Part shown: positions 1 to 64,000 of the stretch, piece by piece
How the letters are laid out: each line of letters starts with the position of its first letter
Position numbering within the stretch: the first letter of the stretch is position 1
From: a virus
DNA length: 64,000 nucleotides
Virus record (IMG/VR): IMGVR_UViG_3300037483_000453
Coordinates: 32,001-96,000 of that record
Reading direction: 5' to 3' (one strand)
Notes under the pieces: generated by a model
The model's input: the letters and a program-made list of their open reading frames with translations, nothing else
Database searches by the model: none
What the model was told of the DNA's origin: nothing
Translations under genes and position numbers: made by a program

Positions 1-279
1 ATTCCGGCGTTTGTAGAACTGAGCGAGGCTTAGGCTGTGGTATTCCTCGGGGGATACGGCAACGTAGTGGGTATTACTGTGTAGGTTGCTACAGTGCCCA
101 CACTGCTGGCACCACCACCACCCTGTGTCGGACTCCCATTCCAGCTTATCTATGGGTGCCTGGCATATACCCAGAGTGTCACTGGCCCACAGAGGGCTCA
201 TCATACTACTGGGCCTGCCTTGGCCGGCTCTCCAAGGTTCTGTTTGCACTAGATACTGCACGTTGGTTGCGCTGCCCAT
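1..279 (-). CDS. Hypothetical protein with Cys motif, truncated by the window edge
   Basis: Hand-translated, not in the ORF track. AGGAGG RBS, ATG at 279, open to base 1: MGSATNVQ...GWWWCQQCGHCSNLH... Confidence 0.65.
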   Translation of the reverse strand, partial: MGSATNVQYLVQTEPWRAGQGRPSSMMSPLWASDTLGICQAPIDKLEWESDTGWWWCQQCGHCSNLHSNTHYVAVSPEEYHSLSLAQFYKRRN

Positions 280-300
280 GGTCCTCCTGACAGCGTCCCC

Positions 301-504
301 TCAGGGTAGTGCTTGCCTACGTATTAGTTCTCGTAGGCTCTCATCGTCGGCTGTTTCGTGCTCATTGAGCAGGACGCCGAGCTTGCTCGCCAAGGATAGG
401 AGCTCCTGACGGCTCATGGCCGTCAGAGATGCCTCATCCATGACGATGACATCGTCAGCTTTAGGAAGTTCGCACCCTGGCCAGAGTGCTACCCGGCTTT
501 TCCC
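301..504 (-). other. -1 frame extension of 489..1379 (candidate programmed frameshift product, HeH/Rho-N-like helical tail)
   Basis: Slippery G GGA AAA at 504-498. The -1 frame is open from just after a TGA at 522-520 to TGA at 303-301. Its internal ATGs (441, 420) lack an RBS. Confidence 0.6.
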
Positions 505-1379
505 GGTGACACCGTAGCCTCAAACAATGACTCTGGCTCACCGGCCAGGCTGTTCTTGACTGCCAGTGCAGCCAAGGATTGCTTGTCGACTCCCAGCTGG
601 TTGGAGGTGAGCTCAAGCACTAGAAGCATCAGCATATTCTGTGTGCGTGCCATGCCCAGGGCGATACTCTTGAGTTCGTTGACCTGTGCCAGCAGGCTTG
701 GCTGCCCCTGGCCTGCGTTACCGGGGTCTCCACTGGTCTGGGGTGCCCGAGTCATCTGTGGCGCAGGGGGAGCGTACTGCTGCTGCGGGGGGGCGATTTG
801 CGGGGCAGGTGGGGCAGCCTGGGGCATCGGGGGTGCATATTGAGGCGGTGCCTGCGGAACCCCTTGTGGGATGGGCTGCTGCGCATACTGAGGCGGGTGC
901 TGGAAGCTGGCCTGTGTGTACTGTCGTGGGTCAACAGCTTGCGGGGCAACAGCTTGCTGAGCGTACTGAGGCGCTGGTGGCAGCCCCTGTGCAGCCTGGG
1001 GAGGCGGCGGTGCATGCTGCTGGGGTTGTGGAGCATACTGCTGGGGCTGAGGTGCGTAGGCCATCGGTTGCGGGCTCACAGCTGCGGTTGTCGGGATGTG
1101 GGGGGCTTGTGGTGGCAAGGCCATTGCGGGCTGTTGAGGAGCAGCCTGGGGAGGCGGTGCGTGCCCTGTTTGCGAACCGTTATCACGCAGCTGAAGGGCA
1201 GTTTGCAGTGCATGTACCTGCGTGGCGTCGTCAGCAGCAATGAATGCCTTCTCTTCATCGGACTCATTCGGAAATAGAGCCATGGCAAGGGCGAGATTGT
1301 ATCGCTTGGGGCGAGTGAGGATCTGCAGGCCTGCAGCGTCGCGTGGTGCATTTTCTGGAGTGACTAGAGGTAGGTTCAT
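489..1379 (-). CDS. Hypothetical protein with long Pro/Gln/Ala-rich low-complexity linker
   Basis: 296-aa ORF in a tightly packed leftward operon. Ordered-looking N- and C-termini flank PQA repeats. Confidence 0.85.
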   Translation of the reverse strand: MNLPLVTPENAPRDAAGLQILTRPKRYNLALAMALFPNESDEEKAFIAADDATQVHALQTALQLRDNGSQTGHAPPPQAAPQQPAMALPPQAPHIPTTAAVSPQPMAYAPQPQQYAPQPQQHAPPPPQAAQGLPPAPQYAQQAVAPQAVDPRQYTQASFQHPPQYAQQPIPQGVPQAPPQYAPPMPQAAPPAPQIAPPQQQYAPPAPQMTRAPQTSGDPGNAGQGQPSLLAQVNELKSIALGMARTQNMLMLLVLELTSNQLGVDKQSLAALAVKNSLAGEPESLFEATVSPGKAG

Positions 1380-1382
1380 GCT

Positions 1383-1715
1383 TTATTTCCTGTGCAGTTG
1401 TATGAGGTGCTCATTCTTGGGGTTTCCCACTACACACGACACAACCTGGGTGTCAAGGCACGTGAAGCAGGCTTTAGGATCTTGGGTTCTTAGTGGGCAG
1501 GACACCTGGTTTTGGAGTACCGCCCAGTGACTGAGTACGAAGCCAGCTAATCCATGTCGCCATGAGTCAAAGACATTTGATGAGGCGTCTGGCGTGGGTT
1601 CTTCAATCATGAGTGCTGCAAGTTGGTCCCGCGTCATTGATGGGGTAGCTGGCAGGTTTAACTCACGGCATATCTGATATAGCTCTGTGTGGTTGCAACT
1701 GTTGAATATCGACAT
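1383..1715 (-). CDS. Hypothetical protein, HeH/Rho-N-like N-terminus plus Cys-rich C-terminus
   Basis: ELYQICRELNL...TRDQLAALM helical pattern; CP...CFTC...C cluster. Confidence 0.75.
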   Translation of the reverse strand: MSIFNSCNHTELYQICRELNLPATPSMTRDQLAALMIEEPTPDASSNVFDSWRHGLAGFVLSHWAVLQNQVSCPLRTQDPKACFTCLDTQVVSCVVGNPKNEHLIQLHRK

Positions 1716-1724
1716 AGATCATCC

Positions 1725-2159
1725 TCAGTATGGAGCCTCTTCCTCCATGTTCCATACCCAGATAAGGGTGTTCTCCTCACCCTCTACTTTGTCGACACGC
1801 GTGCTGAGGAAGTTGCTGTCATCAATACCAAATGCGTCTGCCATCGCATCTTCCAACAGCTTGATGCGGTTGGATGCATCAAGTTTCTTGTACCTGGTTT
1901 TCGCCTTTTCTGGCCACCCTTTGTTGAGTAGGTTGGAGAAGGCTATTTGGACAATGTACCCATAGGGCTTGTTCGGCCTGAACACCCCCAGCTCAGCTGG
2001 GTAATGTTGGACAATATAGGCGCTTGTCTCAACCTTATACCTCCTGCCCTCGGGTGTAAGAACGCGCTTTGGGATTTTCTTTCTCCCACCACCAACCACC
2101 ATTGTCATGTACGCGTGGTTGGTGGAGATGGGGATCCCAGGGATGGCAATGTGGATCAT
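1725..2159 (-). CDS. RusA-like Holliday junction resolvase
   Basis: IPGIPISTNHAY N-terminus and LDASNRIKLLEDAMADAFGIDD acidic triad typical of the RusA family. Confidence 0.75.
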   Translation of the reverse strand: MIHIAIPGIPISTNHAYMTMVVGGGRKKIPKRVLTPEGRRYKVETSAYIVQHYPAELGVFRPNKPYGYIVQIAFSNLLNKGWPEKAKTRYKKLDASNRIKLLEDAMADAFGIDDSNFLSTRVDKVEGEENTLIWVWNMEEEAPY

Positions 2160-2779
2160 CCAAACCTCGGAGGCAGCTGTCCAGGTGCGCGGCTCTGGAT
2201 GCCCCCGTAACCACCAGCGGACTCCATGGCGGCTTTTACACGCTCGATGTTCCTGGACATCATTTTCTCTGCTCGTCCGAGCGACTTTTGCTTAGCCTCT
2301 AGACGGTTCAGATGCTGCTTGTTCTTCTGCAGCTCTAGCTTCAACCATCTGTGCCTCGGGTGGATTTTCACAGCATACTTGAGGTCTTCTGCTGATGGTT
2401 TTCTGCCACCGGAACCTTCGGTAGTGTCAATGAGGTTCTTTCTGATGTGAACCTCGAGGTCCTCCATCTCATTGTTGACTTGGAGGATGATATTCTCCAG
2501 TTGACTGATGGTCTCCCCGACAAAGTTGTGCCAGGAGTCTAGCGCAGCGTAGGTCTCCATGTACTCGTTGCCACTGAGGCCCCGCAATACTTCCACCGAT
2601 ACGGTGGGCATGACTTCTCTAGGGATTGTTGGCTGTGACACCCCTGACAGGGCTAAGCGGTCTTCAATCTCTTGGTAGGTGTTCCAGGCTTCATTGAGCT
2701 CCTGCTGCTGCCGGTCGCTAGGGCCAACTGCAGCAGGCAACTCGCCAAGTCCACCGAGTTGGGTAGCGTGGTCATTCAT
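2156..2779 (-). CDS. Coiled-coil hypothetical protein (possible recombination mediator)
   Basis: 207-aa heptad-rich ORF coupled to its neighbours by ATGA overlaps. Confidence 0.7.
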   Translation of the reverse strand: MNDHATQLGGLGELPAAVGPSDRQQQELNEAWNTYQEIEDRLALSGVSQPTIPREVMPTVSVEVLRGLSGNEYMETYAALDSWHNFVGETISQLENIILQVNNEMEDLEVHIRKNLIDTTEGSGGRKPSAEDLKYAVKIHPRHRWLKLELQKNKQHLNRLEAKQKSLGRAEKMMSRNIERVKAAMESAGGYGGIQSRAPGQLPPRFG

Positions 2780-3672
2780 CGTTGCCTCCTAACCATCCCC
2801 TGCATAAGCTTCGTCCTCTTGGGTTGCCGCCCCTTCAAGATTGCTGGTTGGCATGTGTGAGAGAAGGCACACCACTTACAAGGCATGCCTTCGGTTCTCT
2901 CAGGCAGCTGCCCCGTAGTAGCCATTGCATGTGCTTTGGCAAAGCGCATCTCCAGCGTGTTCCACAACCAGTAGTCAAACTGGAATAGGTACGGTGGGTA
3001 GCTGGATGTGATGTTGGAGTTTGACTTGTTGTAGTAGAACGTCCACATCAGCGGCAGGTCTAAAGCAGCCATATATAGGGTGGTCTGTTCCTTATGGTAG
3101 TCCCGAGGTTCCCTGAGTTTTTCGTACTGCTTGTCAGACTCAGTTTTGATCTCGAGGCCAACTCTCAGCACTGCTGCGCCTTGAGGATTCCAGAATGTGA
3201 AGATGCCATCACAGGCTGAGTGTAGGTCCCATTCGGCCGCGGGCCCACCGAGGCCCGGATGGACCTTGACCTCATCTTCAAAGGTCATGGAGCACCCGGG
3301 CTCTCCGTTAATGACCCAGAGCCCCCTTGTCTTTTGGGCAATACGGTGCCAGTCGTTCTGCACCATGGAATGGACGGCCGTACCAAGTGCAAAACGCATG
3401 AGCATGTTTACGTCAGCACTGGCAGGGTCAGACTTGCGTTCTACATTCAGGATGCTGTAGACCACCAGACGAAGGCACTGAGACATCTCCGATGCGTGGA
3501 TGCCTGGTGCCCTACCCTTGCCACCGTGCACCTGTACTGGGTACTCGTAGCTATCGTCCTGATTACTGGCTACATAGTCAAAGTACGCTTGGCTCAGTGA
3601 GTTGGTAACAGCTAGGTAGCCATCGATGCCCTCTTGTGGCTGGTCTAGGTCTGATATTGTCAACAGTGGCAT
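2776..3672 (-). CDS. Solo Cas4-like PD-(D/E)XK exonuclease
   Basis: HASEMSQCLR, GTAVH, CDG...LEIKT, QTTLY and C-terminal CKWCAFSHTC (4-Cys Fe-S arrangement). Confidence 0.85.
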   Translation of the reverse strand: MPLLTISDLDQPQEGIDGYLAVTNSLSQAYFDYVASNQDDSYEYPVQVHGGKGRAPGIHASEMSQCLRLVVYSILNVERKSDPASADVNMLMRFALGTAVHSMVQNDWHRIAQKTRGLWVINGEPGCSMTFEDEVKVHPGLGGPAAEWDLHSACDGIFTFWNPQGAAVLRVGLEIKTESDKQYEKLREPRDYHKEQTTLYMAALDLPLMWTFYYNKSNSNITSSYPPYLFQFDYWLWNTLEMRFAKAHAMATTGQLPERTEGMPCKWCAFSHTCQPAILKGRQPKRTKLMQGMVRRQR

Positions 3673-3693
3673 GGTGTCTCCATCGATGCGCTC

Positions 3694-4233
3694 TTATAGC
3701 TCCCTGGTGGCATTCAAGATCCTTTCTAGTACCTTGAGCTCCACAAGAGCCCACTGGTCTTCCACGCGCCCAGTGATTTTGTCTGCGAAGTCAACCACTA
3801 CGATGGGTTCTTCACGCCCGGTGCATTCACCACGGATTTTGTTGAGTACCTTTCGGCTAACGATACTCATGTCTTGGTTGGTCGTGGACTTCATCTCTAC
3901 CCGGATGCGGTCGTAGACACGACCATCGCCCTTATACCCGGGGCGGGAACCAGATCCTGCTTGGGTTCTTCCGCCCGGCAGGCTAGCCATGACCTTGCGC
4001 TCTTGCTTCTGAGACCGCTTTTTGGTTTGTCGAGATGGCGCACGCTTTATTGTGGACTCAGGCACCATCAAAAGCAGCCGGTGTACGCCATCGGGAAGGC
4101 AGGCTGAGCAGCACGCTTTTGTTGTGTCTTCAGCCTCCCCTGACTGAAGTACGATGGATGTAAGGGACCCATGGGCCCCGCACTCACATACTCCAATGTC
4201 TTGAATGACCAGCACCTCTACCGATAGAGGCAC
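3694..4233 (-). CDS. Hjc-like PD-(D/E)XK resolvase/endonuclease with N-terminal zinc finger
   Basis: CECGAH...CCSAC; QERKV...GSGSRPGYKGDG...RVEMKST. Confidence 0.7.
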   Translation of the reverse strand: MPLSVEVLVIQDIGVCECGAHGSLTSIVLQSGEAEDTTKACCSACLPDGVHRLLLMVPESTIKRAPSRQTKKRSQKQERKVMASLPGGRTQAGSGSRPGYKGDGRVYDRIRVEMKSTTNQDMSIVSRKVLNKIRGECTGREEPIVVVDFADKITGRVEDQWALVELKVLERILNATREL

Positions 4234-5552
4234 ATGATTCCTTTGGAGGCGAGTACCTCTCTGCGCACGGCCATCTCGAAGTCGATGTCGATCTCCATCA
4301 TGCGCCTGAAGTTACGCATGCCCGGAATATTCCGAATGTCAGACAGGTCACCTGTGTCTGGTCTGAGCACATTGATCTTGCCATCTTTCTCGATGATGAC
4401 ACCACGTCTCAAACCTTCTACGATGACGGTGTCGAGTTGGTCTACCCCCGCAGCGTAGTAGAAGTCATAGTAGAACGGGAACTCACCAGTGACATTGTCG
4501 TGTGCACCGGCTTTGCCTTTGAGCAGCTCATACTTGGTTTGCTTACCCACGATGGTGCGGTGGCCATTGATCTGCTTATCAATCTTTGCGCCGCTCCAGA
4601 CACAGACATCTAGGAGCTTGCCGTGTTTACCAGCATATGCACCTGTAGTGGCCCAGTCCTTCAGGTACTTTTGCATGTTGGCTGGCGCTGTTGCCTTAGC
4701 TGAGTTGGAGCGCACCTGGGCAGAGAAGAGTAGGGTGGTCCAGTTCAGCCCATCTAGCCCACTGGTATGTGGTGTGTACTGTTTAATGAACTTGGTAATG
4801 AGGCTGGCGTTAGCTGCCCGTTTCTCATGGTCTTCGATGTCTTTATCAGCGTCGGCTTCAGGTAGGAGGATGGATACTGAGTCTACAGCGACAATACCAA
4901 ACAGCCGTGACCGAACGCAGTTGAGGGCAGTCTGCAGGATAGTTTCACCGGTGGGCCCACCAATGATGACAACTTCACCAATCTGCTGTTTATAGCTCTG
5001 CCACTCCTCCTTGGTGTACGGTGCAAAGCCACGTTGTTGGCGCTCCATGTCCCACTGGGCAATAGTCGCGTCGGGTACCGCGATCTTCAGACCCAAGTTG
5101 AGGGCACGTTTGAAGTCAAAGCCCCCTTCTACGCAAGCGAAGGCCATTGATGACTGGTCACCATACAGTCGCTGGTGCATCAGCATGTAGAGCAAGATAA
5201 GGAAGGTCTTGCCAGCATTGTCTGGTCCTGAGATGTAGGTTAGTCCACCGGCTGGTGCGCCCCCTCCGGTATCCAAGTCAAGCTGCATGATGCCGCTGGG
5301 ACGTCGCAGCTCGTAGGTGTTTGGTACGTTGGACGCATGCTCAATGACCTTGTGGTCTTTATACTGGCTGTTTTCCGAAGCTATGAACTCACGCATTGCG
5401 GTGCGGAGTGCTAGCCCTTTTGGGCCCTGTGCAGTTGGAGCTATGGACGTAGTGGCTACCTGAGGTATGACCAAGTCTTCATCGGATAGGGCCTTGTGGG
5501 ATTTCTTTGTCTTCTTCGCTGATGTTTTCTTGGTAGCCTTTTTCGTAGCCAT
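4218..5552 (-). CDS. recA: RecA/UvsX-family recombinase
   Basis: PSGIMQLDLDTGGG, Walker A GPDNAGKT, Walker B IVAVDSV, LLFSAQVR. Confidence 0.92.
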   Translation of the reverse strand: MATKKATKKTSAKKTKKSHKALSDEDLVIPQVATTSIAPTAQGPKGLALRTAMREFIASENSQYKDHKVIEHASNVPNTYELRRPSGIMQLDLDTGGGAPAGGLTYISGPDNAGKTFLILLYMLMHQRLYGDQSSMAFACVEGGFDFKRALNLGLKIAVPDATIAQWDMERQQRGFAPYTKEEWQSYKQQIGEVVIIGGPTGETILQTALNCVRSRLFGIVAVDSVSILLPEADADKDIEDHEKRAANASLITKFIKQYTPHTSGLDGLNWTTLLFSAQVRSNSAKATAPANMQKYLKDWATTGAYAGKHGKLLDVCVWSGAKIDKQINGHRTIVGKQTKYELLKGKAGAHDNVTGEFPFYYDFYYAAGVDQLDTVIVEGLRRGVIIEKDGKINVLRPDTGDLSDIRNIPGMRNFRRMMEIDIDFEMAVRREVLASKGIMCLYR

Positions 5553-5557
5553 CTAGC

Positions 5558-5740
5558 TTATTCCTTTTGTGGTGCCACTATGCGTGAGTTGGTGTGCTCA
5601 AACGGCTCTGACCCATGGTCAGGGCACATCAGAATGCTGCCGTGACGTGTGGGCGCCTTGCCACACTTTGGGCAGCCATCTGACGCCTTCTTTTCCAGTG
5701 CCTCAGAATCTACGTGTTCATTCACTCCGTACTTTTCCAT
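5558..5740 (-). CDS. Small zinc-ribbon protein
   Basis: CPKCG...CPDHG; fills the gap between the HU and recA genes. Confidence 0.7.
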   Translation of the reverse strand: MEKYGVNEHVDSEALEKKASDGCPKCGKAPTRHGSILMCPDHGSEPFEHTNSRIVAPQKE

Positions 5741-6042
5741 ATTCTTTTCCTCTGTTTGAGAGCACTGCGTAGCGCAGGCGCCTTCCTGAAGAATACCCGG
5801 ATGTGGGCAGGATTCCCTACCGCTACCTTGGCGGTACTCAGGTTTGTGTTGTTTGCCTTCTCGTACTCGACGACGTAGAGGCGGCCGATGCCGGGGAGGT
5901 AAACATCACCATCAGATACCAGGGCTTTTTTGAGCTCTTCAAGAAAGCACGTTGTGACCATGGTTACCACTCGCTGTGGTGTTCTTTTGGACCCTGGCAA
6001 CGACTGGGCCACCCTGAGGTCGAGGTCCACTTTTGTGGCCAT
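5722..6042 (-). CDS. HU/IHF-like DNA-binding protein
   Basis: FLEELKKALVSDGDVYLPGIGRL...VFFRKAPALRSAL matches the HU pattern. Confidence 0.8.
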   Translation of the reverse strand: MATKVDLDLRVAQSLPGSKRTPQRVVTMVTTCFLEELKKALVSDGDVYLPGIGRLYVVEYEKANNTNLSTAKVAVGNPAHIRVFFRKAPALRSALKQRKRIWKSTE

Positions 6043-9000
6043 CTATTTGGCCTCAGCCCATGAGCGCCCAATGCTACCTGAGACAGCTAGAGGAACAGCT
6101 AGATCGAAGGGGAACGGGTGCTCCATCCACTCCCTAATCTCAGCATCAGCTGCCTTAGCGCATTCAGCAGGTATCTCATGCATCAGTTCGTCATGGACCT
6201 GTAGGCAGGCATAAGCTCCAAAGCGCCTGTCAATGCCGGACTTGTGCAAAAGTACTTGTGCCATCTTTACGACGTCGGCAGCTGACCCCTGAATTTGGGT
6301 ATTCCCAGTGATGTAGACCTTGCCCTGTCGACGCGCTACGAAGAATGTACTGGGCAGGACAGGGCACCAGACCGCACAAGCTGTATTCATCTTGGTGATG
6401 TGCTTTTTCTGAACTTGTACTTTGTCTCGTCTAAGCAGAGTCGCGTAGTAGCACCCGGACGACTTCGGGACGTTCTTCATCTTCTTGGACTTGGGTTTGT
6501 ACTTCCTCATGTCACGGTACTTGCTTGTGGTCGCGTGGCCAGCTAGCGCCGCAAGTATCTGGAACATGCCCGCCGTTGTCTCACTCTTGCAGCAAAACGT
6601 TTGCAGGTTTTGTTGCATGTATAGCGATCCGTCACCGAGCAGCATGGACTCAAGTACTGCTTTTGCACCGCCTCTATTCAAGGACGTCATGAATGCTGGA
6701 GTGAGCTCCCGCTTCGGGAACAAACGAACCAACTTGTCTGCGTACCTCCCAATGAAGTACCAGTACACACATTTTGCACAGTTGACAGAGCGCGAGGTGC
6801 GTATGCCAAGTCGAGCAAGTAGGTTATCGATACGCTTCACGTTTGCTGGGTTTGCTCTCTTGCTTTGGCACAAGCCCACGCGTTGGCTGTGTGTAGGCTT
6901 TTGCTTCTTGCAGATGAACCCATCCGTAAGAAACCAGCCCACTAGCTCCAGGAAATCGAGGTCCTGTTTTCGTCCGCCTTGGTATGTGCCAGTGCGGAAG
7001 ATTCGGTGGTCACCATTTGTAGAGATGGTGTTTGTTCGCTTCTCCTCTGCTTTGCACGTCGTTCTGTTGTAGACCGCCCAACGATGGTCTGGCGTGGTCA
7101 GCGCACTGAACGTTTTGCTCTCGATGGAGACGATTGGCCCAGCATACTCGGGGAATAGCTTTATGTCTGTTGGGTACTCCCATTGCAGTGTTCCTTTCAC
7201 CATATCGAACGCCAGCAGCTTGTCTTTTCTTGTAACAGTATCACCGTGTAACCATCCGCGTGTGGTCAGCGCTTCCGTCTCCATGTCAACGCAGTTAGTT
7301 GCGATGCGCTCACCCTTCATACGTTCATCACGGCGGTAGCTTGCGATCTCCGGTACATTGCGTCGGCGGCCGAGGATAGTGAACGCGTACCCAGTCTGCT
7401 CAGTTTCAGCGACCGCTTCTCTGGTGAACGCGTCGACAGCCGGATAAGCCTTTTTGAACTGCTTGATCTTAGCTTCTGCTTCAGCGCGCGTGATGCCTAG
7501 CCGACTAGCCAGTTTGTCAGGGCCCATGCCGTAGATGATGCCAAAGCCTATATCCTTGGAGGCTGCACGTGCTGCCAGGCACTCACGCTGACGCGCAGTG
7601 TGCTGGTCCTCTGGTGTTTTTTTGGCGGCCTTGATTTCTTCATAGGGCATTCCAAAGATCATGGAGGCGTTGCCCATGTGGATGTCCCAGCCCTTGTTGA
7701 TGACCTCAATCATTCCGGGTTCACCGGACGCAGCGGCTAATAGGCGCATCTCCAACTGTTCATAGTCGATCACACTCAGCCGGTTACCTTCATCAGCTAT
7801 GAAAGCCCCACGTAGCCCCCACTTATCATTTTCGGGTTTCGGTATATTTTGGCAATTTGGATCGCTGCTAGATAAGCGGCCAGTATTGTGCGTCACGATG
7901 CCGCCTGTTACGTGCGACTCGTCCTCATCGATTGTGAGGCCATAGGTAACCCTGTCGTACTCATACTGAATCTCGGTTATGAACGACGTACCAAAGATGG
8001 CCGTGGGCTCTCTACTGAGGTCCCTGTCCCATCTGCGCTTGGCCCAGATGTCCCGAATGGCAGCTTCACTAACGCCGTACTTCTCAGACAACTCGGAAGC
8101 GGAGACACCACTGACCGGCTTAGTCCAAGTCAAGTCCTTCACAATGTTATCGATAGCTTGAAAAGAGACCTGGTATGTACGGGCAAGCTCAGCACGTCCC
8201 GTGCTGCCCAATGCATACTTCTCACGGATTATTTGGGCGACATCGTACGTGAGTTTGGAGGTACTGCTCGGCGGCTGACCACGGCGCTCAACTGCAAGAA
8301 TCTCTTGGACCTGCTCCTTGGTTAGCTTCGGAGCCCCGTTGAGCGTGCCGTGTGCACGTGAGTCAGCCGTGTTGTCCTTAGAGCTACCATACACCAAGTT
8401 GTCCACGGTGTTGTCCCAGGCAATCCCGTTCTTGTGCCTGACCTCTTTGCCAGCCTCTGGGTCGGGAAGGAAGGCACGGGCAACTAGAGCATGAACCCCA
8501 TAGCTCTTTCGAGATGGACCGGTAAGCGTCACTTTCAGGTGACCCCATTTATCCTTCTTTTGAAGAGCTAGAAGGGCGCCCGTGGCTTTCTTACGGACTC
8601 GGCCCCAAGAGGACACTTCATAGTTAGCGTGTTTTGGTACTTCCCTCCACGTCTCTGGGCTAGAGTGGGTGAACAGTACATTTCCTATTTTTAGCTCGTT
8701 AGCAGGGACCCAACCCTGACTGTGCAGAAACCTAGTAAGGTAGGGATGATGTCCATTTGTCCTGAGCTGCAACCCGTTTTCCAGAGTGATTTTAAGTATT
8801 GGAGTCGGCTTGTGCTTCGAGGTCTCAACTACACGGCGCTTCCGGCCGGTGTGTGTGATGACAAGATCGTTGACTCGGACCTCTTCCACTGGGAGGTAAC
8901 CGCGCGAGGTAAGAACGAGCTCGCCGGCTGGGAGACAGCGGGCTACGTCTTGGTTAAACCGTGTGTGAATACGCCCATAGGGGTCAACACGATCACGTAG

Positions 9001-10002
9001 CCCTACGATGTATGTGCCATGCAGCTTGGATAACCCACGGTGGCGCAGGAGCATCTTAGCCATGGGGATCTGGTCCGAATAGTGCTGTAGAAATGACTCA
9101 TCCACAGATGGATTACGCACCCCCGTGGCCCCACCTTTCGACATCTTCCTGGGCGTTACCTGCAGCTTGTCGAAGAAGTACTCACGAAGCTGCTTGGTGC
9201 TCTTGGGGTTTATGACCTTGCCAGCCTCTTTACAGATGGCACGCTCGAGTTCCTCGATTTCCGCGATAGCAGTGGGAGCAATGGACTCCAGATAACCTAA
9301 ATCCACCCGGACACCACGGCGCTCGGTGGCCCAGAGAGCTGAGGTATACGGCACTTCCACTCTGTCAAAGAGGTCCCACAAGGTCTGAATGTTCAATGGG
9401 TGGTCACGGAAGAGGCTATGGGTAGGGGCTCGTTGTAGCTGCGTTCGGAGCTCCTGGTAGATCTGTAGGGTGCCCCACGCATCATTGGCCGCGTACTCAC
9501 ATAGAAGTGGGAAGTTGTTCGCCTCTGCTGTACGGATGAGGTCTGTGGGACTAAAAGCCTTGGTGATCTTCCCGAACGTGTCTTGAAAATCCTGCCACTT
9601 CCAGCCGAACAGGTGCTGGTTCATGTCCTTCAGGCGGTGTGACTGCTCCTCATAGAGGAGGGCGTGCTGCACCTGGGTGTCCACCAACTTGCCTGCTATC
9701 TGCGAGTTGACGTTGGCTAGGATGTGCTTGTCATATTTGGCGTTGGCAAAGAGCCACCTCTTGCTAGGGTCCGCGAATGCCTCAGCAAAATGATGGAGGA
9801 CGGACACGTTGAGTGTCATGCGCCGGGTGCCCCATGCGAGAGACCAGTACAGGGGAACGTCCTTCCAGACAACTAGACCCGTAGTCTCAGTGTCAATGGC
9901 CACCTCGGGGGTTGCTATCACCTCTCGTATGACGGCATCGAGTCCTGGAGAGTTATGGTCGTAGTACTCAGTCGTGGGTGCTTCGATATTCCACTGGGTC
10001 AT
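6043..10002 (-). CDS. polA: Family A DNA polymerase with 3'-5' exonuclease and two inteins (about 637 aa after splicing)
   Basis: ExoI AIDTETTG; motif A IDYEQLEMR; motif B RAASKDIGFGIIYG; motif C LQVHDEL. Start moved to the ATG at 10002 behind AGGAG. Confidence 0.95.
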   Translation of the reverse strand: MTQWNIEAPTTEYYDHNSPGLDAVIREVIATPEVAIDTETTGLVVWKDVPLYWSLAWGTRRMTLNVSVLHHFAEAFADPSKRWLFANAKYDKHILANVNSQIAGKLVDTQVQHALLYEEQSHRLKDMNQHLFGWKWQDFQDTFGKITKAFSPTDLIRTAEANNFPLLCEYAANDAWGTLQIYQELRTQLQRAPTHSLFRDHPLNIQTLWDLFDRVEVPYTSALWATERRGVRVDLGYLESIAPTAIAEIEELERAICKEAGKVINPKSTKQLREYFFDKLQVTPRKMSKGGATGVRNPSVDESFLQHYSDQIPMAKMLLRHRGLSKLHGTYIVGLRDRVDPYGRIHTRFNQDVARCLPAGELVLTSRGYLPVEEVRVNDLVITHTGRKRRVVETSKHKPTPILKITLENGLQLRTNGHHPYLTRFLHSQGWVPANELKIGNVLFTHSSPETWREVPKHANYEVSSWGRVRKKATGALLALQKKDKWGHLKVTLTGPSRKSYGVHALVARAFLPDPEAGKEVRHKNGIAWDNTVDNLVYGSSKDNTADSRAHGTLNGAPKLTKEQVQEILAVERRGQPPSSTSKLTYDVAQIIREKYALGSTGRAELARTYQVSFQAIDNIVKDLTWTKPVSGVSASELSEKYGVSEAAIRDIWAKRRWDRDLSREPTAIFGTSFITEIQYEYDRVTYGLTIDEDESHVTGGIVTHNTGRLSSSDPNCQNIPKPENDKWGLRGAFIADEGNRLSVIDYEQLEMRLLAAASGEPGMIEVINKGWDIHMGNASMIFGMPYEEIKAAKKTPEDQHTARQRECLAARAASKDIGFGIIYGMGPDKLASRLGITRAEAEAKIKQFKKAYPAVDAFTREAVAETEQTGYAFTILGRRRNVPEIASYRRDERMKGERIATNCVDMETEALTTRGWLHGDTVTRKDKLLAFDMVKGTLQWEYPTDIKLFPEYAGPIVSIESKTFSALTTPDHRWAVYNRTTCKAEEKRTNTISTNGDHRIFRTGTYQGGRKQDLDFLELVGWFLTDGFICKKQKPTHSQRVGLCQSKRANPANVKRIDNLLARLGIRTSRSVNCAKCVYWYFIGRYADKLVRLFPKRELTPAFMTSLNRGGAKAVLESMLLGDGSLYMQQNLQTFCCKSETTAGMFQILAALAGHATTSKYRDMRKYKPKSKKMKNVPKSSGCYYATLLRRDKVQVQKKHITKMNTACAVWCPVLPSTFFVARRQGKVYITGNTQIQGSAADVVKMAQVLLHKSGIDRRFGAYACLQVHDELMHEIPAECAKAADAEIREWMEHPFPFDLAVPLAVSGSIGRSWAEAK
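6301..7293 (-). mobile_element. PolA intein 2 (331 aa, LAGLIDADG endonuclease)
   Basis: RIATN/CVDMETEAL...VYITGN/TQIQGSAAD restores the PolA motif; LVGWFLTDG and MLLGDG. Confidence 0.92.
7885..8937 (-). mobile_element. PolA intein 1 (351 aa, NUMOD4 + HNH endonuclease + HTH repeats)
   Basis: QDVAR/CLPAGELV...IVTHN/TGRLSSSDPN; ETWREVP...YEVSSWGRVR; VHALVARAF...RHKNGIAWDNTVDNL. Confidence 0.93.
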
Positions 10003-10018
10003 GGGGCTCCTAAAGCAA

Positions 10019-10050
10019 CAAGGCGGGTCCACCGGAGTGGACCCGCCTTG
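10019..10050 (-). terminator. Intrinsic terminator/attenuator between the SSB-like gene and polA
   Basis: 13-bp stem CAAGGCGGGTCCA / TGGACCCGCCTTG followed on the minus strand by TTGCTTT, then the polA RBS. Confidence 0.75.
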
Positions 10051-10060
10051 CTAGGCTGTG

Positions 10061-11437
10061 TTACTGCCGCCCACCGTGGGGGGGCATATAGCCCCCTTGT
10101 GGAGCTATCGGTGGCTGTGCCAACGGCATAGGCTGCGGGGCAGCTTGTTGGGGAACCTGGGGGGGTACAGGCATCGGCTGCTGGTGTGGCTGTGGGGCTT
10201 GAGGTGCTGGCATCAGTGGTGCCGCACTCTGTACAGGCATTGGTTGCTGTACCGGCATGTTGTTGTATGGCTGGGCGTACGTGGCCGGCCCCGGGGCAGG
10301 TTGTTGTGAGTACCCACCTTGCTGTGGCTGGTTACCCTGCTGCAGGTTACTGGAAATGTGCCAAAGCTGGCGCTGTGTCTCGAGTGAGTCTGCAGTAAAT
10401 CGTTGGGACAGGTTTGGCTTGTACTGCAGTAGGTCCTGGAACTGCTGATCGAGCGGCTTAGGGTCAGACATCCCTACAACCTGCAGTACCGTAGAGTTGT
10501 TTTCCCCAGTGCGGGGTGTCTGTACATGCATGTCCACATCGAAGATCGTTGCCCGAACTGGCTGCCATCCGTTGGGTGTACAGTTGGCACAAACAATCTG
10601 CTCGCTGGGGTAGTACGTTTGCTGGCAAGCTCGGCATGCATAGGGGGCATTCACCACCTGAGCAATCTGCTCGTCGGTGGCAGTTGATGTGCGCATGTCG
10701 AAAATCATAGTGGCACACTCGGGGTTGCCGCAGTGCCAGGACACGGGTTGTATGGTGCTTCTACCGCTGCAGGTGGCGCAGCAAGTACCGATAGCAGGTG
10801 CCATAGCGTTGAGAGCATTGAAGTGTGTCTTCGCCATGATCCAAGGCTGTAGGTACCCGTAGCGGTGCTCCAAGGCCGTCTGGCACCCCTGGCATGCGCG
10901 CCCCGAGCATTTCACCCACTCTGTGTACGATTCATGGGTTTTTGGGTTTGTTCGGACTTGCCCAGATTCCCTGTCAACTTGAGGGACCTTGTGGAAGAGC
11001 CCCTGGTCGATGGCCGTGAATGCGTACTTGTCAGAGCGGGACATGGCGGGCCGCTTGCCCTTGACATAGCCCTCCTCGTCACGCTTGTTGCATCCCTCGC
11101 ACTCATCCCGCTTGTCCTTACGAAAGAACCAGGGGCCACCAGAGCAGATAGCCCCACGCTTGTGGGTACCACTATAGTGCTCGATGAACTGGTACCAGGG
11201 AAGGACCTCAGTGATGAGTTGGTCATGCTCATCAACATGTGACATCTCATACTCACCGGGTACGAGTCGAATGACTGAGGGTACAGTCTCACTGAGTTGT
11301 AGCGTGTCTGCCCAGTAGGGTCGTTTGTTCCCGTAGTTCCTTTTGCGTGTCCGACCTGCATTGGCCGCTCTCTGTGTGGTGGTGCCCCCGTATACCGGGA
11401 TACCTGCTACGTTTGCTTGGTTTTTTCCGAATGACAT
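10061..11437 (-). CDS. Putative single-stranded DNA-binding protein with multiple Zn knuckles and a Pro/Gln tail
   Basis: IRLVPG...PWYQFIEHY gp32-like start, position between primase and polymerase, several CxxC pairs. Start at MSFGKN behind AGGAG. Confidence 0.6.
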   Translation of the reverse strand: MSFGKNQANVAGIPVYGGTTTQRAANAGRTRKRNYGNKRPYWADTLQLSETVPSVIRLVPGEYEMSHVDEHDQLITEVLPWYQFIEHYSGTHKRGAICSGGPWFFRKDKRDECEGCNKRDEEGYVKGKRPAMSRSDKYAFTAIDQGLFHKVPQVDRESGQVRTNPKTHESYTEWVKCSGRACQGCQTALEHRYGYLQPWIMAKTHFNALNAMAPAIGTCCATCSGRSTIQPVSWHCGNPECATMIFDMRTSTATDEQIAQVVNAPYACRACQQTYYPSEQIVCANCTPNGWQPVRATIFDVDMHVQTPRTGENNSTVLQVVGMSDPKPLDQQFQDLLQYKPNLSQRFTADSLETQRQLWHISSNLQQGNQPQQGGYSQQPAPGPATYAQPYNNMPVQQPMPVQSAAPLMPAPQAPQPHQQPMPVPPQVPQQAAPQPMPLAQPPIAPQGGYMPPHGGRQ

Positions 11438-11465
11438 TGCTGTTCTCCTGCTTGCATTAGCAGCT

Positions 11466-12464
11466 CTATGTGTCCAACTGTGTACAGTACGAGACTGCAC
11501 CGTGCCACTGCTGCACTACTTCTTCCTTGGTGAGGCTGTCTGGTTGGGCATCCTCTTCATCGATGAGTCGTTCCGGGTAGTTGATGACTCGCACTTGTAG
11601 ACTTTGTCGTAGCTTGCCTATGGCCTTCATTGTCCCCATCTGGCCAGGGTCGTTGTTGTCCAAGAATAGGTATACTGGGGCACCAAGCCTTTCAAGTATC
11701 CACTTGTGCTCAGGTGATAGGTACGTCCCAATGAGGGCCACCACGTTCTTTATCCCGCATTGCCAAAGCCACATGCAGGCTTTGAAACCCTCAACCACGA
11801 CGATGTAGCTCGGGTTGTTCTGAAAGAGGAGTTGGGGGTACACCTCGTTGGCATTCCAAAGGCAGGTACGCTTATCCCAACCAATGCGGGCAGGCAAACC
11901 CCAGGTCACGTACTCTTTGTCATAGATCTTGTATTTTGGCCAATAGTCATTCATCGATCTACCACTGACGCCCACCAACTTCCCAGCTAGGTCTCGCAGT
12001 GGGTAAGTGACGCGCATGTGGTGCTCATCAAACCCTATACCAAAGTGCCTCAGTGTCTCTTCTGAGAACCCATCGCGCACTAGGCCTAGTGGGCAAGCAT
12101 CAAAGATCCCTAGTAGCCCCTCTTCAATGGGGTTGTTAGAGATGACGGGGACATCCAGGGGGTTCATGGGCGGAGGCGAGTTGCGCGCCGCCGCGTCGAT
12201 TGTCATCCGGAACTTGAACTCAATCTGATGACTTGTAAGTCCGATGTCCCGGAGGAACGTGTAAAGGTTTCCACTCGATTGGCATGAGTGGCAGAACCAC
12301 AGACCGCTGGTAAGTGACATGGCAAAGGAGGGTCGTTTCTCTTCTGTCCCATCTGTTTTCACATGGAAAGGACAGAGTGCCATGATGTTTTCAGGCCCTG
12401 ACTTTCTTACCTTATGTAGGAACTGATCTGCAATGAAGTGGATGTCCTCTACGACACCCATCAC
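11466..12464 (-). CDS. DnaG-type primase (CHC2 zinc finger + Toprim)
   Basis: CPFH...CHSC; VVVEGFKAC; LFLDNNDPG. Confidence 0.9.
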   Translation of the reverse strand: MMGVVEDIHFIADQFLHKVRKSGPENIMALCPFHVKTDGTEEKRPSFAMSLTSGLWFCHSCQSSGNLYTFLRDIGLTSHQIEFKFRMTIDAAARNSPPPMNPLDVPVISNNPIEEGLLGIFDACPLGLVRDGFSEETLRHFGIGFDEHHMRVTYPLRDLAGKLVGVSGRSMNDYWPKYKIYDKEYVTWGLPARIGWDKRTCLWNANEVYPQLLFQNNPSYIVVVEGFKACMWLWQCGIKNVVALIGTYLSPEHKWILERLGAPVYLFLDNNDPGQMGTMKAIGKLRQSLQVRVINYPERLIDEEDAQPDSLTKEEVVQQWHGAVSYCTQLDT

Positions 12465-13834
12465 ATGCCGGCCATCCGCTGATTCACGGTGCGTAGAGCA
12501 GCAGCCTCTGTTGTGCCCTTCTTACGTGTGACTGCGTGCGCTGCCGGGTTGTCATCTGATGATGCGTCGTGCTCCTTGGCCCTGTCAATCTCTTTGGATG
12601 TCAAGAGGCTATGAAATGTGAAATCGGTGGATGGAACCCCGTTGATACGAATGCCATTGAGTTGCCATTCACGTGAACCACCAACTACCAGCTGGATGGT
12701 TGGGGTACCCTTTTCATTGATGACACGGATCATGGCTGTGCAGTCCATCCCAGGACCATCGCTGAAGGCCACTTCATCCAGGTTGGCCTCATCATTTTTG
12801 GCTGCTGACCTGTTAGCCTGCAGCGTGACGATACCCGGGGTCTGTGTGTCCAAGATCATTTGGCGAACATCCCTTGAGATGTTACGTACACGCTCGTGGT
12901 CCTTCTTTGCACCGTTCACGTCGCTCATCAGGTACATGCCATCGATGGCGAATAGGTCTGGTTGATACTTCTCAATCTTGGCACGTAACCAGGGAACAGT
13001 GTCCCCGCCCTTGGGTGCATCGCGACCAGATAGGCATATGATCTGGTCATTCGCCTGCATGGCATGGATGTACCTGCCCACCGACTCAAACGCGAACTCT
13101 TCTTCAGGAGTCAGGTGCCCTGCTCGGAACATCTGGTAGTTGATCTCAGCAATACAAGAGATGACGCGTTGGAAGATGTTGTCTTGTGACATCTCCTTGG
13201 TGTAGATGAGGACGCGTCGCCCATTGTTGAAAAGGAAGGCTACGAAATACGCGAGGATCCATGACTTCATGCTCTTCGGCCTGCCATAGAAGCATATGAA
13301 GTCATCTACCTGTAGACCCTGAGTTGCCTCCTGCAGGGCCTGCCAAGGCCAGATACCCCATGAGACCTCCAAGCCCGCTTTCCGCAAGTGGTAGGTGGAC
13401 CGGATGTCGTTGAAGGCAGCTCCAAGCATCCGGTCGTTGTTTTTCCCAAACCCAATCCCGTTGAGCTCAGTGGTAACCATGTTTAGATGGTTGAGCCCAG
13501 CAATGGGGTCTATAGCCATCAGCTGGTGTGCTGCGGCCATCTTGTTTTGCCCCTCTATGCTCAGTCGTTGTTTGCGTACCTCCATGCACAAAGCCGACAA
13601 TGTCATGGACGGGTCATCACAGCGTAGGAAGTTGGGGTAGAACTGAGCCATAGCTTGTGGGCCAATGACTGACCCCGATGACTCAACTTGTGTGTAGTAG
13701 CCAACCATGTGATTGAACATGGCTCGCCCCTCGTTGGTGAGGAAGTCTTCGGCTGTGATCCCCCAATCAATAGTCTGGCTTAACTCTCCCGTGTGGATGA
13801 CTCGGGAGACAAGCTGCATCTCTCTGTTTGCCAT
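12461..13834 (-). CDS. DnaB-like replicative helicase
   Basis: Variant Walker A GRPKSMKS, Walker B FAIDGMYLM, TLQANR; coupled to the primase gene. Confidence 0.85.
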   Translation of the reverse strand: MANREMQLVSRVIHTGELSQTIDWGITAEDFLTNEGRAMFNHMVGYYTQVESSGSVIGPQAMAQFYPNFLRCDDPSMTLSALCMEVRKQRLSIEGQNKMAAAHQLMAIDPIAGLNHLNMVTTELNGIGFGKNNDRMLGAAFNDIRSTYHLRKAGLEVSWGIWPWQALQEATQGLQVDDFICFYGRPKSMKSWILAYFVAFLFNNGRRVLIYTKEMSQDNIFQRVISCIAEINYQMFRAGHLTPEEEFAFESVGRYIHAMQANDQIICLSGRDAPKGGDTVPWLRAKIEKYQPDLFAIDGMYLMSDVNGAKKDHERVRNISRDVRQMILDTQTPGIVTLQANRSAAKNDEANLDEVAFSDGPGMDCTAMIRVINEKGTPTIQLVVGGSREWQLNGIRINGVPSTDFTFHSLLTSKEIDRAKEHDASSDDNPAAHAVTRKKGTTEAAALRTVNQRMAGM

Positions 13835-13868
13835 AGGCTCCTCTCAGGACACGACGTTGCTGCTCTGG

Positions 13869-13879
13869 CCTTATCACTG
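13869..13879 (-). promoter_or_regulatory. Candidate phage promoter motif (CAGTGATAAGG)
   Basis: 37 nt upstream of the helicase start, immediately downstream of a terminator. The same core occurs at three other leftward starts. Confidence 0.55.
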
Positions 13880-13958
13880 CAGGTCAGCCTCTCGAGCAGC
13901 TACGTGGTTGACGATGTTGCAGGTGAGCCCGCGGAACGTCAACGACAATCAAGACACC

Positions 13959-14003
13959 CACTAGGGGAAGGGTATGCTGGGTTTAGCTACCCTTCCCCTA
14001 GTG
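13959..14003 (-). terminator. Large stem-loop terminator
   Basis: 16-bp stem CACTAGGGGAAGGGTA / TACCCTTCCCCTAGTG directly after the stop of 14004..14327. Confidence 0.75.
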
Positions 14004-14327
14004 TCAGACGGATGGAGCATCCTTGCCATTAAGGTGTTCACCAAGCCCGGCAGGGCCTGCTGGGGTCCCCGATGGCGTAGCAGAAGGGCTGTGCACTGAG
14101 GTGAAGTGCAGGTTTCCCAAATCCCTCTCCATCGAGGTTACCAGACCAGACATAAGCTGCTTGGTCTCCTCAGACCAAATGGTTCCGGTACCCTCGGTCC
14201 AGCCGTGCGTGGTGCCTTTGCGTGTGTTTACAAATGCGGCGCGAGCTGTAAGGGATTTCTTCAGTAGGTCTGCCTCAATGGTGGTGATGGCGATCCCGTC
14301 GAATAGGATGGATCCAGTTGCGGCCAT
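14004..14327 (-). CDS. Hypothetical protein
   Basis: ORF; start reassigned to MAATG behind AGGAG. Confidence 0.7.
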   Translation of the reverse strand: MAATGSILFDGIAITTIEADLLKKSLTARAAFVNTRKGTTHGWTEGTGTIWSEETKQLMSGLVTSMERDLGNLHFTSVHSPSATPSGTPAGPAGLGEHLNGKDAPSV

Positions 14328-14328
14328 T

Positions 14329-14601
14329 TCACTCTCCTGTCGGGAGTAACGGCATGTTTTTGTCAAAGCGGCTGGCCAGCTCGTTAACGAAGCTAGTAGC
14401 CACTCTGGATGCGTGCTCCCCTGCTGCCCGCAGGTATGCCTCAGTTTGTGGGCACTCGAGTGTAACTGAGAAGCTGAGGCTTACGTGGTCTCCCCAGTGG
14501 GTGACACGAGCTTCGACGGTGGACTTGGGTCCTCCCTGCGCTGTGATACCCATGTTCCATACTGGGTCGTCAGGCAGAGTTCCACCTTGTTGCTGCTCCA
14601 T
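14329..14601 (-). CDS. Hypothetical protein
   Basis: ORF; start reassigned to MEQQQ behind GAGGAGG. Confidence 0.7.
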   Translation of the reverse strand: MEQQQGGTLPDDPVWNMGITAQGGPKSTVEARVTHWGDHVSLSFSVTLECPQTEAYLRAAGEHASRVATSFVNELASRFDKNMPLLPTGE

Positions 14602-14633
14602 GATACCTCCTCGTTTAACTTCCATCTTGTAGT

Positions 14634-15056
14634 TCATGACAGCGGTGTGGGGGCATGATACCGCGGGGACTCTTTGACCACGCCGTCCACAACCGCCTTG
14701 GGGATGTCCCCTCGGGCTGCAGCAGCTTGAACCGTGGCTTTATCCACACTGTATGTGGTCTTGCTGCCCGTCTTCCCTCCCACTTGTAGGAACAGGTCCA
14801 TGCCAAGTGCATTGAACAGGGCTTCGGCATCGATTTTGGTTTGGGTTTGGTAGAGGTCCCAGTCAGCACACGAGATGCCTTGAGCTCGTACTACCTTGTC
14901 GGCTGCCTCCATCTTCTGATTTAGGTCTGCCACCAGTTGCTCGTATGAAGAGAAGACTTGTGCGTGGTTTTTTCGGAAGGCTTCCAACATCTCTTTGGAC
15001 TCCACGTAAGCCGCCACTTCAGGGATATCGTTTGGGTCCATGGGGTTTTTAGGCAT
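14634..15056 (-). CDS. Hypothetical protein (coiled coil plus short beta region; Gam-like possible)
   Basis: 140-aa ORF coupled to its neighbours. Confidence 0.7.
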   Translation of the reverse strand: MPKNPMDPNDIPEVAAYVESKEMLEAFRKNHAQVFSSYEQLVADLNQKMEAADKVVRAQGISCADWDLYQTQTKIDAEALFNALGMDLFLQVGGKTGSKTTYSVDKATVQAAAARGDIPKAVVDGVVKESPRYHAPTPLS

Positions 15057-15891
15057 TGTTCATCTCCGCAAGATCGTTGATCGTGACTTCTCGTTCTCCG
15101 CTTACTACATCAAACGACTTGTTTAGGTAGTCATCATAGATCCTAGCTGCCAGCTTCATGTCCTGCAGGAATACATCCAACGGGTTCTTGTAGCTTTGGT
15201 CTGCCTGCCTCTGCAGCACATAGGCAGGATGCAGCGTGGGCAGCATGAGGTAGCGTACGCGACGTTGTGTTGTGGGCATGATGTCCTGCCCACGGACCCG
15301 TCTGAGCCACATCTTTTTCTTGTCTGTCAGCGATGGTGTACGCCACGCACCCGGAATGTTAATCTCTCTTGTTTTGCCCCGCTCGCTTGTGATACTAAAT
15401 GACCTTTCGGAGATGATGGCTTTGGCTGCATCAGGGCCTAGTGTCACGATAAGCACAGGGTCTACGAGGTAGATCTCTTCATATAGCCGGGGTAGGCAGG
15501 CTGCTATCTGCAGGGGTTGTGGCGCATCATCTTTGATGAACGGTACGCGTGTCTTCGTTGCACGGTCATATCGCATAACGGGTTGACCTTCACCGTTATA
15601 CGCTTGGCTACAGGAGCGGCAAGCCACCACGTTGGTGATGTAGCAGCAACCATTTAGGTTCAGCTTCTCAATGACCTGCCGTAGGATAATCCCCGACTTG
15701 CCAATGAATGGTCGACCCTCAACTTCATCGTGTTCTCCGGGCCCTCCTCCGATGAACATAATGCCGCGAGGAGCCCCCTCCCCAAATATGAAGGATCCAC
15801 CGACGCTCTTTCGGCGGACCCCTAGCTCACAGTTGGTACACTCATTCCAGGTATCCCTGACCGCTTGTAGAGTGTTTCTGAAGTCAGCCAA
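15049..15891 (-). CDS. Family 4 uracil-DNA glycosylase-like protein
   Basis: CTNCELG, GEG...MFIGGGPG..EGRPFIGKSG, YITNVVAC, PTLHPAY. Confidence 0.85.
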   Translation of the reverse strand: MADFRNTLQAVRDTWNECTNCELGVRRKSVGGSFIFGEGAPRGIMFIGGGPGEHDEVEGRPFIGKSGIILRQVIEKLNLNGCCYITNVVACRSCSQAYNGEGQPVMRYDRATKTRVPFIKDDAPQPLQIAACLPRLYEEIYLVDPVLIVTLGPDAAKAIISERSFSITSERGKTREINIPGAWRTPSLTDKKKMWLRRVRGQDIMPTTQRRVRYLMLPTLHPAYVLQRQADQSYKNPLDVFLQDMKLAARIYDDYLNKSFDVVSGEREVTINDLAEMNNA

Positions 15892-16270
15892 ACTTTCCTC
15901 CCTTTGGTAGTAGGATGTTTGCCTCTGCAGCTCGAGCCTCCCTGCACATCATGGCAGCAGTGTCTGCTAGCCTCTTATAACGTGCCTGGTCCTCCTTTTT
16001 CATCTCCTCTCCACGCACTAGTAGATCAGCCTTCATGACCAGTGGGGAGCCGCTGAAGCTGACGAGGATTGGCTCAGCACTGATGTTCTTGCTTATGATG
16101 GGTGCGCCGTTGCTGTCACGCCCAACAGGGATGAGTTGAGATGTGACCTCGTAGCAGGGCTCCATGTGGATGTGATCTTGGCAACTATTGCCCGCTCGTC
16201 TGATGCCCAGAAAGTACTTGCCAGAGCATAGTGCTACTGACCAAAGATCCTCTGTAGGTTGCTCTGCCAT
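15884..16270 (-). CDS. Hypothetical protein
   Basis: 128-aa ORF with RBS, in operon. Confidence 0.7.
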   Translation of the reverse strand: MAEQPTEDLWSVALCSGKYFLGIRRAGNSCQDHIHMEPCYEVTSQLIPVGRDSNGAPIISKNISAEPILVSFSGSPLVMKADLLVRGEEMKKEDQARYKRLADTAAMMCREARAAEANILLPKGGKFG

Positions 16271-18183
16271 GTCCCGCTCCTGTGTAACGTATTGGGGTGT
16301 CCGATTTGTTCAAAGTCGTAGGGCCCACCCTCACTGTGGTCCCATTCTCTCAAGTGCTTTTTTAGCTTCCGGCACATCCCAATGACGTGTCCGATGTTGT
16401 CTTCATAGAAGACAGTGACGGGGGACTTCTTACCGACGAAGTCGCGGGTGTTACGGCCGTTTAGCTGTTGCAACCCATTACGGCTCGAGAAGACGCTGGA
16501 TACCAAGATGGTATCCAGCGCTTCAGAGTTCAGGCCCTCTTTGCCATACTTCGTAATAGCAAAAGTGATAGGTGTGGTGTCAAATAAACGCTTGCGCTCT
16601 TTAGCAGGCACCTTGAAGACCATCATTCCGCAGTTGGTGAGCGACTGGTACAGCTTTTTCACGTATGCTTTTTGGCGCTTATCTAGTTCGGCCACGAGCT
16701 TTTTGTGTACTGCGTACTGTCCCAAAGTTTGCTCAGTACCACAGAGCGCGCTGGCTGTCCCAGCGTCGTCATCCGGCATGTAGTGTAGTTCTTGCACGAG
16801 GGTAGAAAGCACAAACTGGTGTAGCTTTTCTGACCGGAGTTCCACGTCCTTCGTCAGTTTGCGTACTGCTGTGGGCCTGGTATCCGTGTTCATATTGAGT
16901 TTACGGGTAGCCACGGCAAGTGCGTCATATGCCGTGGCGTAGCCGGTACTACATGAAGCTAGTTCACGTACCTTTTTTCTGAGAGCTATAGACTGCCTGA
17001 TATGGACCCTGAGCTCACTCACCGTGATGTCGGCGGGTAGGAGGGTTTCCCCGACGTCCATTGGAGCGGGCTGTGGGATATCTGTGTAAAGTGGAACCTT
17101 GGGCTGAAGTCCTATGTCCCCCGATGACCACATTGCAGCCATGTTGGCAATCTCTGCCTCAGAACTAGAGAGTACTAGCACTTTACGACCACACTGAACG
17201 GCATAGGCTGCATCATTCAGTATGTCAGCCCTACGCTCGGCCCACCGTGCGTTGTAGGAAGAGACTTTGGAGCCGTGTATTTCACCATTTTTATCACGGA
17301 CGTCGGCGTCAGGCCGTGACTCATCAATCTCTAGCCCGGTCCATTTGAAAAAGATCCTAGGCTTCTGCACAGGCGTCAGATCTTTATAGACGACAGGACC
17401 TATGTGGTACTGGTTGATAATGTGATGCCCGTCGTCTCGTTCCGGAGTGGCTGTTAGGGAGACACGTTTGCCATAGAAGGCTTCGGCACTAGCTGCAAAG
17501 GTGGGCGCAGGCACATGATGCCCCTCATCCCAGATGATGAGACCAAACCATCGACGAACAGCCTCAGGCAGATCTTGGGCTCTGGCACCAATCGTGTGAT
17601 ACGTGGTTAGAACAACTGATTTCTGCCAGTCATTCTTGGCCCCTTGGATGAGGCCAACGCCACCTGGAACATCTAGCAGCGTGTCGATGTCTACGGACCA
17701 TTGCTCCAGCAGTGACGTGTCAGGTAGTGCAATCAGGGTGGGCACCTGTAACCGGGTGACAAGCTCCAGTGCAACTACAGTTTTTCCGAGCCCACATGCC
17801 AGCTGCAGCGTACCCCCAGGCTCTGACAACAGTGCTTGCAGTGAGCGTTGCTGCACGTCGTTACCGTCTGGCGTGAGGACACCATTACGCATACGATGAT
17901 CCAGCTTGATAGAGCTGGTTATACCCGTTTTCTCATACTGCTGTGGCCGCAGGTCAACCACACGGTACGGAATGTCAGTGGTACGCCAAAAGTGTCGGGG
18001 TACAAGGATGTGGTGATCAGTTTCCTTCCAGAGGTAGACCAGTCGGGTCTTCTTCTCATTGTAGTTGTCAGGGAACTCGAACGAGAGAGCGTTGCGCACA
18101 CTCTCTACGTTCGTGAACACCTTAGGGACCCAGAGCCAGTTCGAGACATAGGCAGTGTTTGGGTCTCTTTGTACTAGCCTCAT
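16234..18183 (-). CDS. Superfamily 2 helicase (XPB/UvsW-like) with a helical insertion
   Basis: Walker A LACGLGKT, IWDEGHH, SLTATPER, EGLN, QLNGR. Confidence 0.88.
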   Translation of the reverse strand: MRLVQRDPNTAYVSNWLWVPKVFTNVESVRNALSFEFPDNYNEKKTRLVYLWKETDHHILVPRHFWRTTDIPYRVVDLRPQQYEKTGITSSIKLDHRMRNGVLTPDGNDVQQRSLQALLSEPGGTLQLACGLGKTVVALELVTRLQVPTLIALPDTSLLEQWSVDIDTLLDVPGGVGLIQGAKNDWQKSVVLTTYHTIGARAQDLPEAVRRWFGLIIWDEGHHVPAPTFAASAEAFYGKRVSLTATPERDDGHHIINQYHIGPVVYKDLTPVQKPRIFFKWTGLEIDESRPDADVRDKNGEIHGSKVSSYNARWAERRADILNDAAYAVQCGRKVLVLSSSEAEIANMAAMWSSGDIGLQPKVPLYTDIPQPAPMDVGETLLPADITVSELRVHIRQSIALRKKVRELASCSTGYATAYDALAVATRKLNMNTDTRPTAVRKLTKDVELRSEKLHQFVLSTLVQELHYMPDDDAGTASALCGTEQTLGQYAVHKKLVAELDKRQKAYVKKLYQSLTNCGMMVFKVPAKERKRLFDTTPITFAITKYGKEGLNSEALDTILVSSVFSSRNGLQQLNGRNTRDFVGKKSPVTVFYEDNIGHVIGMCRKLKKHLREWDHSEGGPYDFEQIGHPNTLHRSGTWQSNLQRIFGQ

Positions 18184-18803
18184 GGCTGTGGCGGCTTGTG
18201 GGGTTTCAACGGGACATGGTCGAAGAAGGATGAAACTGAATGGCCAATAGCCTTGGCGGCAGATCTAATCAATGTTCTTCCCAGCGCCTTTGCAGTCCCT
18301 TCCTCATGATCGATGGGTTCTGGCATCGTCAGATACGACGGCATCTGGGCGCCCGGTTGCTGCACCTGCATTGGCACGTTGGTTGGACCATACTGTGCTA
18401 CATATGTGGGTGCGGTCGCACCATGGAACTGCTGAGGTAGCTGCTGTCCATAATGCTGTGGTTGCCCATAATGCTGCATTGTTGGGGCTTGCTGCAGCGG
18501 TGGCTTTTCGGATAGGTAAGGGTGAGGAGCCACTGGCCGCGGAGGCGGTTGTATCGCCGGCTGAAAAACAGTTGGGTTTGGTCTAGGCCTATACAGGTTC
18601 TGTGGAGGTATCACCTGTGCAGGCTTGAATCTGCTTTGTGAGCTTACTGATGCACAGCTTTGGTACCACCGGCATTTTTCCCTGTTCCGAGTCTTTGTTA
18701 CAGGGTGTACGTATCCTGGATCTGTTCCTCCCACACACTGCGGATCAGTGGCAGACCAGAGATGTGAACCAAAGCACTCTGGTTGTTGCGTCTGTGCATT
18801 CAT
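18180..18803 (-). CDS. Hypothetical protein, Cys-containing N-terminus plus Pro/Gln-rich linker
   Basis: CFGSH...C...C..Y..C; QHYGQ repeats. First gene of the leftward block. Confidence 0.8.
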   Translation of the reverse strand: MNAQTQQPECFGSHLWSATDPQCVGGTDPGYVHPVTKTRNREKCRWYQSCASVSSQSRFKPAQVIPPQNLYRPRPNPTVFQPAIQPPPRPVAPHPYLSEKPPLQQAPTMQHYGQPQHYGQQLPQQFHGATAPTYVAQYGPTNVPMQVQQPGAQMPSYLTMPEPIDHEEGTAKALGRTLIRSAAKAIGHSVSSFFDHVPLKPHKPPQP

Positions 18804-18837
18804 ATTGTCCTTTTCGTGGCGTCATCTTTTCCCAGTT

Positions 18838-18847
18838 CCTTATCACG
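18838..18847 (-). promoter_or_regulatory. Candidate phage promoter motif (CGTGATAAGG)
   Basis: 37 nt upstream of the 18803 start, in the divergent intergenic region. Confidence 0.55.
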
Positions 18848-18902
18848 TTCCCCAACCAGTCCTTGCAGTTGTATACTGGTGTGGGTACGATTCCCCGGAG
18901 GC

Positions 18903-19523
18903 ATGATGGAGAAGCTGAGTGGGCTAGTTTTAGATGTCTATGATGACACCGATGGGTCCATTCTTCAGGAAATCTTCCCTGGACCCGTGGACTTGTCCGA
19001 GCTTGAGAAGAGTGCACACGCATTAACAGTAGAGGAGCACAGTGCCCTTCCTGATGATGCCTATGCGCTTGTGCTGGTCAATGGTGACCAGGTGATGAAA
19101 AAGTTTGCTACTGTTGATGCAGGTAACACAGCCTTGTCTGTGATGTACTTCTTGAAGACCGCACACAAGTTACCAGAGGAAGCTCAAAAGGTAGCTGCAC
19201 AAAACTTGACGGCTGCCTGTGGTTGGTATGGCCTTGTTGCCCCGGACCTTCTGAAGGTGTCCCTCGACCTCCATAAACAGAAAACGAATCTGGACAAGGC
19301 ACCAGACCGTCCTCAGAAGTTTCCTACCCATGGGGACTGTTGCGAAAAAGCCGGTTTGGATAAGGTGGCTCTTGGTCTCATGGGTGCTGCGATGGGTGCC
19401 TTGACCATCCCGCAGTATGCCCGGGAGGCCAAGGGTAGCCTTGCGGCTACTAAGGGGGCACGGGGAGCTGTACTGACCCCTGCACAGGTTAAGCAGCGCA
19501 AAGCGCAGATGGGGATGTTCTAA
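18903..19523 (+). CDS. Hypothetical head-region protein, K-x-A rich
   Basis: Start reassigned to MMEKL behind GGAGG. Motifs EKSA, KKFA, LKTA, QKVA, DKVA. Confidence 0.8.
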   Translation: MMEKLSGLVLDVYDDTDGSILQEIFPGPVDLSELEKSAHALTVEEHSALPDDAYALVLVNGDQVMKKFATVDAGNTALSVMYFLKTAHKLPEEAQKVAAQNLTAACGWYGLVAPDLLKVSLDLHKQKTNLDKAPDRPQKFPTHGDCCEKAGLDKVALGLMGAAMGALTIPQYAREAKGSLAATKGARGAVLTPAQVKQRKAQMGMF

Positions 19524-20473
19524 TGAGTGACAGCGTCTACACGCGGCAGCAATACTGGGGCAAGTACGAGAACAAGGAAGCTGAGGCGGGTGATATCCTA
19601 CCTAGCTCAACGTTGCCCAAGGGCCCAGACAAAGGGTCCAAGACCACGATCCCTAAGACCGGTGCGGCTATGGATAAGCTCGCTGAGGCATTTGGGGCTG
19701 GGAGCTTGGTAGATGAGGATGGGGTCACTGGGGAGCAGCCAGCCAAGAACCCGCAAGCCCAGCCTGTGAGTCCCCGGGTGGACATCAGCCAACAGGAACC
19801 GCCCAAGCTTATCAAGGAGAAGCAAGCGCAGTACCTGGCTATGCCCAGCATTGGTCGCTACCCATTGGATGGGTACGACCAGGTAAAGTGTGCTTCTGCC
19901 TACTTCGATGAATACCGTGGCTCCTTTACTCCTGAGCACCGGCGCGAGTTTTGTGTGAACCTGACAAAGCGTGCATCGATGCTGGGCATTGATGTGTCAG
20001 AGGAAGTACGGAAATATGGATCAGATGGCTACGCTCCGGAGTCGGAGCTTGAGATTGCCTTTGGAACTCGCAGGTTGCTCCTCGCTGACGATCATTTGGC
20101 TGTGCTGGGCAAGCTGGCGGATGTTCGTACATCGATGGATCCTGAAGATTTCGCTGTGACGTTGGGCGAGTTCGACAAGATGGCCGGGCTGGACGAGCAC
20201 TATGGTTCAGCTTTGATGGACCCCTACCTTTCCACCTTCGGTAAGGAGGCCGAGGAGGACGAGAATATGTCGTACGTCACCGGCAATGATCTTGTCACAG
20301 GCAAGCAGTTGACGCAGCTTGCTGGGTCTCAGTCTAAGGAGATCCAAGACTACTTCGGTGCAGACTTCGCGGACGACTTCAGAAAGGACCCCGCAGCTTT
20401 GTTCAAATCGCTACCGGCTGATCAGAAGATGGTCATCAGCCGTCTAGCCAACGAACCGTCCCAAATCCACTGA
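19523..20473 (+). CDS. Hypothetical acidic head-region protein, K-x-A rich
   Basis: 316-aa ORF with 8 K-x-A motifs counted by eye. Confidence 0.85.
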   Translation: MSDSVYTRQQYWGKYENKEAEAGDILPSSTLPKGPDKGSKTTIPKTGAAMDKLAEAFGAGSLVDEDGVTGEQPAKNPQAQPVSPRVDISQQEPPKLIKEKQAQYLAMPSIGRYPLDGYDQVKCASAYFDEYRGSFTPEHRREFCVNLTKRASMLGIDVSEEVRKYGSDGYAPESELEIAFGTRRLLLADDHLAVLGKLADVRTSMDPEDFAVTLGEFDKMAGLDEHYGSALMDPYLSTFGKEAEEDENMSYVTGNDLVTGKQLTQLAGSQSKEIQDYFGADFADDFRKDPAALFKSLPADQKMVISRLANEPSQIH

Positions 20474-20480
20474 GGTAGCC

Positions 20481-21245
20481 ATGGCTGACGTGGACCTCGA
20501 GTCAAACTTCAAGAGGGTCCTCGAGAAGATTAGGAAGGATGAGGCCCACCTCTCCGACGTTACTGATTCAGATGCTCCGGTGAGTGGGGGGCGTGGGGTA
20601 AAGACGGCCAAGGTCACTTCCATCAACCTGTTCCAACAGCCTGAGGCACACCCAGTGGTGCTGGACCTAGCGTTGCTCAGAAAGTATGGGGCTGACTGGA
20701 TGCAATGGGAGCCCGAGACACTGGTGTGGCGTATTCCCCAGGACTTCCACACGACAGATGTTAGCGACCTGAACCTAGACAAGATTCAGGCCATGAAGAC
20801 GCTCCACTACAATGATAACTTCTGGACACAGTGGGAAGTGTTCAACTGGTGTTTGCAACCCCTCAACAACATGTTCCCCAACTTTCAGATCATGCAGGTT
20901 CCATCTACTGCCCAGATTTTGGTGGCATTGAGTACCGCAGCTAAGGTACGTGCTGATGTTGTGTGGTCTGGTGAGGTTAGGGCGTTCATGGAAGCTGCCT
21001 GCAGGTTTGACGGTATCTTTTGTCCGCCTGCTCCGTTAGACTTCATCGATATAAGCCCTGACCATGACCTTATCGATTGTGCCTCTGTGCGCGAGAAGTG
21101 GGCTAGGGTACGCCGAGTAGGGAAAGCTCCTACAAAGGATACTATCGTGGATGAGCAGCTACGGCGCATGCTGGACGCCTACAACTTCTTGTTGGCTGAT
21201 AGGGACCGCCTGCAGAGCCAGCTGTCCCTGGTGCTCAATGGATAA
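20481..21245 (+). CDS. Hypothetical protein
   Basis: 254-aa ORF with RBS GAGG; globular, Trp-rich. Confidence 0.85.
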   Translation: MADVDLESNFKRVLEKIRKDEAHLSDVTDSDAPVSGGRGVKTAKVTSINLFQQPEAHPVVLDLALLRKYGADWMQWEPETLVWRIPQDFHTTDVSDLNLDKIQAMKTLHYNDNFWTQWEVFNWCLQPLNNMFPNFQIMQVPSTAQILVALSTAAKVRADVVWSGEVRAFMEAACRFDGIFCPPAPLDFIDISPDHDLIDCASVREKWARVRRVGKAPTKDTIVDEQLRRMLDAYNFLLADRDRLQSQLSLVLNG

Positions 21246-22050
21246 CATCGAACACATCATGCAGGGCTTCAATGCCGAGCTCGAGAAGATCGCTGGCATG
21301 GCAGGTGTGGCTAGGGCAATACCTGGGACCCTTGGTAGGTTTGGCAAGAGGCAGGTACATGCTCTTACGGGCTGGACCCCCAAAGCTGGTATTCAGTCTA
21401 TTCGAGGCGGTGCCTACGAGGCTACTCAGCGCCTTGGCAAGGCCAGGGCAGCGGTGGCGCCAGGTAGTGCGGGTGCGTCCCCAAGATTCACAGATAAGGT
21501 TCTACGGCGGACACCCGAGAAGGTACACACTCGAGCCGTGGCTGCCGGTCACAAGGAGCTTGTGTCTGCCCAGAGAGCGCATGCGTCTGCACAGAAGGCA
21601 GAGAGTATGGGGCTCACCAGCTTGCCTGGGTACGTGAAAGCTCTGAAGACACACGGCGTCGGTAGCACCATGAAGTCGGGCTTTAAAGAGCAGTGGGACA
21701 GCATGGGTCCAGCGGGTCGTGGTTTGATGCTGGGCTTTCCCACGGTGGGCGCTGGTAGTGAGGTTATGCGTGAGAGTAAGCCTGGCGAGGCTGGCCGGTT
21801 CTCCCGAGCTGGGACCCGTCTTGGTGAGATGGCGTATATGATGGGGCCTGTCCCCATCGCAGGGCAGGTGGCAGCCCAGACGGTCCTTAGTGGTAGCGGC
21901 AAGCATGTTGGCTCACTGTTCGACAAGCGGCCGGTCAAAGCAAAGAACACGATGGCTCCATCTACACTAGATCCCGCTGGGGGTGAGGCAGAGCCAGGAG
22001 ACCGCATCATTAGTGACAGGGCCTCTGGTCTTGGTGGGAGTGCCCAATGA
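21238..22050 (+). CDS. Basic Gly/Ala-rich hypothetical protein (possible internal/ejection protein)
   Basis: Start MDNIEH overlaps the upstream stop. FNAELEKIA is followed by a cationic Gly/Ala-rich body. Confidence 0.75.
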   Translation: MDNIEHIMQGFNAELEKIAGMAGVARAIPGTLGRFGKRQVHALTGWTPKAGIQSIRGGAYEATQRLGKARAAVAPGSAGASPRFTDKVLRRTPEKVHTRAVAAGHKELVSAQRAHASAQKAESMGLTSLPGYVKALKTHGVGSTMKSGFKEQWDSMGPAGRGLMLGFPTVGAGSEVMRESKPGEAGRFSRAGTRLGEMAYMMGPVPIAGQVAAQTVLSGSGKHVGSLFDKRPVKAKNTMAPSTLDPAGGEAEPGDRIISDRASGLGGSAQ

Positions 22051-25000
22051 GCTTTGGACTAGGTGGGCAGGGCTCTGGAGCAGGTCTTGGTACAACGCGC
22101 TTATCGACACAAGGGCGCATACAGGGGGGCATAACACAGGGTGTTAGTTACCCAAGTCCCTTTTTTGATGTTGCACATACCTACCTACCAGCCACTGTCA
22201 AGCAGCTGTTTCGTTGGTGTCGGTACTACTTCCTGACGAACCCCCTCATCAATGCGACGGTGTTCAAGCTCAGTGAGTATCCGATTACAGACATCTCGGT
22301 TGAGCACGAAAACGCTGACGTGAAGGAGCGGTGGGAGACCTACTTCCGCGAACATCTTCGGTTTCGTCCATTCCAGATTGAGTGTGGCCTTGACTACCAC
22401 ACATATGGTAATGCCATGGTTAGCCTGGGATTTCCGTTTCACAAATATCTCAAGTGTCAGCACTGCCGTCTCACTGAGCGTGCCGACAAGATCCGGCAGT
22501 ACTGGACGTTCACCAATCTGAACTTCAGACTGAACTGCCCTAAGTGTGGCAACGTGTCAGAGGCTGAAGCGACAGACTTCTACTATCGTGACGCGAACGC
22601 CATCAACACTATCCGGTGGAACTGTGAGCATGTTGAAGTCACATACAATGATGTGACTGGCCAGAGTACCTACTTCTATACGATTCCTCCGACAGTACGG
22701 AATGACGTGGTCATCGGCAAGAAGGACGTAGTGGAGTCGGTACCGCAGGTTTTCATCCAAGCTATGCGGGAGCGTAAGGGAGTTGTTTTTTCAAAGGATA
22801 ACTTCTTCCATATGAAGCGACCGACACTCGCACAGCAGGACCGCGGGTGGGGCACGCCCATCATACTGCCTGTGCTGAAGGACACCTTCTACATGCAGAT
22901 TATGAAGAAGGCCCAAGAGGCAATTCTACTTGAGCATATTGTTCCGCTGCGTGTGCTGTTTCCACAGGCTGGTTCCGGGAGCTCGGATCCTTATACGACA
23001 GTCAACCTGACTGATTGGCGTGACCACGTCGGTGCTGAGATTGCCCGTTGGAGACAGGACTGCGTATCTCCAGACACATTGGTGGAGACCCCTGATGGTG
23101 TTGCCGCTGCAGAGGCTATTACGGAGGGGGACTTACTCCGCGATCATTTAGGTGGCTACAGCCGCGTCAAGAAGGTATGGAAGCGGCCCCTTAGGGCAGG
23201 CGAGAAGGCCTATTCTATTAGGGCTCGCGGACTCGGGGGTGTCATCCCTGTTGTGTCTGAGGGACACCCGTTTTTGGCGGCCAAGAAACTCAACAATGGA
23301 AACGGCCATAAACTCGGGGAGGCTGGGTACATCAGAGCGAAAGACCTTTCTGAGGGCGACTACATTGGTTACCCACTGCGCCGAGAGAGAACTCCCTGGG
23401 ATGTACTTGATCTAGCCCAGCACACTGACAGAGCTTGCACAGACAGCTGGTGCTACGTGGACCATGTAGATGATGCAGCACCACGTGCTTACGAGTTTCT
23501 CGTGGAGTGCGGGCCCCCAGAGGACAGGGAATCGTTGCTCAAGGAGCGTGGTTGGACAGTCAACCAGTACAAGGCAGCTCAAGCGGCTTACAGGGAAGGA
23601 AGGGTCTTGCGTCGGGTGCCCAGGTATCTGAGTCTGACTGACGACTTCCTGTGGGTCCTCGGGCTGTACTTGGCTGAGGGAAGTGTTTCACGGAAGCAGG
23701 TCCTTTTCGCAGCCAATAAGAAGGAGCACGAACTCTACGAGCGAGTGTATAGGTTCTTTGACCAGGTGTTCGACGCTTCTGGATTCACAAGTGACAAGGG
23801 GGGCAACGGTTGCCAGCACGTGTTTTCTAGCGTGGTTGCAGCACAGGTATTTAGCTCCTTGTGCGCTGGGACAGCAACAACCAAGCGTATACATCGGCGG
23901 CTGCTAGAGGCGTCTGACTCGCAAGTGACCAGCTTATTGCGGGGCGCCTTCGACGGTGACGGGTGCGCACACAATGATGGTTCCAGCAATAAATCTTCCA
24001 TTGGGGTAGCTAGCCCACAGCTGGCGTGTGGCATTCAACGTTTACTGCTGTCGCTGGGGGTGCCAGCAGGGATCTCGTACAAACCCCCACATCAGTACGA
24101 CATATGTGGCAAGACCGGTATGTCCAATGGCTGTCACTCCGTAGGGGTGTATGGAAGTAGTAACACGAAGATGCGGGCGTTATTTGAAGGACGTGAGTTC
24201 CATGGGGTTCTTCAACCTACTATGGGGGTAGAGCGCGATGGCTACTTCTGGTTCAGGATTTCAGAGATAGAAGAGAGCCACACTGACGAAGTTATCGGGT
24301 TCCAGATGGAGGACTCGGAAGTTAGCGTGCGCCTCGATGATGGCGAGGCGCACGGAACGTTCTGTCTTCACGGGATGGCCTCTGCGAATTCAAATTACAT
24401 TCCTATACTACCTCTGCCTATTGGCAACCAGACCATTGGTGGGGATGGTCGGGCGCTCCTGCTAACACAAGAGATCCAGACCCTGTCAGAGCACATCATG
24501 TCAGGTCTCGGGGTGCCACGTGAGTTCTTGCTGGGAGGCATGAGTTACTCAGGGTCGAATGTGTCCTTGCGCATGCTTGAGAATCAGTTCTTGGGGTTCA
24601 TCTTACGTCATAAGCAGCTGGCCAACTGGACCATGAAACAGGTGGCAGCCTACATGGGGTGGCCTGAGGCAACTATCCGTTTTAAGCCATTCAAGATGGC
24701 CGATGATATACAGCGAAAAGCCTACTTGTTTCAGCTCAACCAGGCGCAGAAGGTCTCAGACCGCACACTGCTAGCTGATGCTGACCTGGACCAGGTGAAA
24801 GAAGATAGAATCATGATGCAGGAAACTGACTTGCGTCTAGAGGCCACGAGGAAGCAACAGCTTGCACTTGCTGAGGTACAGGGCGAGGCGCAGGTTGTCA
24901 TGTCAAAGGCACAGGTAAAGGCGCAGCAGGTCATGGCACAAGCGCAGAACTCAGGGGTAGCTCCGGGTGAGCCTGGGGGAGGCGAGACCGGCGCTCCTAA

Positions 25001-25331
25001 TCCGATGCAGCAGATGCAGAGTTCACTGAGTTTGCAGCAGGAGACCGCAGCGGCTGAGGGCTCTAATCAGGAGGCGATGGGGGTCGACATACAGCAGTTG
25101 GCCCAGCAGTTGGCCCAGCAGGTGGCCGAGATACCCCCAGACCAGCAGCAAGTTGCACTTGAGAACCTCGCAGCTCAGAGTCCAGATCTCGCACAAATGG
25201 TTCAGCAGATTTTGCAGCAGCTGCAGGGACCCGCAGGCTCACAGGGGGCGTTGACCCAGTCGGTATCCCAGGTGGATATGCGGCCACAGCCTGAGGTACT
25301 TCCGGCCCGTCGTGTAGCTGCAGCGATCTGA
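22047..25331 (+). CDS. Portal protein with zinc-ribbon insertion, an intein and a Gln-rich tail (about 651 aa after splicing)
   Basis: RWCRYYFLTNPLINATVFKLSEYP, DYHTYGNAMV, HMKRP..GWGTP, GVPREFL are portal-like motifs; CQHC...CPKCG. Confidence 0.75.
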   Translation: MSFGLGGQGSGAGLGTTRLSTQGRIQGGITQGVSYPSPFFDVAHTYLPATVKQLFRWCRYYFLTNPLINATVFKLSEYPITDISVEHENADVKERWETYFREHLRFRPFQIECGLDYHTYGNAMVSLGFPFHKYLKCQHCRLTERADKIRQYWTFTNLNFRLNCPKCGNVSEAEATDFYYRDANAINTIRWNCEHVEVTYNDVTGQSTYFYTIPPTVRNDVVIGKKDVVESVPQVFIQAMRERKGVVFSKDNFFHMKRPTLAQQDRGWGTPIILPVLKDTFYMQIMKKAQEAILLEHIVPLRVLFPQAGSGSSDPYTTVNLTDWRDHVGAEIARWRQDCVSPDTLVETPDGVAAAEAITEGDLLRDHLGGYSRVKKVWKRPLRAGEKAYSIRARGLGGVIPVVSEGHPFLAAKKLNNGNGHKLGEAGYIRAKDLSEGDYIGYPLRRERTPWDVLDLAQHTDRACTDSWCYVDHVDDAAPRAYEFLVECGPPEDRESLLKERGWTVNQYKAAQAAYREGRVLRRVPRYLSLTDDFLWVLGLYLAEGSVSRKQVLFAANKKEHELYERVYRFFDQVFDASGFTSDKGGNGCQHVFSSVVAAQVFSSLCAGTATTKRIHRRLLEASDSQVTSLLRGAFDGDGCAHNDGSSNKSSIGVASPQLACGIQRLLLSLGVPAGISYKPPHQYDICGKTGMSNGCHSVGVYGSSNTKMRALFEGREFHGVLQPTMGVERDGYFWFRISEIEESHTDEVIGFQMEDSEVSVRLDDGEAHGTFCLHGMASANSNYIPILPLPIGNQTIGGDGRALLLTQEIQTLSEHIMSGLGVPREFLLGGMSYSGSNVSLRMLENQFLGFILRHKQLANWTMKQVAAYMGWPEATIRFKPFKMADDIQRKAYLFQLNQAQKVSDRTLLADADLDQVKEDRIMMQETDLRLEATRKQQLALAEVQGEAQVVMSKAQVKAQQVMAQAQNSGVAPGEPGGGETGAPNPMQQMQSSLSLQQETAAAEGSNQEAMGVDIQQLAQQLAQQVAEIPPDQQQVALENLAAQSPDLAQMVQQILQQLQGPAGSQGALTQSVSQVDMRPQPEVLPARRVAAAI
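23061..24389 (+). mobile_element. Portal intein (443 aa, LAGLIDADG)
   Basis: RWRQD/CVSPDTLVETPDG...HGMASAN/SNYIP; VLGLYLAEG, LRGAFDGDG. Confidence 0.9.
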
Positions 25332-25349
25332 AGTTAAAAAGAGCGAGTA

Positions 25350-25376
25350 GTGGGGCCCGCCAAAGGCGGGCCCCAC
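25350..25376. terminator. Bidirectional terminator between the convergent portal and vWA genes
   Basis: Perfect 12-bp inverted repeat GTGGGGCCCGCC-AAA-GGCGGGCCCCAC. Confidence 0.85.
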
Positions 25377-25388
25377 ATTCTGCATGCT

Positions 25389-26738
25389 CTAATCGAGTTC
25401 TATCTCATAGGGCGCCAGGAGCTCCTGGTCATCACTGACTATGACGAGGTCTCCCCACAAGGCAGGCCGGCGTCCATACCCTGTGGGAATGATGCACCAG
25501 ATGACCTTCATGTTTTTGGGCGCATGCTTGGGGGCCGCTCCATCACCATCCGTGAGATAGATGAGTATGTCTGGGGTAGGGTTGAGTGTCTGTGCAAGTT
25601 CGATGGCAGGGCAGAAGCTGGTACCGCCACCTCCGTATACAGGGAGCGAGTGGATGTCTCTCATGCGGATACGTCGAGGCGTTATTGCTACCGCCGCGTC
25701 CGCGTCAATGAACCAGGCATCCTCGATGCCTAGCTGACCAAGAATACCCTTGATTTCAGCGTTCACTGACAATATTTGGTCTGGGCCCATGGACCCAGAG
25801 CTATCTCGAACAAGCATAATCTCTGGTTTTCGATCGATCATGCCTGGTCGAACTATTCCCCTCGAATAGGAGCGTTTGGATGGGCGTCTCAATGAAAAGT
25901 CTGCTCGCCCTGATAAGACACGTCCTGAACACCTGCGAATAACGGAGCGCAGGCGTGAGCGCCAGGGGACAACAGATTTTCTGTTGTCGTCTTCAAGCAG
26001 CTGTTTGAGGAAGCCCGGAACCTTGCCACGGCCCTGGGCAGCAGCTTCTCGAGCCTGTGCTACTGCTTCTTTGCGTATACGCTGTTTGTCGGCTCCAGTT
26101 CTACCGATCTCAGCATCAACTTTGCTTTCTAGGCTGCTGTCACCATTGCCGCCACAGCTGCCGCATTTACCTGCCCCGACTTTACCGCTGCTGCCACCAA
26201 ACTTTTCACAGATGGCCTTGTATTTGTTAGGTGCCTCTTCCTTCATATTTAGGAGCAGCTCCACGTACTGTTCACCAGTAAGGTTGGGAGGAAACCCATA
26301 GGTGCTGGAATATATTGCCCAGTTAGGGAGTAACCACCCGCTATCTTTGGCATCATCATTGATGGGTATGTCAAACCCCTTATTGACGATGTCTTTTGGT
26401 ACACCTACTTGGATCAAAGAGTCCAGGCGCTCTATCCCCCTCAGGATGTGGCCAGCTTCATGGACAAGAACACCTGCTTGCATTTTGTAGGTGGCTTCAT
26501 CCTTGTCCATGGTCTTGATGTGACCAGTTTCTTTCACCATGTCCACATACCACACGGGGTCGATGAGCATGACCATGCCGGCTGTGACCCCGAGTGTCTC
26601 TAGCCCCTCCTGGAAGTGGGGGATGAGGCCATAGATGATGGAGGAGTAGTATGGCGCTTCTCGGCGGATATACGCTCTGGCTAGAGATAGGGCCTCGAGA
26701 CAGCGGGTCTCATAGGATTTGGTTGAGTTGTCCACCAT
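25389..26738 (-). CDS. HExxH metallopeptidase-like + vWA domain protein (DUF2201-type)
   Basis: LVHEAGH; MIDAS VRDSSGSM; GGGGTSF; LIYLTDG. ATGA overlap with the AAA gene. Confidence 0.85.
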   Translation of the reverse strand: MVDNSTKSYETRCLEALSLARAYIRREAPYYSSIIYGLIPHFQEGLETLGVTAGMVMLIDPVWYVDMVKETGHIKTMDKDEATYKMQAGVLVHEAGHILRGIERLDSLIQVGVPKDIVNKGFDIPINDDAKDSGWLLPNWAIYSSTYGFPPNLTGEQYVELLLNMKEEAPNKYKAICEKFGGSSGKVGAGKCGSCGGNGDSSLESKVDAEIGRTGADKQRIRKEAVAQAREAAAQGRGKVPGFLKQLLEDDNRKSVVPWRSRLRSVIRRCSGRVLSGRADFSLRRPSKRSYSRGIVRPGMIDRKPEIMLVRDSSGSMGPDQILSVNAEIKGILGQLGIEDAWFIDADAAVAITPRRIRMRDIHSLPVYGGGGTSFCPAIELAQTLNPTPDILIYLTDGDGAAPKHAPKNMKVIWCIIPTGYGRRPALWGDLVIVSDDQELLAPYEIELD

Positions 26739-27997
26739 CAAGTAGCCCATTGCGCAGTTAGGTTTTTCTTACGCCCAGTTTCCAAGATGACAGCCTCTGC
26801 TGCCTTTTTGAGGTCAGGGGACACGGGGTTGTCGTAGGGCCCGAGCCCGTCAGTGATGAGTGCTGAAGCGTGCGTGGCAACAATGTCCCAGTGACCTACG
26901 TTGCCCAGGTCTGCGAGGCGAAGCCACGCTTGTGTGGCCAGCTGCATCCGCTCTTGGCCCTCGGGTAGCCCAATCACCAAGGAGGTGATTGAGGCATAGG
27001 TGGCGTGCACCCGGTCTAGTTGCCTGGGGATCGACCATCCCCCTGCAAGGACGACCCGGGGGTCTGGTAGGTCAGCCTCGATGGCCCAAGCCAAGTACTC
27101 AGCGGCTGCGCCCTCACCCACGCACGCTTCCATCATCAGGTTCTCCAGGTTGGATTCTAGGCCCAGGCAACGCACGGTGGCCATACAGCGGAATGCAAAC
27201 TCCCAGCTGCGGTCAGAGGGCCAGCAGTATCCAGCTTGTGCATTGTCCGGCTTGGGCTGTTGATTGCGGATGGAGTCGTGCCCGCGCACGAAGCCAACCC
27301 AAGACCCCTTTATCTGAGGCCAGACCCCCGACCACTCTTCCTTGAGACGCGCGGTTGGGGCATTGAGTGGCCTCACAGCTTGAGATCCCTCAGACAGAAT
27401 CCAGTTAATCAGTTTATCAACTGGTGGCTTGCCCACATAGAAGTGTGCAGACCGGTTGGCAAAGGGTGCCTCAAGCCCCCACCCTCCGGCTGAGTACTCC
27501 GGAGGGTTAGCAGCCATCAATATTCGTATGTTGGGGTGGAACCTGACAGCGCCTACACGCCTATCCAGCACCATGCTGAGCATAGCTCCTTGTACCGCCG
27601 GGGCAGCACAGCTCACTTCATCAAGGAACAGCAGTCCGCCACCCATGTCATTCAAGATGGTGACCTGGGTGAGCATGCAAGCTGACATGAGTTTGTCCGC
27701 CAGTACTACTGGTAGTGAGCTGAAGTCCTCGGGCGCGTGGGTACCCGGGTACACCACCTCTACATGCAGGCCCAGCTTGGCAGCGGCCTGTTTGATAATG
27801 GCCGATTTACCAATGCCTGACAGTCCCCAGAGGATACCGGGCATTCCCATTGGGCAAGAGTCACTGCGGGGGTCTTTCATAGGCGTCATTAGCAGTGCCA
27901 GCATGACGTTTTCCAGGTGACTTGTTGCGTCGGGCATGAGTGCCCCACCGGTTACTTTTTGAATCTCTGTCTCTATGGCTGCTTGCTCGTTGGTCAT
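26738..27997 (-). CDS. MoxR-like AAA+ ATPase
   Basis: Walker A GLSGIGKS, Walker B LLFLDE, sensor MAANPP, PFANR, PSDRSWE; start at MTNEQ. Confidence 0.88.
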   Translation of the reverse strand: MTNEQAAIETEIQKVTGGALMPDATSHLENVMLALLMTPMKDPRSDSCPMGMPGILWGLSGIGKSAIIKQAAAKLGLHVEVVYPGTHAPEDFSSLPVVLADKLMSACMLTQVTILNDMGGGLLFLDEVSCAAPAVQGAMLSMVLDRRVGAVRFHPNIRILMAANPPEYSAGGWGLEAPFANRSAHFYVGKPPVDKLINWILSEGSQAVRPLNAPTARLKEEWSGVWPQIKGSWVGFVRGHDSIRNQQPKPDNAQAGYCWPSDRSWEFAFRCMATVRCLGLESNLENLMMEACVGEGAAAEYLAWAIEADLPDPRVVLAGGWSIPRQLDRVHATYASITSLVIGLPEGQERMQLATQAWLRLADLGNVGHWDIVATHASALITDGLGPYDNPVSPDLKKAAEAVILETGRKKNLTAQWAT

Positions 27998-27999
27998 TT

Positions 28000-28572
28000 T
28001 TACCCGGTCTTGGTGTAGGCGCAGTTGGCGCAGTTGCTGTCCTCTTCTGCAGGGCAGCCATTTCTCCAGCATCGAATCGCGGTGCCCTCAGGACACTCAT
28101 GGTATTGCTTCACGGGCTCATCCCAGAGCTCGTCAACGACATCTGAGTTCAGCATGTTGATGCAGCTTATGCACAAGACGTGTGGATCAGGGCTGGTGCA
28201 TTTGAAGGTGGTTCCGCCATACTCTCCGTTGGGGTATCGGGATGCCTGCCGGACTTCACCAGCTGTGATTATGCCGACAACTTCACCAGTGCGAATCCCA
28301 CTATGGCATGTGCTGCAGTTAGTGATTGATTGGTCATCGTCGACCAAGGGGACGTCCCGCTTGTAATCAGCTAGCTCCTCCTTGGAGCAGTCCCAGCAAC
28401 TCTCACAGAAAAACTGTGGTTCCCAAAGGAAGTCACCGTCTTCGAAGATCAGGGGCGAATACAACATCCCCTTCTCAGTTAGATGGGCAATCACTATGGT
28501 GACGACATAGGTTTCCTCCGTGAACTGTATGGTGTCACCGCACGTAACACAGGAGAAGTCGGGGGTTGCCAA
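28000..28572 (-). CDS. Acidic multi-zinc-finger protein
   Basis: CVTC...CESC, CSTC...CISC and a C-terminal Cys cluster. TTG start behind AGGAG. Confidence 0.75.
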   Translation of the reverse strand: MATPDFSCVTCGDTIQFTEETYVVTIVIAHLTEKGMLYSPLIFEDGDFLWEPQFFCESCWDCSKEELADYKRDVPLVDDDQSITNCSTCHSGIRTGEVVGIITAGEVRQASRYPNGEYGGTTFKCTSPDPHVLCISCINMLNSDVVDELWDEPVKQYHECPEGTAIRCWRNGCPAEEDSNCANCAYTKTG

Positions 28573-28583
28573 GTCAAGTGCTC

Positions 28584-29171
28584 CTAGATGTCGGCCGTTT
28601 CCCATAGCAGGTTGTTCCTCTCTACCCGCACCCATCTGGCGTTGATAGTCTCGAGTCTTGGGTCCGGGCCATAGCCCGTGTATCTGTCCATGTCTGCTAG
28701 CAGCATGTGCATTTCTTCTCTGTCTGATACGCCTCCGTCGTGAACACGCCGTATGACTTGCAGGTTACTGGGCAGTACCCCAGGGTAGTGCTCACGGAGC
28801 CTGAGTTCTCTGTCCAGTAGGTCATCGTCGAGGTCCTCCTCATCGACGCAGAATCCAAACCATCCTGGGTCAGCTACGTCGGGGTAGTCCGTGCCGGCCC
28901 AATGACAGGGGCTGCCAGGTTTAGCAATGCCAATGAGGACCTCTAGGTCACGCTGGTTGCAGAATGTAACAAATCCCTTGTTGTCCAGGAACTTGGCCCT
29001 CACCCCGTTCAATCGGCGTCTGCGGATTGGCGCACACAGGTACTGCAGAGTCCACACTCGACCCAAGGTCTTGAGGTCCAAGCATTGAAAACCGGGGAGT
29101 CCAAAGTTCTCTTCTAGGATCCGTGTCCCTGGTATAGTGGCTAGCCGTACCTTGTTTGGATTGACAAGCAC
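28584..29171 (-). CDS. Hypothetical protein
   Basis: 195-aa ORF with GTG start abutting the upstream stop. Confidence 0.75.
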   Translation of the reverse strand: MLVNPNKVRLATIPGTRILEENFGLPGFQCLDLKTLGRVWTLQYLCAPIRRRRLNGVRAKFLDNKGFVTFCNQRDLEVLIGIAKPGSPCHWAGTDYPDVADPGWFGFCVDEEDLDDDLLDRELRLREHYPGVLPSNLQVIRRVHDGGVSDREEMHMLLADMDRYTGYGPDPRLETINARWVRVERNNLLWETADI

Positions 29172-29255
29172 CTACTGCCCCTCACGTGCTACACAGTGTT
29201 GTGCCCACAGGAGCAAGCCCTGGAAGAATGAGACTGCACATAGAAGGAGGACCAT
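29172..29255 (-). CDS. 27-aa hydrophobic micro-protein (MVLLLCAVSFFQGLLLWAQHCVAREGQ)
   Basis: Hand-translated. AGGAG RBS; ATG directly after the upstream TAA; TAG directly before the next GTG. Confidence 0.5.
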   Translation of the reverse strand: MVLLLCAVSFFQGLLLWAQHCVAREGQ

Positions 29256-29399
29256 TTATTCTCCTAGCTGTTCATCCTTGGCGACCTCGTCCTGCCCTTC
29301 CTCGGGCTCGCCATACAACTCGTTGAGGTCCTTCTGGAACTGCTCTCCGGAGTTCTCAAAACTTCGCTCATCTTTGCTACACTTATTTTTTGGACCCAT
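29256..29399 (-). CDS. 47-aa acidic micro-protein
   Basis: MGPKNK...QLGE behind AGGAG; this is the trimmed form of track ORF 29256..29516. Confidence 0.55.
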   Translation of the reverse strand: MGPKNKCSKDERSFENSGEQFQKDLNELYGEPEEGQDEVAKDEQLGE

Positions 29400-29429
29400 A
29401 CGTCTCCTACGTTGCTCATGTCTACTGTT

Positions 29430-29439
29430 ATTATCCCCG
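29430..29439 (-). promoter_or_regulatory. Candidate phage promoter motif (CGGGGATAAT)
   Basis: 32 nt upstream of the first gene of the AAA/vWA cassette. Confidence 0.45.
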
Positions 29440-29509
29440 TATTCAGAGATTGCTTTCATGCGCTGGCTCACTGATCTAGGGCGCTGCATGGGGTACAATA
29501 GGGCTTGAT

Positions 29510-32500
29510 ATGGCACACGTAGACCACACCGCTGCCTACGAGGACCTCCGAGACAACGTCTTGGCGGGCATTCGTGGTTCCTTTCCCATTGAGGGGGCTC
29601 AACAAACAGTTGAACTGCACGGCTTGGAAGTGAAGGAAGGGGACCTCCACGCTGACGATATCAAGGGTCAGCACCAGGCCAAGATTCAAGGCAAGACGTG
29701 GGCATCTACTGTTTTCGGGGACCTGTCAGTCCGAGACAACAAAACTGGGGAAGTCATCAGTCGGAAGAAAATACGCATGGCAGAGGTGCCACGGGTTACC
29801 CGAAGGCGTAGTCACATTATCAATGGGTCTGAGTACCAGGCGGACAATCAATGGCAGCTCAAGCCAGGTATCTACACCAAGCGCAGGGTCAACGGTGAGC
29901 TTGAGGCTGTATTCAATGTAACCAACCGACGCAACTTTGATATTGTGTTCAATCCTGAGAACAAACAGTTCATGATGCAGCGTGGTGGCTCAAAGGCCAT
30001 CCCGGTTTACCCATTACTTAAGACCCTGGGTGTGGATGATGACGCACTGAAGCATTCGTGGGGAGCAGACATTTTCGCTGCTAACAAGGATGCTAAAGGT
30101 GTCGCCACGGGCGTCGAGAAGTTTTTTCGTGTTGATAAAAAGCGGGCACCCAAAGACAAAAGAGAGGCTGAGGAGTATCTCATCGAGACGATGCAGGGTT
30201 CCACGCTGCGCCCTGACGCCACTAAAGCCACACTAGGCAAGGGGTACACCAGCGTTACTGGTGATGCCATGAGGCTCGCATCGGCAAAGCTGCTCGCTAT
30301 CCAGGCCGGTGCACCTGAAGACGATCGTGACTCCCTCCTCTATAAGGACCTGAGGACTGTTGGAGATTATGCCTACGACAAGATTACTAGCCGAGAGAGC
30401 CAGCGCTCCATCCGGGGCAAGGTGGTTCGCAAGATGTTCTCGGCTAAGGATGTACGAGACCTGGTCAAGTTTGACATGTTCAATGATCCGGTCCTCCAGA
30501 CATTCACAAAGAACTCAGCAGTACACATCGCGTCACAGGTAAACCCGGTAGAGATGATTGCTGGAGCCCAGCAGACCACTGTCATGGGGCCCGGTGGTGT
30601 GCAGAGCCAGAATGCTGTCGACAAGATGGTGGGTCTTAAGTTCGTGAACCCGTCTCACATGGGTTATTTGGACCCGGTGCGTACCCCCGAGTGCTACGAC
30701 GACATCACCGAGGTGTACACGGAACATGGTTGGAAGTTGTGGCGCGACGTAACGACAGCAGACGCATTGGCCTGCCGTATCGACGGGAGACTAGCGTTTC
30801 ATACGCCCGACAAGCTCCACGCATCACACTTTACCGGCACCATGTACGGAGCACGAACGGGGAAGATCAACTACCTGGTTACACCCAATCATCGGATGTA
30901 TGTGCGCCCTTATACGGCTCCTGGATGTTCTGAGTTCAGGATGAGTCGAGCGGACTCCATCCATGGCAAGGACAGGACTTTCTCTGCAGCTCACTTGCCA
31001 CTCAGTGGGTGTAGCCTAGGGTATTTTGAGCTCCCACATGTGGCTGGTAACAACTCCAGTCAAAATGTTGACAAGATCTCAATGCTCGATTGGGCTGAGT
31101 TCATGGGCTGGTACATCTCTGAGGGGTGTACGACCTATACAGAAGAGACCGCTTCCTACCTGGTTCGCATTGCGCAAAGCGGTGCCGTCAATCCAGAAGA
31201 GTGTGCACGCATTGAAGCGCTGTTGAATCGGCTGCCGTGGAAATGGTGTCGAGATGGAAAAAATACAAGTTACGCGATTGGTGTGAAGCAACTCGCCCAC
31301 TACACCAAGCAGTTCGGATATTCAGAAGACAAATACATACCCGAGTACTTTTTCTCGGAAGCGGTTGAAGTCAGGGAGGCGCTTCTTGAGTGCCTGTTGC
31401 TCGGCGATGGCCGTGTGAACAGTATCCGCGCGACTGGCAAGTCATATAAGCAGCAGGTGTACTGCACGTCCAGTTCGAGGCTGGCTGCGGACGTAGAGCG
31501 ACTGGCTATATCGCTGGGATACTCAGTTAGAACTGCCACCTACCCAGATAACCGCGAAGAACGTTACCTTGCTATACACGAGGTGCGACTTCTGAGGCAT
31601 GTAGAGCGTACGGCACTTCGACGAAAGGGTCACTATTTCACACAGGAGTACAGCGGGATGGTTTACTGCGCCACCGTGCCTGGTGGCCTACTTTTGACGC
31701 GACGCCAAGGCAGTGTTCCGGTGTGGCTAGGTAACAGCGAAAAGTCCGGTGTTGTACTGCGGCTACCCATGGGACTCAGGAAGCAAGGCAAAGAGCCAGC
31801 TATACCTTTGTACAACCTAAAGACAAACAAGGTGGAACTCGTTGGCCCCACCAAGTTTGGGCAGTCCGCTGTAGTGCTCCCAGACCAAGTTGAATGGAAG
31901 GCCGGCAAGCCGAAAGCCAAATCCACTAAGGTAAGGATCTCTACCAAGGGTAATGAGCCTGGTGAAGGTGCAATGAAGGACGCTGATTATGTGATGCGTC
32001 ATCCGTCTCAGATGTTCAGCATCACTACCAACCTCATCCCATTCCTAGGCAACAACTCAGGTAATCGCGCTACGTATGCTGGACAGCATATTGAGCAGGC
32101 AATCTCACTGAAGAATCGCGATGCCCCATTGGTACAGGTGGGGACCGGCTCAAGGCAAAAGGGCATTGAGACATTCGAGGGTATTCTGGGACGTCAATCT
32201 GGGCACCAGACTGCTGTCAGCGGGAAAGTCGTCTCTGTCAAAGATGACGCTGTCATTGTCAAGGGCCGCGACGGCGACCATGAAGTTCAACTCTACAATA
32301 ACTTCCCGTTGAACGATCCGAAAGCGATGTTGCATTCAACCCCGGTTGTCAAGGTAGGGCAGCTGGTCAAGGCGGGTGATACTGTAGCGGACACCAACTT
32401 TAGCAAAGGTGGCACCCTCGCTTTGGGTGCAAACCTACGCGTCGCCTATATCCCGTATAAGGGCTACAACTTTGAAGATGGCGTAGTCATTAGTGAGAGT

Positions 32501-35500
32501 GCCGCTAACAAGCTCACTAGCGAGCACATGCATAAGCCTGAGGTGACACTCGATAAAGGCGTAGTCACCAACCCACGTAAGTACCTTGTACAGCACCCAG
32601 ACACCTACGGTAGGAGTCAGCTGGGCAAACTGGACGACGATGGTGTGGTGCGCGTTGGTCAAAAGGTAAAGACTGGAGACCCATTGGCCTTAGCTATGCG
32701 CCCGTTCCAGGCTAAGGACCGTATGAGTCTCCAGGCTATTGGAAGGTCACTATCCGGTCGACACACTGACATCAGCATGCGGTGGCAGTCAGACCATGAC
32801 GGTGAAGTTGTGGCCGTGCATAAGGACAAGGGCAAGACGACTGTCCATGTGCGCACTCTGGAGCCCATGCAGCTAGGTGACAAACTTTCAGGGCGGCACG
32901 GTAACAAGGGTATTGTCACCAAGATTATCCCTGATAACAAGATGCCACAGACATCAGATGGTCGTCATATCGAGGTAGCCCTAAATCCTTCTGGCGTCCC
33001 AGGTCGTATGAACGTTGGGCAGGTTCTAGAGACCGCAGCCGGTAAGCTAGCCGAGCAGGCTGGTAGGCCTTACATCGTTCATAACTTCAGTGGTGAGGAC
33101 CAGCTTGCCAAGATCAAGCGCAAGTTGAAGCGTGCTGGGCTGTTAGACCAGGAGGAACTTAGGGACCCCATTACCGGTTTGACACTCGGCAAAGCGCTCG
33201 TGGGGCCGCAGCATATGCTCAAGCTTATGCACCAGATTGACAAGAAGAACACGGCACGCTCAGGTATGGCCTTGTCAGGCAGTGAGGAGGACCCCGAAGC
33301 GTACGACAGTAATCTCCTGCCGTCTCAGGGAGGTAAGACTGGTGGCCAGCGCGTGGGTTCTCTAGATCTGTACACACTGCTGGCACACGGGGCTAAGGCT
33401 AACATTCGGGAGATGCAGACGTGGAAGAGCGAGGGGCCCGACCCACAGGCAGACCCAGCCAAACGGTGGCCTTCGCAGCATAGTGACGTATGGGGCGCTA
33501 TCCAGATGGGCGAGTCTTTACCTCCCCCGAGGCCCACGTTCTCTTTTCATAAGTTCACGGACATGCTCAGGGCCACTGGCGTCAATGTAGAGAAGAAGGG
33601 GCACCAGATCAGGTTACTCCCGATGACTGACAACCAGGTACTGGCAATGTCATCTGGTGAGTTATCGAAGCCGGGTGAGGTGGTATACCCCTCGCTGGAT
33701 GCTAATGGTGAATACAAACCAAAGCCTGGCGGTCTTTTTGACACTAAGGTGACGGGTGGTCACAGTGGTAAAAAGTGGTCGCACGTCTCTTTGGCTGAAC
33801 CAATCCCCAATCCGGTTTTTGAGAAGGCTATCCAGCGTATTACTGGGCTCTCCGAGAAGGAGTATTTTGGAGTTGTTCATGGCAAGAAGGCGCTTGATAA
33901 GAACGGCCGTGTGGTCGACTTGGATACAAAGAACACGATGACGGGAGGTCCGGCTGTTGTGGGGCTCTTGGACCAGATTAATGTGCCTAAGGCATTGGCA
34001 GCAGCTGAGAAAGAGCTATCAGCCACCTCTATCCCCAGCGACTACGCTCACCGCGCAAGCACTCCTAAGATCGACAAGCTAGTCAAGAAGGTAAAGTATC
34101 TACGAGCTCTGGAACAAGCAGGTATTGCTCCTTCAGATGCTTATGTACTGAAGAACTTACCAGTCCTACCTCCTGCCATGCGCCCTATCGCCGTCCTTAA
34201 GGATGGGAGTATGCGAGGTGGCGACCTTAACGAGCTTTACAAGAACTTCGGGACCATCAACACAGCTATGAAGGACCCCAGTCAGCAGAAGTTAGGGGAC
34301 GACCAGAAACAAGACTTGCGTGAGAGCCTGTATGATGGCGTGCGTGCACTCACCGGAGTTGGAACACACACCGATCAAACTCATAAGGGCATCATCCACC
34401 AGATTGCTGGCGACCCTGCCAAGGAGGGTTACTTCCAAAATGTCCTCATGTCTCGGCGACAAGACATGTCTATGCGCTCTACTATTGTCCCTGAGCCCGC
34501 GCTAGACCTGGATGAAGTGGGCCTACCTCGAAGTAAGGCTCTCGCACTGTACAAGCCATTTGTGGTACGCAAACTGGTAGAGATGGGGGCAGCACCGCAT
34601 GTACCAGAAGCGCGTGCAATGATTCAGAGGCGGGATCCAGCTGTAAGCAAGGCTCTTGAGCTAGCCGTTGCAGAACGCCCTGTGTTACTGAAGCGTGACC
34701 CCGCATTGCACAGGCATTCGTTGCAGGCATTCAATCCAAGGTTGGTGGGTGGTAAGGCCATTCAGATACACCCCCTTGTGACCAGTGGCTACAACGCCGA
34801 TTTTGACGGCGACAGTTGTGATTTGGATACTCCACTACTTCTTCGTATTCGTGGTGAGATAACTGCTATGACTGGCCGGGAGCTTGAGGCGTTGCTTCAC
34901 CCTGGTGAGGGCAACTACATCCAGGAAGTGCAGGGTATTGAAACAGCTGTGCGGGGGACCTGGGCGCCAGTAAAGACTGTCTCGTTTCATGAAGTGCGAG
35001 ACAAGAAGCGCTACCGCGTTACTACAAAGAATGGCGCAGCCTTCGTTGTATCCGAGGACCACTCACTTATGGTGAGTGGGCGTGAAATAAAACCAGGGCA
35101 GCTAGAACTAGGCGTGAGGCTGGACACAACAGAGGTACGTGCGGAGGTTGGTGGTTCCTACGACCTAGGTGTGATTCTTGGGCACTATATGGGGGACGGC
35201 AGTGCTGATGAGCGTCGCGTGTCTATTGCGTGTAAGTCTAGGGAGGAGAAGGAGTATCTTATCCGCCTGTGGGAGCAGGAGATGGGGCATCACGTGTCCC
35301 GATGCGAAAACAACGATTACTTCCAGATTTACAATCGCGAAGTAGCTGCCAGGGTGCTCGAGGTAGCCGGCCGATACTGTGAAGGGAAGTTCGTTGGTCC
35401 CTCTCTTTTGTCTGGTGGTAGGGACACATTGTCAGGATTGCTATCTGGTTATATTTTGGCTGACGGCTCTGTAGAGGTTACGCATAGTGGCAGCTACCTA

Positions 35501-38500
35501 GTCCGTACTTGGTCACGGTCCAAGAAGCTTCGCGACGGCATGTATGCAGTTGCTTGTCTTCTCGGGGTGCCGTGCTCTGTACGTGAACGAGGGGACCAGC
35601 ACGGTAAGAGGAACTACATAATCTCATTTGGTAAAGAAGCCATAAAGCTCCTGGATTACCGGTGCCCCGGCAAGAAGGGCGAGCTAATCGCACGTGCACG
35701 ACAAGACTACATAGAGTCACGTAAAGATAATCGAGTATCGCAGAGTGCCCGTGGATATGAGGTGAGCGCTATAGAGCTCGCCGACGATGACGAGCGCATG
35801 CTTGACCTAGAAGTAGATCATGAAGAGCACGTGTTTTGTCTTGCCTCTGGAGTGCTGCTGCATAACACAATGAGCGCCTATGTGCCCATCTCAGATGAAG
35901 CTGTAGCTGAAGCACGAAATATGATGCCCAGTTCCAACTTGTATAGTGAAGCGTCAGGACGTGTTGTATACACTCCCACGCTCGAGAGTGCCCTCGGTAT
36001 CTACAAGTTGGGGCGCATTGATAAGACCACAAGTAAGAGCTTCAAGACTTCGATAGATGCACTGCAGGCTGTGAATGCAGGGAAGCTGGGGATCAATGAT
36101 GTGGCTGCAATTGGCGGGCTAAAGACAACTGCAGGTCGGGTGCTTCTAGCTAGTGCACTTCCAGAGCCCATGCAGAGCAAAATGCTGATGGCACACAAGC
36201 CTTTGGACAAGCGCGGCATGGGTAATCTATTTCGTGACCTGGCTGATAAGTTCAAGGGTGACTATGGGGAGACTGCAAACAAGCTAAAGGACATTGGTAA
36301 TGGGGCAGCCTCTGGTGCGGTGCCTGTGCTTCATGGGCGAAAGGGGCCAGCTGCCATTCGGCTAGCTGAGAACCCCAAAGATCTGAAGTATGTGTCGATC
36401 CCAGTGCACTCACTTAGCCTGGATGACTTCGAGCCTGACCGTCTGTCTCGCGACGCAGCGCTGCGCGTGGCCGAGCGCGAGGTAGCTGTCATCGAGAGGT
36501 CTTCACTACCCAAGCGAGAGAAAGACCGCCGGTCTATCGAGGCATGGGTAGGGGCATCCAAGAAAATGGACACCGCACACATGAAGAAGATGGATGCTAA
36601 CCCAACAAACTTGGCTATCATGCTGAAGGCAGGCGTGAAGCCGAGCTCCACACAATATAAGCAGATGGTCCTGTCGCCTGTGCTCATGTCTGATGCAGCT
36701 GGTAACCCCATCAACCAGCCCATCAAGAAGTCGTACTCCGAAGGTCTAGACTTGGCGAGTTACTGGACTCAGCAGCAGGGTGCCCGGCGTGGCACAGTCA
36801 TGAAGGTGCAGGAGGTGCGGGAGCCGGGCACCTTTACCAAGCGTATGATTCAAACAACCATGGGGTTGGTGGTGTCTGGTAATGACTGCGGTACCACCCG
36901 TGGTGTGGCCATGAGTATCGGTAACAAGAATGTCCATGACCGGCGCTTGGCGGCAGATGTGAGTGCCAAGGATGCGAAGTTTAGTGCGGGCACGCTGTTG
37001 ACACCTCAGATTGTCGATCAAATCAAAGCTGCGGATAAGGGGGCCACGGTGGTGGTTCGCAGCCCTTTGAAGTGTGAGCATGCGAAGGGTCTTTGCAAGA
37101 AGTGCGCGGGTCTTCGTCCCAACGGCGATGAGTATGACGAGGGAACAAATGTTGGTGTCATAGCTTCCCAAGCCCTGGGTGAGCGCTCTGTACAGTTGAC
37201 CATGAAAGCCTTCCACTGCCTGCATGGCCAGTCCATGATTTTGGTGCGACGTGGCGACATCATTGAGCACACAACCTTGGAAAGGCTGTTCAGCGTCTCT
37301 AAACCGCTAGGGACAGAGTTCGATGCCGACATCGGAGTGATGGAGGACGTCTCCAGTGTCAGCAGTGTGGAGGTTTGGGACCAAACAGGCTGGGTGACAA
37401 TCGAGAAAGTCATGCGACATATGCAGCAGCCTGGTACGGCGATGGCCGCTGTTCGGACGCGGTCTGGTTACATTTCTGTTAGCCAGGACAATCATCCGCA
37501 CATGCTTAGGGAAAATGAAGCGCTGTGTGCGCTCTGTGGAACAGTCCCGAAGTACTCCAATGGTGGGCGGCAGTACTACTGTCGAAAGTGCAGCAAAGTG
37601 TGGGTTGGGTTGCCAGCCGATACAGCTGAAAATCATATGATTGCACCCTCTGATATTGGGAAATCAACACACAGGGCAACTGTAGATTGTGGGCCAGAGC
37701 CGACTGCTACAGTCCCCGTAGTCGAGGACGGGTGGTTAGCGGGTATCTACTGTGCAGAGGGCTCTGTTCAGGTCCGCAACAAGGGTGGTAAGCCGTACCC
37801 ATGTGCTATTCAAATCTCGCAGCTGCCCGGTGAGATCTACACGAAGATTGGCGAAGCGTTGTACGCGGCTACAGGCAAACGTGGGGCACAACCTCGCTAC
37901 CACCAGGTGTACGGGGTAGACCTGGCAGAGAAGTGGCCGAGGTGGTTTGGCCGCTATTCGAACAGCAAAGGTCTGCCAGACGGCTGGAGCGGATATGGCC
38001 GCAAGTGGCTCGCTGATTTCGTGTCCGGTGTGATCGATGGTGACGGAACGCTAAAGGGCAATGATGATAGTGCGTGGATTACGTGTCGCATTGATACGAC
38101 TAGTTTCTTGGTGGCACAACAACTTCATTGGATCTTGCGGAGTCTGGGTGTGTTCTCTCGCGTAGTCCTCACCAAGTGGAGAGAGCGCTCGCTGAACCAG
38201 GGCTTGGCTGTATATTTTACAGTGACGGAGGAGGCTGTCGAGACACTCTCAGCTTCTATCAAGCTCAAGGGGGTACCAGGGAAGCCCCAGGCTAACTCGG
38301 AAAGGTTTGAGGATGTCGTCGACTATTTCAAGGCCTTCACGTTTCTCTCTCCGCCTGTCGTGTACGATATCAAGACTGCGAGTGGTACGTTCTTTGTGAA
38401 CGGTATCTTGACCCATAATTCGGGGGGCGTAGTTCAATCTGCCGGTACCTCTCGCGCAGTTAACGACTTTGAGCGAATAAAGCAGCTGACAGACTTGACC

Positions 38501-39259
38501 GAGAACATTCCCAACTCTGCAACTATAGCCATGCATTCAGGGACCATTGGCAAGGTAGAGAAAGACCGCACAGGCATGAATGTTTGGGTCGGTGGTCTAC
38601 GGCATCATGTTGGTAAGGACCCCACAGGCGCTGGGCTGCATGAAAATCTCCCACATGCTACCAAGTTTGAGGAGTATAAATCATGGCGTCCGCCTAAGGT
38701 CGGCATGCGAGTGCGAGCAGGGGAGACACTGTCCGATCCAAATCGCACGAACATAAATCCTAGGGATCTCTACAGGGCCACCAACGATATGGAAACAGTC
38801 CAGAACTTTCTCGTTGATGAGCTCGGGGGCATCTATGGAGATGACGTTCGAAGGCAGCATGTAGAAACTGTGGTTCGCGCGATGGGAAACTTGACTAAGG
38901 TTCGCGACCCAGGTGATGCAAAGGATGTTCTGCGTGGTGAGTTCCAGTCTGCTTCAGCAATCCGAGCCCAGAATAGGGAGCTTTCAAAGCAAGGGCTGAA
39001 GCCTATTGAACACTCGCCGGTGCTCAAGGGCGTAGATAGTATGCCCTTGTCTGTCCAGGAGGACTGGATGGCCAAGATGCAGCATATCAAGTTGAAGAGC
39101 ACGTTTATGGATGCTGCTGCTGTCGGTGCCCACTCCGACATACATGGGGTAAACCCAATCCCTGGGGTGGCCTATGGTGCAGAGTTTGGCCTGACGTCCA
39201 AGGACAGCCTCAAACCTGGCCTGGGCCACTTGAAGGATGTCCCCATCTATGCCTACTAG
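29510..39259 (+). CDS. Single-chain beta-beta' fusion two-barrel RNA polymerase with three inteins (about 2149 aa after splicing)
   Basis: Beta motifs GPGG, RTPE, GYNFEDG, GDKLSGRHGNKG, NPSGVPGRMNVGQ, GGQRVG; then beta' motifs GGLFD, PVLPPAMRP, LKRDPALHR, YNADFDGD, GARRG, QLTMKAFH, all in one frame. Confidence 0.95.
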   Translation: MAHVDHTAAYEDLRDNVLAGIRGSFPIEGAQQTVELHGLEVKEGDLHADDIKGQHQAKIQGKTWASTVFGDLSVRDNKTGEVISRKKIRMAEVPRVTRRRSHIINGSEYQADNQWQLKPGIYTKRRVNGELEAVFNVTNRRNFDIVFNPENKQFMMQRGGSKAIPVYPLLKTLGVDDDALKHSWGADIFAANKDAKGVATGVEKFFRVDKKRAPKDKREAEEYLIETMQGSTLRPDATKATLGKGYTSVTGDAMRLASAKLLAIQAGAPEDDRDSLLYKDLRTVGDYAYDKITSRESQRSIRGKVVRKMFSAKDVRDLVKFDMFNDPVLQTFTKNSAVHIASQVNPVEMIAGAQQTTVMGPGGVQSQNAVDKMVGLKFVNPSHMGYLDPVRTPECYDDITEVYTEHGWKLWRDVTTADALACRIDGRLAFHTPDKLHASHFTGTMYGARTGKINYLVTPNHRMYVRPYTAPGCSEFRMSRADSIHGKDRTFSAAHLPLSGCSLGYFELPHVAGNNSSQNVDKISMLDWAEFMGWYISEGCTTYTEETASYLVRIAQSGAVNPEECARIEALLNRLPWKWCRDGKNTSYAIGVKQLAHYTKQFGYSEDKYIPEYFFSEAVEVREALLECLLLGDGRVNSIRATGKSYKQQVYCTSSSRLAADVERLAISLGYSVRTATYPDNREERYLAIHEVRLLRHVERTALRRKGHYFTQEYSGMVYCATVPGGLLLTRRQGSVPVWLGNSEKSGVVLRLPMGLRKQGKEPAIPLYNLKTNKVELVGPTKFGQSAVVLPDQVEWKAGKPKAKSTKVRISTKGNEPGEGAMKDADYVMRHPSQMFSITTNLIPFLGNNSGNRATYAGQHIEQAISLKNRDAPLVQVGTGSRQKGIETFEGILGRQSGHQTAVSGKVVSVKDDAVIVKGRDGDHEVQLYNNFPLNDPKAMLHSTPVVKVGQLVKAGDTVADTNFSKGGTLALGANLRVAYIPYKGYNFEDGVVISESAANKLTSEHMHKPEVTLDKGVVTNPRKYLVQHPDTYGRSQLGKLDDDGVVRVGQKVKTGDPLALAMRPFQAKDRMSLQAIGRSLSGRHTDISMRWQSDHDGEVVAVHKDKGKTTVHVRTLEPMQLGDKLSGRHGNKGIVTKIIPDNKMPQTSDGRHIEVALNPSGVPGRMNVGQVLETAAGKLAEQAGRPYIVHNFSGEDQLAKIKRKLKRAGLLDQEELRDPITGLTLGKALVGPQHMLKLMHQIDKKNTARSGMALSGSEEDPEAYDSNLLPSQGGKTGGQRVGSLDLYTLLAHGAKANIREMQTWKSEGPDPQADPAKRWPSQHSDVWGAIQMGESLPPPRPTFSFHKFTDMLRATGVNVEKKGHQIRLLPMTDNQVLAMSSGELSKPGEVVYPSLDANGEYKPKPGGLFDTKVTGGHSGKKWSHVSLAEPIPNPVFEKAIQRITGLSEKEYFGVVHGKKALDKNGRVVDLDTKNTMTGGPAVVGLLDQINVPKALAAAEKELSATSIPSDYAHRASTPKIDKLVKKVKYLRALEQAGIAPSDAYVLKNLPVLPPAMRPIAVLKDGSMRGGDLNELYKNFGTINTAMKDPSQQKLGDDQKQDLRESLYDGVRALTGVGTHTDQTHKGIIHQIAGDPAKEGYFQNVLMSRRQDMSMRSTIVPEPALDLDEVGLPRSKALALYKPFVVRKLVEMGAAPHVPEARAMIQRRDPAVSKALELAVAERPVLLKRDPALHRHSLQAFNPRLVGGKAIQIHPLVTSGYNADFDGDSCDLDTPLLLRIRGEITAMTGRELEALLHPGEGNYIQEVQGIETAVRGTWAPVKTVSFHEVRDKKRYRVTTKNGAAFVVSEDHSLMVSGREIKPGQLELGVRLDTTEVRAEVGGSYDLGVILGHYMGDGSADERRVSIACKSREEKEYLIRLWEQEMGHHVSRCENNDYFQIYNREVAARVLEVAGRYCEGKFVGPSLLSGGRDTLSGLLSGYILADGSVEVTHSGSYLVRTWSRSKKLRDGMYAVACLLGVPCSVRERGDQHGKRNYIISFGKEAIKLLDYRCPGKKGELIARARQDYIESRKDNRVSQSARGYEVSAIELADDDERMLDLEVDHEEHVFCLASGVLLHNTMSAYVPISDEAVAEARNMMPSSNLYSEASGRVVYTPTLESALGIYKLGRIDKTTSKSFKTSIDALQAVNAGKLGINDVAAIGGLKTTAGRVLLASALPEPMQSKMLMAHKPLDKRGMGNLFRDLADKFKGDYGETANKLKDIGNGAASGAVPVLHGRKGPAAIRLAENPKDLKYVSIPVHSLSLDDFEPDRLSRDAALRVAEREVAVIERSSLPKREKDRRSIEAWVGASKKMDTAHMKKMDANPTNLAIMLKAGVKPSSTQYKQMVLSPVLMSDAAGNPINQPIKKSYSEGLDLASYWTQQQGARRGTVMKVQEVREPGTFTKRMIQTTMGLVVSGNDCGTTRGVAMSIGNKNVHDRRLAADVSAKDAKFSAGTLLTPQIVDQIKAADKGATVVVRSPLKCEHAKGLCKKCAGLRPNGDEYDEGTNVGVIASQALGERSVQLTMKAFHCLHGQSMILVRRGDIIEHTTLERLFSVSKPLGTEFDADIGVMEDVSSVSSVEVWDQTGWVTIEKVMRHMQQPGTAMAAVRTRSGYISVSQDNHPHMLRENEALCALCGTVPKYSNGGRQYYCRKCSKVWVGLPADTAENHMIAPSDIGKSTHRATVDCGPEPTATVPVVEDGWLAGIYCAEGSVQVRNKGGKPYPCAIQISQLPGEIYTKIGEALYAATGKRGAQPRYHQVYGVDLAEKWPRWFGRYSNSKGLPDGWSGYGRKWLADFVSGVIDGDGTLKGNDDSAWITCRIDTTSFLVAQQLHWILRSLGVFSRVVLTKWRERSLNQGLAVYFTVTEEAVETLSASIKLKGVPGKPQANSERFEDVVDYFKAFTFLSPPVVYDIKTASGTFFVNGILTHNSGGVVQSAGTSRAVNDFERIKQLTDLTENIPNSATIAMHSGTIGKVEKDRTGMNVWVGGLRHHVGKDPTGAGLHENLPHATKFEEYKSWRPPKVGMRVRAGETLSDPNRTNINPRDLYRATNDMETVQNFLVDELGGIYGDDVRRQHVETVVRAMGNLTKVRDPGDAKDVLRGEFQSASAIRAQNRELSKQGLKPIEHSPVLKGVDSMPLSVQEDWMAKMQHIKLKSTFMDAAAVGAHSDIHGVNPIPGVAYGAEFGLTSKDSLKPGLGHLKDVPIYAY
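30692..31735 (+). mobile_element. RNAP intein 1 (348 aa, LAGLIDADG) in the beta region
   Basis: RTPE/CYDDITEV...VWLGN/SEKSG. Confidence 0.92.
34814..35866 (+). mobile_element. RNAP intein 2 (351 aa, Ser1, LAGLIDADG) directly after the catalytic NADFDGD
   Basis: NADFDGD/SCDLDTP...VLLHN/TMSAYVP restores the NADFDGDxM pattern. Confidence 0.9.
37217..38419 (+). mobile_element. RNAP intein 3 (401 aa, LAGLIDADG, internal zinc ribbon) in the trigger loop
   Basis: LTMKAFH/CLHGQS...ILTHN/SGG. Confidence 0.92.
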
Positions 39260-39265
39260 GAAAGC

Positions 39266-40534
39266 ATGTCGTCCCTCCCCGGCGTAGGCAGCGAGACACC
39301 GGACCCGAGCCAGCGATCCATGTTTAGGTCTTCCTGGACAACACAGGAGGGCGTGGGTACGGCCATGATCGTGGAGTGCAAAGTCGTTGACCTAAACCCC
39401 GTTCTATGGACGGTGGATTGCATCTCTCAGTTCGATCAAAAATGGTACCTCAACATACAAGTTGGGTCCCCCTACATGCATTCCAAGAGGGGTGAGGGCA
39501 TCTACGTAATGCCCGAGATCGGGGCCAAATGTCACGTATGCATACCCAGCGATAACTGCCCACCGTTTGTACTCGATTTCATTATGCCACAGGAATCAGT
39601 ACTTGATGCCACATCGGATGATGCACCAGAAGGTACAGAGAAACCTACGGACTCAACTTTTGCCGGCGGTCGTTTACGAGCCAAGCCAGGCGATATCATC
39701 ATGCGGGGCCGAGATGGCAATTTCGTGATCTTGCACCGAGGAGGTGTTCTGCAAGTTGGGTCAAGTGATCTGTCTCAGAGGATTTACATACCGTTGCGTA
39801 ACCTGGTGTGTGACATCAGTCAAAACTACCAGCATTACAACTCGGGTGGTTCAATCAACTGGTTTCTTGCATCGGGTGAATCAGATACCAATCCATCTAC
39901 TATTCGCAAGGAAACCTATAGGCTGTTGGCGGGTGATGCGAGGGCCACTATTCGAGTGGCCTACGGCCCTCTGAAGGACATGGTTCCAGAGCCCCAGAAC
40001 GGAGCACAGTCTGACCTGAGTCAGCTGGGTATCGGTACTGAGGAGGACGGGCCCGTTGTGGTTGAGGTGGTCATCGCTCCCGATGGTTTTAGCGCTGATA
40101 ACGGCTCACCTGATGGCAGCACACCAGATCAAACAGTTCTCAGGTATTTCTTCGACAAGAAAGGCAGCGTGTTCATGAGGAGTGAGGGCAGCGTCCTTCT
40201 CCACGTAAGGAGGAAGCTCCGGCTGGTAGTGGGGGACAACATTGACATCACAGCAAAGAAGAGCTTCACGTTGACTGTGTCTGACACAGCGAGAATCGAT
40301 GGTGGGAAGTTGTTAGAGCTCACGGGTAAAGTGACAAAGATCAACGGTGGTACGAAACCTTGTGCTCATGTAGGTTCCATTGTTGAATGTCACATTACAG
40401 TCCCGTGGGTAGTGGTAGCACCTGGCCTCCCACCAGCGGTAATCGGCACGGTCTTGCCTATCAATCCACTAACCGGGCAGCCACAGACGGTAAAGGGTAC
40501 TATTGTTAGTGGTAACCCAACGATCCAAGTATGA
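39266..40534 (+). CDS. Baseplate spike/gpV-like protein
   Basis: OB-fold-like N-terminus (MPEIGAKCHV), beta-repeat region, C-terminal PCAHVG...GTIVSGNPTIQV tip. Confidence 0.6.
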   Translation: MSSLPGVGSETPDPSQRSMFRSSWTTQEGVGTAMIVECKVVDLNPVLWTVDCISQFDQKWYLNIQVGSPYMHSKRGEGIYVMPEIGAKCHVCIPSDNCPPFVLDFIMPQESVLDATSDDAPEGTEKPTDSTFAGGRLRAKPGDIIMRGRDGNFVILHRGGVLQVGSSDLSQRIYIPLRNLVCDISQNYQHYNSGGSINWFLASGESDTNPSTIRKETYRLLAGDARATIRVAYGPLKDMVPEPQNGAQSDLSQLGIGTEEDGPVVVEVVIAPDGFSADNGSPDGSTPDQTVLRYFFDKKGSVFMRSEGSVLLHVRRKLRLVVGDNIDITAKKSFTLTVSDTARIDGGKLLELTGKVTKINGGTKPCAHVGSIVECHITVPWVVVAPGLPPAVIGTVLPINPLTGQPQTVKGTIVSGNPTIQV

Positions 40535-41175
40535 CGGCTACTCTCGATGAAGTCTTGGTGGGTACCCTGGGCGAGGCCAACATCGGCCTGGCTGCCGGTG
40601 TTGCTTCATTGAACCCTCTGGCGGCCCAGTTGGACGCCATGATCGCCTTTGGCTTGGGCCCTCTGCAGTCCGACATATCCGCCTCGTTGGACGCAAGCCT
40701 ATCGTTACAAGCCACCCTGGCGCTGACCCTGTCGGACCCTACCGCGAATATCCGGGCAGCTCTTCAGGCACTCATTGAGCTTACGGGCACCCTCACGGCA
40801 GCCTTGTCTCTGCCACCCACAGTCTTGGATGTAAGTGCGGAGCTTGGAGCATCAGCGGCTATCTCAGCGGCGCTAACGGCCAAGCTCGGTGCTATCAGCC
40901 TACTTCTGGATGCAGCTGTTTCAGTTAAGATCCCTGCTGTGCGCCTGGCAGCAGACCTCGCTGCGGCTATCAGTGCCGGCAGCATCGTGCTGCTCTCTTT
41001 CGATGGGTTTTCTGACCCTACTGACCTACAAACCATCGGTGGTCTCATCGACTCCAAGTTCAGCACTGGCATTGGGGGAGGTCTCATCGGGCCGACCGAC
41101 AGTGTGGCTGGTATCATCATGGTAGCCGAGAGCCCTTCGGTTTTTGCGTCTATGGGTGCGATAATCCAGACGTAG
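40531..41175 (+). CDS. Ala/Leu-rich helical hypothetical protein
   Basis: 214-aa ORF coupled to the spike-like gene. Confidence 0.75.
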   Translation: MTATLDEVLVGTLGEANIGLAAGVASLNPLAAQLDAMIAFGLGPLQSDISASLDASLSLQATLALTLSDPTANIRAALQALIELTGTLTAALSLPPTVLDVSAELGASAAISAALTAKLGAISLLLDAAVSVKIPAVRLAADLAAAISAGSIVLLSFDGFSDPTDLQTIGGLIDSKFSTGIGGGLIGPTDSVAGIIMVAESPSVFASMGAIIQT

Positions 41176-41183
41176 GAGAAACC

Positions 41184-43442
41184 ATGGAACTATTTCTGCA
41201 GCCACAAGACACGTTCGTGAAACTCGCTGGGACGAGGATGCCCGAGGACCCGAATGCGTGGCCCCAGGAGATTCTTCAGCAGCTCTACAAAGAAGTGCCC
41301 TATATGAGCGACTTCTCACCCCACGTCACCATGGATAAGGTTGACGGTGAGAAGGGCTACGCCTTTGGTCACGTTACCGTGATGAATCAATCGGAGATAC
41401 AGCTGGGAACGAGCACAGATGCACAGAAGGCAGGTGGGCTACGGCAGGTTCGCATCCCTGTTATTGTCAAGGATGGTGAGATGTCACCCTTGGACTTGCT
41501 CATCACAGACGACTCTAAAGTCCAACCACTTACTGAGTCACGTCTTCGTGCAGCAATCTTTCGCCCTCAGGCCTTCGACGTAACTGCCAGAACCCCAGGT
41601 GACCAGTCTATGATTGGGCAGCTATACCCCCCCTATCGTCAGAGCCAAGGTTTTGGTGGGGGTGGCCTAGCCATGGGTAAAGAGGGCTCTGTACTCGAGA
41701 GTTACCTTGAGAAGGAGGCTGGCCTTCTCAGCAGTGCAGCTAACAAGGCTGGTGAGGGGGCTGGGCGAGCTATGGCAACGGGGGCTGGCCAGCTCATCTC
41801 AGGGTCAGCCAAGAAGAACAAGGGTAAGCTTGTGGCAGGGGTTGCCGCTACTGCTGCTGGTAAGGGCGTGTATGATACACACCGTGACAAGCGCGTGGCT
41901 AAAAACATCGTGGCTGAGCTGCGTAAGCAGGGCAGCATGGTGGAGGTGCTTGCACCCACAATGAATCGACTCGACCTCGCTGCCTTCAAGGACGCAGTGC
42001 GAGACCCAAACACAAGACTAGCCTACGAAAAGAACGCAGCCGCGAACGCTATTCCGGTGCAAGTCATCTTGGGGCAAGGGGGGCCGCAACACGACCGTCC
42101 AAAACTGGCATCAGTGATGCATTCGCTACTTAAGCCCGATGTGACCCAGGTGATTCGTACTGCTGATGGCTACTCGGTGAAGACTGCAAATCACAGTTAC
42201 TGGGCACCTCATCTGGATATCCTTGATCGAGGTAGCGCAATACAGAAGTTGGGGTCACGCGTGGTTATAGCTGCGGATACTGCGGGTGCGGTGACTATCG
42301 CAGACGGGGTAGATGAGGGTGAGCCAGGTGTACCTGAGACTGGTGCGTTGGGTGCAGGCCCAATCTCAGATTTCGGGCTCTACAGGGTCCTGTCTGAGTC
42401 TGGTCAGGAGCTTACAGGCTTCGTTATCCCGGACTTGGTGGATGTGGATGGTAGAACTTCCCCTATCTCACTGTTCACAGACGGCACCCATGCAGCTATC
42501 CAGGGAGATATCATTGGCTCACCTGTGGAAGGTGGTTCTGAGGGGCTACCGGCGGGTGGCACCCCTAGTGGCTATGGGGCGTTCTTCTCAGCAGACAGCG
42601 GAGGCACGACAGCCACTATACCAATGAGGATAGCTGGTTCTTTTGAGCCAGCTCCTGGTGAGCCAGCCGTGCACCAAGCTGAGACCTATGACGGACGGCC
42701 CGTCGAAGTGTCGGTACAGCCCAACATTCAGGCGGTCGTAGCTATGGAGGAAGGGCGGATGCTTGTGCCCGCGCACTGGCAGTGGTTACCGCTAGGTCAG
42801 GCTGAAGCCGTAGCCTTGAAGAGTTCGGAGGAGGACACGCCAGCTGAGAAGGAGGCTGAGGCGCAGGGAATGTACACGTCGGTAGACGTAGTCTCAGGTG
42901 GGGAGCAGTTCTCTATTCGTGGTTACCCCGTGGAGAAGCTTGCTGCATCGGAACGCGAGTTTTTGAGCGTTGATGATGCCATGTTTCTGCTTGCTGGCTT
43001 GGGTGTAGAGCAGGGGTATGGTGTGCGCAAGCTGGCAGAATCTATGCTTGGGCGTGAGCCAGTACAGGTACGTATCGGCAGGTATATCAAGTTGGCAGAA
43101 GACCAGGAAAAAGAGGCGTCAGTTTCTGCCCGTGAGATGCTCGAGCGTATGCCCAGCCTCCGACAGAACTTGTTCAAAGAGGCTGCCTTCATCACAGATC
43201 CCGACGCTGTTGATACTGTGCTGTCGTTGAACTTCATCAATCCTGAGAACCTTCATACTTTTATAGCGTATCTGCCGGTGATTGATGAGACACAGGAGCG
43301 TCTCTGCAACTTGCTGTTCGCGGCACGTATGGGGCTGAGTGACATCCCTGAGTCCGCTTTGTCGACCTCGGTGAGGTCAACAGAGGAAGTCCTGGAGGGC
43401 CTTAAGACCATGGCGTTCCAGGGCCCGGCTTATCACAGCTAG
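41184..43442 (+). CDS. Large hypothetical head-region protein, K-x-A rich
   Basis: 752-aa ORF with AGGAG RBS and about 11 K-x-A motifs. Confidence 0.85.
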   Translation: MELFLQPQDTFVKLAGTRMPEDPNAWPQEILQQLYKEVPYMSDFSPHVTMDKVDGEKGYAFGHVTVMNQSEIQLGTSTDAQKAGGLRQVRIPVIVKDGEMSPLDLLITDDSKVQPLTESRLRAAIFRPQAFDVTARTPGDQSMIGQLYPPYRQSQGFGGGGLAMGKEGSVLESYLEKEAGLLSSAANKAGEGAGRAMATGAGQLISGSAKKNKGKLVAGVAATAAGKGVYDTHRDKRVAKNIVAELRKQGSMVEVLAPTMNRLDLAAFKDAVRDPNTRLAYEKNAAANAIPVQVILGQGGPQHDRPKLASVMHSLLKPDVTQVIRTADGYSVKTANHSYWAPHLDILDRGSAIQKLGSRVVIAADTAGAVTIADGVDEGEPGVPETGALGAGPISDFGLYRVLSESGQELTGFVIPDLVDVDGRTSPISLFTDGTHAAIQGDIIGSPVEGGSEGLPAGGTPSGYGAFFSADSGGTTATIPMRIAGSFEPAPGEPAVHQAETYDGRPVEVSVQPNIQAVVAMEEGRMLVPAHWQWLPLGQAEAVALKSSEEDTPAEKEAEAQGMYTSVDVVSGGEQFSIRGYPVEKLAASEREFLSVDDAMFLLAGLGVEQGYGVRKLAESMLGREPVQVRIGRYIKLAEDQEKEASVSAREMLERMPSLRQNLFKEAAFITDPDAVDTVLSLNFINPENLHTFIAYLPVIDETQERLCNLLFAARMGLSDIPESALSTSVRSTEEVLEGLKTMAFQGPAYHS

Positions 43443-43478
43443 TTGATTTTCTTCGAGAAGTAGGCCAAGTTCGGGTGA

Positions 43479-44393
43479 GTGGCCAGTCGCTCACCATGTG
43501 AGATATATCTCAAGTTCCTCATTGTACATCCGGACCAGTATGATGACGACGCTATCCGTGCGCTCGTCAAGATGCAGCAGCTGGACTACCCTGGAGGTAC
43601 CTACCTAAAGAGCCTGCGCTCTATCTGCACGGCGCCTATCCCCTTCTACCCAGAAGATAGGCTGCATGACAGGTCTCAGAAGTTTCTGCTCAGGGAGCGC
43701 CTTGAGGCTATTTTCCACCCAGATGACGCCATGATAGGCGCTAACGCCATCCTCGGGAACATTCGGGCCAAAGAGCTTGTCGAGACAATGCTCATGGGTT
43801 CGTCACATCCACAGTGGATCTGCACGGGGCTTCGGAGACAGGGTTTGGATGTTATCCCAGGGGCCATCACCAGATTCAAGCACTACTACTTCAACATAGA
43901 CCTAGTCGATTCATCAGAGCTCAAGGCACTGATGTCGGTGCGGTTGGCAGGAGCTGGCACAGACCCTGATGAGCTGCGGCTAAATGCAGCTCACTCTGCG
44001 GTGATGAAGAGTGATGCACGGCGCAATACGGCGATGGCATCAACACCTATCACAACCAACATCATGACCATGCTGCGGATGGGCTTACTACCGAGTTCAT
44101 TAGACATAGCCAGACTCGCTGAGGCAACGAGAGCAGCTGCACTGGCTGGTGGCCTAGACATGGCTGTACGTGGCCTCCCGACACAAGGTCGAGACTATGC
44201 TCTCATGGCCAAGATGATGACCGAGATATTGGAGTCTGTGGGCGACCCAGCTGGAGATCTACAAGATAGCCTGGCAAGGTTGACTATTGAGACAGACAAT
44301 ATGGAAGTCCCACACATCAACCAGCTCAGCGATGGGTCACATACGCTGGACTTGCAGCCTATAAGTGCATCTGAGGTGAAGGCCAATGAGTGA
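43479..44393 (+). CDS. Hypothetical helical protein (small terminase candidate by position only)
   Basis: 304-aa ORF upstream of the large terminase. Confidence 0.7.
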   Translation: MASRSPCEIYLKFLIVHPDQYDDDAIRALVKMQQLDYPGGTYLKSLRSICTAPIPFYPEDRLHDRSQKFLLRERLEAIFHPDDAMIGANAILGNIRAKELVETMLMGSSHPQWICTGLRRQGLDVIPGAITRFKHYYFNIDLVDSSELKALMSVRLAGAGTDPDELRLNAAHSAVMKSDARRNTAMASTPITTNIMTMLRMGLLPSSLDIARLAEATRAAALAGGLDMAVRGLPTQGRDYALMAKMMTEILESVGDPAGDLQDSLARLTIETDNMEVPHINQLSDGSHTLDLQPISASEVKANE

Positions 44394-44838
44394 AGTAGAA
44401 AAGAACATTGATATTTCAGGACCCAGTAGTGCCAGTGAGGCATTTGCTACGTATGGTACCCAGGGGAGCACGCGTTTGGATACTGTTACAAACTCAATCC
44501 CCGATTTCACAAAAGTCGAGTACAGCACATACAAGGCAGAGCACAGCTTCACGGGGAACGACATCGTTATCCACTTCTATCTGCCAACAAAACAGAAGGT
44601 AACTGAGGCGTACTGGAAGTCGCACTTTGCGGCTGCGTTGAATGATGTTGGACAGGAGCATTTTCAGGCCACCGCGCCCAGGTTGGTGGCCAAATACACT
44701 GATGAGTTGAACTCATGGTGGTTCAAGGCTCAAGGTTACGATCACATCATCGACCTCCCCAAGTACCTCTCCCGCTTTTTCGAGGCGTTGGAGGAGCGTA
44801 TGGCCCCAGTACTACAAACTCAATCGCGAACTTCCTGA
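44386..44838 (+). CDS. Hypothetical protein
   Basis: 150-aa ORF overlapping the upstream stop, GAGG RBS. Confidence 0.75.
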   Translation: MSEVEKNIDISGPSSASEAFATYGTQGSTRLDTVTNSIPDFTKVEYSTYKAEHSFTGNDIVIHFYLPTKQKVTEAYWKSHFAAALNDVGQEHFQATAPRLVAKYTDELNSWWFKAQGYDHIIDLPKYLSRFFEALEERMAPVLQTQSRTS

Positions 44839-45052
44839 TTGACACGCGTACGTCCCAACCCTTTTCTTTAGCAAAGAGTTTGATGTAGATCCGCACTGCA
44901 GATCGGGCCTCCTTAGGAACTGAATGCCAGAGTCTAAACCCAACGAGGGTACCTTCGGGTTCCTCCTGTGTAACCGTGGCAGACCCAGGGACTATATGGC
45001 CGCCGGCACGATCAAGAGAGGCACGAAGTTCGTCTACCCAGGTTTGAATCAT
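44747..45052 (-). CDS. Hypothetical antisense protein, head-to-head with the terminase start
   Basis: Only sizeable ORF covering the 44838-45051 gap; amphipathic protein-like sequence; weak RBS. Confidence 0.45.
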   Translation of the reverse strand: MIQTWVDELRASLDRAGGHIVPGSATVTQEEPEGTLVGFRLWHSVPKEARSAVRIYIKLFAKEKGWDVRVSIRKFAIEFVVLGPYAPPTPRKSGRGTWGGR

Positions 45053-47876
45053 GGCAGCTGAGGTTGCCTATCCTGGGTATACCGAGGAGGAGCTGGTTGA
45101 CAGAGAAATCTGGAAACCTGAGCCTGGCATCGAAGAGGACCCTATCTTGATTACCAGGGCACTCAAGGCCCTGCCAAAGATACCTAGAGTCCTGCCATCG
45201 CGGTTCACCACGTTTGCATTCAAGATGCCAGACGAGATTGGGCAGGGGTACTCTAGCTTCTCCTTCGAAGGTCGCCGCCATGTCAAGCGGATGTATGACA
45301 CGCCGGCAAAGCGGATCCTACTGTTCTGCGGGCGCCAGGTAGAAAAAAGCACGCTGCTCGGCAATATAGCGCTCTGCTACATGAGTATGGTGCAGTCGTA
45401 CAAGGTCCTGTACGTGTCCCCGTCGGCGACACAGACGAAGACTTTCAGCGCCGACCGCATCAAAGAACCGATTGAGACGAGCCCAATCCTCAAGAAGTTC
45501 ACAACGAGCATGCTCTCTGCCAACATTCTGGAGAAGCAGTTTGTCAATCGTTCGAAGATTACGATGCGGTATGCATTCCTCAATGCGGATCGAACACGCG
45601 GAATTCCAGCTTGGATGCTGCAGCTGGATGAGTTTCAAGACATCTTGTCTGACAACATACCGGTCATCGAGCAGTGCCTTTCTCACGCTCCTGAGAGATG
45701 GAAGCGCTTCCTATATGCAGGTACACCAAAGAGTCTAGACAATAACATCGAATACTACCGTGAACGGCTATCCACACAAGGTGAGTGGGTAGTGCCATGC
45801 GAGCGACACAAGCCGGCACACTGGAATATCCTGGGTGAAAAGAACATTGGTAAGAAGGGACTGACGTGTGAGAAGTGTGGTGAGCTCATAGACCCAATGG
45901 GGGCACGGGCACAGTGGGCCCGTATGGTTTACGAGGCGCCTTTTGAGAGTTATCGCATTCCTCAGCTGATGGTTCCATGGAAGCCGTGGAGCGATATACT
46001 TCTCGACTACGAAAGGTACCCAAGAGATAGGTTCTATAACGAGGTACTGGGCATCTCATACGATTCTGGGTTGCGGCCACTAACCACAGAGCATCTGAGG
46101 GCCGTGTGTAACCCCAACGTCCACATGGTCGACTTTGAGAGCTACCGAGATCTCTCGTTCAACCAGCCTATCTTTGCCGGGATTGATTGGGGCTGCCACG
46201 ATGAAGAGACGCGCATTCTTACGACTACAGGCTTCAAGCATTTTAGGGACTTGAAGGATACTGACCATGTGGCGCAGTGGGAACCCGACACTCGGACTAT
46301 GACGTTCGTGATACCCAAGGTTCGAACTGTCCGAGAATGGAAGAAGCCGTTGCTGCACTTTCAGACGAAGGGTGGCATGGACTTGATGGTCACAGACCCG
46401 CACCACATGAGGGTGGGCGTTCAACAAGGCAATCGTTGGATCACAGAATCGGCTGGTGAGACGGCTGCTCGCGGCGGCAATGTGAAGTTCGTCGGCTACG
46501 TGAACTGGGTTGGCGACGAGCGTGACTATTTCACGTTGCCAGGATCTCCGACGAGCCCAGGATATGAAGGCAGCAAGCCGACTACTATCAAGATGGATGA
46601 TTGGCTGGAGTTCCTTGGCTATTATCTGTCCGAGGGCGGACTATGTTTGAAGGAGCTCAAGAGTGGTGAGCTGAGTCCATACTGCATAAAGATGTCTCAG
46701 CGGGAGACTGTGAATGCCGAGTCCGCTGCCAAGATGATGGACTGCATGAGCCGGGCTGGAATACCGTTCTCCACATTCCCTAATCCAAAGACGGGCGACA
46801 TCAACTGGACGATTTGTGGCAAGCAGTATTGGTCTTGGTTCCAAGACAACGTTGGCATGACGGGTGATGTCAAGAGAATCCCACGCCAGTTCCTCGAGCT
46901 TGGTCAGCGTCAGCTTCAGATTCTGTTCGATGCCATGATGCTGGGTGACGGAAGCTACGATGAACGCGAAGGCTGTACTGGAGGTGCGTACTACTCCACG
47001 TCCAAGGGACTGTGCGAAGACTTCCAGGAGATTTGTATCAGACTCGGTCTTCGGTGCATCGTGCGCTTGCATAAACCAGCTGAGGGAAACCGCAAGACAC
47101 GTTGGCGAGTTCTCTGGTCAGAAGGACGAGACTTTCAATTGAACACGCCCAGCTCCCGTGTAGAGCGTGTGCCCTACGATGGCAAGGTGTACTGCTGCGC
47201 GGTCCCGTCAGGCTATATTGTGACGGAGCGTAATGGCTGCATTTCCTATCAAGGGAACACGGGTGAAAATACGTATACAGTGATAGTGCTAGGTACTTAC
47301 GTGGACATGAAGATGCGTACCTTTTATGCCCACCGCTTCACGGGTGAAGAGGTTGATCCTCCAATGCAGCTTGAGAGGATCTGTGAGCTTATCCGTTACT
47401 TCAATGTTCGTGTGGTTGGTACTGATTACGGGGGTGGCTTCGATCGCAATGATCATCTCATCCGTGCGTTCGGCCCCAAGCGCATTTGGAAGTATCAGTA
47501 CGTAGCCAAGACTACCCGTAAGGTCAACTGGGATGCCAAGCTTGGCCGGTTCTTAGCACACCGTACTGAGGTGATGAGTGACATCTTCAATGCCATCAAG
47601 CGCGGTAAAGATTGCGAGTTTCCACGTTGGGAAGACTGGCGCGATCCACATGGTCAAGACTTCTTGAACATCTTTAGTGAATACAGCAATACCTTGAAGA
47701 TGATTCAGTACAAGCATGGTGTGGATAAACCTGATGACACTTTCCATGCGTATGTGACTATGTGGCTAGCGTCTATGTTGGTTCAACCACGTGCTGACAT
47801 CATCCTTCCACGCCGTGTCTCAAAAGCGGGTGTGATGGAAGACATGTATCGTGGTCCTACAGAACAAGGACTTTAG
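45051..47876 (+). CDS. Terminase large subunit with intein (about 586 aa after splicing)
   Basis: Walker A GRQVEKST, Walker B LQLDEFQ, YAGTPKS, nuclease GIDWG and PDDTFHA. Confidence 0.93.
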   Translation: MAAEVAYPGYTEEELVDREIWKPEPGIEEDPILITRALKALPKIPRVLPSRFTTFAFKMPDEIGQGYSSFSFEGRRHVKRMYDTPAKRILLFCGRQVEKSTLLGNIALCYMSMVQSYKVLYVSPSATQTKTFSADRIKEPIETSPILKKFTTSMLSANILEKQFVNRSKITMRYAFLNADRTRGIPAWMLQLDEFQDILSDNIPVIEQCLSHAPERWKRFLYAGTPKSLDNNIEYYRERLSTQGEWVVPCERHKPAHWNILGEKNIGKKGLTCEKCGELIDPMGARAQWARMVYEAPFESYRIPQLMVPWKPWSDILLDYERYPRDRFYNEVLGISYDSGLRPLTTEHLRAVCNPNVHMVDFESYRDLSFNQPIFAGIDWGCHDEETRILTTTGFKHFRDLKDTDHVAQWEPDTRTMTFVIPKVRTVREWKKPLLHFQTKGGMDLMVTDPHHMRVGVQQGNRWITESAGETAARGGNVKFVGYVNWVGDERDYFTLPGSPTSPGYEGSKPTTIKMDDWLEFLGYYLSEGGLCLKELKSGELSPYCIKMSQRETVNAESAAKMMDCMSRAGIPFSTFPNPKTGDINWTICGKQYWSWFQDNVGMTGDVKRIPRQFLELGQRQLQILFDAMMLGDGSYDEREGCTGGAYYSTSKGLCEDFQEICIRLGLRCIVRLHKPAEGNRKTRWRVLWSEGRDFQLNTPSSRVERVPYDGKVYCCAVPSGYIVTERNGCISYQGNTGENTYTVIVLGTYVDMKMRTFYAHRFTGEEVDPPMQLERICELIRYFNVRVVGTDYGGGFDRNDHLIRAFGPKRIWKYQYVAKTTRKVNWDAKLGRFLAHRTEVMSDIFNAIKRGKDCEFPRWEDWRDPHGQDFLNIFSEYSNTLKMIQYKHGVDKPDDTFHAYVTMWLASMLVQPRADIILPRRVSKAGVMEDMYRGPTEQGL
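46194..47258 (+). mobile_element. Terminase intein (355 aa, LAGLIDADG) next to the nuclease catalytic Asp
   Basis: GIDWG/CHDEETRIL...SYQGN/TGENTY. Confidence 0.92.
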
Positions 47877-47975
47877 TCATGAGCATGACGTGCATTCCGT
47901 CACGACTCATTGGGTAGGGGTTGAGTGGTGTGGTACCTGGTTGAACCCAACACGTGGCTAAAAAGCGTTAGCGCT

Positions 47976-48014
47976 AGGTCTACCACCCGACCCTGCGGGT
48001 CAGGTGGTAGACCT
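47976..48014. terminator. Bidirectional terminator between the terminase and the inverted island
   Basis: AGGTCTACCACC-C-GACCC-TGC-GGGTC-A-GGTGGTAGACCT: 17 bp with one mismatch. Confidence 0.75.
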
Positions 48015-48019
48015 TGTGG

Positions 48020-48184
48020 TCAGTCGCCGGGTAGGTCTTCAAAGGGCACCTGGCATTCGCCGAGGCCGTCGCAGTTGTGGTCATCGCACTCGTGGCACAT
48101 CGCGGTGCCCGGCTGTCCGATTGCGATCTTGAAGCAGTCTCTGCATGCGCAGTGCGTGTAGCCTGAGGTGCAATGGGTCGGCAT
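48020..48184 (-). CDS. 54-aa Cys-rich micro-protein
   Basis: Hand-translated: MPTHCTSGYTHCACRDCFKIAIGQPGTAMCHECDDHNCDGLGECQVPFEDLPGD. Confidence 0.6.
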   Translation of the reverse strand: MPTHCTSGYTHCACRDCFKIAIGQPGTAMCHECDDHNCDGLGECQVPFEDLPGD

Positions 48185-48205
48185 TCTTGTGGCTGGGCGA
48201 ACCGC

Positions 48206-48601
48206 TCATGACGTGCCCTCGCTGAGATCACTTCTGCATCGAGCGCCGGTCACGAAAGCCCGTATGCCGTCGCGCGGGTCAGCATGGATCGGCAGTCCCA
48301 GCTCGCGGCACAGGATCACCAGTGCGGGCCGCGCCGCATCCATCCTATCCGCTTCGTGCCCGGCCTGCTGCGCGGTCATTGCATCGTGCAGCGTCGCGAT
48401 TTCGGCCCGCAGCTCCAGCACCATGGTCTGAAGCGCGATGGCGTCGAGGGTGCCGTGACCGAAGCAATCCGGGCACTCGCGCGGATGAAGCATTCCATCG
48501 CGCTCCACGCCGTCCTCTTCGTAGTCGTCCTGCCACCCGCCTTCGCCGCCGCAGGTTGGGCAGTCCGCACGCCCGTGCGCCGCTTCGTGCTGCCGGCTCA
48601 T
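48206..48601 (-). CDS. Protein with DnaJ-type CxxCxGxG zinc finger
   Basis: CPTCGGEGG and CPDCFGHG; ATGA overlap with the MTase gene. Confidence 0.7.
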   Translation of the reverse strand: MSRQHEAAHGRADCPTCGGEGGWQDDYEEDGVERDGMLHPRECPDCFGHGTLDAIALQTMVLELRAEIATLHDAMTAQQAGHEADRMDAARPALVILCRELGLPIHADPRDGIRAFVTGARCRSDLSEGTS

Positions 48602-49338
48602 CGATCACCCCCTGTTCGCACCCAAAGCGCCTCTCGTGAGACCTTGCCGCCGTGCTTCGCCTCGCTCGCCTTGATGTCTCGCCATGGCTGAAACGGCAAC
48701 CACTCCGCGCCCACGTTCTCGCAGGCCATCACCTGCCCGGGCCACAGGTTGCACCAATACGCGAGCCGCTCGTAGTCTACGTAGGAGCAACGGTAGTGCT
48801 TGCCGGCCCGCTGATAAGGAGGATCCACAAACCATGTGGCCATGACCAACGGTGCTTGCTCGTAACTACCCTCGATCAATCTCCAGTGGCGGATGCGTTC
48901 CACCTGTGACGCAATCCGCTCGCGAATAGCGGCACCCCACCACCCAGACGGCGGATCACCCTTCGTCAGCCCGGCCAGAGATCGGCGCATGTTGCTTCCG
49001 GGGCTGCGCTTAGGCGTCGCACTGCCCTTGTTGCACCACCACCCGATGAGTAGTTGCGCTTCCTCCACCACGCCCAAGGTATCAACCGGCTGCCCCGGCG
49101 CGATGTCCGGCAGCGCCAAGATTTCCCCGGGCGTCACGCGCAGCAGGTAACGCCACGTCGCCGCGATCGCAGGGTCCTTCTCCACGAGCACCACCCTACG
49201 ATCTGGGTACCGCATCGAGTAGCCGGCGCTGCCGGCGAAGGGCTCCACGATGGTGCCGTACATCGGAGCGGGGTAATGCGGTGCCGCGCGCCACTTGCCT
49301 CCGTAGAACGTGAAAAACGGTTTGAGGCTGTTAACCAC
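48598..49338 (-). CDS. Orphan Dam/D12-class DNA adenine methyltransferase
   Basis: FYGGKW, EPFAGSAG (motif I), FVDPPY (motif IV). Confidence 0.88.
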   Translation of the reverse strand: MVNSLKPFFTFYGGKWRAAPHYPAPMYGTIVEPFAGSAGYSMRYPDRRVVLVEKDPAIAATWRYLLRVTPGEILALPDIAPGQPVDTLGVVEEAQLLIGWWCNKGSATPKRSPGSNMRRSLAGLTKGDPPSGWWGAAIRERIASQVERIRHWRLIEGSYEQAPLVMATWFVDPPYQRAGKHYRCSYVDYERLAYWCNLWPGQVMACENVGAEWLPFQPWRDIKASEAKHGGKVSREALWVRTGGDR

Positions 49339-49612
49339 GGTCGCCTCCTTCGGGGCTGTTAACCGTTTCGATCTTGGTTGCCCCGGACTCGGCCGCCCGG
49401 ATGATGGCGTGGAAGTCCACCGGATCGTCCGTCATGCCGGCCGCGAGATCGCGGATCTGCTTCGCCTGCACATCCGAATCGAAGTACCTACGCAGCCTAT
49501 GTTCCAGTATTCGTTGCTGATCCTGCCGTCCGAGCCGGTAGGCCAGACGCGCGGCCCGGTAGACGTCGGTGTCCATGCTGTTAACCTCGTCGGCTGTTAA
49601 ACGCTCAGTCAT
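49331..49612 (-). CDS. Hypothetical protein
   Basis: 93-aa ORF overlapping the MTase start. Confidence 0.65.
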   Translation of the reverse strand: MTERLTADEVNSMDTDVYRAARLAYRLGRQDQQRILEHRLRRYFDSDVQAKQIRDLAAGMTDDPVDFHAIIRAAESGATKIETVNSPEGGDRG

Positions 49613-49665
49613 TCAGGAATGCCTCATCGGTTGCTCGCTCCGTCGTGAGGGTTTGGCTCTCTCGC

Positions 49666-49917
49666 TTACTGAAGGTCCCGCAGTTGTGCGCGCTGCTCGG
49701 CGCTGAGTTCGGGGGAAGCGATTGCAAACTCGCAACGCCAGTAGTCGCTGCTCTCCATCAACATCGCGAATCGTGTGTCGGTGTTGAGGCGGAAGGCTGT
49801 GATTTGCTCGGCGGTGAGATTGACGTCTACGAAGTAGCATTCCTCTAGGAGTTCGTTGTCTAGGAGACCGCTGCCTAGAACGTAGCATCCATCGAGTATA
49901 GGCGTGGGTGTGGCCAT
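49666..49917 (-). CDS. Hypothetical protein
   Basis: 83-aa ORF behind a strong AGGAGAGGAG RBS. Confidence 0.7.
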   Translation of the reverse strand: MATPTPILDGCYVLGSGLLDNELLEECYFVDVNLTAEQITAFRLNTDTRFAMLMESSDYWRCEFAIASPELSAEQRAQLRDLQ

Positions 49918-49964
49918 GATTACTCTCCTCTCCTGGGGTGAACGGGTGTGACTCCCTTTAGTAT

Positions 49965-49975
49965 TCTTATCCCTG
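49965..49975 (-). promoter_or_regulatory. Candidate phage promoter motif (CAGGGATAAGA)
   Basis: 50 nt upstream of the first island gene, in an AT-rich intergenic gap. Confidence 0.55.
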
Positions 49976-50010
49976 AAAACTCGGTCTATTTGTTATTGGG
50001 GCAGCCCCGC

Positions 50011-50703
50011 TTAGTCGACAATCATGGACACCATGGCCAGCACATCTTCATGAACATCACCGAGGGTTTCTGGAAACAGTTTGTATGCGATCCGTTTATT
50101 TGAGGTAGAGCGAACATAAAAGAACATTGTCTGCCGCATGCCTCGACGAGCCATCTCCAGAAAGTCGAGGGCTGTACTAAACTCAAGGTCATTTTTTAGC
50201 CGTTTGCGCTGCACACTTTGCAACAGCTGGTTGGAGAGACTTAGATAGGATGTCCAGGGTTCCTCTGTTCCGAACTCCTGCGCCACTACATGAAAGTACT
50301 CTTCGCTAAGTGATTGGAATACCTGCGCCCAGTACATGATGGTGTTAACAGTGGGGAGATCTGAAAGCTCTAGCTCTTGCTCTACCTTCAGGTGAAGTGC
50401 TACAACGGCTGACGGCTCAATATCAGCAGATGGAATGTCGGCACCGATGATATTGAGCAACTGAGTCACCTTTCTTTCGAGGCGGTACGCTGTCATCTCA
50501 GCTCGAGCAGCCCTGGCAGCCACGTTGATCAAGGTGGTGTTTGACTCCCGGATCTCCTTCAGTTGGTAAACCTCGTTGGGGTCGTACATGTTGGTGCCTC
50601 TTACAGACCGAGCTCGGATGAGGCCGTCATGTGCCATTTGGTTCAGTCGTCGTTTACTGACCTGTAAAATCTGAGAGGCTTCATCTGAGTTGATGAGTTC
50701 CAT
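50011..50703 (-). CDS. MerR/excisionase-type winged-HTH protein with helical C-terminus
   Basis: INSDEASQILQVSKRRLNQMAHDGLI...YDPNEV. Confidence 0.8.
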   Translation of the reverse strand: MELINSDEASQILQVSKRRLNQMAHDGLIRARSVRGTNMYDPNEVYQLKEIRESNTTLINVAARAARAEMTAYRLERKVTQLLNIIGADIPSADIEPSAVVALHLKVEQELELSDLPTVNTIMYWAQVFQSLSEEYFHVVAQEFGTEEPWTSYLSLSNQLLQSVQRKRLKNDLEFSTALDFLEMARRGMRQTMFFYVRSTSNKRIAYKLFPETLGDVHEDVLAMVSMIVD

Positions 50704-50750
50704 ATTTCGCCATACTCCTGGGTGTGTGGTATTTTTGTACCGGAGGACTT

Positions 50751-51956
50751 ATGAACGATCTCCCATCGAGCCTGGCGCTACAACAGAACAACGCAAAGCC
50801 CAAGACTGGGGAAGAGCTAGAGGTACTTGGTAAGGAGGCTGCAACCCAGTTTCTGCGTGGAAACTATGGGTCTCTCACCGATGCAGTGGTTGGAACAGTC
50901 AAGACGTCTGGTCTCTCACCTGAGCAGGTGCGCAGGGTTGTTGAGTTCACTAACGTGGACGCATTCAATCAAGAGTTCAAGAAGGAGGGCTCGGGGCACA
51001 AGGTGGTCCAGTTTGAGGGTGGCCCGGCTGACTACCCAGAGGTCCTGCGTGAGCTCAATGACGGCAGTGGTGGGACGGTATTTGACAAGCACGCACACGA
51101 CTACTCCACACCTCCTCCAAACATGTCGCTTCTGGCGCTGCAGGATGAGGACAAGTTGGGTGTCGAAAATGAGAAGTTGGCAGCAGCCTTTGGGGTGGAG
51201 GGGTACCAGCTGCCCTTTGCTGATCCCTTGCGTGAGGCTCTCGACACCAAGGATAAGTTGGCTCGTGCTGAGGAGGACCTGGCCACTGAGCTCACACACC
51301 TTGAGGGCCAGTACCTCGATATCGTGGACAGCCTAAACCAAGAGGTGAAGCAAGCGTGTCTGGGTGGCATCGAGCTTGGGCAGGTAGTCCAAGCTTGGAG
51401 CACGGTTACCTCGAAGCCCGAGTTTATGAAGGCCGCGTTTGCCCAGCTGACCCCCCGGCTGTTGAAGGGTGAGGTGTACCCCTCAAAGGAAGCGATTGGT
51501 GAGTCACTGTTGAAGACGGCCAGCGCCGGGATGGTCAACCCTGAGCATCCGCTAGTGGTACGATTTCAGGATTTTTGTGAGACACTGACCAAGATGGCAG
51601 AGACCCGAGTCGCTCACGCTGGCGTAGGTGAGCAGATTGACCGACTGGGAACTTTCTTGAAGGCAGCAGCTGCCCCGGGCGAGTTGGCCGGGGCTGTCAA
51701 GGGGACCTGGGAAGCAGCCAAGTCTATGTCTCAGAAGGCGGCACCACTTGTGGGGAAGACTATCAGGGGGGTTGGGGGAGCGGCTGGGGATATTGCTGAG
51801 GTAGCCATTCCTTGGGTGCCAGAGGCTGCGCTAGCAGGCGGTGCCTACAAGGCTCATGACATGGCACAGCGCAGCCCTAGGGTGCAGCGGGCTCTTAGTT
51901 ATGTGCCTGGAACGAAGCAACAGAAGATTCGGCAGTACTACGAACGACAGAGGTGA
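50751..51956 (+). CDS. Hypothetical head-region coiled-coil protein, K-x-A rich
   Basis: Start MNDLP behind GGAGG; 9 K-x-A motifs counted. Confidence 0.85.
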   Translation: MNDLPSSLALQQNNAKPKTGEELEVLGKEAATQFLRGNYGSLTDAVVGTVKTSGLSPEQVRRVVEFTNVDAFNQEFKKEGSGHKVVQFEGGPADYPEVLRELNDGSGGTVFDKHAHDYSTPPPNMSLLALQDEDKLGVENEKLAAAFGVEGYQLPFADPLREALDTKDKLARAEEDLATELTHLEGQYLDIVDSLNQEVKQACLGGIELGQVVQAWSTVTSKPEFMKAAFAQLTPRLLKGEVYPSKEAIGESLLKTASAGMVNPEHPLVVRFQDFCETLTKMAETRVAHAGVGEQIDRLGTFLKAAAAPGELAGAVKGTWEAAKSMSQKAAPLVGKTIRGVGGAAGDIAEVAIPWVPEAALAGGAYKAHDMAQRSPRVQRALSYVPGTKQQKIRQYYERQR

Positions 51957-51959
51957 TGT

Positions 51960-52517
51960 GTGGGCAACCCAATAGACGACTACCTCGAGATCACCTCTCA
52001 GAAAACGGCCGGCCTTAGCCAGGCTGTACGTGGTTATCGTAGAGCGTTTGGTGCAGAACAGCTCGGTGGCTTGGCTGGCTCTGCGACCATGGTGGCCGGG
52101 GTTAGCATCCTTGCAGAGGCAGCACGCAGGGCCTACATGGCAGCCACAAAAAGCCTGGACCACAAGCTGATGCTCGAGGTGAATCCGGATTTGGTCGAAA
52201 ACCAGAGTGCCGATCCCAAGATGTTCAGCCAGCACTACAACTCGTTGCGGCGCATGAATCCCCACTTTGCACAGGACCCAGTTGTGGCAGGGGCTTACAT
52301 GCGTCGTATGAGTGAGTTCCCGCACAACGCGGGCTCCATCTTGGTTGAGTCACTAAAGGAAGCCCCGAAGTCCGAGGCCCTCAGAAACTTTAGTGCGGGG
52401 TTGGGCATTGCCCAGCAGGCTGCCGCACCTTCACCGATGGAACAAGCTAGGCTCGAAGAGCAACAGATGAAGCTGCACCGTGCAAAGAGTGAGTCGCAGG
52501 ACGACGCTGGATACTAG
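51960..52517 (+). CDS. Hypothetical head-region protein with a hydrophobic segment
   Basis: SQKTA followed by LGGLAGSATMVAGVSILAEAA. Confidence 0.75.
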   Translation: MGNPIDDYLEITSQKTAGLSQAVRGYRRAFGAEQLGGLAGSATMVAGVSILAEAARRAYMAATKSLDHKLMLEVNPDLVENQSADPKMFSQHYNSLRRMNPHFAQDPVVAGAYMRRMSEFPHNAGSILVESLKEAPKSEALRNFSAGLGIAQQAAAPSPMEQARLEEQQMKLHRAKSESQDDAGY

Positions 52518-52520
52518 CAC

Positions 52521-55385
52521 GTGCTGAAGGTCAGCCATTTCCAGGGTCAGTCTGACTATGGCGTCACTGCTATCCCACTCTTTGGCAAGGCTGACAAAGA
52601 GTTTGAAAAGCATGCATCTTCTGGGCTGCTCCCTGATGTAGTTCGCTACATTGGGGCGTTACGCCCCAGCCAAAGCTCTCAGTATGTCTTGGTCAACGCC
52701 ATGGGCGCTGGCGAGTGGTACGGCAGTAATGTGAATGGAGATAATTTTCCTGAAGCTGGCCTTATCCACATGCCGCCCAACTGGACCGGTGTACCTGTCA
52801 TAGACATGGTTGTGGCTAAGAACTGGGCTTATGGTTTCCCGACGTTCTATAACGCGCATCCCTATGCGCACCACCGTAACAAAGACCCCGGGCGTGCATT
52901 CGGTAATGTGGAACTTGCCACGTGGAACCCACTCATGCGGCGTGTCGAGCTTGTGGTGCGCGTGGATCAGGATAAGTGCATGAGGTATGGGGGCGAGGGT
53001 GTCTGGGATAAGCTGCGTCTTGGGCAGCACCCCGATGTGTCCATGGGTACTCGAGTTCCTTATGACACATGTTTTCCAGCCGGGACCCTTGTCAGAACTG
53101 CCGAAGGCCACAAGGCCATAGAGGATTTGCAACGGGGCGAGTTTGTACTGACGCACACCGGTAAGCTGCTTCAGGTCACGGATACAATGCGGAGGGAGAC
53201 TCAGGATCTTCTTCGCGTACGCTGCTCTGGGCTACCAGATATAGATGTTACTGACAACCACGAGTTCTTGGTGCTGCGGAAAGAGCAGGCCAGGACGTGT
53301 AAAGGTTCGGCGAACGGGCAGAGAGTGCGGCACACGTTCCGGGACGAGTCTAGTACGTGTTCAAGATGCGGTCGTACCCAAGAGTATGAGTTGGACTGGG
53401 CAGCGGTGGAGACGTTGAAGCCAGGTGACTACGTTGCTGTCCCAGCCCATAGGAACAGCGGCTCCTTTGAAGTGTCACCAATCCGCGCTCGGGTAGCGGG
53501 GTATTACCTGGGTGACGGCTACATTCTCAAGCAGCGCACAGGTAAAAAGAAGGATGGTGATTACCGTGACATGGGCGTGGGCTTCTCTGTTGGAACGGTA
53601 GAGGAAGCCCACCTTCAGAGACTCTTGTCAGCTCTCTCTGAGCTAGGGAGCAAGAACGAAGCGCTAGTTTATGATGCTGGCTGCGGTAGGAAAGCGCATA
53701 TAGTCAGCTTGTTCGACCAGGGTCTAGCAGCCTGGCTACAACAGACAGTGGGGAGAACATCCCACGGCAAGCGCATCTCTTCAGAGGTGTACTGCTGGAA
53801 TGAGGAGGCCAGGCTAGAGCTTGTTGCTGGGTACATTGATACAGACGGCTCGTTTGACCTTGCCAGTGGGCAGCTAAGAGTTGCTTCGGTAAATAGGGGC
53901 TTGCTCCTTGATGTGCAGCGTCTGCTCCTGTCCCTTCGGATAACAGCTACTGTCTGCTACGGCGGATCATCCACTGGCTTCAGCGAAACTCCGGTAGTCT
54001 GCTGGTACCTAGTTCTGTCCGGAGCCCAGGCCCAGCGATTTCTTGGCCGTTCTGTGAAGGTCCAGAAGCGGGAAGTCTCCTGGGAGTCTCCGCAGTCATT
54101 CTTCTGGGGAGACTATTGGCTTACCCCAGTGAAGGCTATCGAAGAGCTCGACAAGGAGACCTCTGTCTTCAACATCAGCGTAGATCAGGACGAGAGCTAC
54201 GTGGCTGAGGGGCGGGTCGTCCACAACTGTTCTATCTGCCTTGACTGGGATCTTTACAAAGATGTGCAGTCTCGCCCAGGTAGCGAGGCATCGCCAGGGC
54301 GTAAAATCCTAGAGTTCCACAAACAGAAGAAGTCCAAGGACGGGGTGGGCATCCGAGGTCTATCTGTTACTCGAAAAGATTATTGTGAGCATGCCAAGAA
54401 TCAGATGAACAAGATCCTGCCCGATGGCAGGAAGGTCTGGGTCTACAACGACTACCCGCGTTTCTTTGACATCAGCTTTGTTTATATTGGAGCAGATAAG
54501 ACTGCGAAAGTGATGCTCTTTGTATTTCACAATGGGCAGGCCCATTCTGTGAAGTCTTCTGCCGAGGTGGCTGAGGCTATGGGTACCAAGGAGCCTGATG
54601 AGAAGATTGCCTCTGTGCCAGACGAGTTGCTAAAGTCTGCCTTTGGCAAGTTGGCCAGGCCGAAGAAAGCTGAGATCGACAAAAATACTGTTCCCAGCCA
54701 GTTCGCGGGAAAGGCTGTACCTTTGTTGACTGGGGGTGAGCCTGATGTGCCACGTGAAACTTTAGATGGGCTCGGGGCTCTGCCTATCAAAGATGTCTTG
54801 TCCACACTCACTGGCATGGGCATTGTGCTCAAACCACGGGAGTTTCAAAGGATTACGCTGGTTCATCTAGAAAACAGAGACTTAGCTGATGAACTGGATG
54901 ACAAGAATGAAGTGTTTCCTAGGTCAGGCGAGACTAGATGTATGGACCTTGACAAGGACTCGTACAGACCGGGGTTGGCCCGGTTGCTTCAGTCTCTGAT
55001 GTTTGCTCGCTCAGGCCTGGGCCCCCTAGTAGAGAAGCGGGTGCTAGTATCTACGGGTGGGTTTGAAAAGAAAGAAGCAAGCGTGCCTTCCCATCATGGG
55101 GAACTACTCGCTAAGATTGGCTCTGCTTATAACGGCTATCGGCAGAGCGTCATGACACTAGTAGCCCACACACAAGATCTTCTGGCAGCAAGTGGAACAA
55201 GTCCCGAGCTGAGCAAACTGGCGTGCGCCAGTCCAGAACAGATTTTTACCCCATTGTCTGTTGCCTACCTTCAGTGTGCCCATCTTGATGGGTTTGGGGT
55301 TCCAAGCAATGGGGTGGTAAAACTGTCAACAGACGTAAGTCAACGTGGAGAGGGGTCACCCCTTGAAGAACACGTGGCCAACTGA
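52521..55385 (+). CDS. Prohead (maturation) protease with intein (about 568 aa after splicing)
   Basis: HPYAHHRN, DVSMG (putative catalytic Ser), FFDISFVYIGAD; located before the scaffold-like genes and MCP. Confidence 0.75.
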   Translation: MLKVSHFQGQSDYGVTAIPLFGKADKEFEKHASSGLLPDVVRYIGALRPSQSSQYVLVNAMGAGEWYGSNVNGDNFPEAGLIHMPPNWTGVPVIDMVVAKNWAYGFPTFYNAHPYAHHRNKDPGRAFGNVELATWNPLMRRVELVVRVDQDKCMRYGGEGVWDKLRLGQHPDVSMGTRVPYDTCFPAGTLVRTAEGHKAIEDLQRGEFVLTHTGKLLQVTDTMRRETQDLLRVRCSGLPDIDVTDNHEFLVLRKEQARTCKGSANGQRVRHTFRDESSTCSRCGRTQEYELDWAAVETLKPGDYVAVPAHRNSGSFEVSPIRARVAGYYLGDGYILKQRTGKKKDGDYRDMGVGFSVGTVEEAHLQRLLSALSELGSKNEALVYDAGCGRKAHIVSLFDQGLAAWLQQTVGRTSHGKRISSEVYCWNEEARLELVAGYIDTDGSFDLASGQLRVASVNRGLLLDVQRLLLSLRITATVCYGGSSTGFSETPVVCWYLVLSGAQAQRFLGRSVKVQKREVSWESPQSFFWGDYWLTPVKAIEELDKETSVFNISVDQDESYVAEGRVVHNCSICLDWDLYKDVQSRPGSEASPGRKILEFHKQKKSKDGVGIRGLSVTRKDYCEHAKNQMNKILPDGRKVWVYNDYPRFFDISFVYIGADKTAKVMLFVFHNGQAHSVKSSAEVAEAMGTKEPDEKIASVPDELLKSAFGKLARPKKAEIDKNTVPSQFAGKAVPLLTGGEPDVPRETLDGLGALPIKDVLSTLTGMGIVLKPREFQRITLVHLENRDLADELDDKNEVFPRSGETRCMDLDKDSYRPGLARLLQSLMFARSGLGPLVEKRVLVSTGGFEKKEASVPSHHGELLAKIGSAYNGYRQSVMTLVAHTQDLLAASGTSPELSKLACASPEQIFTPLSVAYLQCAHLDGFGVPSNGVVKLSTDVSQRGEGSPLEEHVAN
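53070..54227 (+). mobile_element. Protease intein (386 aa, LAGLIDADG)
   Basis: VPYDT/CFPAGTLV...RVVHN/CSIC; VAGYYLGDG, VAGYIDTDG. Confidence 0.92.
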
Positions 55386-55416
55386 GACAACCACGGATTC
55401 ATCAGGAGATAGCATC

Positions 55417-56085
55417 ATGTCAATGGACCAGGAACTCGCCGACATGTACGGCACCACCACGGAAGACCAGGAGAAGGTCGCGGAAGTAGCCTTGTTTGCC
55501 AAGCTGGCGGCAAAGCATGAGATCGATTTGAGCAAGTACAGTGACGAACAGGTCGTCGAGATGTACGAGGCCACTATGGGGAAAACCGCTGAAGAGGAGC
55601 TCCCTGATGATGAGCAGGAGGCCAAGTTGGCTGCGGCAGCTCAGGCTGAGTTTCAGGTGAAGCGCGAGTGGCAGGAAAAGGTCGCAGAGTGTGACAAGCT
55701 CGGCCGCGTCATGGCACATGCCTACGTGCAGGAGCTGGGATTGATCGAGAAGGCTGCGGGTGAGGTTCCTCCTCAGTTTGCCAAGAAGGACGAGGGGGAG
55801 AAGAAAGACAAAGAGTCCGAGGAACCCAAGGACGAGGAGGGCAAGGACGAGGAGAAGGAGGCATCGGCTGTCGATGTACTTGCTGCTCGTCATGCTGTGG
55901 AGCTGGCCAAAGAGGCTGGCATCGATCCCGCCATTGCTGCTCGGAAACTTGATGCGGTGCTGACCCTAGGGGGTCCTGGACCCAGTGAGAAGACCGCGTC
56001 GGCGAACTCCTTCGAGGAGTCCATTCACATCCGTGCGCTCGAGTTCCTCGAGACTGCGGGTTACCCAGTTGCTTGGGCGGAATAG
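55417..56085 (+). CDS. Acidic scaffold-like protein, K-x-A rich
   Basis: Start MSMDQ behind AGGAG; Glu/Ala-rich helices; 8 K-x-A motifs in 222 aa. Confidence 0.75.
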   Translation: MSMDQELADMYGTTTEDQEKVAEVALFAKLAAKHEIDLSKYSDEQVVEMYEATMGKTAEEELPDDEQEAKLAAAAQAEFQVKREWQEKVAECDKLGRVMAHAYVQELGLIEKAAGEVPPQFAKKDEGEKKDKESEEPKDEEGKDEEKEASAVDVLAARHAVELAKEAGIDPAIAARKLDAVLTLGGPGPSEKTASANSFEESIHIRALEFLETAGYPVAWAE

Positions 56086-56115
56086 ACCAGTAGGACCGAG
56101 GCATGGGCGACCAGG

Positions 56116-57495
56116 ATGAACAGAAAACTTGCAGAGTCAGCTGGATCGGCACCGCCCGATCCAGCGATGTCGCAAGCAGCTGCGTCGCCCATACCTTCTC
56201 CTGCGCTAGCGAACAAGACAGCCCCAGGGCAAACCGGTCCACGAGGGCTCTCACCCCGGACCACCTATTCCCGAGTGAACACTGGAACTCCTCCCCCTTC
56301 GATGGCGCTTGCCGGTCTCAAGGGCATGCCTGCACGGGGCTCTGAGTTCTTGCCTGCGAAAGTAGCCGAGGTACATACAATGAACATGGCAGAACGACCG
56401 ACCCTGCAGGATATGATCAAGTCTGCGATGGCTGGCACTGTTGCACGTGTCAACGTCAACGATGAGGCGGCACGACAACTGGCGGTTCACCAAGGGGAGG
56501 ACCCTGAGAAGGTGGCCAGTGTTGACGATCTACCGGACCACTACACAACCGACCATATCGAAAAGATGGCATCGGCCCTCGACTATATTGCGGGGGAGAT
56601 CAAAGTCGCCGATGAAGGCAACGTTCAGCAGCCGGGTCAGGGCCCTGGGGCCTTGGATGTTTTGGAAGCTACCTCGTCAGAGGAGAATATTGATGCAGGT
56701 GAGGCTGGCAGGGCTATCACTCAGCATCTACCCAAGGACGACCCACCCCAGCAGAAGGAGGAGGTCCAGGTGGGTAAGGCCAACACGGGCATGGAGACCA
56801 ATGATGGCACCATGCACCCGGAACAACCTGTCAAGCCCATCGTGAACCAGAACGCTAGCATCACTCCAGCGAACCCACTGTCAACTCCCACTACTCAGAC
56901 CAAAGAGTCTTCGGTCAACCTCGGGGTTGCCAACTTCGAGCGCCTGAAGAAGGTTAGTGAGCTCCACGGCAAGTACAGTAAGAACAAAGAGGCTGGTGTC
57001 AATGTGGCCCTCATTCGCAAGCTTGCAGAGGACGCACTCAGCCCTGCAGGTATCGAGGCAGGTAAGCAGGACATGCCCGATTACTCTGCATCGGAGCAGA
57101 GTGTTCCAGCGCAGCCTGCCGATGTGAAGCGGCAAGCACGTTCGATGCTCGGCAGCAACGAGGCTGCAATCGGCTACACCAAGCAGGAGGCAAAGGCCGA
57201 TCCCATTGGTGACGTCAATCAAGTACTTGCACAGCCTGCGATGACACGAAAGAACGATCCTGTTCTTCACAAGGTTCTCGACAATACAGGCGCAGCAGGT
57301 GTGAAGATTTCGTCTGTCAATGACTCGGTCAAAGTTGCTGCAGCACGCGCACTGTTGTCAAACATGATGGATAAGGCAGCGGCGGAAAAAGAAGAACAGA
57401 GTGAAGATAAAAAGAAGGAGAAGGCGTCACAGATGGGCGCTGCTCCCTCTTCTCCTTCCGCCGCTTCCGGTTTCACCGCTTCTAGTCTAAGCTGA
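56116..57495 (+). CDS. Low-complexity scaffold/internal head protein, K-x-A rich
   Basis: 459-aa ORF; possible second in-frame start at 56380. Confidence 0.75.
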   Translation: MNRKLAESAGSAPPDPAMSQAAASPIPSPALANKTAPGQTGPRGLSPRTTYSRVNTGTPPPSMALAGLKGMPARGSEFLPAKVAEVHTMNMAERPTLQDMIKSAMAGTVARVNVNDEAARQLAVHQGEDPEKVASVDDLPDHYTTDHIEKMASALDYIAGEIKVADEGNVQQPGQGPGALDVLEATSSEENIDAGEAGRAITQHLPKDDPPQQKEEVQVGKANTGMETNDGTMHPEQPVKPIVNQNASITPANPLSTPTTQTKESSVNLGVANFERLKKVSELHGKYSKNKEAGVNVALIRKLAEDALSPAGIEAGKQDMPDYSASEQSVPAQPADVKRQARSMLGSNEAAIGYTKQEAKADPIGDVNQVLAQPAMTRKNDPVLHKVLDNTGAAGVKISSVNDSVKVAAARALLSNMMDKAAAEKEEQSEDKKKEKASQMGAAPSSPSAASGFTASSLS

Positions 57496-57502
57496 GGTAC
57501 AC

Positions 57503-57862
57503 ATGGCAGATCTCGACAAAGAGAAGGTAGCGAAGGTACTGGCGGATAGCGCACAGGCGCTCCGGTCTGTCACTGCAGAGCGCGACAAGCTGGCGGAACA
57601 GAACTACAGGATGAGCCGTCACTTTGAAGCACAGAAGCTCGCAGCCGTGATGCACGAGAAGGGCATCAACATGGATGTGGACACAGAGGCTCTCGTAGAC
57701 AAGCTCGAGAAGGCTGCGGAAGCTGGTCGGCTACCTGCGATTCAGGAAGCCATGGATATGATGGCGCCCAACATGGGCTTCACTGGAACACTCACGAATG
57801 ATGATGTCCACGGTAGTGGCGAAACGGCTTTCGAAAGCTTCATCATTGGTGGCGTTGGCTGA
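57503..57862 (+). CDS. Small coiled-coil scaffold-like protein
   Basis: GAGG RBS; EKVA, QKLA, EKAA motifs. Confidence 0.75.
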   Translation: MADLDKEKVAKVLADSAQALRSVTAERDKLAEQNYRMSRHFEAQKLAAVMHEKGINMDVDTEALVDKLEKAAEAGRLPAIQEAMDMMAPNMGFTGTLTNDDVHGSGETAFESFIIGGVG

Positions 57863-57886
57863 TAGGCCTAAAAGGAGAGCATTCAA

Positions 57887-58411
57887 ATGAGCACGGTTGA
57901 ACGAATCAACTTCGAGCCGGTCAGTGACATCCTGGCCACCCAGCGCCGGGACTTTGCGCTGGCCGACAAGGAACTGGCGGTTGCCCTGAACCCGGTGGCA
58001 CTCGTTGATGGCGAGTACATGGTTCTCAACAGCGCCTACAAGCTGGTGCGTGCATCGACCGTTGCCTCCCCTGGTGACTTGGCCACCCAGAACAGCTACA
58101 CGCTGTTCGCAGAGCGTGGTCGATACGATGTTCAAGCCATGGCCGAGAAGAAGATGCCAATCATCTGGATGGGTGACTTTGAGGCCGACACTCGCATCTT
58201 TGATGCGTCGGTGGCCCTAGGCTCAGGTGCGGCGATCACGTTCGCCGGACAGCCGCTGAAGGTGGCTACCATTACGCTCGGGTCTCGAAACTACAGTGGC
58301 CTTGTTGGTCACGGTGGTACCGCTGATACCGACCCGATTGTGGGTCGCGTTTCGCGTCTCCCTGCCAGTAACGGTGGGAAGCTGCGTTACGTGAGGGCGG
58401 CAACCATCTAA
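57887..58411 (+). CDS. Capsid decoration/cement protein (putative)
   Basis: 174-aa beta-rich ORF immediately upstream of the MCP gene. Confidence 0.6.
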   Translation: MSTVERINFEPVSDILATQRRDFALADKELAVALNPVALVDGEYMVLNSAYKLVRASTVASPGDLATQNSYTLFAERGRYDVQAMAEKKMPIIWMGDFEADTRIFDASVALGSGAAITFAGQPLKVATITLGSRNYSGLVGHGGTADTDPIVGRVSRLPASNGGKLRYVRAATI

Positions 58412-58454
58412 TCCTCGGCTGGTCCGTAGGGAGAAGGGAAGAAGGCACAAGACC

Positions 58455-59573
58455 ATGAGCGTTTCACCACGCATGTTGAACGAACTCTTCGCCCAGAAGC
58501 TGAGCTCAGCTGAGGGTAAAGAAAAGGTCGCCGAGTACGGCGGTAGTTACATCCGAGATCGGCTTCGTGAAGTCAGCTTTGCGCGGAAGGTCATTCCACC
58601 TGAGCAGGTCACTCGCGCGGATTGCGAGCGCTCGGTGAACCATGACACCCTCGTGAAGATTGTCGATGTGGAGCCGAAGAGTCGGGCCGTGACGATGTCC
58701 TTCCGTGGGCAGCCGTCAGCACGCTTCATTCGTGGTTCCAGGGCAGAGGTTGCCTTCTACACCATCTCTTCAGAGATGTTTCAGAAGACGGAGCAGGAGC
58801 TTCTGGCCTACGAGATGCCCATCACCAAGATCATCGAAGAGAACGCGGTGAAGGACATCCAGGAGATCGAGGACCGCGAGTTCGTGATGCACATCGAGGC
58901 GGCTTGCCAGGCACTGCAGACTGAGGCGAATGGTGGGGTTTCGACCGCGCTGAACTTCACGGCTGTTGGTACCACGGTGGAGTTCTCGATTATCAAGGGC
59001 GAGCTTGCTCGTACCGCGGGTTCAGATGATGCGGTGGTTCGACCACTGCAGCGCCCTGACCTCGTGAACCTTTTTAAGCTGCTTGACGGTAACCGCCTGC
59101 GCACCGAGCGCCTGCTGTTCACCGAGGTGGACTGGGACGATCTTCTTCAGTGGACTGTTGAGGACTTTGGTGACCGCGTCCAGTCCGAGACATCGATCGA
59201 TGGCTACAAGTACAACACAGTCTTGGGCCGTCCGTATGTCCGGACCATCAAGACTGACATCCTGCGGCCTGGCAACGTGTATGCGTTCACCAAGCCTGAG
59301 TTCTTCGGTAGGTTCTTCGTTTTGAACAACACGAAGTTCTACATCGACAAGATCGCCAACACGATTACTTTCCAGGCTTGGGAAGACATTGGTATGTCGA
59401 TCATCAACATCGCGGCGGTTCGTAAGCTCGAGCTCTACTCGGGTGATGGTAACCCTTCGACGGACACGGACGGGCTGCTGTCCAACTTTGTCCCGGTGGA
59501 TGAAGACCAGCTTGGTGCTGTCAACAACAGGGTGGACCAGGGGCTCAAGTTCCCCCAGGTATCTCAGTATTAG
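58455..59573 (+). CDS. Major capsid protein (HK97 fold)
   Basis: 372 aa; IRDRLREVSFARKVIPP, ELLAYEMPITKIIEENAVKDIQEIED pattern; strong codon bias; followed by a terminator. Confidence 0.85.
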   Translation: MSVSPRMLNELFAQKLSSAEGKEKVAEYGGSYIRDRLREVSFARKVIPPEQVTRADCERSVNHDTLVKIVDVEPKSRAVTMSFRGQPSARFIRGSRAEVAFYTISSEMFQKTEQELLAYEMPITKIIEENAVKDIQEIEDREFVMHIEAACQALQTEANGGVSTALNFTAVGTTVEFSIIKGELARTAGSDDAVVRPLQRPDLVNLFKLLDGNRLRTERLLFTEVDWDDLLQWTVEDFGDRVQSETSIDGYKYNTVLGRPYVRTIKTDILRPGNVYAFTKPEFFGRFFVLNNTKFYIDKIANTITFQAWEDIGMSIINIAAVRKLELYSGDGNPSTDTDGLLSNFVPVDEDQLGAVNNRVDQGLKFPQVSQY

Positions 59574-59591
59574 CATCGGCATGCTCGACGG

Positions 59592-59628
59592 AAGGGGCGT
59601 CGGTGCCGGATGGCCCGGCGCCCTTTTT
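59592..59628 (+). terminator. Intrinsic terminator after the MCP gene
   Basis: AAGGGGCGTCGG...CCGGCGCCC stem followed by TTTTT. Confidence 0.8.
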
Positions 59629-59688
59629 CGTGGGCAAGATTGAACATAGCGGGGGCGCTAAGGGCTCCAATAGTGAAGGAGGAATGAC

Positions 59689-60711
59689 ATGAGTAATGGA
59701 TCAGGATTGTTTGGGGACCAAGGCCCGATGAAGCCTCACCTGGTCCGTGGTAGCGGTGGTGTAGCAGGGGAGATCTCGGACCTTCGTGGGGACATTGGGC
59801 GCACCGTTGCTCCCATGGCGGCCATCACTGTGGACGAGTTCACCAACCCTGCTCAGCTTGCGGCAACAGCTGTAGATGCTGTTCTGGCTGCAACGGCCAC
59901 GGTGGCTGCGCCTGTTGCAGTACTGGCTGCTGGCATGATTGCTGCTGGTCTCGCTCGATTGAGTGTGTGGCCTCGGCCTCTGGTGTTCACTACAGCGGGT
60001 GTCACGGAGGCAGACGCACCAGCGACGGTTTTGGTCACCGGCACGGACCCTTACGGGGCTGCTCAGACTGAGACCCTGGCCTTGGCACAGACGGCAGCAG
60101 ATGCCACGACTGTGAAAGCATGGGGCAGTGTTACCCGTGTGGACTATCCCGCTGCGGATGGTACGGATGCCACGGTTGCCATTGGCCTTGGTGCCACCTA
60201 TGTGAAGGCGGCTACGGCTACAGTGGCGGCTGCGGTTGAGCTTGGCCCGACTGACCTCATTCAGACAGATCTGGCGAACAACCCTCGAGCTCTTGTCTTC
60301 ACCACCGCAGGAGCGACAGAGGCGGATGCTCCCGCCACTGCGACCATCGTGGGTGAGGATGCACAGGGTAAGAGGATCACCGAGGTCCTTGCCCTTGCAC
60401 AGACCGCCACGACTGCCACGACCGTCAACTTCTACAGCGAGATTATCAGCATCTCGTACCCTGCGGCTGATGGCACGGATGCCACCATTGCGATTACCCT
60501 ATCTGCGGAACTTGGCCTCAGCAGGAGCATTGCTGAGCGTGCCGGTTTGGTGGGAGCCATCAGGGAAATTGCCGCTGGGTCTCTGGTCACAAACGGCACA
60601 CTCCTGGCCCCAACGACCACCGACAAGCCCTACGGGTCGTATGCTCCGAACACGGCGGTGAACGACACCAACGACTACGCCATCTACTACGAGTACAGCC
60701 CACAAGCGTAG
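59689..60711 (+). CDS. Ala/Thr-rich virion protein with two tandem beta-domain repeats
   Basis: LVFTTAG.TEADAPAT...LALAQT...YPAADGTDAT occurs twice, 104 aa apart; AAGGAGG RBS. Confidence 0.8.
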   Translation: MSNGSGLFGDQGPMKPHLVRGSGGVAGEISDLRGDIGRTVAPMAAITVDEFTNPAQLAATAVDAVLAATATVAAPVAVLAAGMIAAGLARLSVWPRPLVFTTAGVTEADAPATVLVTGTDPYGAAQTETLALAQTAADATTVKAWGSVTRVDYPAADGTDATVAIGLGATYVKAATATVAAAVELGPTDLIQTDLANNPRALVFTTAGATEADAPATATIVGEDAQGKRITEVLALAQTATTATTVNFYSEIISISYPAADGTDATIAITLSAELGLSRSIAERAGLVGAIREIAAGSLVTNGTLLAPTTTDKPYGSYAPNTAVNDTNDYAIYYEYSPQA

Positions 60712-60737
60712 GCTACGAACAGCCTGGAGGAGCAACG

Positions 60738-61355
60738 ATGGCTTCAGAAGAACCGGTCTATAGGATTCACAGCTTGGTGCGGAAGGTGCAAACCCGCAAC
60801 CACCGTCAGAAGGCTGCGGGTAAGCATCGCTTTGTACAGCGCTTCGGGGGTGGCGACATCACCATTCGTCGCGCTAGGCCAGCCACGGTCACTAGGAGCA
60901 AACTCGAGAAGCATCTCGTGGAGATCAAGCGGGCTGTGCTTGAAGGGCGCGTTGTGGTCAAAACGGTCACCCATGAGGTAATCGATTTGGACACAATGTC
61001 CAGGGCGCCCGTGCCCAGTAGGACGAGCCCCACTCCTCAACCCCTACAGGACTCAGCTGTCAACGATAAAACCTACGGGGGTGGCGTCGGTGAACACAAG
61101 CCTATGTACCCAGATGGCAAAGCACAGACCGAGAAGGCTGATGCTCCGTCGGTTAGTTTACCCATGACTGCCGCCGACCATGCCCCAGTGAGGGGCGCAG
61201 GAGACCCGGCCAAGATTCGTGCTGCAGAGGGAGCTAAGGCAGAGGCAGCACCCGACGCTTCAGACGATCTTGAGCCCATGGCGGACGAAGTTCAGCCCAT
61301 GACCAAGGCAGAGAAGAAGGCGGCCAAGAAGGCTGCTAAGGACTCGGGACAGTGA
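60738..61355 (+). CDS. Hypothetical protein (basic N-terminus, low-complexity C-terminus)
   Basis: GGAGG RBS, in operon. Confidence 0.75.
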   Translation: MASEEPVYRIHSLVRKVQTRNHRQKAAGKHRFVQRFGGGDITIRRARPATVTRSKLEKHLVEIKRAVLEGRVVVKTVTHEVIDLDTMSRAPVPSRTSPTPQPLQDSAVNDKTYGGGVGEHKPMYPDGKAQTEKADAPSVSLPMTAADHAPVRGAGDPAKIRAAEGAKAEAAPDASDDLEPMADEVQPMTKAEKKAAKKAAKDSGQ

Positions 61356-61756
61356 GGGTACACAACCTCACTGACGTACCAACCCAGGCGCTCAAGTGGG
61401 CTGGATTGGTCTGCGTTGCGCTCCGGGTGGGCGACACTATTGTTAGACCCGGCGAGAGTGAGGTTGTGCCTGCCCTAGGTACCGGCGCTGACCGGTATAT
61501 TCGGGTGGGGGCTCTTCATGTTGGGGACGATCCACCCAAGGGGTACACGCCAATCAAAAGGGTAGAGGCACCCCGACGTGTAACCCTTGAGGTTGACTCA
61601 CATGCGGCAGTGTCCAATGGCGCGACTGTGGTGCTTACCGGGGTCTCTGATTCTGATGTCAACATGCCTGATGCGCACCTGGAGACCAAAGCTGAACGAA
61701 AACGACGTATTAGGGCAGAGAAGCAGATAGAGAGCGGAGATAGCGAGGAACGGTAG
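61352..61756 (+). CDS. Hypothetical protein
   Basis: GTGA overlap with the upstream stop. Confidence 0.65.
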   Translation: MRVHNLTDVPTQALKWAGLVCVALRVGDTIVRPGESEVVPALGTGADRYIRVGALHVGDDPPKGYTPIKRVEAPRRVTLEVDSHAAVSNGATVVLTGVSDSDVNMPDAHLETKAERKRRIRAEKQIESGDSEER

Positions 61757-62259
61757 TGGCCCAGCTACAGGGTATCGTAGGCATAACACCCACAATGCAG
61801 GCCTTTGTACAGGTCGTGCGGGACTACATGCGCGACCACGCTGAGCTCAACCGGCTCATTGCCGGGCAGGAGACTAACGACAGGCTGATTGCCTGGGCAG
61901 TGCTTGATGCCCTATCCGTCTTCAATGGGACACCACATCTCACAAACATGTCTCTTGATGACCTACTGCAGCGCAACCAGCATTCCTTGATGCTCAGGCT
62001 TACCGTCATCACTCTCCTTGAATCAGTTGGCCTCCTCCAGACACGCAACCACATCAACTACTCAAATGGGGGCTTGAACGTAGGGGTCAATGACAAGACG
62101 CCGCTCATACTGCAGTGGTTGCAGTACTACCAGGCGTCAACCAAGCAACTGATGTCACAGGTGAAGGTAGCGTTGAACATCGAGGGTATGCTGGGTTCTG
62201 GTGGCTCTGGTGTACATTCAGAACTGTGGGCAATAAATCAGTCTTACCAGGCTTACTGA
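61756..62259 (+). CDS. Head-tail adaptor/neck protein (putative)
   Basis: 167-aa helical protein after the MCP block; INYSNGGLNV motif. Confidence 0.55.
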   Translation: MAQLQGIVGITPTMQAFVQVVRDYMRDHAELNRLIAGQETNDRLIAWAVLDALSVFNGTPHLTNMSLDDLLQRNQHSLMLRLTVITLLESVGLLQTRNHINYSNGGLNVGVNDKTPLILQWLQYYQASTKQLMSQVKVALNIEGMLGSGGSGVHSELWAINQSYQAY

Positions 62260-62265
62260 GGGCAT

Positions 62266-62724
62266 ATGGCACTGCGAGTCAAAAAGATTGGTGAGATCGA
62301 AGAGCTCAGCACGCACCTGCGTGGTGGCATCATCGGTGGCCGTGACATCCGGAAGGGCATTGCCGGGAATATCGATGGGAAGACCCTCGATATCTCGGCT
62401 CCCTCAGGCACAGTTACCTTTGCAACCACCCCCTCAGGTGACCAGGTGGGCTTGTCCGCCAAGGATATCCTCACACAGATCAACACCGTTCATGCGGGGC
62501 TAGCGCACATAGATTCTCAAGGGCGCCTGGTCCTCGAGGTCGTAGCAGGAACGACAGCAGTTGCACTCGATGCGACTAGTACAGGGGCCACTCTCTTTGG
62601 ATTCAGTGAAAACGGAGAAACTGGTAAAATCTTCAGTAGGCCCGGTGGGACCGTACCATCACTTGTCAGTATCGGACAGGATGCCCTAGGTGGCGGCACA
62701 TATCTTTTAACCACGGATGAGTGA
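62266..62724 (+). CDS. Hypothetical virion protein
   Basis: 152-aa Gly/Thr-rich beta-type ORF. Confidence 0.7.
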   Translation: MALRVKKIGEIEELSTHLRGGIIGGRDIRKGIAGNIDGKTLDISAPSGTVTFATTPSGDQVGLSAKDILTQINTVHAGLAHIDSQGRLVLEVVAGTTAVALDATSTGATLFGFSENGETGKIFSRPGGTVPSLVSIGQDALGGGTYLLTTDE

Positions 62725-62727
62725 CCC

Positions 62728-64000
62728 ATGGCTGATTTTGAACGACAACTGATGGGTGATATCCCTCTCCATGAAGCGGCGAACTTCTTCACGTCCATGA
62801 AGCAGCCCCTGTCTACCGAGGGTGCTCAAGAGAAGTTGGCTGGTGCTGCCTCAGACATGATGGACCAGCTTGCACGTGGTGAGATGCCCGGAGGCAAGGC
62901 GGGCAAGTTCAAGCCAGTTGATGAGATCAAAGACTCCGAGAAGACAGCTGCTACCCTCCGCGAGGTTGAGGACAAAACCACCAAGAAAATGAAATCCCTC
63001 TACCGTGATGCAGGGGTTACACGAGGTGGTACAAAGGGCGGCATTATGGGTGCTGCAGCCGGCGCTGCAACTGGTGCCCTCAAGGGAGGCAAGCGCGGTG
63101 CCCTCAAGGGATTGGCGCTTGGCGGTACCAGTGGTGCTGGTCTGGGTGGGCTTGTTGGAGGTGTGAAGGGTACTCACAAGGGGAGGTATGTTGGTGAGCA
63201 CATCAACTCGATGCGTCGAGGTAGTATCATCAAGTCCCTCAAACTTCAGGCCATGGGGAATCGCCTGAAGCAAGCGGCGGCCAAGCTGGCCTTTGGTGAG
63301 GAGGTCCAGGAGGGTGGGGGGCCTAACATGGAGGGTGGTCAACCGGCTCCAGCACAGCAAGGTGCACCAGGTGAGCCTACCCCTCCAGTATCTACGGGAA
63401 TGGCACCGACCCAGGACCCTGAGGCGGCCAAGCCATCCACAGCCCCCACCATACCGGTAAACTACATGGCATCCGAGCTCATGGCGCACGCGGCCCAAGA
63501 GGCCAACGAGGTGGGCTTTCTACGTGAGCGTCTCAATGCAGCCACTGAACAGAACAACGCCATGCAACAGCAGGTGCAGGAAGCTCAGGCTCAGCTCGAG
63601 CAGCTTCAGGCCGACTCTGCCGCAACAGGCGATCAAATCATGTCGGCCACCAATGAGGCTGTGGCCGCGAGTGACCGGGCGCTGCAGCAGAGCCTGCAAG
63701 CAGCCAGCATGCGCATAGGCATCCAGAAGATGCGGGAGTCAATGTTGCAGCTCGCTTCTCAGGACCCAGAGTCCGTGGGGGCCATTGCCCAGCAAGAACA
63801 AGTCCAGGCTGAACAGCAGATGGCTGGTGCACCTGAACAAGCTGCTAGTCCTGCAGCTGTGGGTGACGAGTCGGCTGTCTCAGGGCCGGAGAGTGGCGCG
63901 CCTGCTGAACCCCCAACGGGCGGTGGTTCTAAGCCCAGCATCAACATCAAGACGGGAGGGGCAGCCCCGGGTGCACTGCCTGGTGCTGTAGCTGGCTTGG
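62728..64000 (+). CDS. Hypothetical head-region protein with glycine zipper and coiled coil, truncated by the window edge
   Basis: Hand-translated, not in the ORF track. MADFERQL... open to 64000; EKLA, EKTA, LKQA, AKLA motifs; GGIMGAAAGAATG...GLGGLVGG. Confidence 0.8.
   Translation, partial: MADFERQLMGDIPLHEAANFFTSMKQPLSTEGAQEKLAGAASDMMDQLARGEMPGGKAGKFKPVDEIKDSEKTAATLREVEDKTTKKMKSLYRDAGVTRGGTKGGIMGAAAGAATGALKGGKRGALKGLALGGTSGAGLGGLVGGVKGTHKGRYVGEHINSMRRGSIIKSLKLQAMGNRLKQAAAKLAFGEEVQEGGGPNMEGGQPAPAQQGAPGEPTPPVSTGMAPTQDPEAAKPSTAPTIPVNYMASELMAHAAQEANEVGFLRERLNAATEQNNAMQQQVQEAQAQLEQLQADSAATGDQIMSATNEAVAASDRALQQSLQAASMRIGIQKMRESMLQLASQDPESVGAIAQQEQVQAEQQMAGAPEQAASPAAVGDESAVSGPESGAPAEPPTGGGSKPSINIKTGGAAPGALPGAVAGL

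Follow-up and report, generated by a model that had tools for sequence, protein, structure and literature searches.

A candidate programmed −1 ribosomal frameshift at the end of a replication and recombination operon in an uncultured phage

Nearly all annotated frameshifts of phages belong to tail chaperone genes. Among the 2476 joined genes of the SEA-PHAGES set on which PRFect was trained, 2397 are tail assembly chaperones (PMC10885494). The locus described here raises the question of whether a non-structural gene (489..1379, minus strand), whose slip site recurs in no fewer than 27 diverged lineages, is decoded into two proteins through programmed −1 ribosomal frameshifting, and what two isoforms would do outside the tail genes. 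The DNA analysed, referred to below as the window, is a stretch of 64,000 nucleotides (bases 32001-96000 of a 184.9 kb IMG/VR virus record) from an uncultured phage; coordinates are those of the window unless they stand beside the label of a related locus (L003, L015 and so on). Judged from comparison of the sequences, the gene very probably does make two proteins in this way, with a probability of roughly 0.88.

The slip site and its surroundings in the window

The gene encodes a protein of 296 amino acids, the short isoform, which is predicted to consist of an N-terminal HeH-like domain, a Pro/Gln-rich disordered linker and a C-terminal helical domain and which ends in SPGKAG. The 3′ end of its open reading frame reads CCG GGA AAA GCC GGG TAG and contains the heptamer G_GGA_AAA (498..504, minus strand) in the X_XXY_YYZ phase, two sense codons ahead of the 0-frame stop TAG (489..491, minus strand). 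An 8-nt spacer (490..497, minus strand) lies between the heptamer and a hairpin (472..489, minus strand) of 7 base pairs, including one G-U pair, and a 4-nt loop, in which 489-483 pairs with 478-472. The −1 frame opens 15 nt (5 codons) upstream of the heptamer and ends at TGA 303-301. Counted from the codons for GK it is 67 codons long (304..504, minus strand) and contributes 65 new residues, so that a slip at the heptamer would produce a long isoform of 294 + 65 = 359 amino acids.

The most conserved motif of the extension, WPGC followed by xLPxxxD[VL], is located at 448..483 (minus strand), and its W, P and G are nearly invariant in the alignments. The only canonical start codon in the −1 frame of the window is ATG 441, which lies 13 codons past the W and therefore downstream of the WPGC motif, and which is not accompanied by a Shine-Dalgarno sequence. 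Re-reading of the minus strand bore out the positions that a first-pass annotation of this DNA had assigned to the ORF, heptamer, spacer, hairpin and −1 frame (down to 301), as well as its remark that no start codon with a ribosome-binding site serves that frame.

The arrangement was then considered against the rest of the window. As a plain word, GGGAAAA is not enriched there (7 occurrences compared to 5.0 expected). An in-phase XXXYYYZ heptamer within the last 6 codons was found in two of the 66 open frames of at least 150 codons, and ORF 489..1379 is the only one among these 66 in which a slip heptamer is followed by a −1 frame that stays open for at least 50 codons. Such an arrangement is uncommon within the window, yet it is not decisive alone. 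No genes for tRNA-Lys or tRNA-Gly are encoded by the phage within the window.

Conservation of the heptamer and the extension among diverged relatives

Neither a comparison of the DNA of the region with 50,697 phage records nor an IMG/VR single-protein search with the Pro/Gln-rich protein returned a match. Eighteen syntenic IMG/VR loci were reached through the neighbouring exonuclease-like protein, and further loci were obtained from IMG/VR and JGI metagenomes through the motif of the extension (WPGCVLP pattern). A profile of the frameshift protein retrieved 16 database proteins, and their contigs were fetched where DNA was available. In total, the site could be read in 29 lineages, represented by contigs from IMG/VR, JGI, ENA and Logan, with near-identical contigs counted once. 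The homologous proteins are only 17-38% identical to the protein of the window and carry many indels. Since the lineages share ancestry, the lineage counts reported below are not independent events.

It is the comparison with these relatives that decides the case. An in-phase canonical heptamer is present in 27 of the 29 lineages (25 with G_GGA_AAA, one with G_GGA_AAC and one with G_GGG_GGA), and in those 27 the phase is always the one that permits tandem re-pairing. When the sequences are aligned on the heptamer, its columns carry 1.72 bits of information each, compared to 0.27 for the columns upstream and 0.42 for those downstream. The 0-frame stop, too, is a conserved feature, falling 0-2 codons past the heptamer in 25 of 28 lineages, and 13 further homologues that are known as proteins only all end in GK plus 0-2 residues. 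In L037 (1483-1500), two consecutive 0-frame TAG stops stand behind the heptamer.

L003 (9033-9218; the same as L039 and L040) has G_AAG_AAA in place of a canonical heptamer, and L038 (953-1216) reads GGA GAA AAC at this position; both keep the extension, so another route of expression exists at least there, which may be near-cognate slippage or independent initiation. Going by these two lineages, a canonical heptamer is not strictly required. In L021 (8044-8202) the 0 frame runs for 48 codons past an in-phase G_GGA_AAA through a non-conserved, Trp/Cys-rich sequence, and its −1 frame encodes the conserved HeH-like tail without the WPG motif. This arrangement hints that the shifted product would be the one that matters in that lineage.

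The extension is found in the −1 frame in every lineage that was read. Its common pattern is GK, then 5-10 variable residues, W-P-G-[CSTA], usually x-L-P-x-x-x-D-[VL], and a helical region that includes a LAxxLG[VL] helix. Third-codon positions of the −1 frame vary most, and the dN/dS values of the extension lie between 0.13 and 0.45, with 0.27 for the window against L036 and 0.36 against L030, its two closest relatives. The extension is thus under purifying selection across many lineages. The −1 frame opens just 15-18 nt ahead of the heptamer in the window, L004 and L008. A much shorter extension, of 25 residues (WPGARWP and then DDF) and without the HeH-like module, was seen in L019 (10648-10725) and L035 (2002-2079).

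Collectively, many lineages display the signal in phase, together with the open frame and the purifying selection upon it. The first-pass annotation had proposed a −1 frameshift that gives rise to two isoforms, and the retention of heptamer, phase and open −1 frame at homologous loci supports that proposal. The same cannot be said of the hairpin, which it had described as part of the signal together with the heptamer.

The hairpin of the window is the minimum free energy structure and has a stability of −8.1 kcal/mol alone. Nevertheless, the 71-nt hairpin region is not significantly more structured than shuffled sequences (z −1.74), and the downstream region of the window is ordinary compared to the local background (z −0.42). 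When 17 loci were taken together, the stretches of 50 nt that begin 3 nt past the heptamer proved on average to be more stable than their surroundings (mean z −1.05, with 15 of the 17 values negative). Most loci can form a downstream hairpin, and its position and shape differ. A short hairpin 4-8 nt downstream occurs in the window, L008 and L004, and a long stem 13-21 nt downstream, which pairs the W-P-G codons with the P-R-A codons, occurs in L002, L009 and L015. The window hairpin is unchanged in L030. In L036, the closest relative, a U-to-A change that turns a Cys codon into Ser breaks it without compensation. No covariation supporting the hairpin was detected, and no stimulator common to the lineages was identified. 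The window hairpin was therefore rejected as a conserved stimulator for lack of conservation; being weak and unconserved, it is a candidate stimulator at most, and the conserved nearby stop may matter more.

Competing explanations and the proposed mechanism

Conceivably, no frameshift is involved and the distal frame forms a small gene of its own, read either from ATG 441 (which would give 46 aa) or by termination and reinitiation after the TAG. The ATG is indeed present in the window, some ATG, GTG or TTG precedes the W in 7 of 28 lineages, L038 combines a TTG directly before the W with the lack of a canonical heptamer, and ORFs of 48-81 aa are listed for this region in protein databases. However, ATG 441 has no Shine-Dalgarno sequence and is missing in L030, and WPGC and xLPxxxD, the most conserved part of the extension and under purifying selection, lie upstream of it. 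In the remaining 21 of the 28 lineages, the −1 frame contains no ATG, GTG or TTG at all ahead of the W. Reinitiation, furthermore, would not need a phase-locked X_XXY_YYZ heptamer. The database ORFs were traced through a profile search of public protein sets with the extension, which returned many proteins of 48-81 aa that start at a Met, Val or Leu just before WPG. Three of them (MWPGC.., VWPGC.. and VGVWPG..) were inspected on DNA, and each is in the −1 frame behind an in-phase heptamer, the upstream gene being Pro/Gln-rich and ending in an in-phase G_GGA_AAA or G_GGA_AAC. Read on their DNA, these three apparently independent ORFs are the extension miscalled, with a chance Met or Val before the W used as the start. 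Thus an independent distal gene with its own start, which the first-pass annotation had counted as evidence against recoding, did not materialize among them, as all three apparent cases lie behind an in-phase heptamer. Other short ORFs, which start with M-S, M-K or M-T, we infer to be readings of the −1 frame where TGA directly follows the heptamer. An ATGA overlap could allow coupled reinitiation in such lineages, and both routes may coexist there; this type of overlap start is absent from the window and from most lineages. As the sole explanation of the locus, a separate small gene is very unlikely.

Two further explanations place the change of frame outside the ribosome. RNA polymerase might slip on the A-run of GGGAAAA and add one A, after which the edited mRNA would be translated normally into the long protein. 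One added base would give the observed frame, and the A-run is conserved. Yet the run consists of just four A, and the transcriptional slippage known from bacteria and phages, a process reviewed in PMC5009743, uses far longer runs. Conservation is as high for the three G as for the A, and the X_XXY_YYZ phase that is held among the lineages is relevant to tRNA re-pairing and not to slippage of the polymerase. Moreover, G_GGG_GGA and G_GGA_AAC are valid sites for tRNA slippage and contain no run of four A. This explanation is therefore judged to be highly improbable. Lastly, there might be no recoding, the two frames being either a single long gene split by an assembly or sequencing indel or the decaying remnant of a real frameshift mutation. 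Single-base indels in homopolymers are common errors, and the arrangement, had it been seen in a single sequence, would be only mildly unusual. Against this, the same −1 arrangement recurs in 29 lineages from independent samples and assemblers, and the extension is under purifying selection, which in practice leaves no room for an assembly error or a decaying gene. An in-frame version did not turn up either: a profile search of 1.84 billion representative proteins returned no extension fused in frame, and neither did a "longer" search of 5.8 billion. The chance that an error or a decaying gene underlies the locus is consequently put close to nil.

A programmed −1 ribosomal frameshift thus accounts best for the locus, and we infer the slip itself, together with any stimulator, from the sequences compared. 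Most ribosomes would stop at TAG 491-489 and release the 296-aa protein. A fraction of the ribosomes would slip back by one base at 504-498, where tRNA-Gly on GGA would re-pair with GGG and tRNA-Lys on AAA would re-pair with AAA. With a stop directly behind the heptamer, slippage may involve only the tRNA-Lys in the P site, which would move from AAA to the AAA that overlaps it, an event that a slow A site could favour. The shifted ribosomes would read on to 301 and yield the 359-aa protein, which would carry the WPGC-type motif and a second HeH-like module. Judged by lambda G/GT, where the site is nearly identical, the shift probably has an efficiency of a few per cent. In E. coli, a site in which Z is A (AAA) is less shifty than AAG, which counts against the slip. 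The related heptamer G_GGA_AAG is highly shift-prone in E. coli, and a stop codon close to a shift site can affect shifting, as described for a plant virus whose site requires a stop codon 3 nt downstream (PMC5009743).

Genomic context, predicted architecture and known systems

The frameshift gene closes a long minus-strand operon, of which it is the last conserved member. The order of the genes is SNF2/ResIII helicase, DnaB-like helicase, DnaG-like primase, family A DNA polymerase, HU-like protein, RecA-like protein, exonuclease-like protein, a 207-aa protein, RusA, a 110-aa protein and the frameshift gene. The term "early protein", which the first-pass annotation had applied to the product, is unsupported. 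The polymerase (6043-10032, minus strand) is 1329 aa long and has internal matches to a 3′-5′ exonuclease, an HNH endonuclease and intein-splicing domains. A strong AGGAGG ribosome-binding site precedes the next gene downstream (1-279, minus strand), which contains a C-x-x-C-x-x-C motif and whose ORF leaves the window.

The upstream neighbour (1383..1715, minus strand; 110 aa) has an N-terminus weakly similar to Rho_N (E 0.022) and a C-terminal region with four Cys, its end displaying a conserved C-x-x-C ... C cluster. In the relatives, this gene is always found between RusA and the frameshift gene. In L015 (6806-8198) and L021 (6746-8195), the HeH/four-Cys gene and the frameshift gene share an open frame that no stop interrupts, a possible natural fusion; this shared frame suggests that the neighbour and the frameshift protein work together.

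A tail chaperone was also considered as a candidate and was rejected on gene context, as the neighbours are PolA, primase, DnaB-like helicase, HU, RecA-like, exonuclease-like and RusA genes. The frameshift gene does not lie between genes for a major tail protein and a tape measure protein, and no Pfam or PHROG family, including those of known chaperones, was matched by the protein, the extension or 15 homologues.

The AlphaFold2 model of the protein was computed from a 15-sequence alignment, and the extension was modelled alone with 14 sequences. The N-terminal domain (residues about 10-68; 1176..1352, minus strand) is predicted as four helices with pLDDT >90 and includes a PRD motif and a HeH-like LAxxLGxL helix. 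It is followed by a Pro/Gln-rich low-complexity linker (residues about 70-225; 705..1172, minus strand), modelled without secondary structure at pLDDT about 50-60 and variable in length among relatives, and by a C-terminal helical domain (510..698, minus strand; helices 228-262, 266-278 and 283-290), the model of which is moderately confident and has no specific fold match. The extension is modelled with helices in its last 45 residues, which form a HeH-like three-helix module (extension residues 22-67; 304..441, minus strand; pLDDT 82.5). The 359-aa isoform would accordingly carry a HeH-like module at both ends of the Pro/Gln-rich linker.

Compared exhaustively with known structures, the N-domain model came closest to the Rho N-terminal domain 1a62 (Z 6.5, rmsd 2.0 over 48 residues), followed by LEM, SAP and the Ku70 C-terminus, and 1a62 is also the best match of the extension model (Z 4.8, rmsd 2.0 over 43 residues), for which Rho-N, SAP and LEM are the top matches at Z 4.0-4.8; values of 4.8 and 6.5 are modest, and small helical motifs can match by arrangement alone in that range. 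Pfam Rho_N (PF07498) gave no sequence hit for the extension or the N-domain, and two of 14 related short ORFs reached E values of 0.013 and 0.17 with Rho_N, below the cut-off. Given the modest Z values and the failure to reach Pfam Rho_N by sequence, the modules are named HeH-like and are not assigned to Rho_N. The "HeH/Rho-N-like" tail of the first-pass annotation is supported at the level of the predicted fold (1a62), with these modest Z values, and falls short at the level of a Pfam sequence match. A Foldseek search of the PDB with the full model returned nothing below E 6, a feature search of the ESM Atlas with the N-domain gave no usable hit, and PDB sequence profiles gave nothing meaningful for the N-domain or the extension. 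An origin of the two modules by internal duplication was considered and is unsupported, as profile-profile comparison of the N-domain with the extension found only the LAxxLG helix in common, with a probability of 3.9%.

Compared to known systems, the mechanism is of a known kind. Lambda G/GT is the closest parallel, with G_GGA_AAG near the end of G and a product ratio of 30:1 (PMC5009743). The two loci share nearly the same heptamer, located within a few codons of the stop that ends the upstream frame, and the G-T frameshift of long-tailed phages, like the signal described here, has been retained among phages whose proteins show very low similarity (PMC5009743). In both, a −1 shift adds a C-terminal domain to the minority product, as predicted here and established in lambda. 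The differences lie in the last base of the heptamer (A here and G in lambda), in the location of lambda G/GT between the tail tube and tape measure genes as opposed to a replication and recombination operon after PolA, RecA-like, RusA and HeH/Cys genes, and in the added part, which is a HeH-like module by its model here and the tail-tube-binding T domain in lambda.

The dnaX gene (tau/gamma, A_AAA_AAG) is likewise associated with replication and makes two isoforms in a set ratio that differ in C-terminal binding modules; unlike the gene described here, its shift truncates the product instead of extending it, and it relies on two stimulators, a strong Shine-Dalgarno-like element upstream and a hairpin downstream, whereas none that is conserved was found here. 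T7 10A/10B and the capsid of Lactobacillus phage A2 resemble the present case in that a −1 shift near the end of the gene gives a C-terminally extended minor form. Those are virion proteins, in contrast to the product here, which is non-structural and, by its modelled fold, probably binds nucleic acid. With the HeH modules of the Rho N-terminus, SAP and LEM, both the N-domain and the tail share the modelled form of a small HeH-type helical module; the WPGC motif has no counterpart there, and the similarity to Pfam Rho_N stays below threshold. As far as the literature and databases searched show, the gene family and its placement in a replication and recombination operon appear to be new for phage frameshifting.

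What two isoforms would be used for can be suggested from fold resemblance and gene neighbourhood. The likely purpose is a fixed ratio of one-ended to two-ended forms of a nucleic-acid-binding or tethering factor that would serve the replication and recombination machinery. Such a pair would suit the tethering or bridging of nucleic acid, or the recruitment of a partner through the WPGC motif. A more specific and rather doubtful proposal is that the frameshift sets the stoichiometry of one-ended and two-ended forms of a HeH tether, with the long, disordered Pro/Gln-rich linker at its centre, in which the two-ended minority would cross-link DNA, or DNA and a WPGC-bound partner, and so shape a compartment or condensate for replication and recombination in a family of large environmental phages. 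If this were true, tether stoichiometry would be a non-structural counterpart of the principle of the lambda G/GT ratio. In any event, the predicted isoforms of this protein family are set apart by a single DNA-binding-like module, so that experiments can address what the family does.

The locus may also provide a clean comparative case on which frameshift predictors can be trained and tested, and it corrects the annotation of the 65-residue tail, which is at present either uncalled or called as a spurious gene of 48-81 aa. In seven of eight contigs, a stretch of about 100-240 nt after the gene is left uncalled, and in the eighth an ORF of 45 aa was called.

Follow-up and report, generated by a model that had tools for sequence, protein, structure and literature searches.

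A single-chain beta-beta' RNA polymerase of bacterial type and a co-inherited sigma factor in a lineage of large tailed phages

An uncultured phage with a genome of 184,901 bp (99% complete, 54% GC) encodes a confirmed single-chain beta-beta' RNA polymerase (RNAP) of bacterial type, interrupted by three inteins and accompanied elsewhere in the genome by a gene for a sigma-70-family factor. The RNAP gene, the only one in this genome, is an open frame of 9750 nt (ATG start, 3249 codons plus stop) on the plus strand of the 64,000-nt stretch of DNA analysed here (the window). On balance, we favour an explanation in which this chain forms the core of an alpha-free enzyme that is packaged in the virion and works with the phage's own sigma. 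We found no publication that describes a fused phage polymerase of bacterial type, and the design is apparently undescribed; known forms lie nearby, such as that of Salmonella phage Arash, whose report labels the gene products 'beta' and 'beta'' without mentioning a fusion (PMC10585845). The gene is organized as follows (window coordinates; aa refers to the unspliced translation).

29510-39259 (+): complete RNAP gene; beta, then beta', in the same frame, with three inteins
29510-30691 (+): extein 1, N-terminal beta, aa 1-394; ends in DPVRTPE (E. coli beta 560-565 region)
30500-30592 (+): rifampicin-pocket segment (E. coli beta 505-535); D516, H526 and S531 all substituted
30692-31735 (+): intein 1, aa 395-742; Cys1 to Gly-Asn, +1 Ser; homing-endonuclease domain
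31736-33592 (+): extein 2, beta part, aa 743-1361; flap, active-site lysines, C-terminal clamp to GVNVE
32876-32926 (+): GRHGNKG with the two active-site lysines of beta
33545-33625 (+): beta/beta' junction; GVNVE strand, KKGH joiner, QIRLL strand
33593-34813 (+): extein 2, beta' part, aa 1362-1768; runs to the catalytic NADFDGD
33731-33802 (+): site of the missing beta' zinc-binding domain (E. coli beta' 64-95)
34223-34351 (+): beta' clamp helices, a coiled coil, aa 1572-1614; predicted docking site of phage sigma region 2
34793-34813 (+): catalytic NADFDGD of beta'
34814-35866 (+): intein 2, aa 1769-2119; Ser1 to His-Asn, +1 Thr; LAGLIDADG domain; immediately follows NADFDGD
35867-37216 (+): extein 3, aa 2120-2569; bridge helix, second zinc site, N-terminal half of the trigger loop
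36779-36829 (+): bridge helix
36881-37105 (+): second zinc site
37217-38419 (+): intein 3, aa 2570-2970; Cys1 to His-Asn, +1 Ser; within the trigger loop
38420-39256 (+): extein 4, aa 2971-3249; rest of the trigger loop, beta' C-terminal module

The Pfam domains of the chain keep the cellular order. Beta (Rpb2_6, aa 938-1251, E 7.5e-61) precedes the beta' domains found between aa 1400 and 2570, namely Rpb1_2 (E 5.2e-23), Rpb1_5 (E 4.6e-11) and Rpb1_1 (E 1.6e-6), which does not reach its curated cut-off. Frame and domain order thus agree with the sequence-only reading of this DNA, which had recognised beta followed by beta' within one 9750-nt ORF, and the motifs it named are all in place: the end of beta (FHKFTDMLRATGVNVE, 33545-33592), the start of beta' (KKGHQIRLLPM, 33593-33625), GELSKP (33656) and the bridge helix. 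Aligned in Salmonella/E. coli numbering, the catalytic set comprises NADFDGD, the two beta lysines, the bridge helix, a trigger loop with its His and the second zinc site. Searches with the phage RNAP return bacterial beta' chains with E 2e-97.

The three inteins are exact inserts relative to intein-free homologues (P0002-P0006, 80-89% identity). Each has Cys or Ser at position 1, a terminal Asn, Ser or Thr at +1 and exact borders, as expected of class 1 inteins, and two of the three carry homing-endonuclease domains (Pfam LAGLIDADG_3 and Hom_end). Their removal leaves 2149 aa, the same length that had been estimated before any alignment with homologues. Activity of the polymerase presupposes splicing of all three predicted inteins. 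The upstream portal gene also contains an intein-like insert.

The spliced enzyme (2149 aa) was initially described as minimal and several hundred residues shorter than its cellular counterparts. This holds against beta plus beta' of E. coli and Salmonella (2749 aa), whereas the gap to the shortest complete bacterial pair in our set, Ectobacillus with 2391 codons stop-to-stop, is only about 240 residues. By alignment, the E. coli lineage-specific inserts are absent (beta 225-359, 938-1049 and 1125-1178; beta' 950-1134), and extein 1 is missing both the SI1 insert and the segment equivalent to E. coli beta 3-28. The N-terminal zinc-binding domain of beta' (four Cys, E. coli 70-88) is also missing, leaving a 32-residue gap (E. 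coli beta' 64-95) that is common to the source phage, all fused relatives, Arash and the Vibrio phage D69. The chain is therefore minimal in lacking these inserts and this domain, but it is not radically reduced, as the bacterial core is conserved. In a structure search, the extein 2 model matched bacterial beta chains best (E about 1e-43); on the viral side, the best match (NCLDV) reached 5e-25 and a phiKZ-like phage 1.6e-16. The predicted fold thus resembles bacterial polymerases more closely than archaeo-eukaryotic or viral ones.

At the junction, the structural model pairs the final strand of beta (GVNVE) with the opening strand of beta' (QIRLL) in a hairpin that turns at Lys-Gly within KKGH. 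The AlphaFold2 model of extein 2 has a mean pLDDT of 84.5, with the junction blocks at 85-95 and a strand at 616-621, a turn and a strand at 624-629. The first impression of almost no linker is borne out, the joiner being the four residues KKGH. We postulate that splicing of the three inteins would release a 2149-residue single-chain core of bacterial type, in which KKGH would connect the C-terminal strand of beta with the first beta' strand, turning the two-subunit interface of cellular enzymes into a covalent hairpin.

No sigma gene had been seen in the window, which is correct for the window but not for the phage, as a divergent sigma-70-family gene lies elsewhere in the genome (G000:C1:136634-137422). 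Its identity was settled by profile, fold and comparison with Arash Gp10, whereas single-sequence tests did not suffice: Sigma70_r2 has no Pfam match in the whole 184,901-bp genome, window included, and the single protein gave no Pfam match and an NCBIfam E of only about 0.05. It is homologous to Arash Gp10 (E 8e-18), which itself matches Sigma70_r3 (E 9e-9), whereas a comparison with Arash Gp196 showed no resemblance. When 30 homologues were combined into a profile, it retrieved 63 PDB sequences, all of the sigma-70 family (best E 4e-12). Sigma factors are among the structural matches listed for its model (pLDDT 88), with E from 6e-7, and regions 2, 3 and 4 are recognisable by profile and fold. 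One copy of this Gp10-like gene is found in five of five complete relatives; the sigma is a core gene of the fused-RNAP lineage.

The complex of the beta' N-terminal fragment with this sigma was predicted with a median score of 0.65 (best control 0.00; one of three runs 0.00). Of 80 solved complexes 58 attain this mark, as do 2 of 110 mismatched pairs; the runs share at least 1% of contacts, with partner pLDDT of at least 64. The predicted interface pairs the beta' clamp helices with sigma region 2. This is the textbook arrangement, so that resemblance to holoenzymes of solved structure may explain the good score. The core probably uses the phage's own sigma, binding it via the clamp helices, and would then read phage-specific promoters. 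A promoter-like motif, G[GT]GATAAGA, occurs in 14 copies on one strand only of the genome; the window holds a single copy of GKGATAAGA, which is the chance level, and the motif lies mostly elsewhere. A scan for sigma-70-type promoters and terminators around the RNAP gene gave nothing above chance.

We further propose that core and sigma would be produced late, alongside the head genes, and then packed into the virion, which would bring a ready transcription machine into the cell; it would probably be insensitive to rifampicin, because the pocket residues D516, H526 and S531 are replaced. The balance tips slightly towards packaging and an early role, judging from Arash proteomics and from the conserved order of portal, RNAP and terminase genes. 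Mass spectrometry of Arash virions detected Gp206, a polymerase subunit, more than any other protein (3516 spectra, above the major capsid protein), with Gp216 at 1210 and the sigma Gp10 at 467 spectra (PMC10585845). The preparation comprised 116 proteins, ribonucleotide reductases among them, and the authors allow for carry-over of abundant proteins (PMC10585845); the Arash polymerase is about 35% identical to the fused RNAP and has a split beta'. The two flanking genes are the following.

22047-25331 (+): portal gene, upstream of the RNAP gene; syntenic with it in 64 of 80 related loci
45051-47876 (+): large terminase (TerL), GpA-type, PF05876, downstream of the RNAP gene; syntenic in 56 of 80 related loci

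Both order and strand are conserved in these loci, so that the placement of the RNAP gene inside the morphogenesis module, proposed from the window, extends to its relatives. A rather unlikely alternative is a non-virion polymerase that is synthesised in the infected cell and serves middle or late genes, early genes being left to the host enzyme, which the phage sigma may redirect. Phage sigmas that redirect the host core are well known, and this one might do the same. Such an enzyme would also fit the single RNAP gene found here, as opposed to the separate virion and non-virion sets of phiKZ-type phages, and contaminants are possible in the Arash virion list. It accounts less well for the rank of Gp206 above the major capsid protein in Arash particles, for the conserved position between portal and terminase, and for a sigma that is co-inherited with the RNAP (5/5 relatives) and has the RNAP's clamp helices as its predicted docking site.

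Pfam searches for alpha (PF01000) and omega (PF01192) gave no match anywhere in the 184,901-bp genome, so that the absence first noted for the window applies to the entire genome, and neither gene is present in any of six genomes. Since alpha and omega genes are lacking in all six, independence from host alpha and omega appears fairly likely, while their absence is also compatible with use of host alpha. In cellular RNA polymerases, the alpha dimer is needed to unite beta and beta'; the KKGH tether would substitute for this assembly role. Alternatively, the fused chain could still assemble on a host alpha dimer, perhaps with omega, the fusion being incidental as in Helicobacter. We regard such a hybrid as unlikely. 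Fused polymerases of Helicobacteraceae and Wolbachia, about 2900 aa long, do coexist with alpha and keep omega and the host sigma, and the phage chain retains the bacterial core apart from the inserts and the zinc domain. The fused phage family has, however, diverged hugely, and the hosts of its cultured relatives differ (Salmonella, Vibrio), which would make a conserved fit to each host's alpha demanding. Furthermore, a packaged enzyme must act at entry, and phiKZ/AR9-type phage polymerases function without alpha (PMC7598289).

In a 48-taxon tree (quick search, LG+G4, unrooted, with no archaeal, eukaryotic, NCLDV, phiKZ or mReC rows), the fused clade falls outside all 26 sampled bacteria, and path lengths within it reach about 1.6 changes per site, beyond the spread among those bacteria. 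The bacterial fusions, natural head-to-tail rpoB-rpoC fusions in Helicobacteraceae and Wolbachia (Zakharova et al. 1999, as cited in PMC7483510), in contrast lie within the bacterial phylogeny. A close bacterial donor was considered and rejected: the best bacterial beta' matches listed are 28-32% identical near full length (at most 39% in shorter segments) and spread over many phyla. No fused-type gene occurs among the matches listed in a search of bacterial genome contigs.

The closest known systems are Arash (Gp206 + Gp216, sigma Gp10; OQ632216, PMC10585845) and the Vibrio phages D69, D148 and D181, which fall in the same tree clade (SH-aLRT 100). They share with the source phage the seamless junction, the portal-then-RNAP order, a homologous sigma, and similar sizes (genomes of 181-187 kb, RNAP totals of 2131-2136 aa). 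They differ in identity (about 35%), in the catalytic motif (AADYDGD instead of NADFDGD), in having no inteins in their RNAP genes, and in a beta' divided between two genes (1525 + 606 aa; 1527 + 609 aa), with the break at a site, near window position 36115, where the chain of the source phage runs on. We therefore include the Arash clade in a family of phages of about 180-210 kb, whose features, a direct junction of fixed length, a Gp10-like sigma and portal/TerL flanks, are all present in the source phage. Members of this large lineage would probably begin infection with their own packaged holoenzyme, and the cultured relatives make the idea testable now.

The initial reading had asked whether the phage belongs to the mReC lineage (Weinheimer and Aylward 2020). 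The source phage and mReC are alike in being large tailed phages recovered from metagenomes whose bacterial-like beta and beta' are remote from the cellular ones (PMC7481178), yet membership, as an mReC phage with its two genes joined, is improbable. In about 70 of the roughly 105 rows of the mReC list, beta (900-1563 aa) and beta' (899-1391 aa) are always different proteins, often in two sets per genome, at a GC content of 24-52% versus 54% here (PMC7481178). The source genome (99% complete) yields nothing at E <= 1 for the mReC capsid family PF07068 (Gp23) and has no match to the mReC terminase family PF03237, its large terminase belonging to PF05876 instead. Fused-family contigs from 12 tested metagenome ids are likewise absent from the mReC list. 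The distinction is one of architecture and hallmark genes, mReC sequences lying outside the tree; the fused family adds a deep-branching clade of bacterial-type polymerases alongside mReC.

Other phage polymerases are more distant. Those of phiKZ and AR9 likewise comprise beta/beta' homologues with neither alpha nor omega, and one set travels in the virion (PMC7598289, PMC7824862), but they consist of four or five far more diverged polypeptides, with beta and beta' each split, come in two sets per genome and use no sigma; the source phage has one chain, one set and a sigma. The enzymes of crAss-like phages and YonO also combine both catalytic barrels in one polypeptide. However, the crAssphage enzyme is unmatched by COG0085/COG0086 profiles and YonO is likewise highly divergent (PMC7481178), whereas the source RNAP matches Pfam beta and beta' (E 1e-61 to 1e-11). 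Cobetia phage Carin-5 (PV155638, about 150 kb) has a sigma gene and bacterial-like large subunits, but in separate genes and in beta'-then-beta order, on a branch of length 2.09 outside the fused clade; its beta' found no matches as a query against viral contigs.

The fusion itself is widely conserved, the design recurring in hundreds of related phages. All 72 complete related IMG/VR loci carry the whole of beta-beta' within one ORF, and 23 residues separate an invariant Phe and Pro across the junction in 40 of 40 sequences (38-75% identity). More than 120 relatives of about 2150 aa are 57-89% identical, and the design is found in at least 150 clusters at 50% identity; the best 150 of these measure 1114-4739 aa, mostly at least 2000 aa, nearly all matches span the junction, and rank 150 still has E 1e-188. 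The fusion is thus not an assembly error, and an artefact of assembly or annotation, or a gene in decay, can be dismissed for practical purposes, having nothing in its favour except the unusual length, against a frame open across 9750 nt, intact catalytic motifs, exact intein borders and the same architecture on 72 independent contigs.

More tentatively, and with somewhat less confidence than we place in packaging, the single chain and one small sigma may together be a complete, self-assembling holoenzyme, free of alpha and omega and injected from the virion by a large, old and undescribed lineage that is distinct from both mReC and phiKZ-like phages. If so, it would be the simplest sigma-dependent RNA polymerase of the multisubunit type known, a compact two-gene model for assembly, promoter recognition and sigma docking without the zinc domain, and possibly an orthogonal, probably rifampicin-insensitive transcription module. 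As a minor observation, a DNA-pattern search for YNADFDGD returned, among the matches listed, mostly giant-virus MAGs.

The beta-beta' fusion of the phage RNA polymerase (RNAP) is real. The gene consists of one ORF with 3249 codons (window 29510-39259, plus strand) in an IMG/VR record of 184,901 bp, of which the window covers bases 32001-96000 and which CheckV rates as 99% complete. The sequence-only reading had described a single-chain beta-beta' enzyme in this 9750-nt frame; Pfam bears this out, with beta followed by beta', and every motif cited there was found in place. Two homing-endonuclease domains are also recognized by Pfam. Alignment with five intein-free homologues (80-89% identity) reveals three inserts whose ends are canonical intein borders and which the homologues lack precisely between those ends.

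aa 938-1251, plus strand: Rpb2_6 (beta), Pfam, E 7.5e-61
aa 1400-2570, plus strand: Rpb1_1, Rpb1_2 and Rpb1_5 (beta'), C-terminal to Rpb2_6, Pfam
aa 395-742: intein 1, Cys ... Gly-Asn, then Ser, from the alignment
aa 1769-2119: intein 2, Ser ... His-Asn, then Thr, directly C-terminal to NADFDGD
aa 2570-2970: intein 3, Cys ... His-Asn, then Ser, within the trigger loop

Intein removal leaves 2149 residues, the length anticipated from sequence, and the nearest homologues comprise 2150-2153 aa. Among related RNAP proteins (P0122-P0270) and loci L044, L074 and L076, ORF length varies between about 2000 and 4739 aa, so the intein load differs widely. The portal gene (window 22047-25331, 1094 aa) features an intein-like insert of its own, with a match to LAGLIDADG_3 (aa 626-679) and a weak one to Hint_2 (aa 339-388); the portal of Salmonella phage Arash aligns to it in two pieces, leaving a gap at about window 23235-24386. 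A 123-codon ORF just 5' of the RNAP (window 29137-29508) overlaps minus-strand ORFs, finds no tblastn match among 80 related loci, and is probably not a gene.

The fusion is widely conserved. A word-indexed search returned more than 120 proteins, about 2150 aa long and sharing 57-89% identity over the junction; the contigs that carry them reach 200 kb. A HMMER search of 50%-identity representatives yielded at least 150 clusters (1114-4739 aa, mostly at least 2000 aa); in nearly all of these the matching stretches span the beta/beta' boundary, and the E-value at rank 150 is still 1e-188. Among 80 IMG/VR loci, 8 are broken by contig ends; in all 72 others a single stop-to-stop frame of 2021-2903 codons contains everything homologous to the spliced protein. 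The junction has almost no linker: only KKGH joins the two halves (beta ~1338 to beta' ~15 in E. coli numbering), and exactly 23 residues separate an invariant Phe from an invariant Pro in 40 of 40 sequences (38-75% identity). The AlphaFold2 model of extein 2, the chain between inteins 1 and 2, has a mean pLDDT of 84.5, with junction blocks at 85-95. Here the C-terminal helix of beta is predicted to lead into a strand (GVNVE) and, via a Lys-Gly turn inside KKGH, into the first strand of beta', so that an inter-subunit contact of cellular enzymes would become a hairpin.

The enzyme is of bacterial type. PDB sequence searches retrieved bacterial beta' chains of many phyla (E about 1e-97 to 1e-85), and the extein 2 model best matches bacterial beta chains (E about 1e-43), with viral structures matching far less well (NCLDV, 5e-25; phiKZ-like phage, 1.6e-16). 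Alignment to Salmonella beta and beta' (E. coli numbering) shows that the inserts specific to the E. coli lineage (in beta, 225-359, 938-1049 and 1125-1178; in beta', 950-1134), beta 3-28 and the C-terminal tail of beta' are missing. The beta' zinc-binding domain (64-95; site at window 33731-33802) is likewise missing, as it is in all fused relatives examined, Arash and Vibrio phage D69. The enzyme still has NADFDGD and both beta lysines, together with the bridge helix, the His of the trigger loop, the second zinc site, the clamp helices and a segment resembling the flap tip. The spliced chain is about 600 aa shorter than its E. coli counterpart and about 240 aa shorter than the shortest bacterial beta plus beta' pair in the comparison set, but the conserved core is kept; the proposed label "minimal" thus holds only in the sense of a bacterial core minus the zinc domain. 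In the rifampicin pocket (window 30500-30592), D516, H526 and S531 are all substituted, so the enzyme is likely rifampicin-insensitive.

The closest cultured relatives, at 34-35% identity, are Arash (OQ632216, locus L001) and Vibrio phages D69 (locus L086), D148 and D181. In these, beta and N-terminal beta' are fused (1525-1527 aa) and C-terminal beta' is a separate gene (606-609 aa), whereas the chain studied here is continuous at that point. The cut in Arash and D69 lies near E. coli beta' 555-571, and their catalytic motif is AADYDGD. All RNAP genes of D69 are annotated as hypothetical proteins. In a scan of prokaryotes (one genome per species), the best bacterial beta' among the matches listed were 28-32% identical over near-full length and came from many phyla, with none standing out. 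An unrooted maximum-likelihood tree built from the concatenation of beta with beta' (48 rows by 1972 columns, LG+G4 in a quick search) keeps all 26 bacteria to the same side of a branch (SH-aLRT 100) and unites 19 fused sequences with Arash and D69 in a single clade (SH-aLRT 100). The fused clade is internally more divergent than the 26 sampled bacteria are among themselves. Cobetia phage Carin-5, with separate beta and beta' genes, forms its own long branch. With an uninterrupted beta' in bacteria and fused family alike, the simplest account of the split in Arash and D69 is a fission that came later.

Multisubunit-RNAP-encoding Caudovirales (mReC) have as hallmarks capsids of the Gp23 type (PF07068) and terminases of family PF03237 (PMC7481178). 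In all of the roughly 70 rows covered, of roughly 105 in their Supplementary Data 2, beta (900-1563 aa) and beta' (899-1391 aa) are two different proteins, and fused-family contigs from 12 metagenome ids do not occur in that list. In contrast, our phage carries one fused gene, a GpA-type large terminase and zero matches to PF07068 or PF03237 in 184,901 bp. Three testable mReC features are thus absent, and gene layout and hallmark families, the characters compared, appear to set the phage apart. Cellular beta-beta' fusions occur in Helicobacteraceae and Wolbachia, as cited in PMC7483510. The phage RNAPs of phiKZ and AR9 also lack alpha, but are split and sigma-less (PMC7824862), unlike the single chain and sigma gene found here. 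Those of crAss and YonO are single-chain, reportedly too diverged for cellular beta/beta' profiles (PMC7481178), and the Arash proteins were named simply beta and beta' (PMC10585845). We found no description in the literature of a single-chain, sigma-associated, bacterial-type phage RNAP; among the bacterial-type RNAPs that phages encode, this one is a genuine and conserved variant that has yet to be described.

The proposal that alpha, omega and sigma genes are lacking from the window extends to the whole genome for Pfam matches to alpha, omega and Sigma70_r2, but a divergent sigma-70-family gene lies outside the window. Alpha has no match in five complete relatives either, and alpha independence of the enzyme is a well-motivated inference.

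G000:C1:136634-137422 (whole-genome coordinates; L003:2635-3423): sigma-70-family gene, 262 aa
49965-49973 (window), minus strand: sole G[GT]GATAAGA copy within the window, motif scan

As a single sequence the sigma protein has no Pfam match. It is homologous to the Arash sigma Gp10 (E 8e-18), which matches Sigma70_r3 (E 9e-9), and a profile of 30 homologues retrieved 63 PDB sequences, all sigma-70-family (best E 4e-12). Sigma factors are among the top structural matches listed for its AlphaFold2 model (pLDDT 88). The gene is present exactly once in the phage genome and once in each of the five complete relatives, whose RNAPs are 38-59% identical to ours. Complex prediction of the beta' N-fragment with sigma scored 0.00, 0.65 and 0.74 (median 0.65 versus 0.00 for the best control), passing a mark that 58 out of 80 solved complexes attain, against 2 out of 110 mismatched pairs; at least 1% of contacts agree between runs, and partner pLDDT is at least 64. 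The predicted interface is formed by sigma region 2 and the clamp helices (aa 1578-1606). As this contact is the textbook one of holoenzymes, passing speaks for resemblance and does not prove binding; sigma use by this enzyme is a probable, well-motivated reading. G[GT]GATAAGA occurs 14 times genome-wide, always on the minus strand and never on the plus strand, and looks like a strand-specific phage promoter.

The RNAP gene is flanked by the portal and large terminase (45051-47876) genes, an order common to most related loci. Mass spectrometry of Arash particles ranked its RNAP protein Gp206 first (3516 spectra), with 1210 spectra for the second, Gp216, and 467 for sigma Gp10, in a preparation of 116 proteins for which the authors allow for carry-over (PMC10585845). 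By homology, we infer that the RNAP studied here may be packaged in the virion, a well-motivated reading. Four leftward genes, kept in about half of related loci, lie between portal and RNAP.

25389-29171, minus strand: HNH-endonuclease-like (phrog_1314 match), ATPase (phrog_1297 match) and two unknowns

At 941 aa, the large terminase is a long protein, its recognized part being the N-terminal GpA-type ATPase domain (aa 82-283) only.
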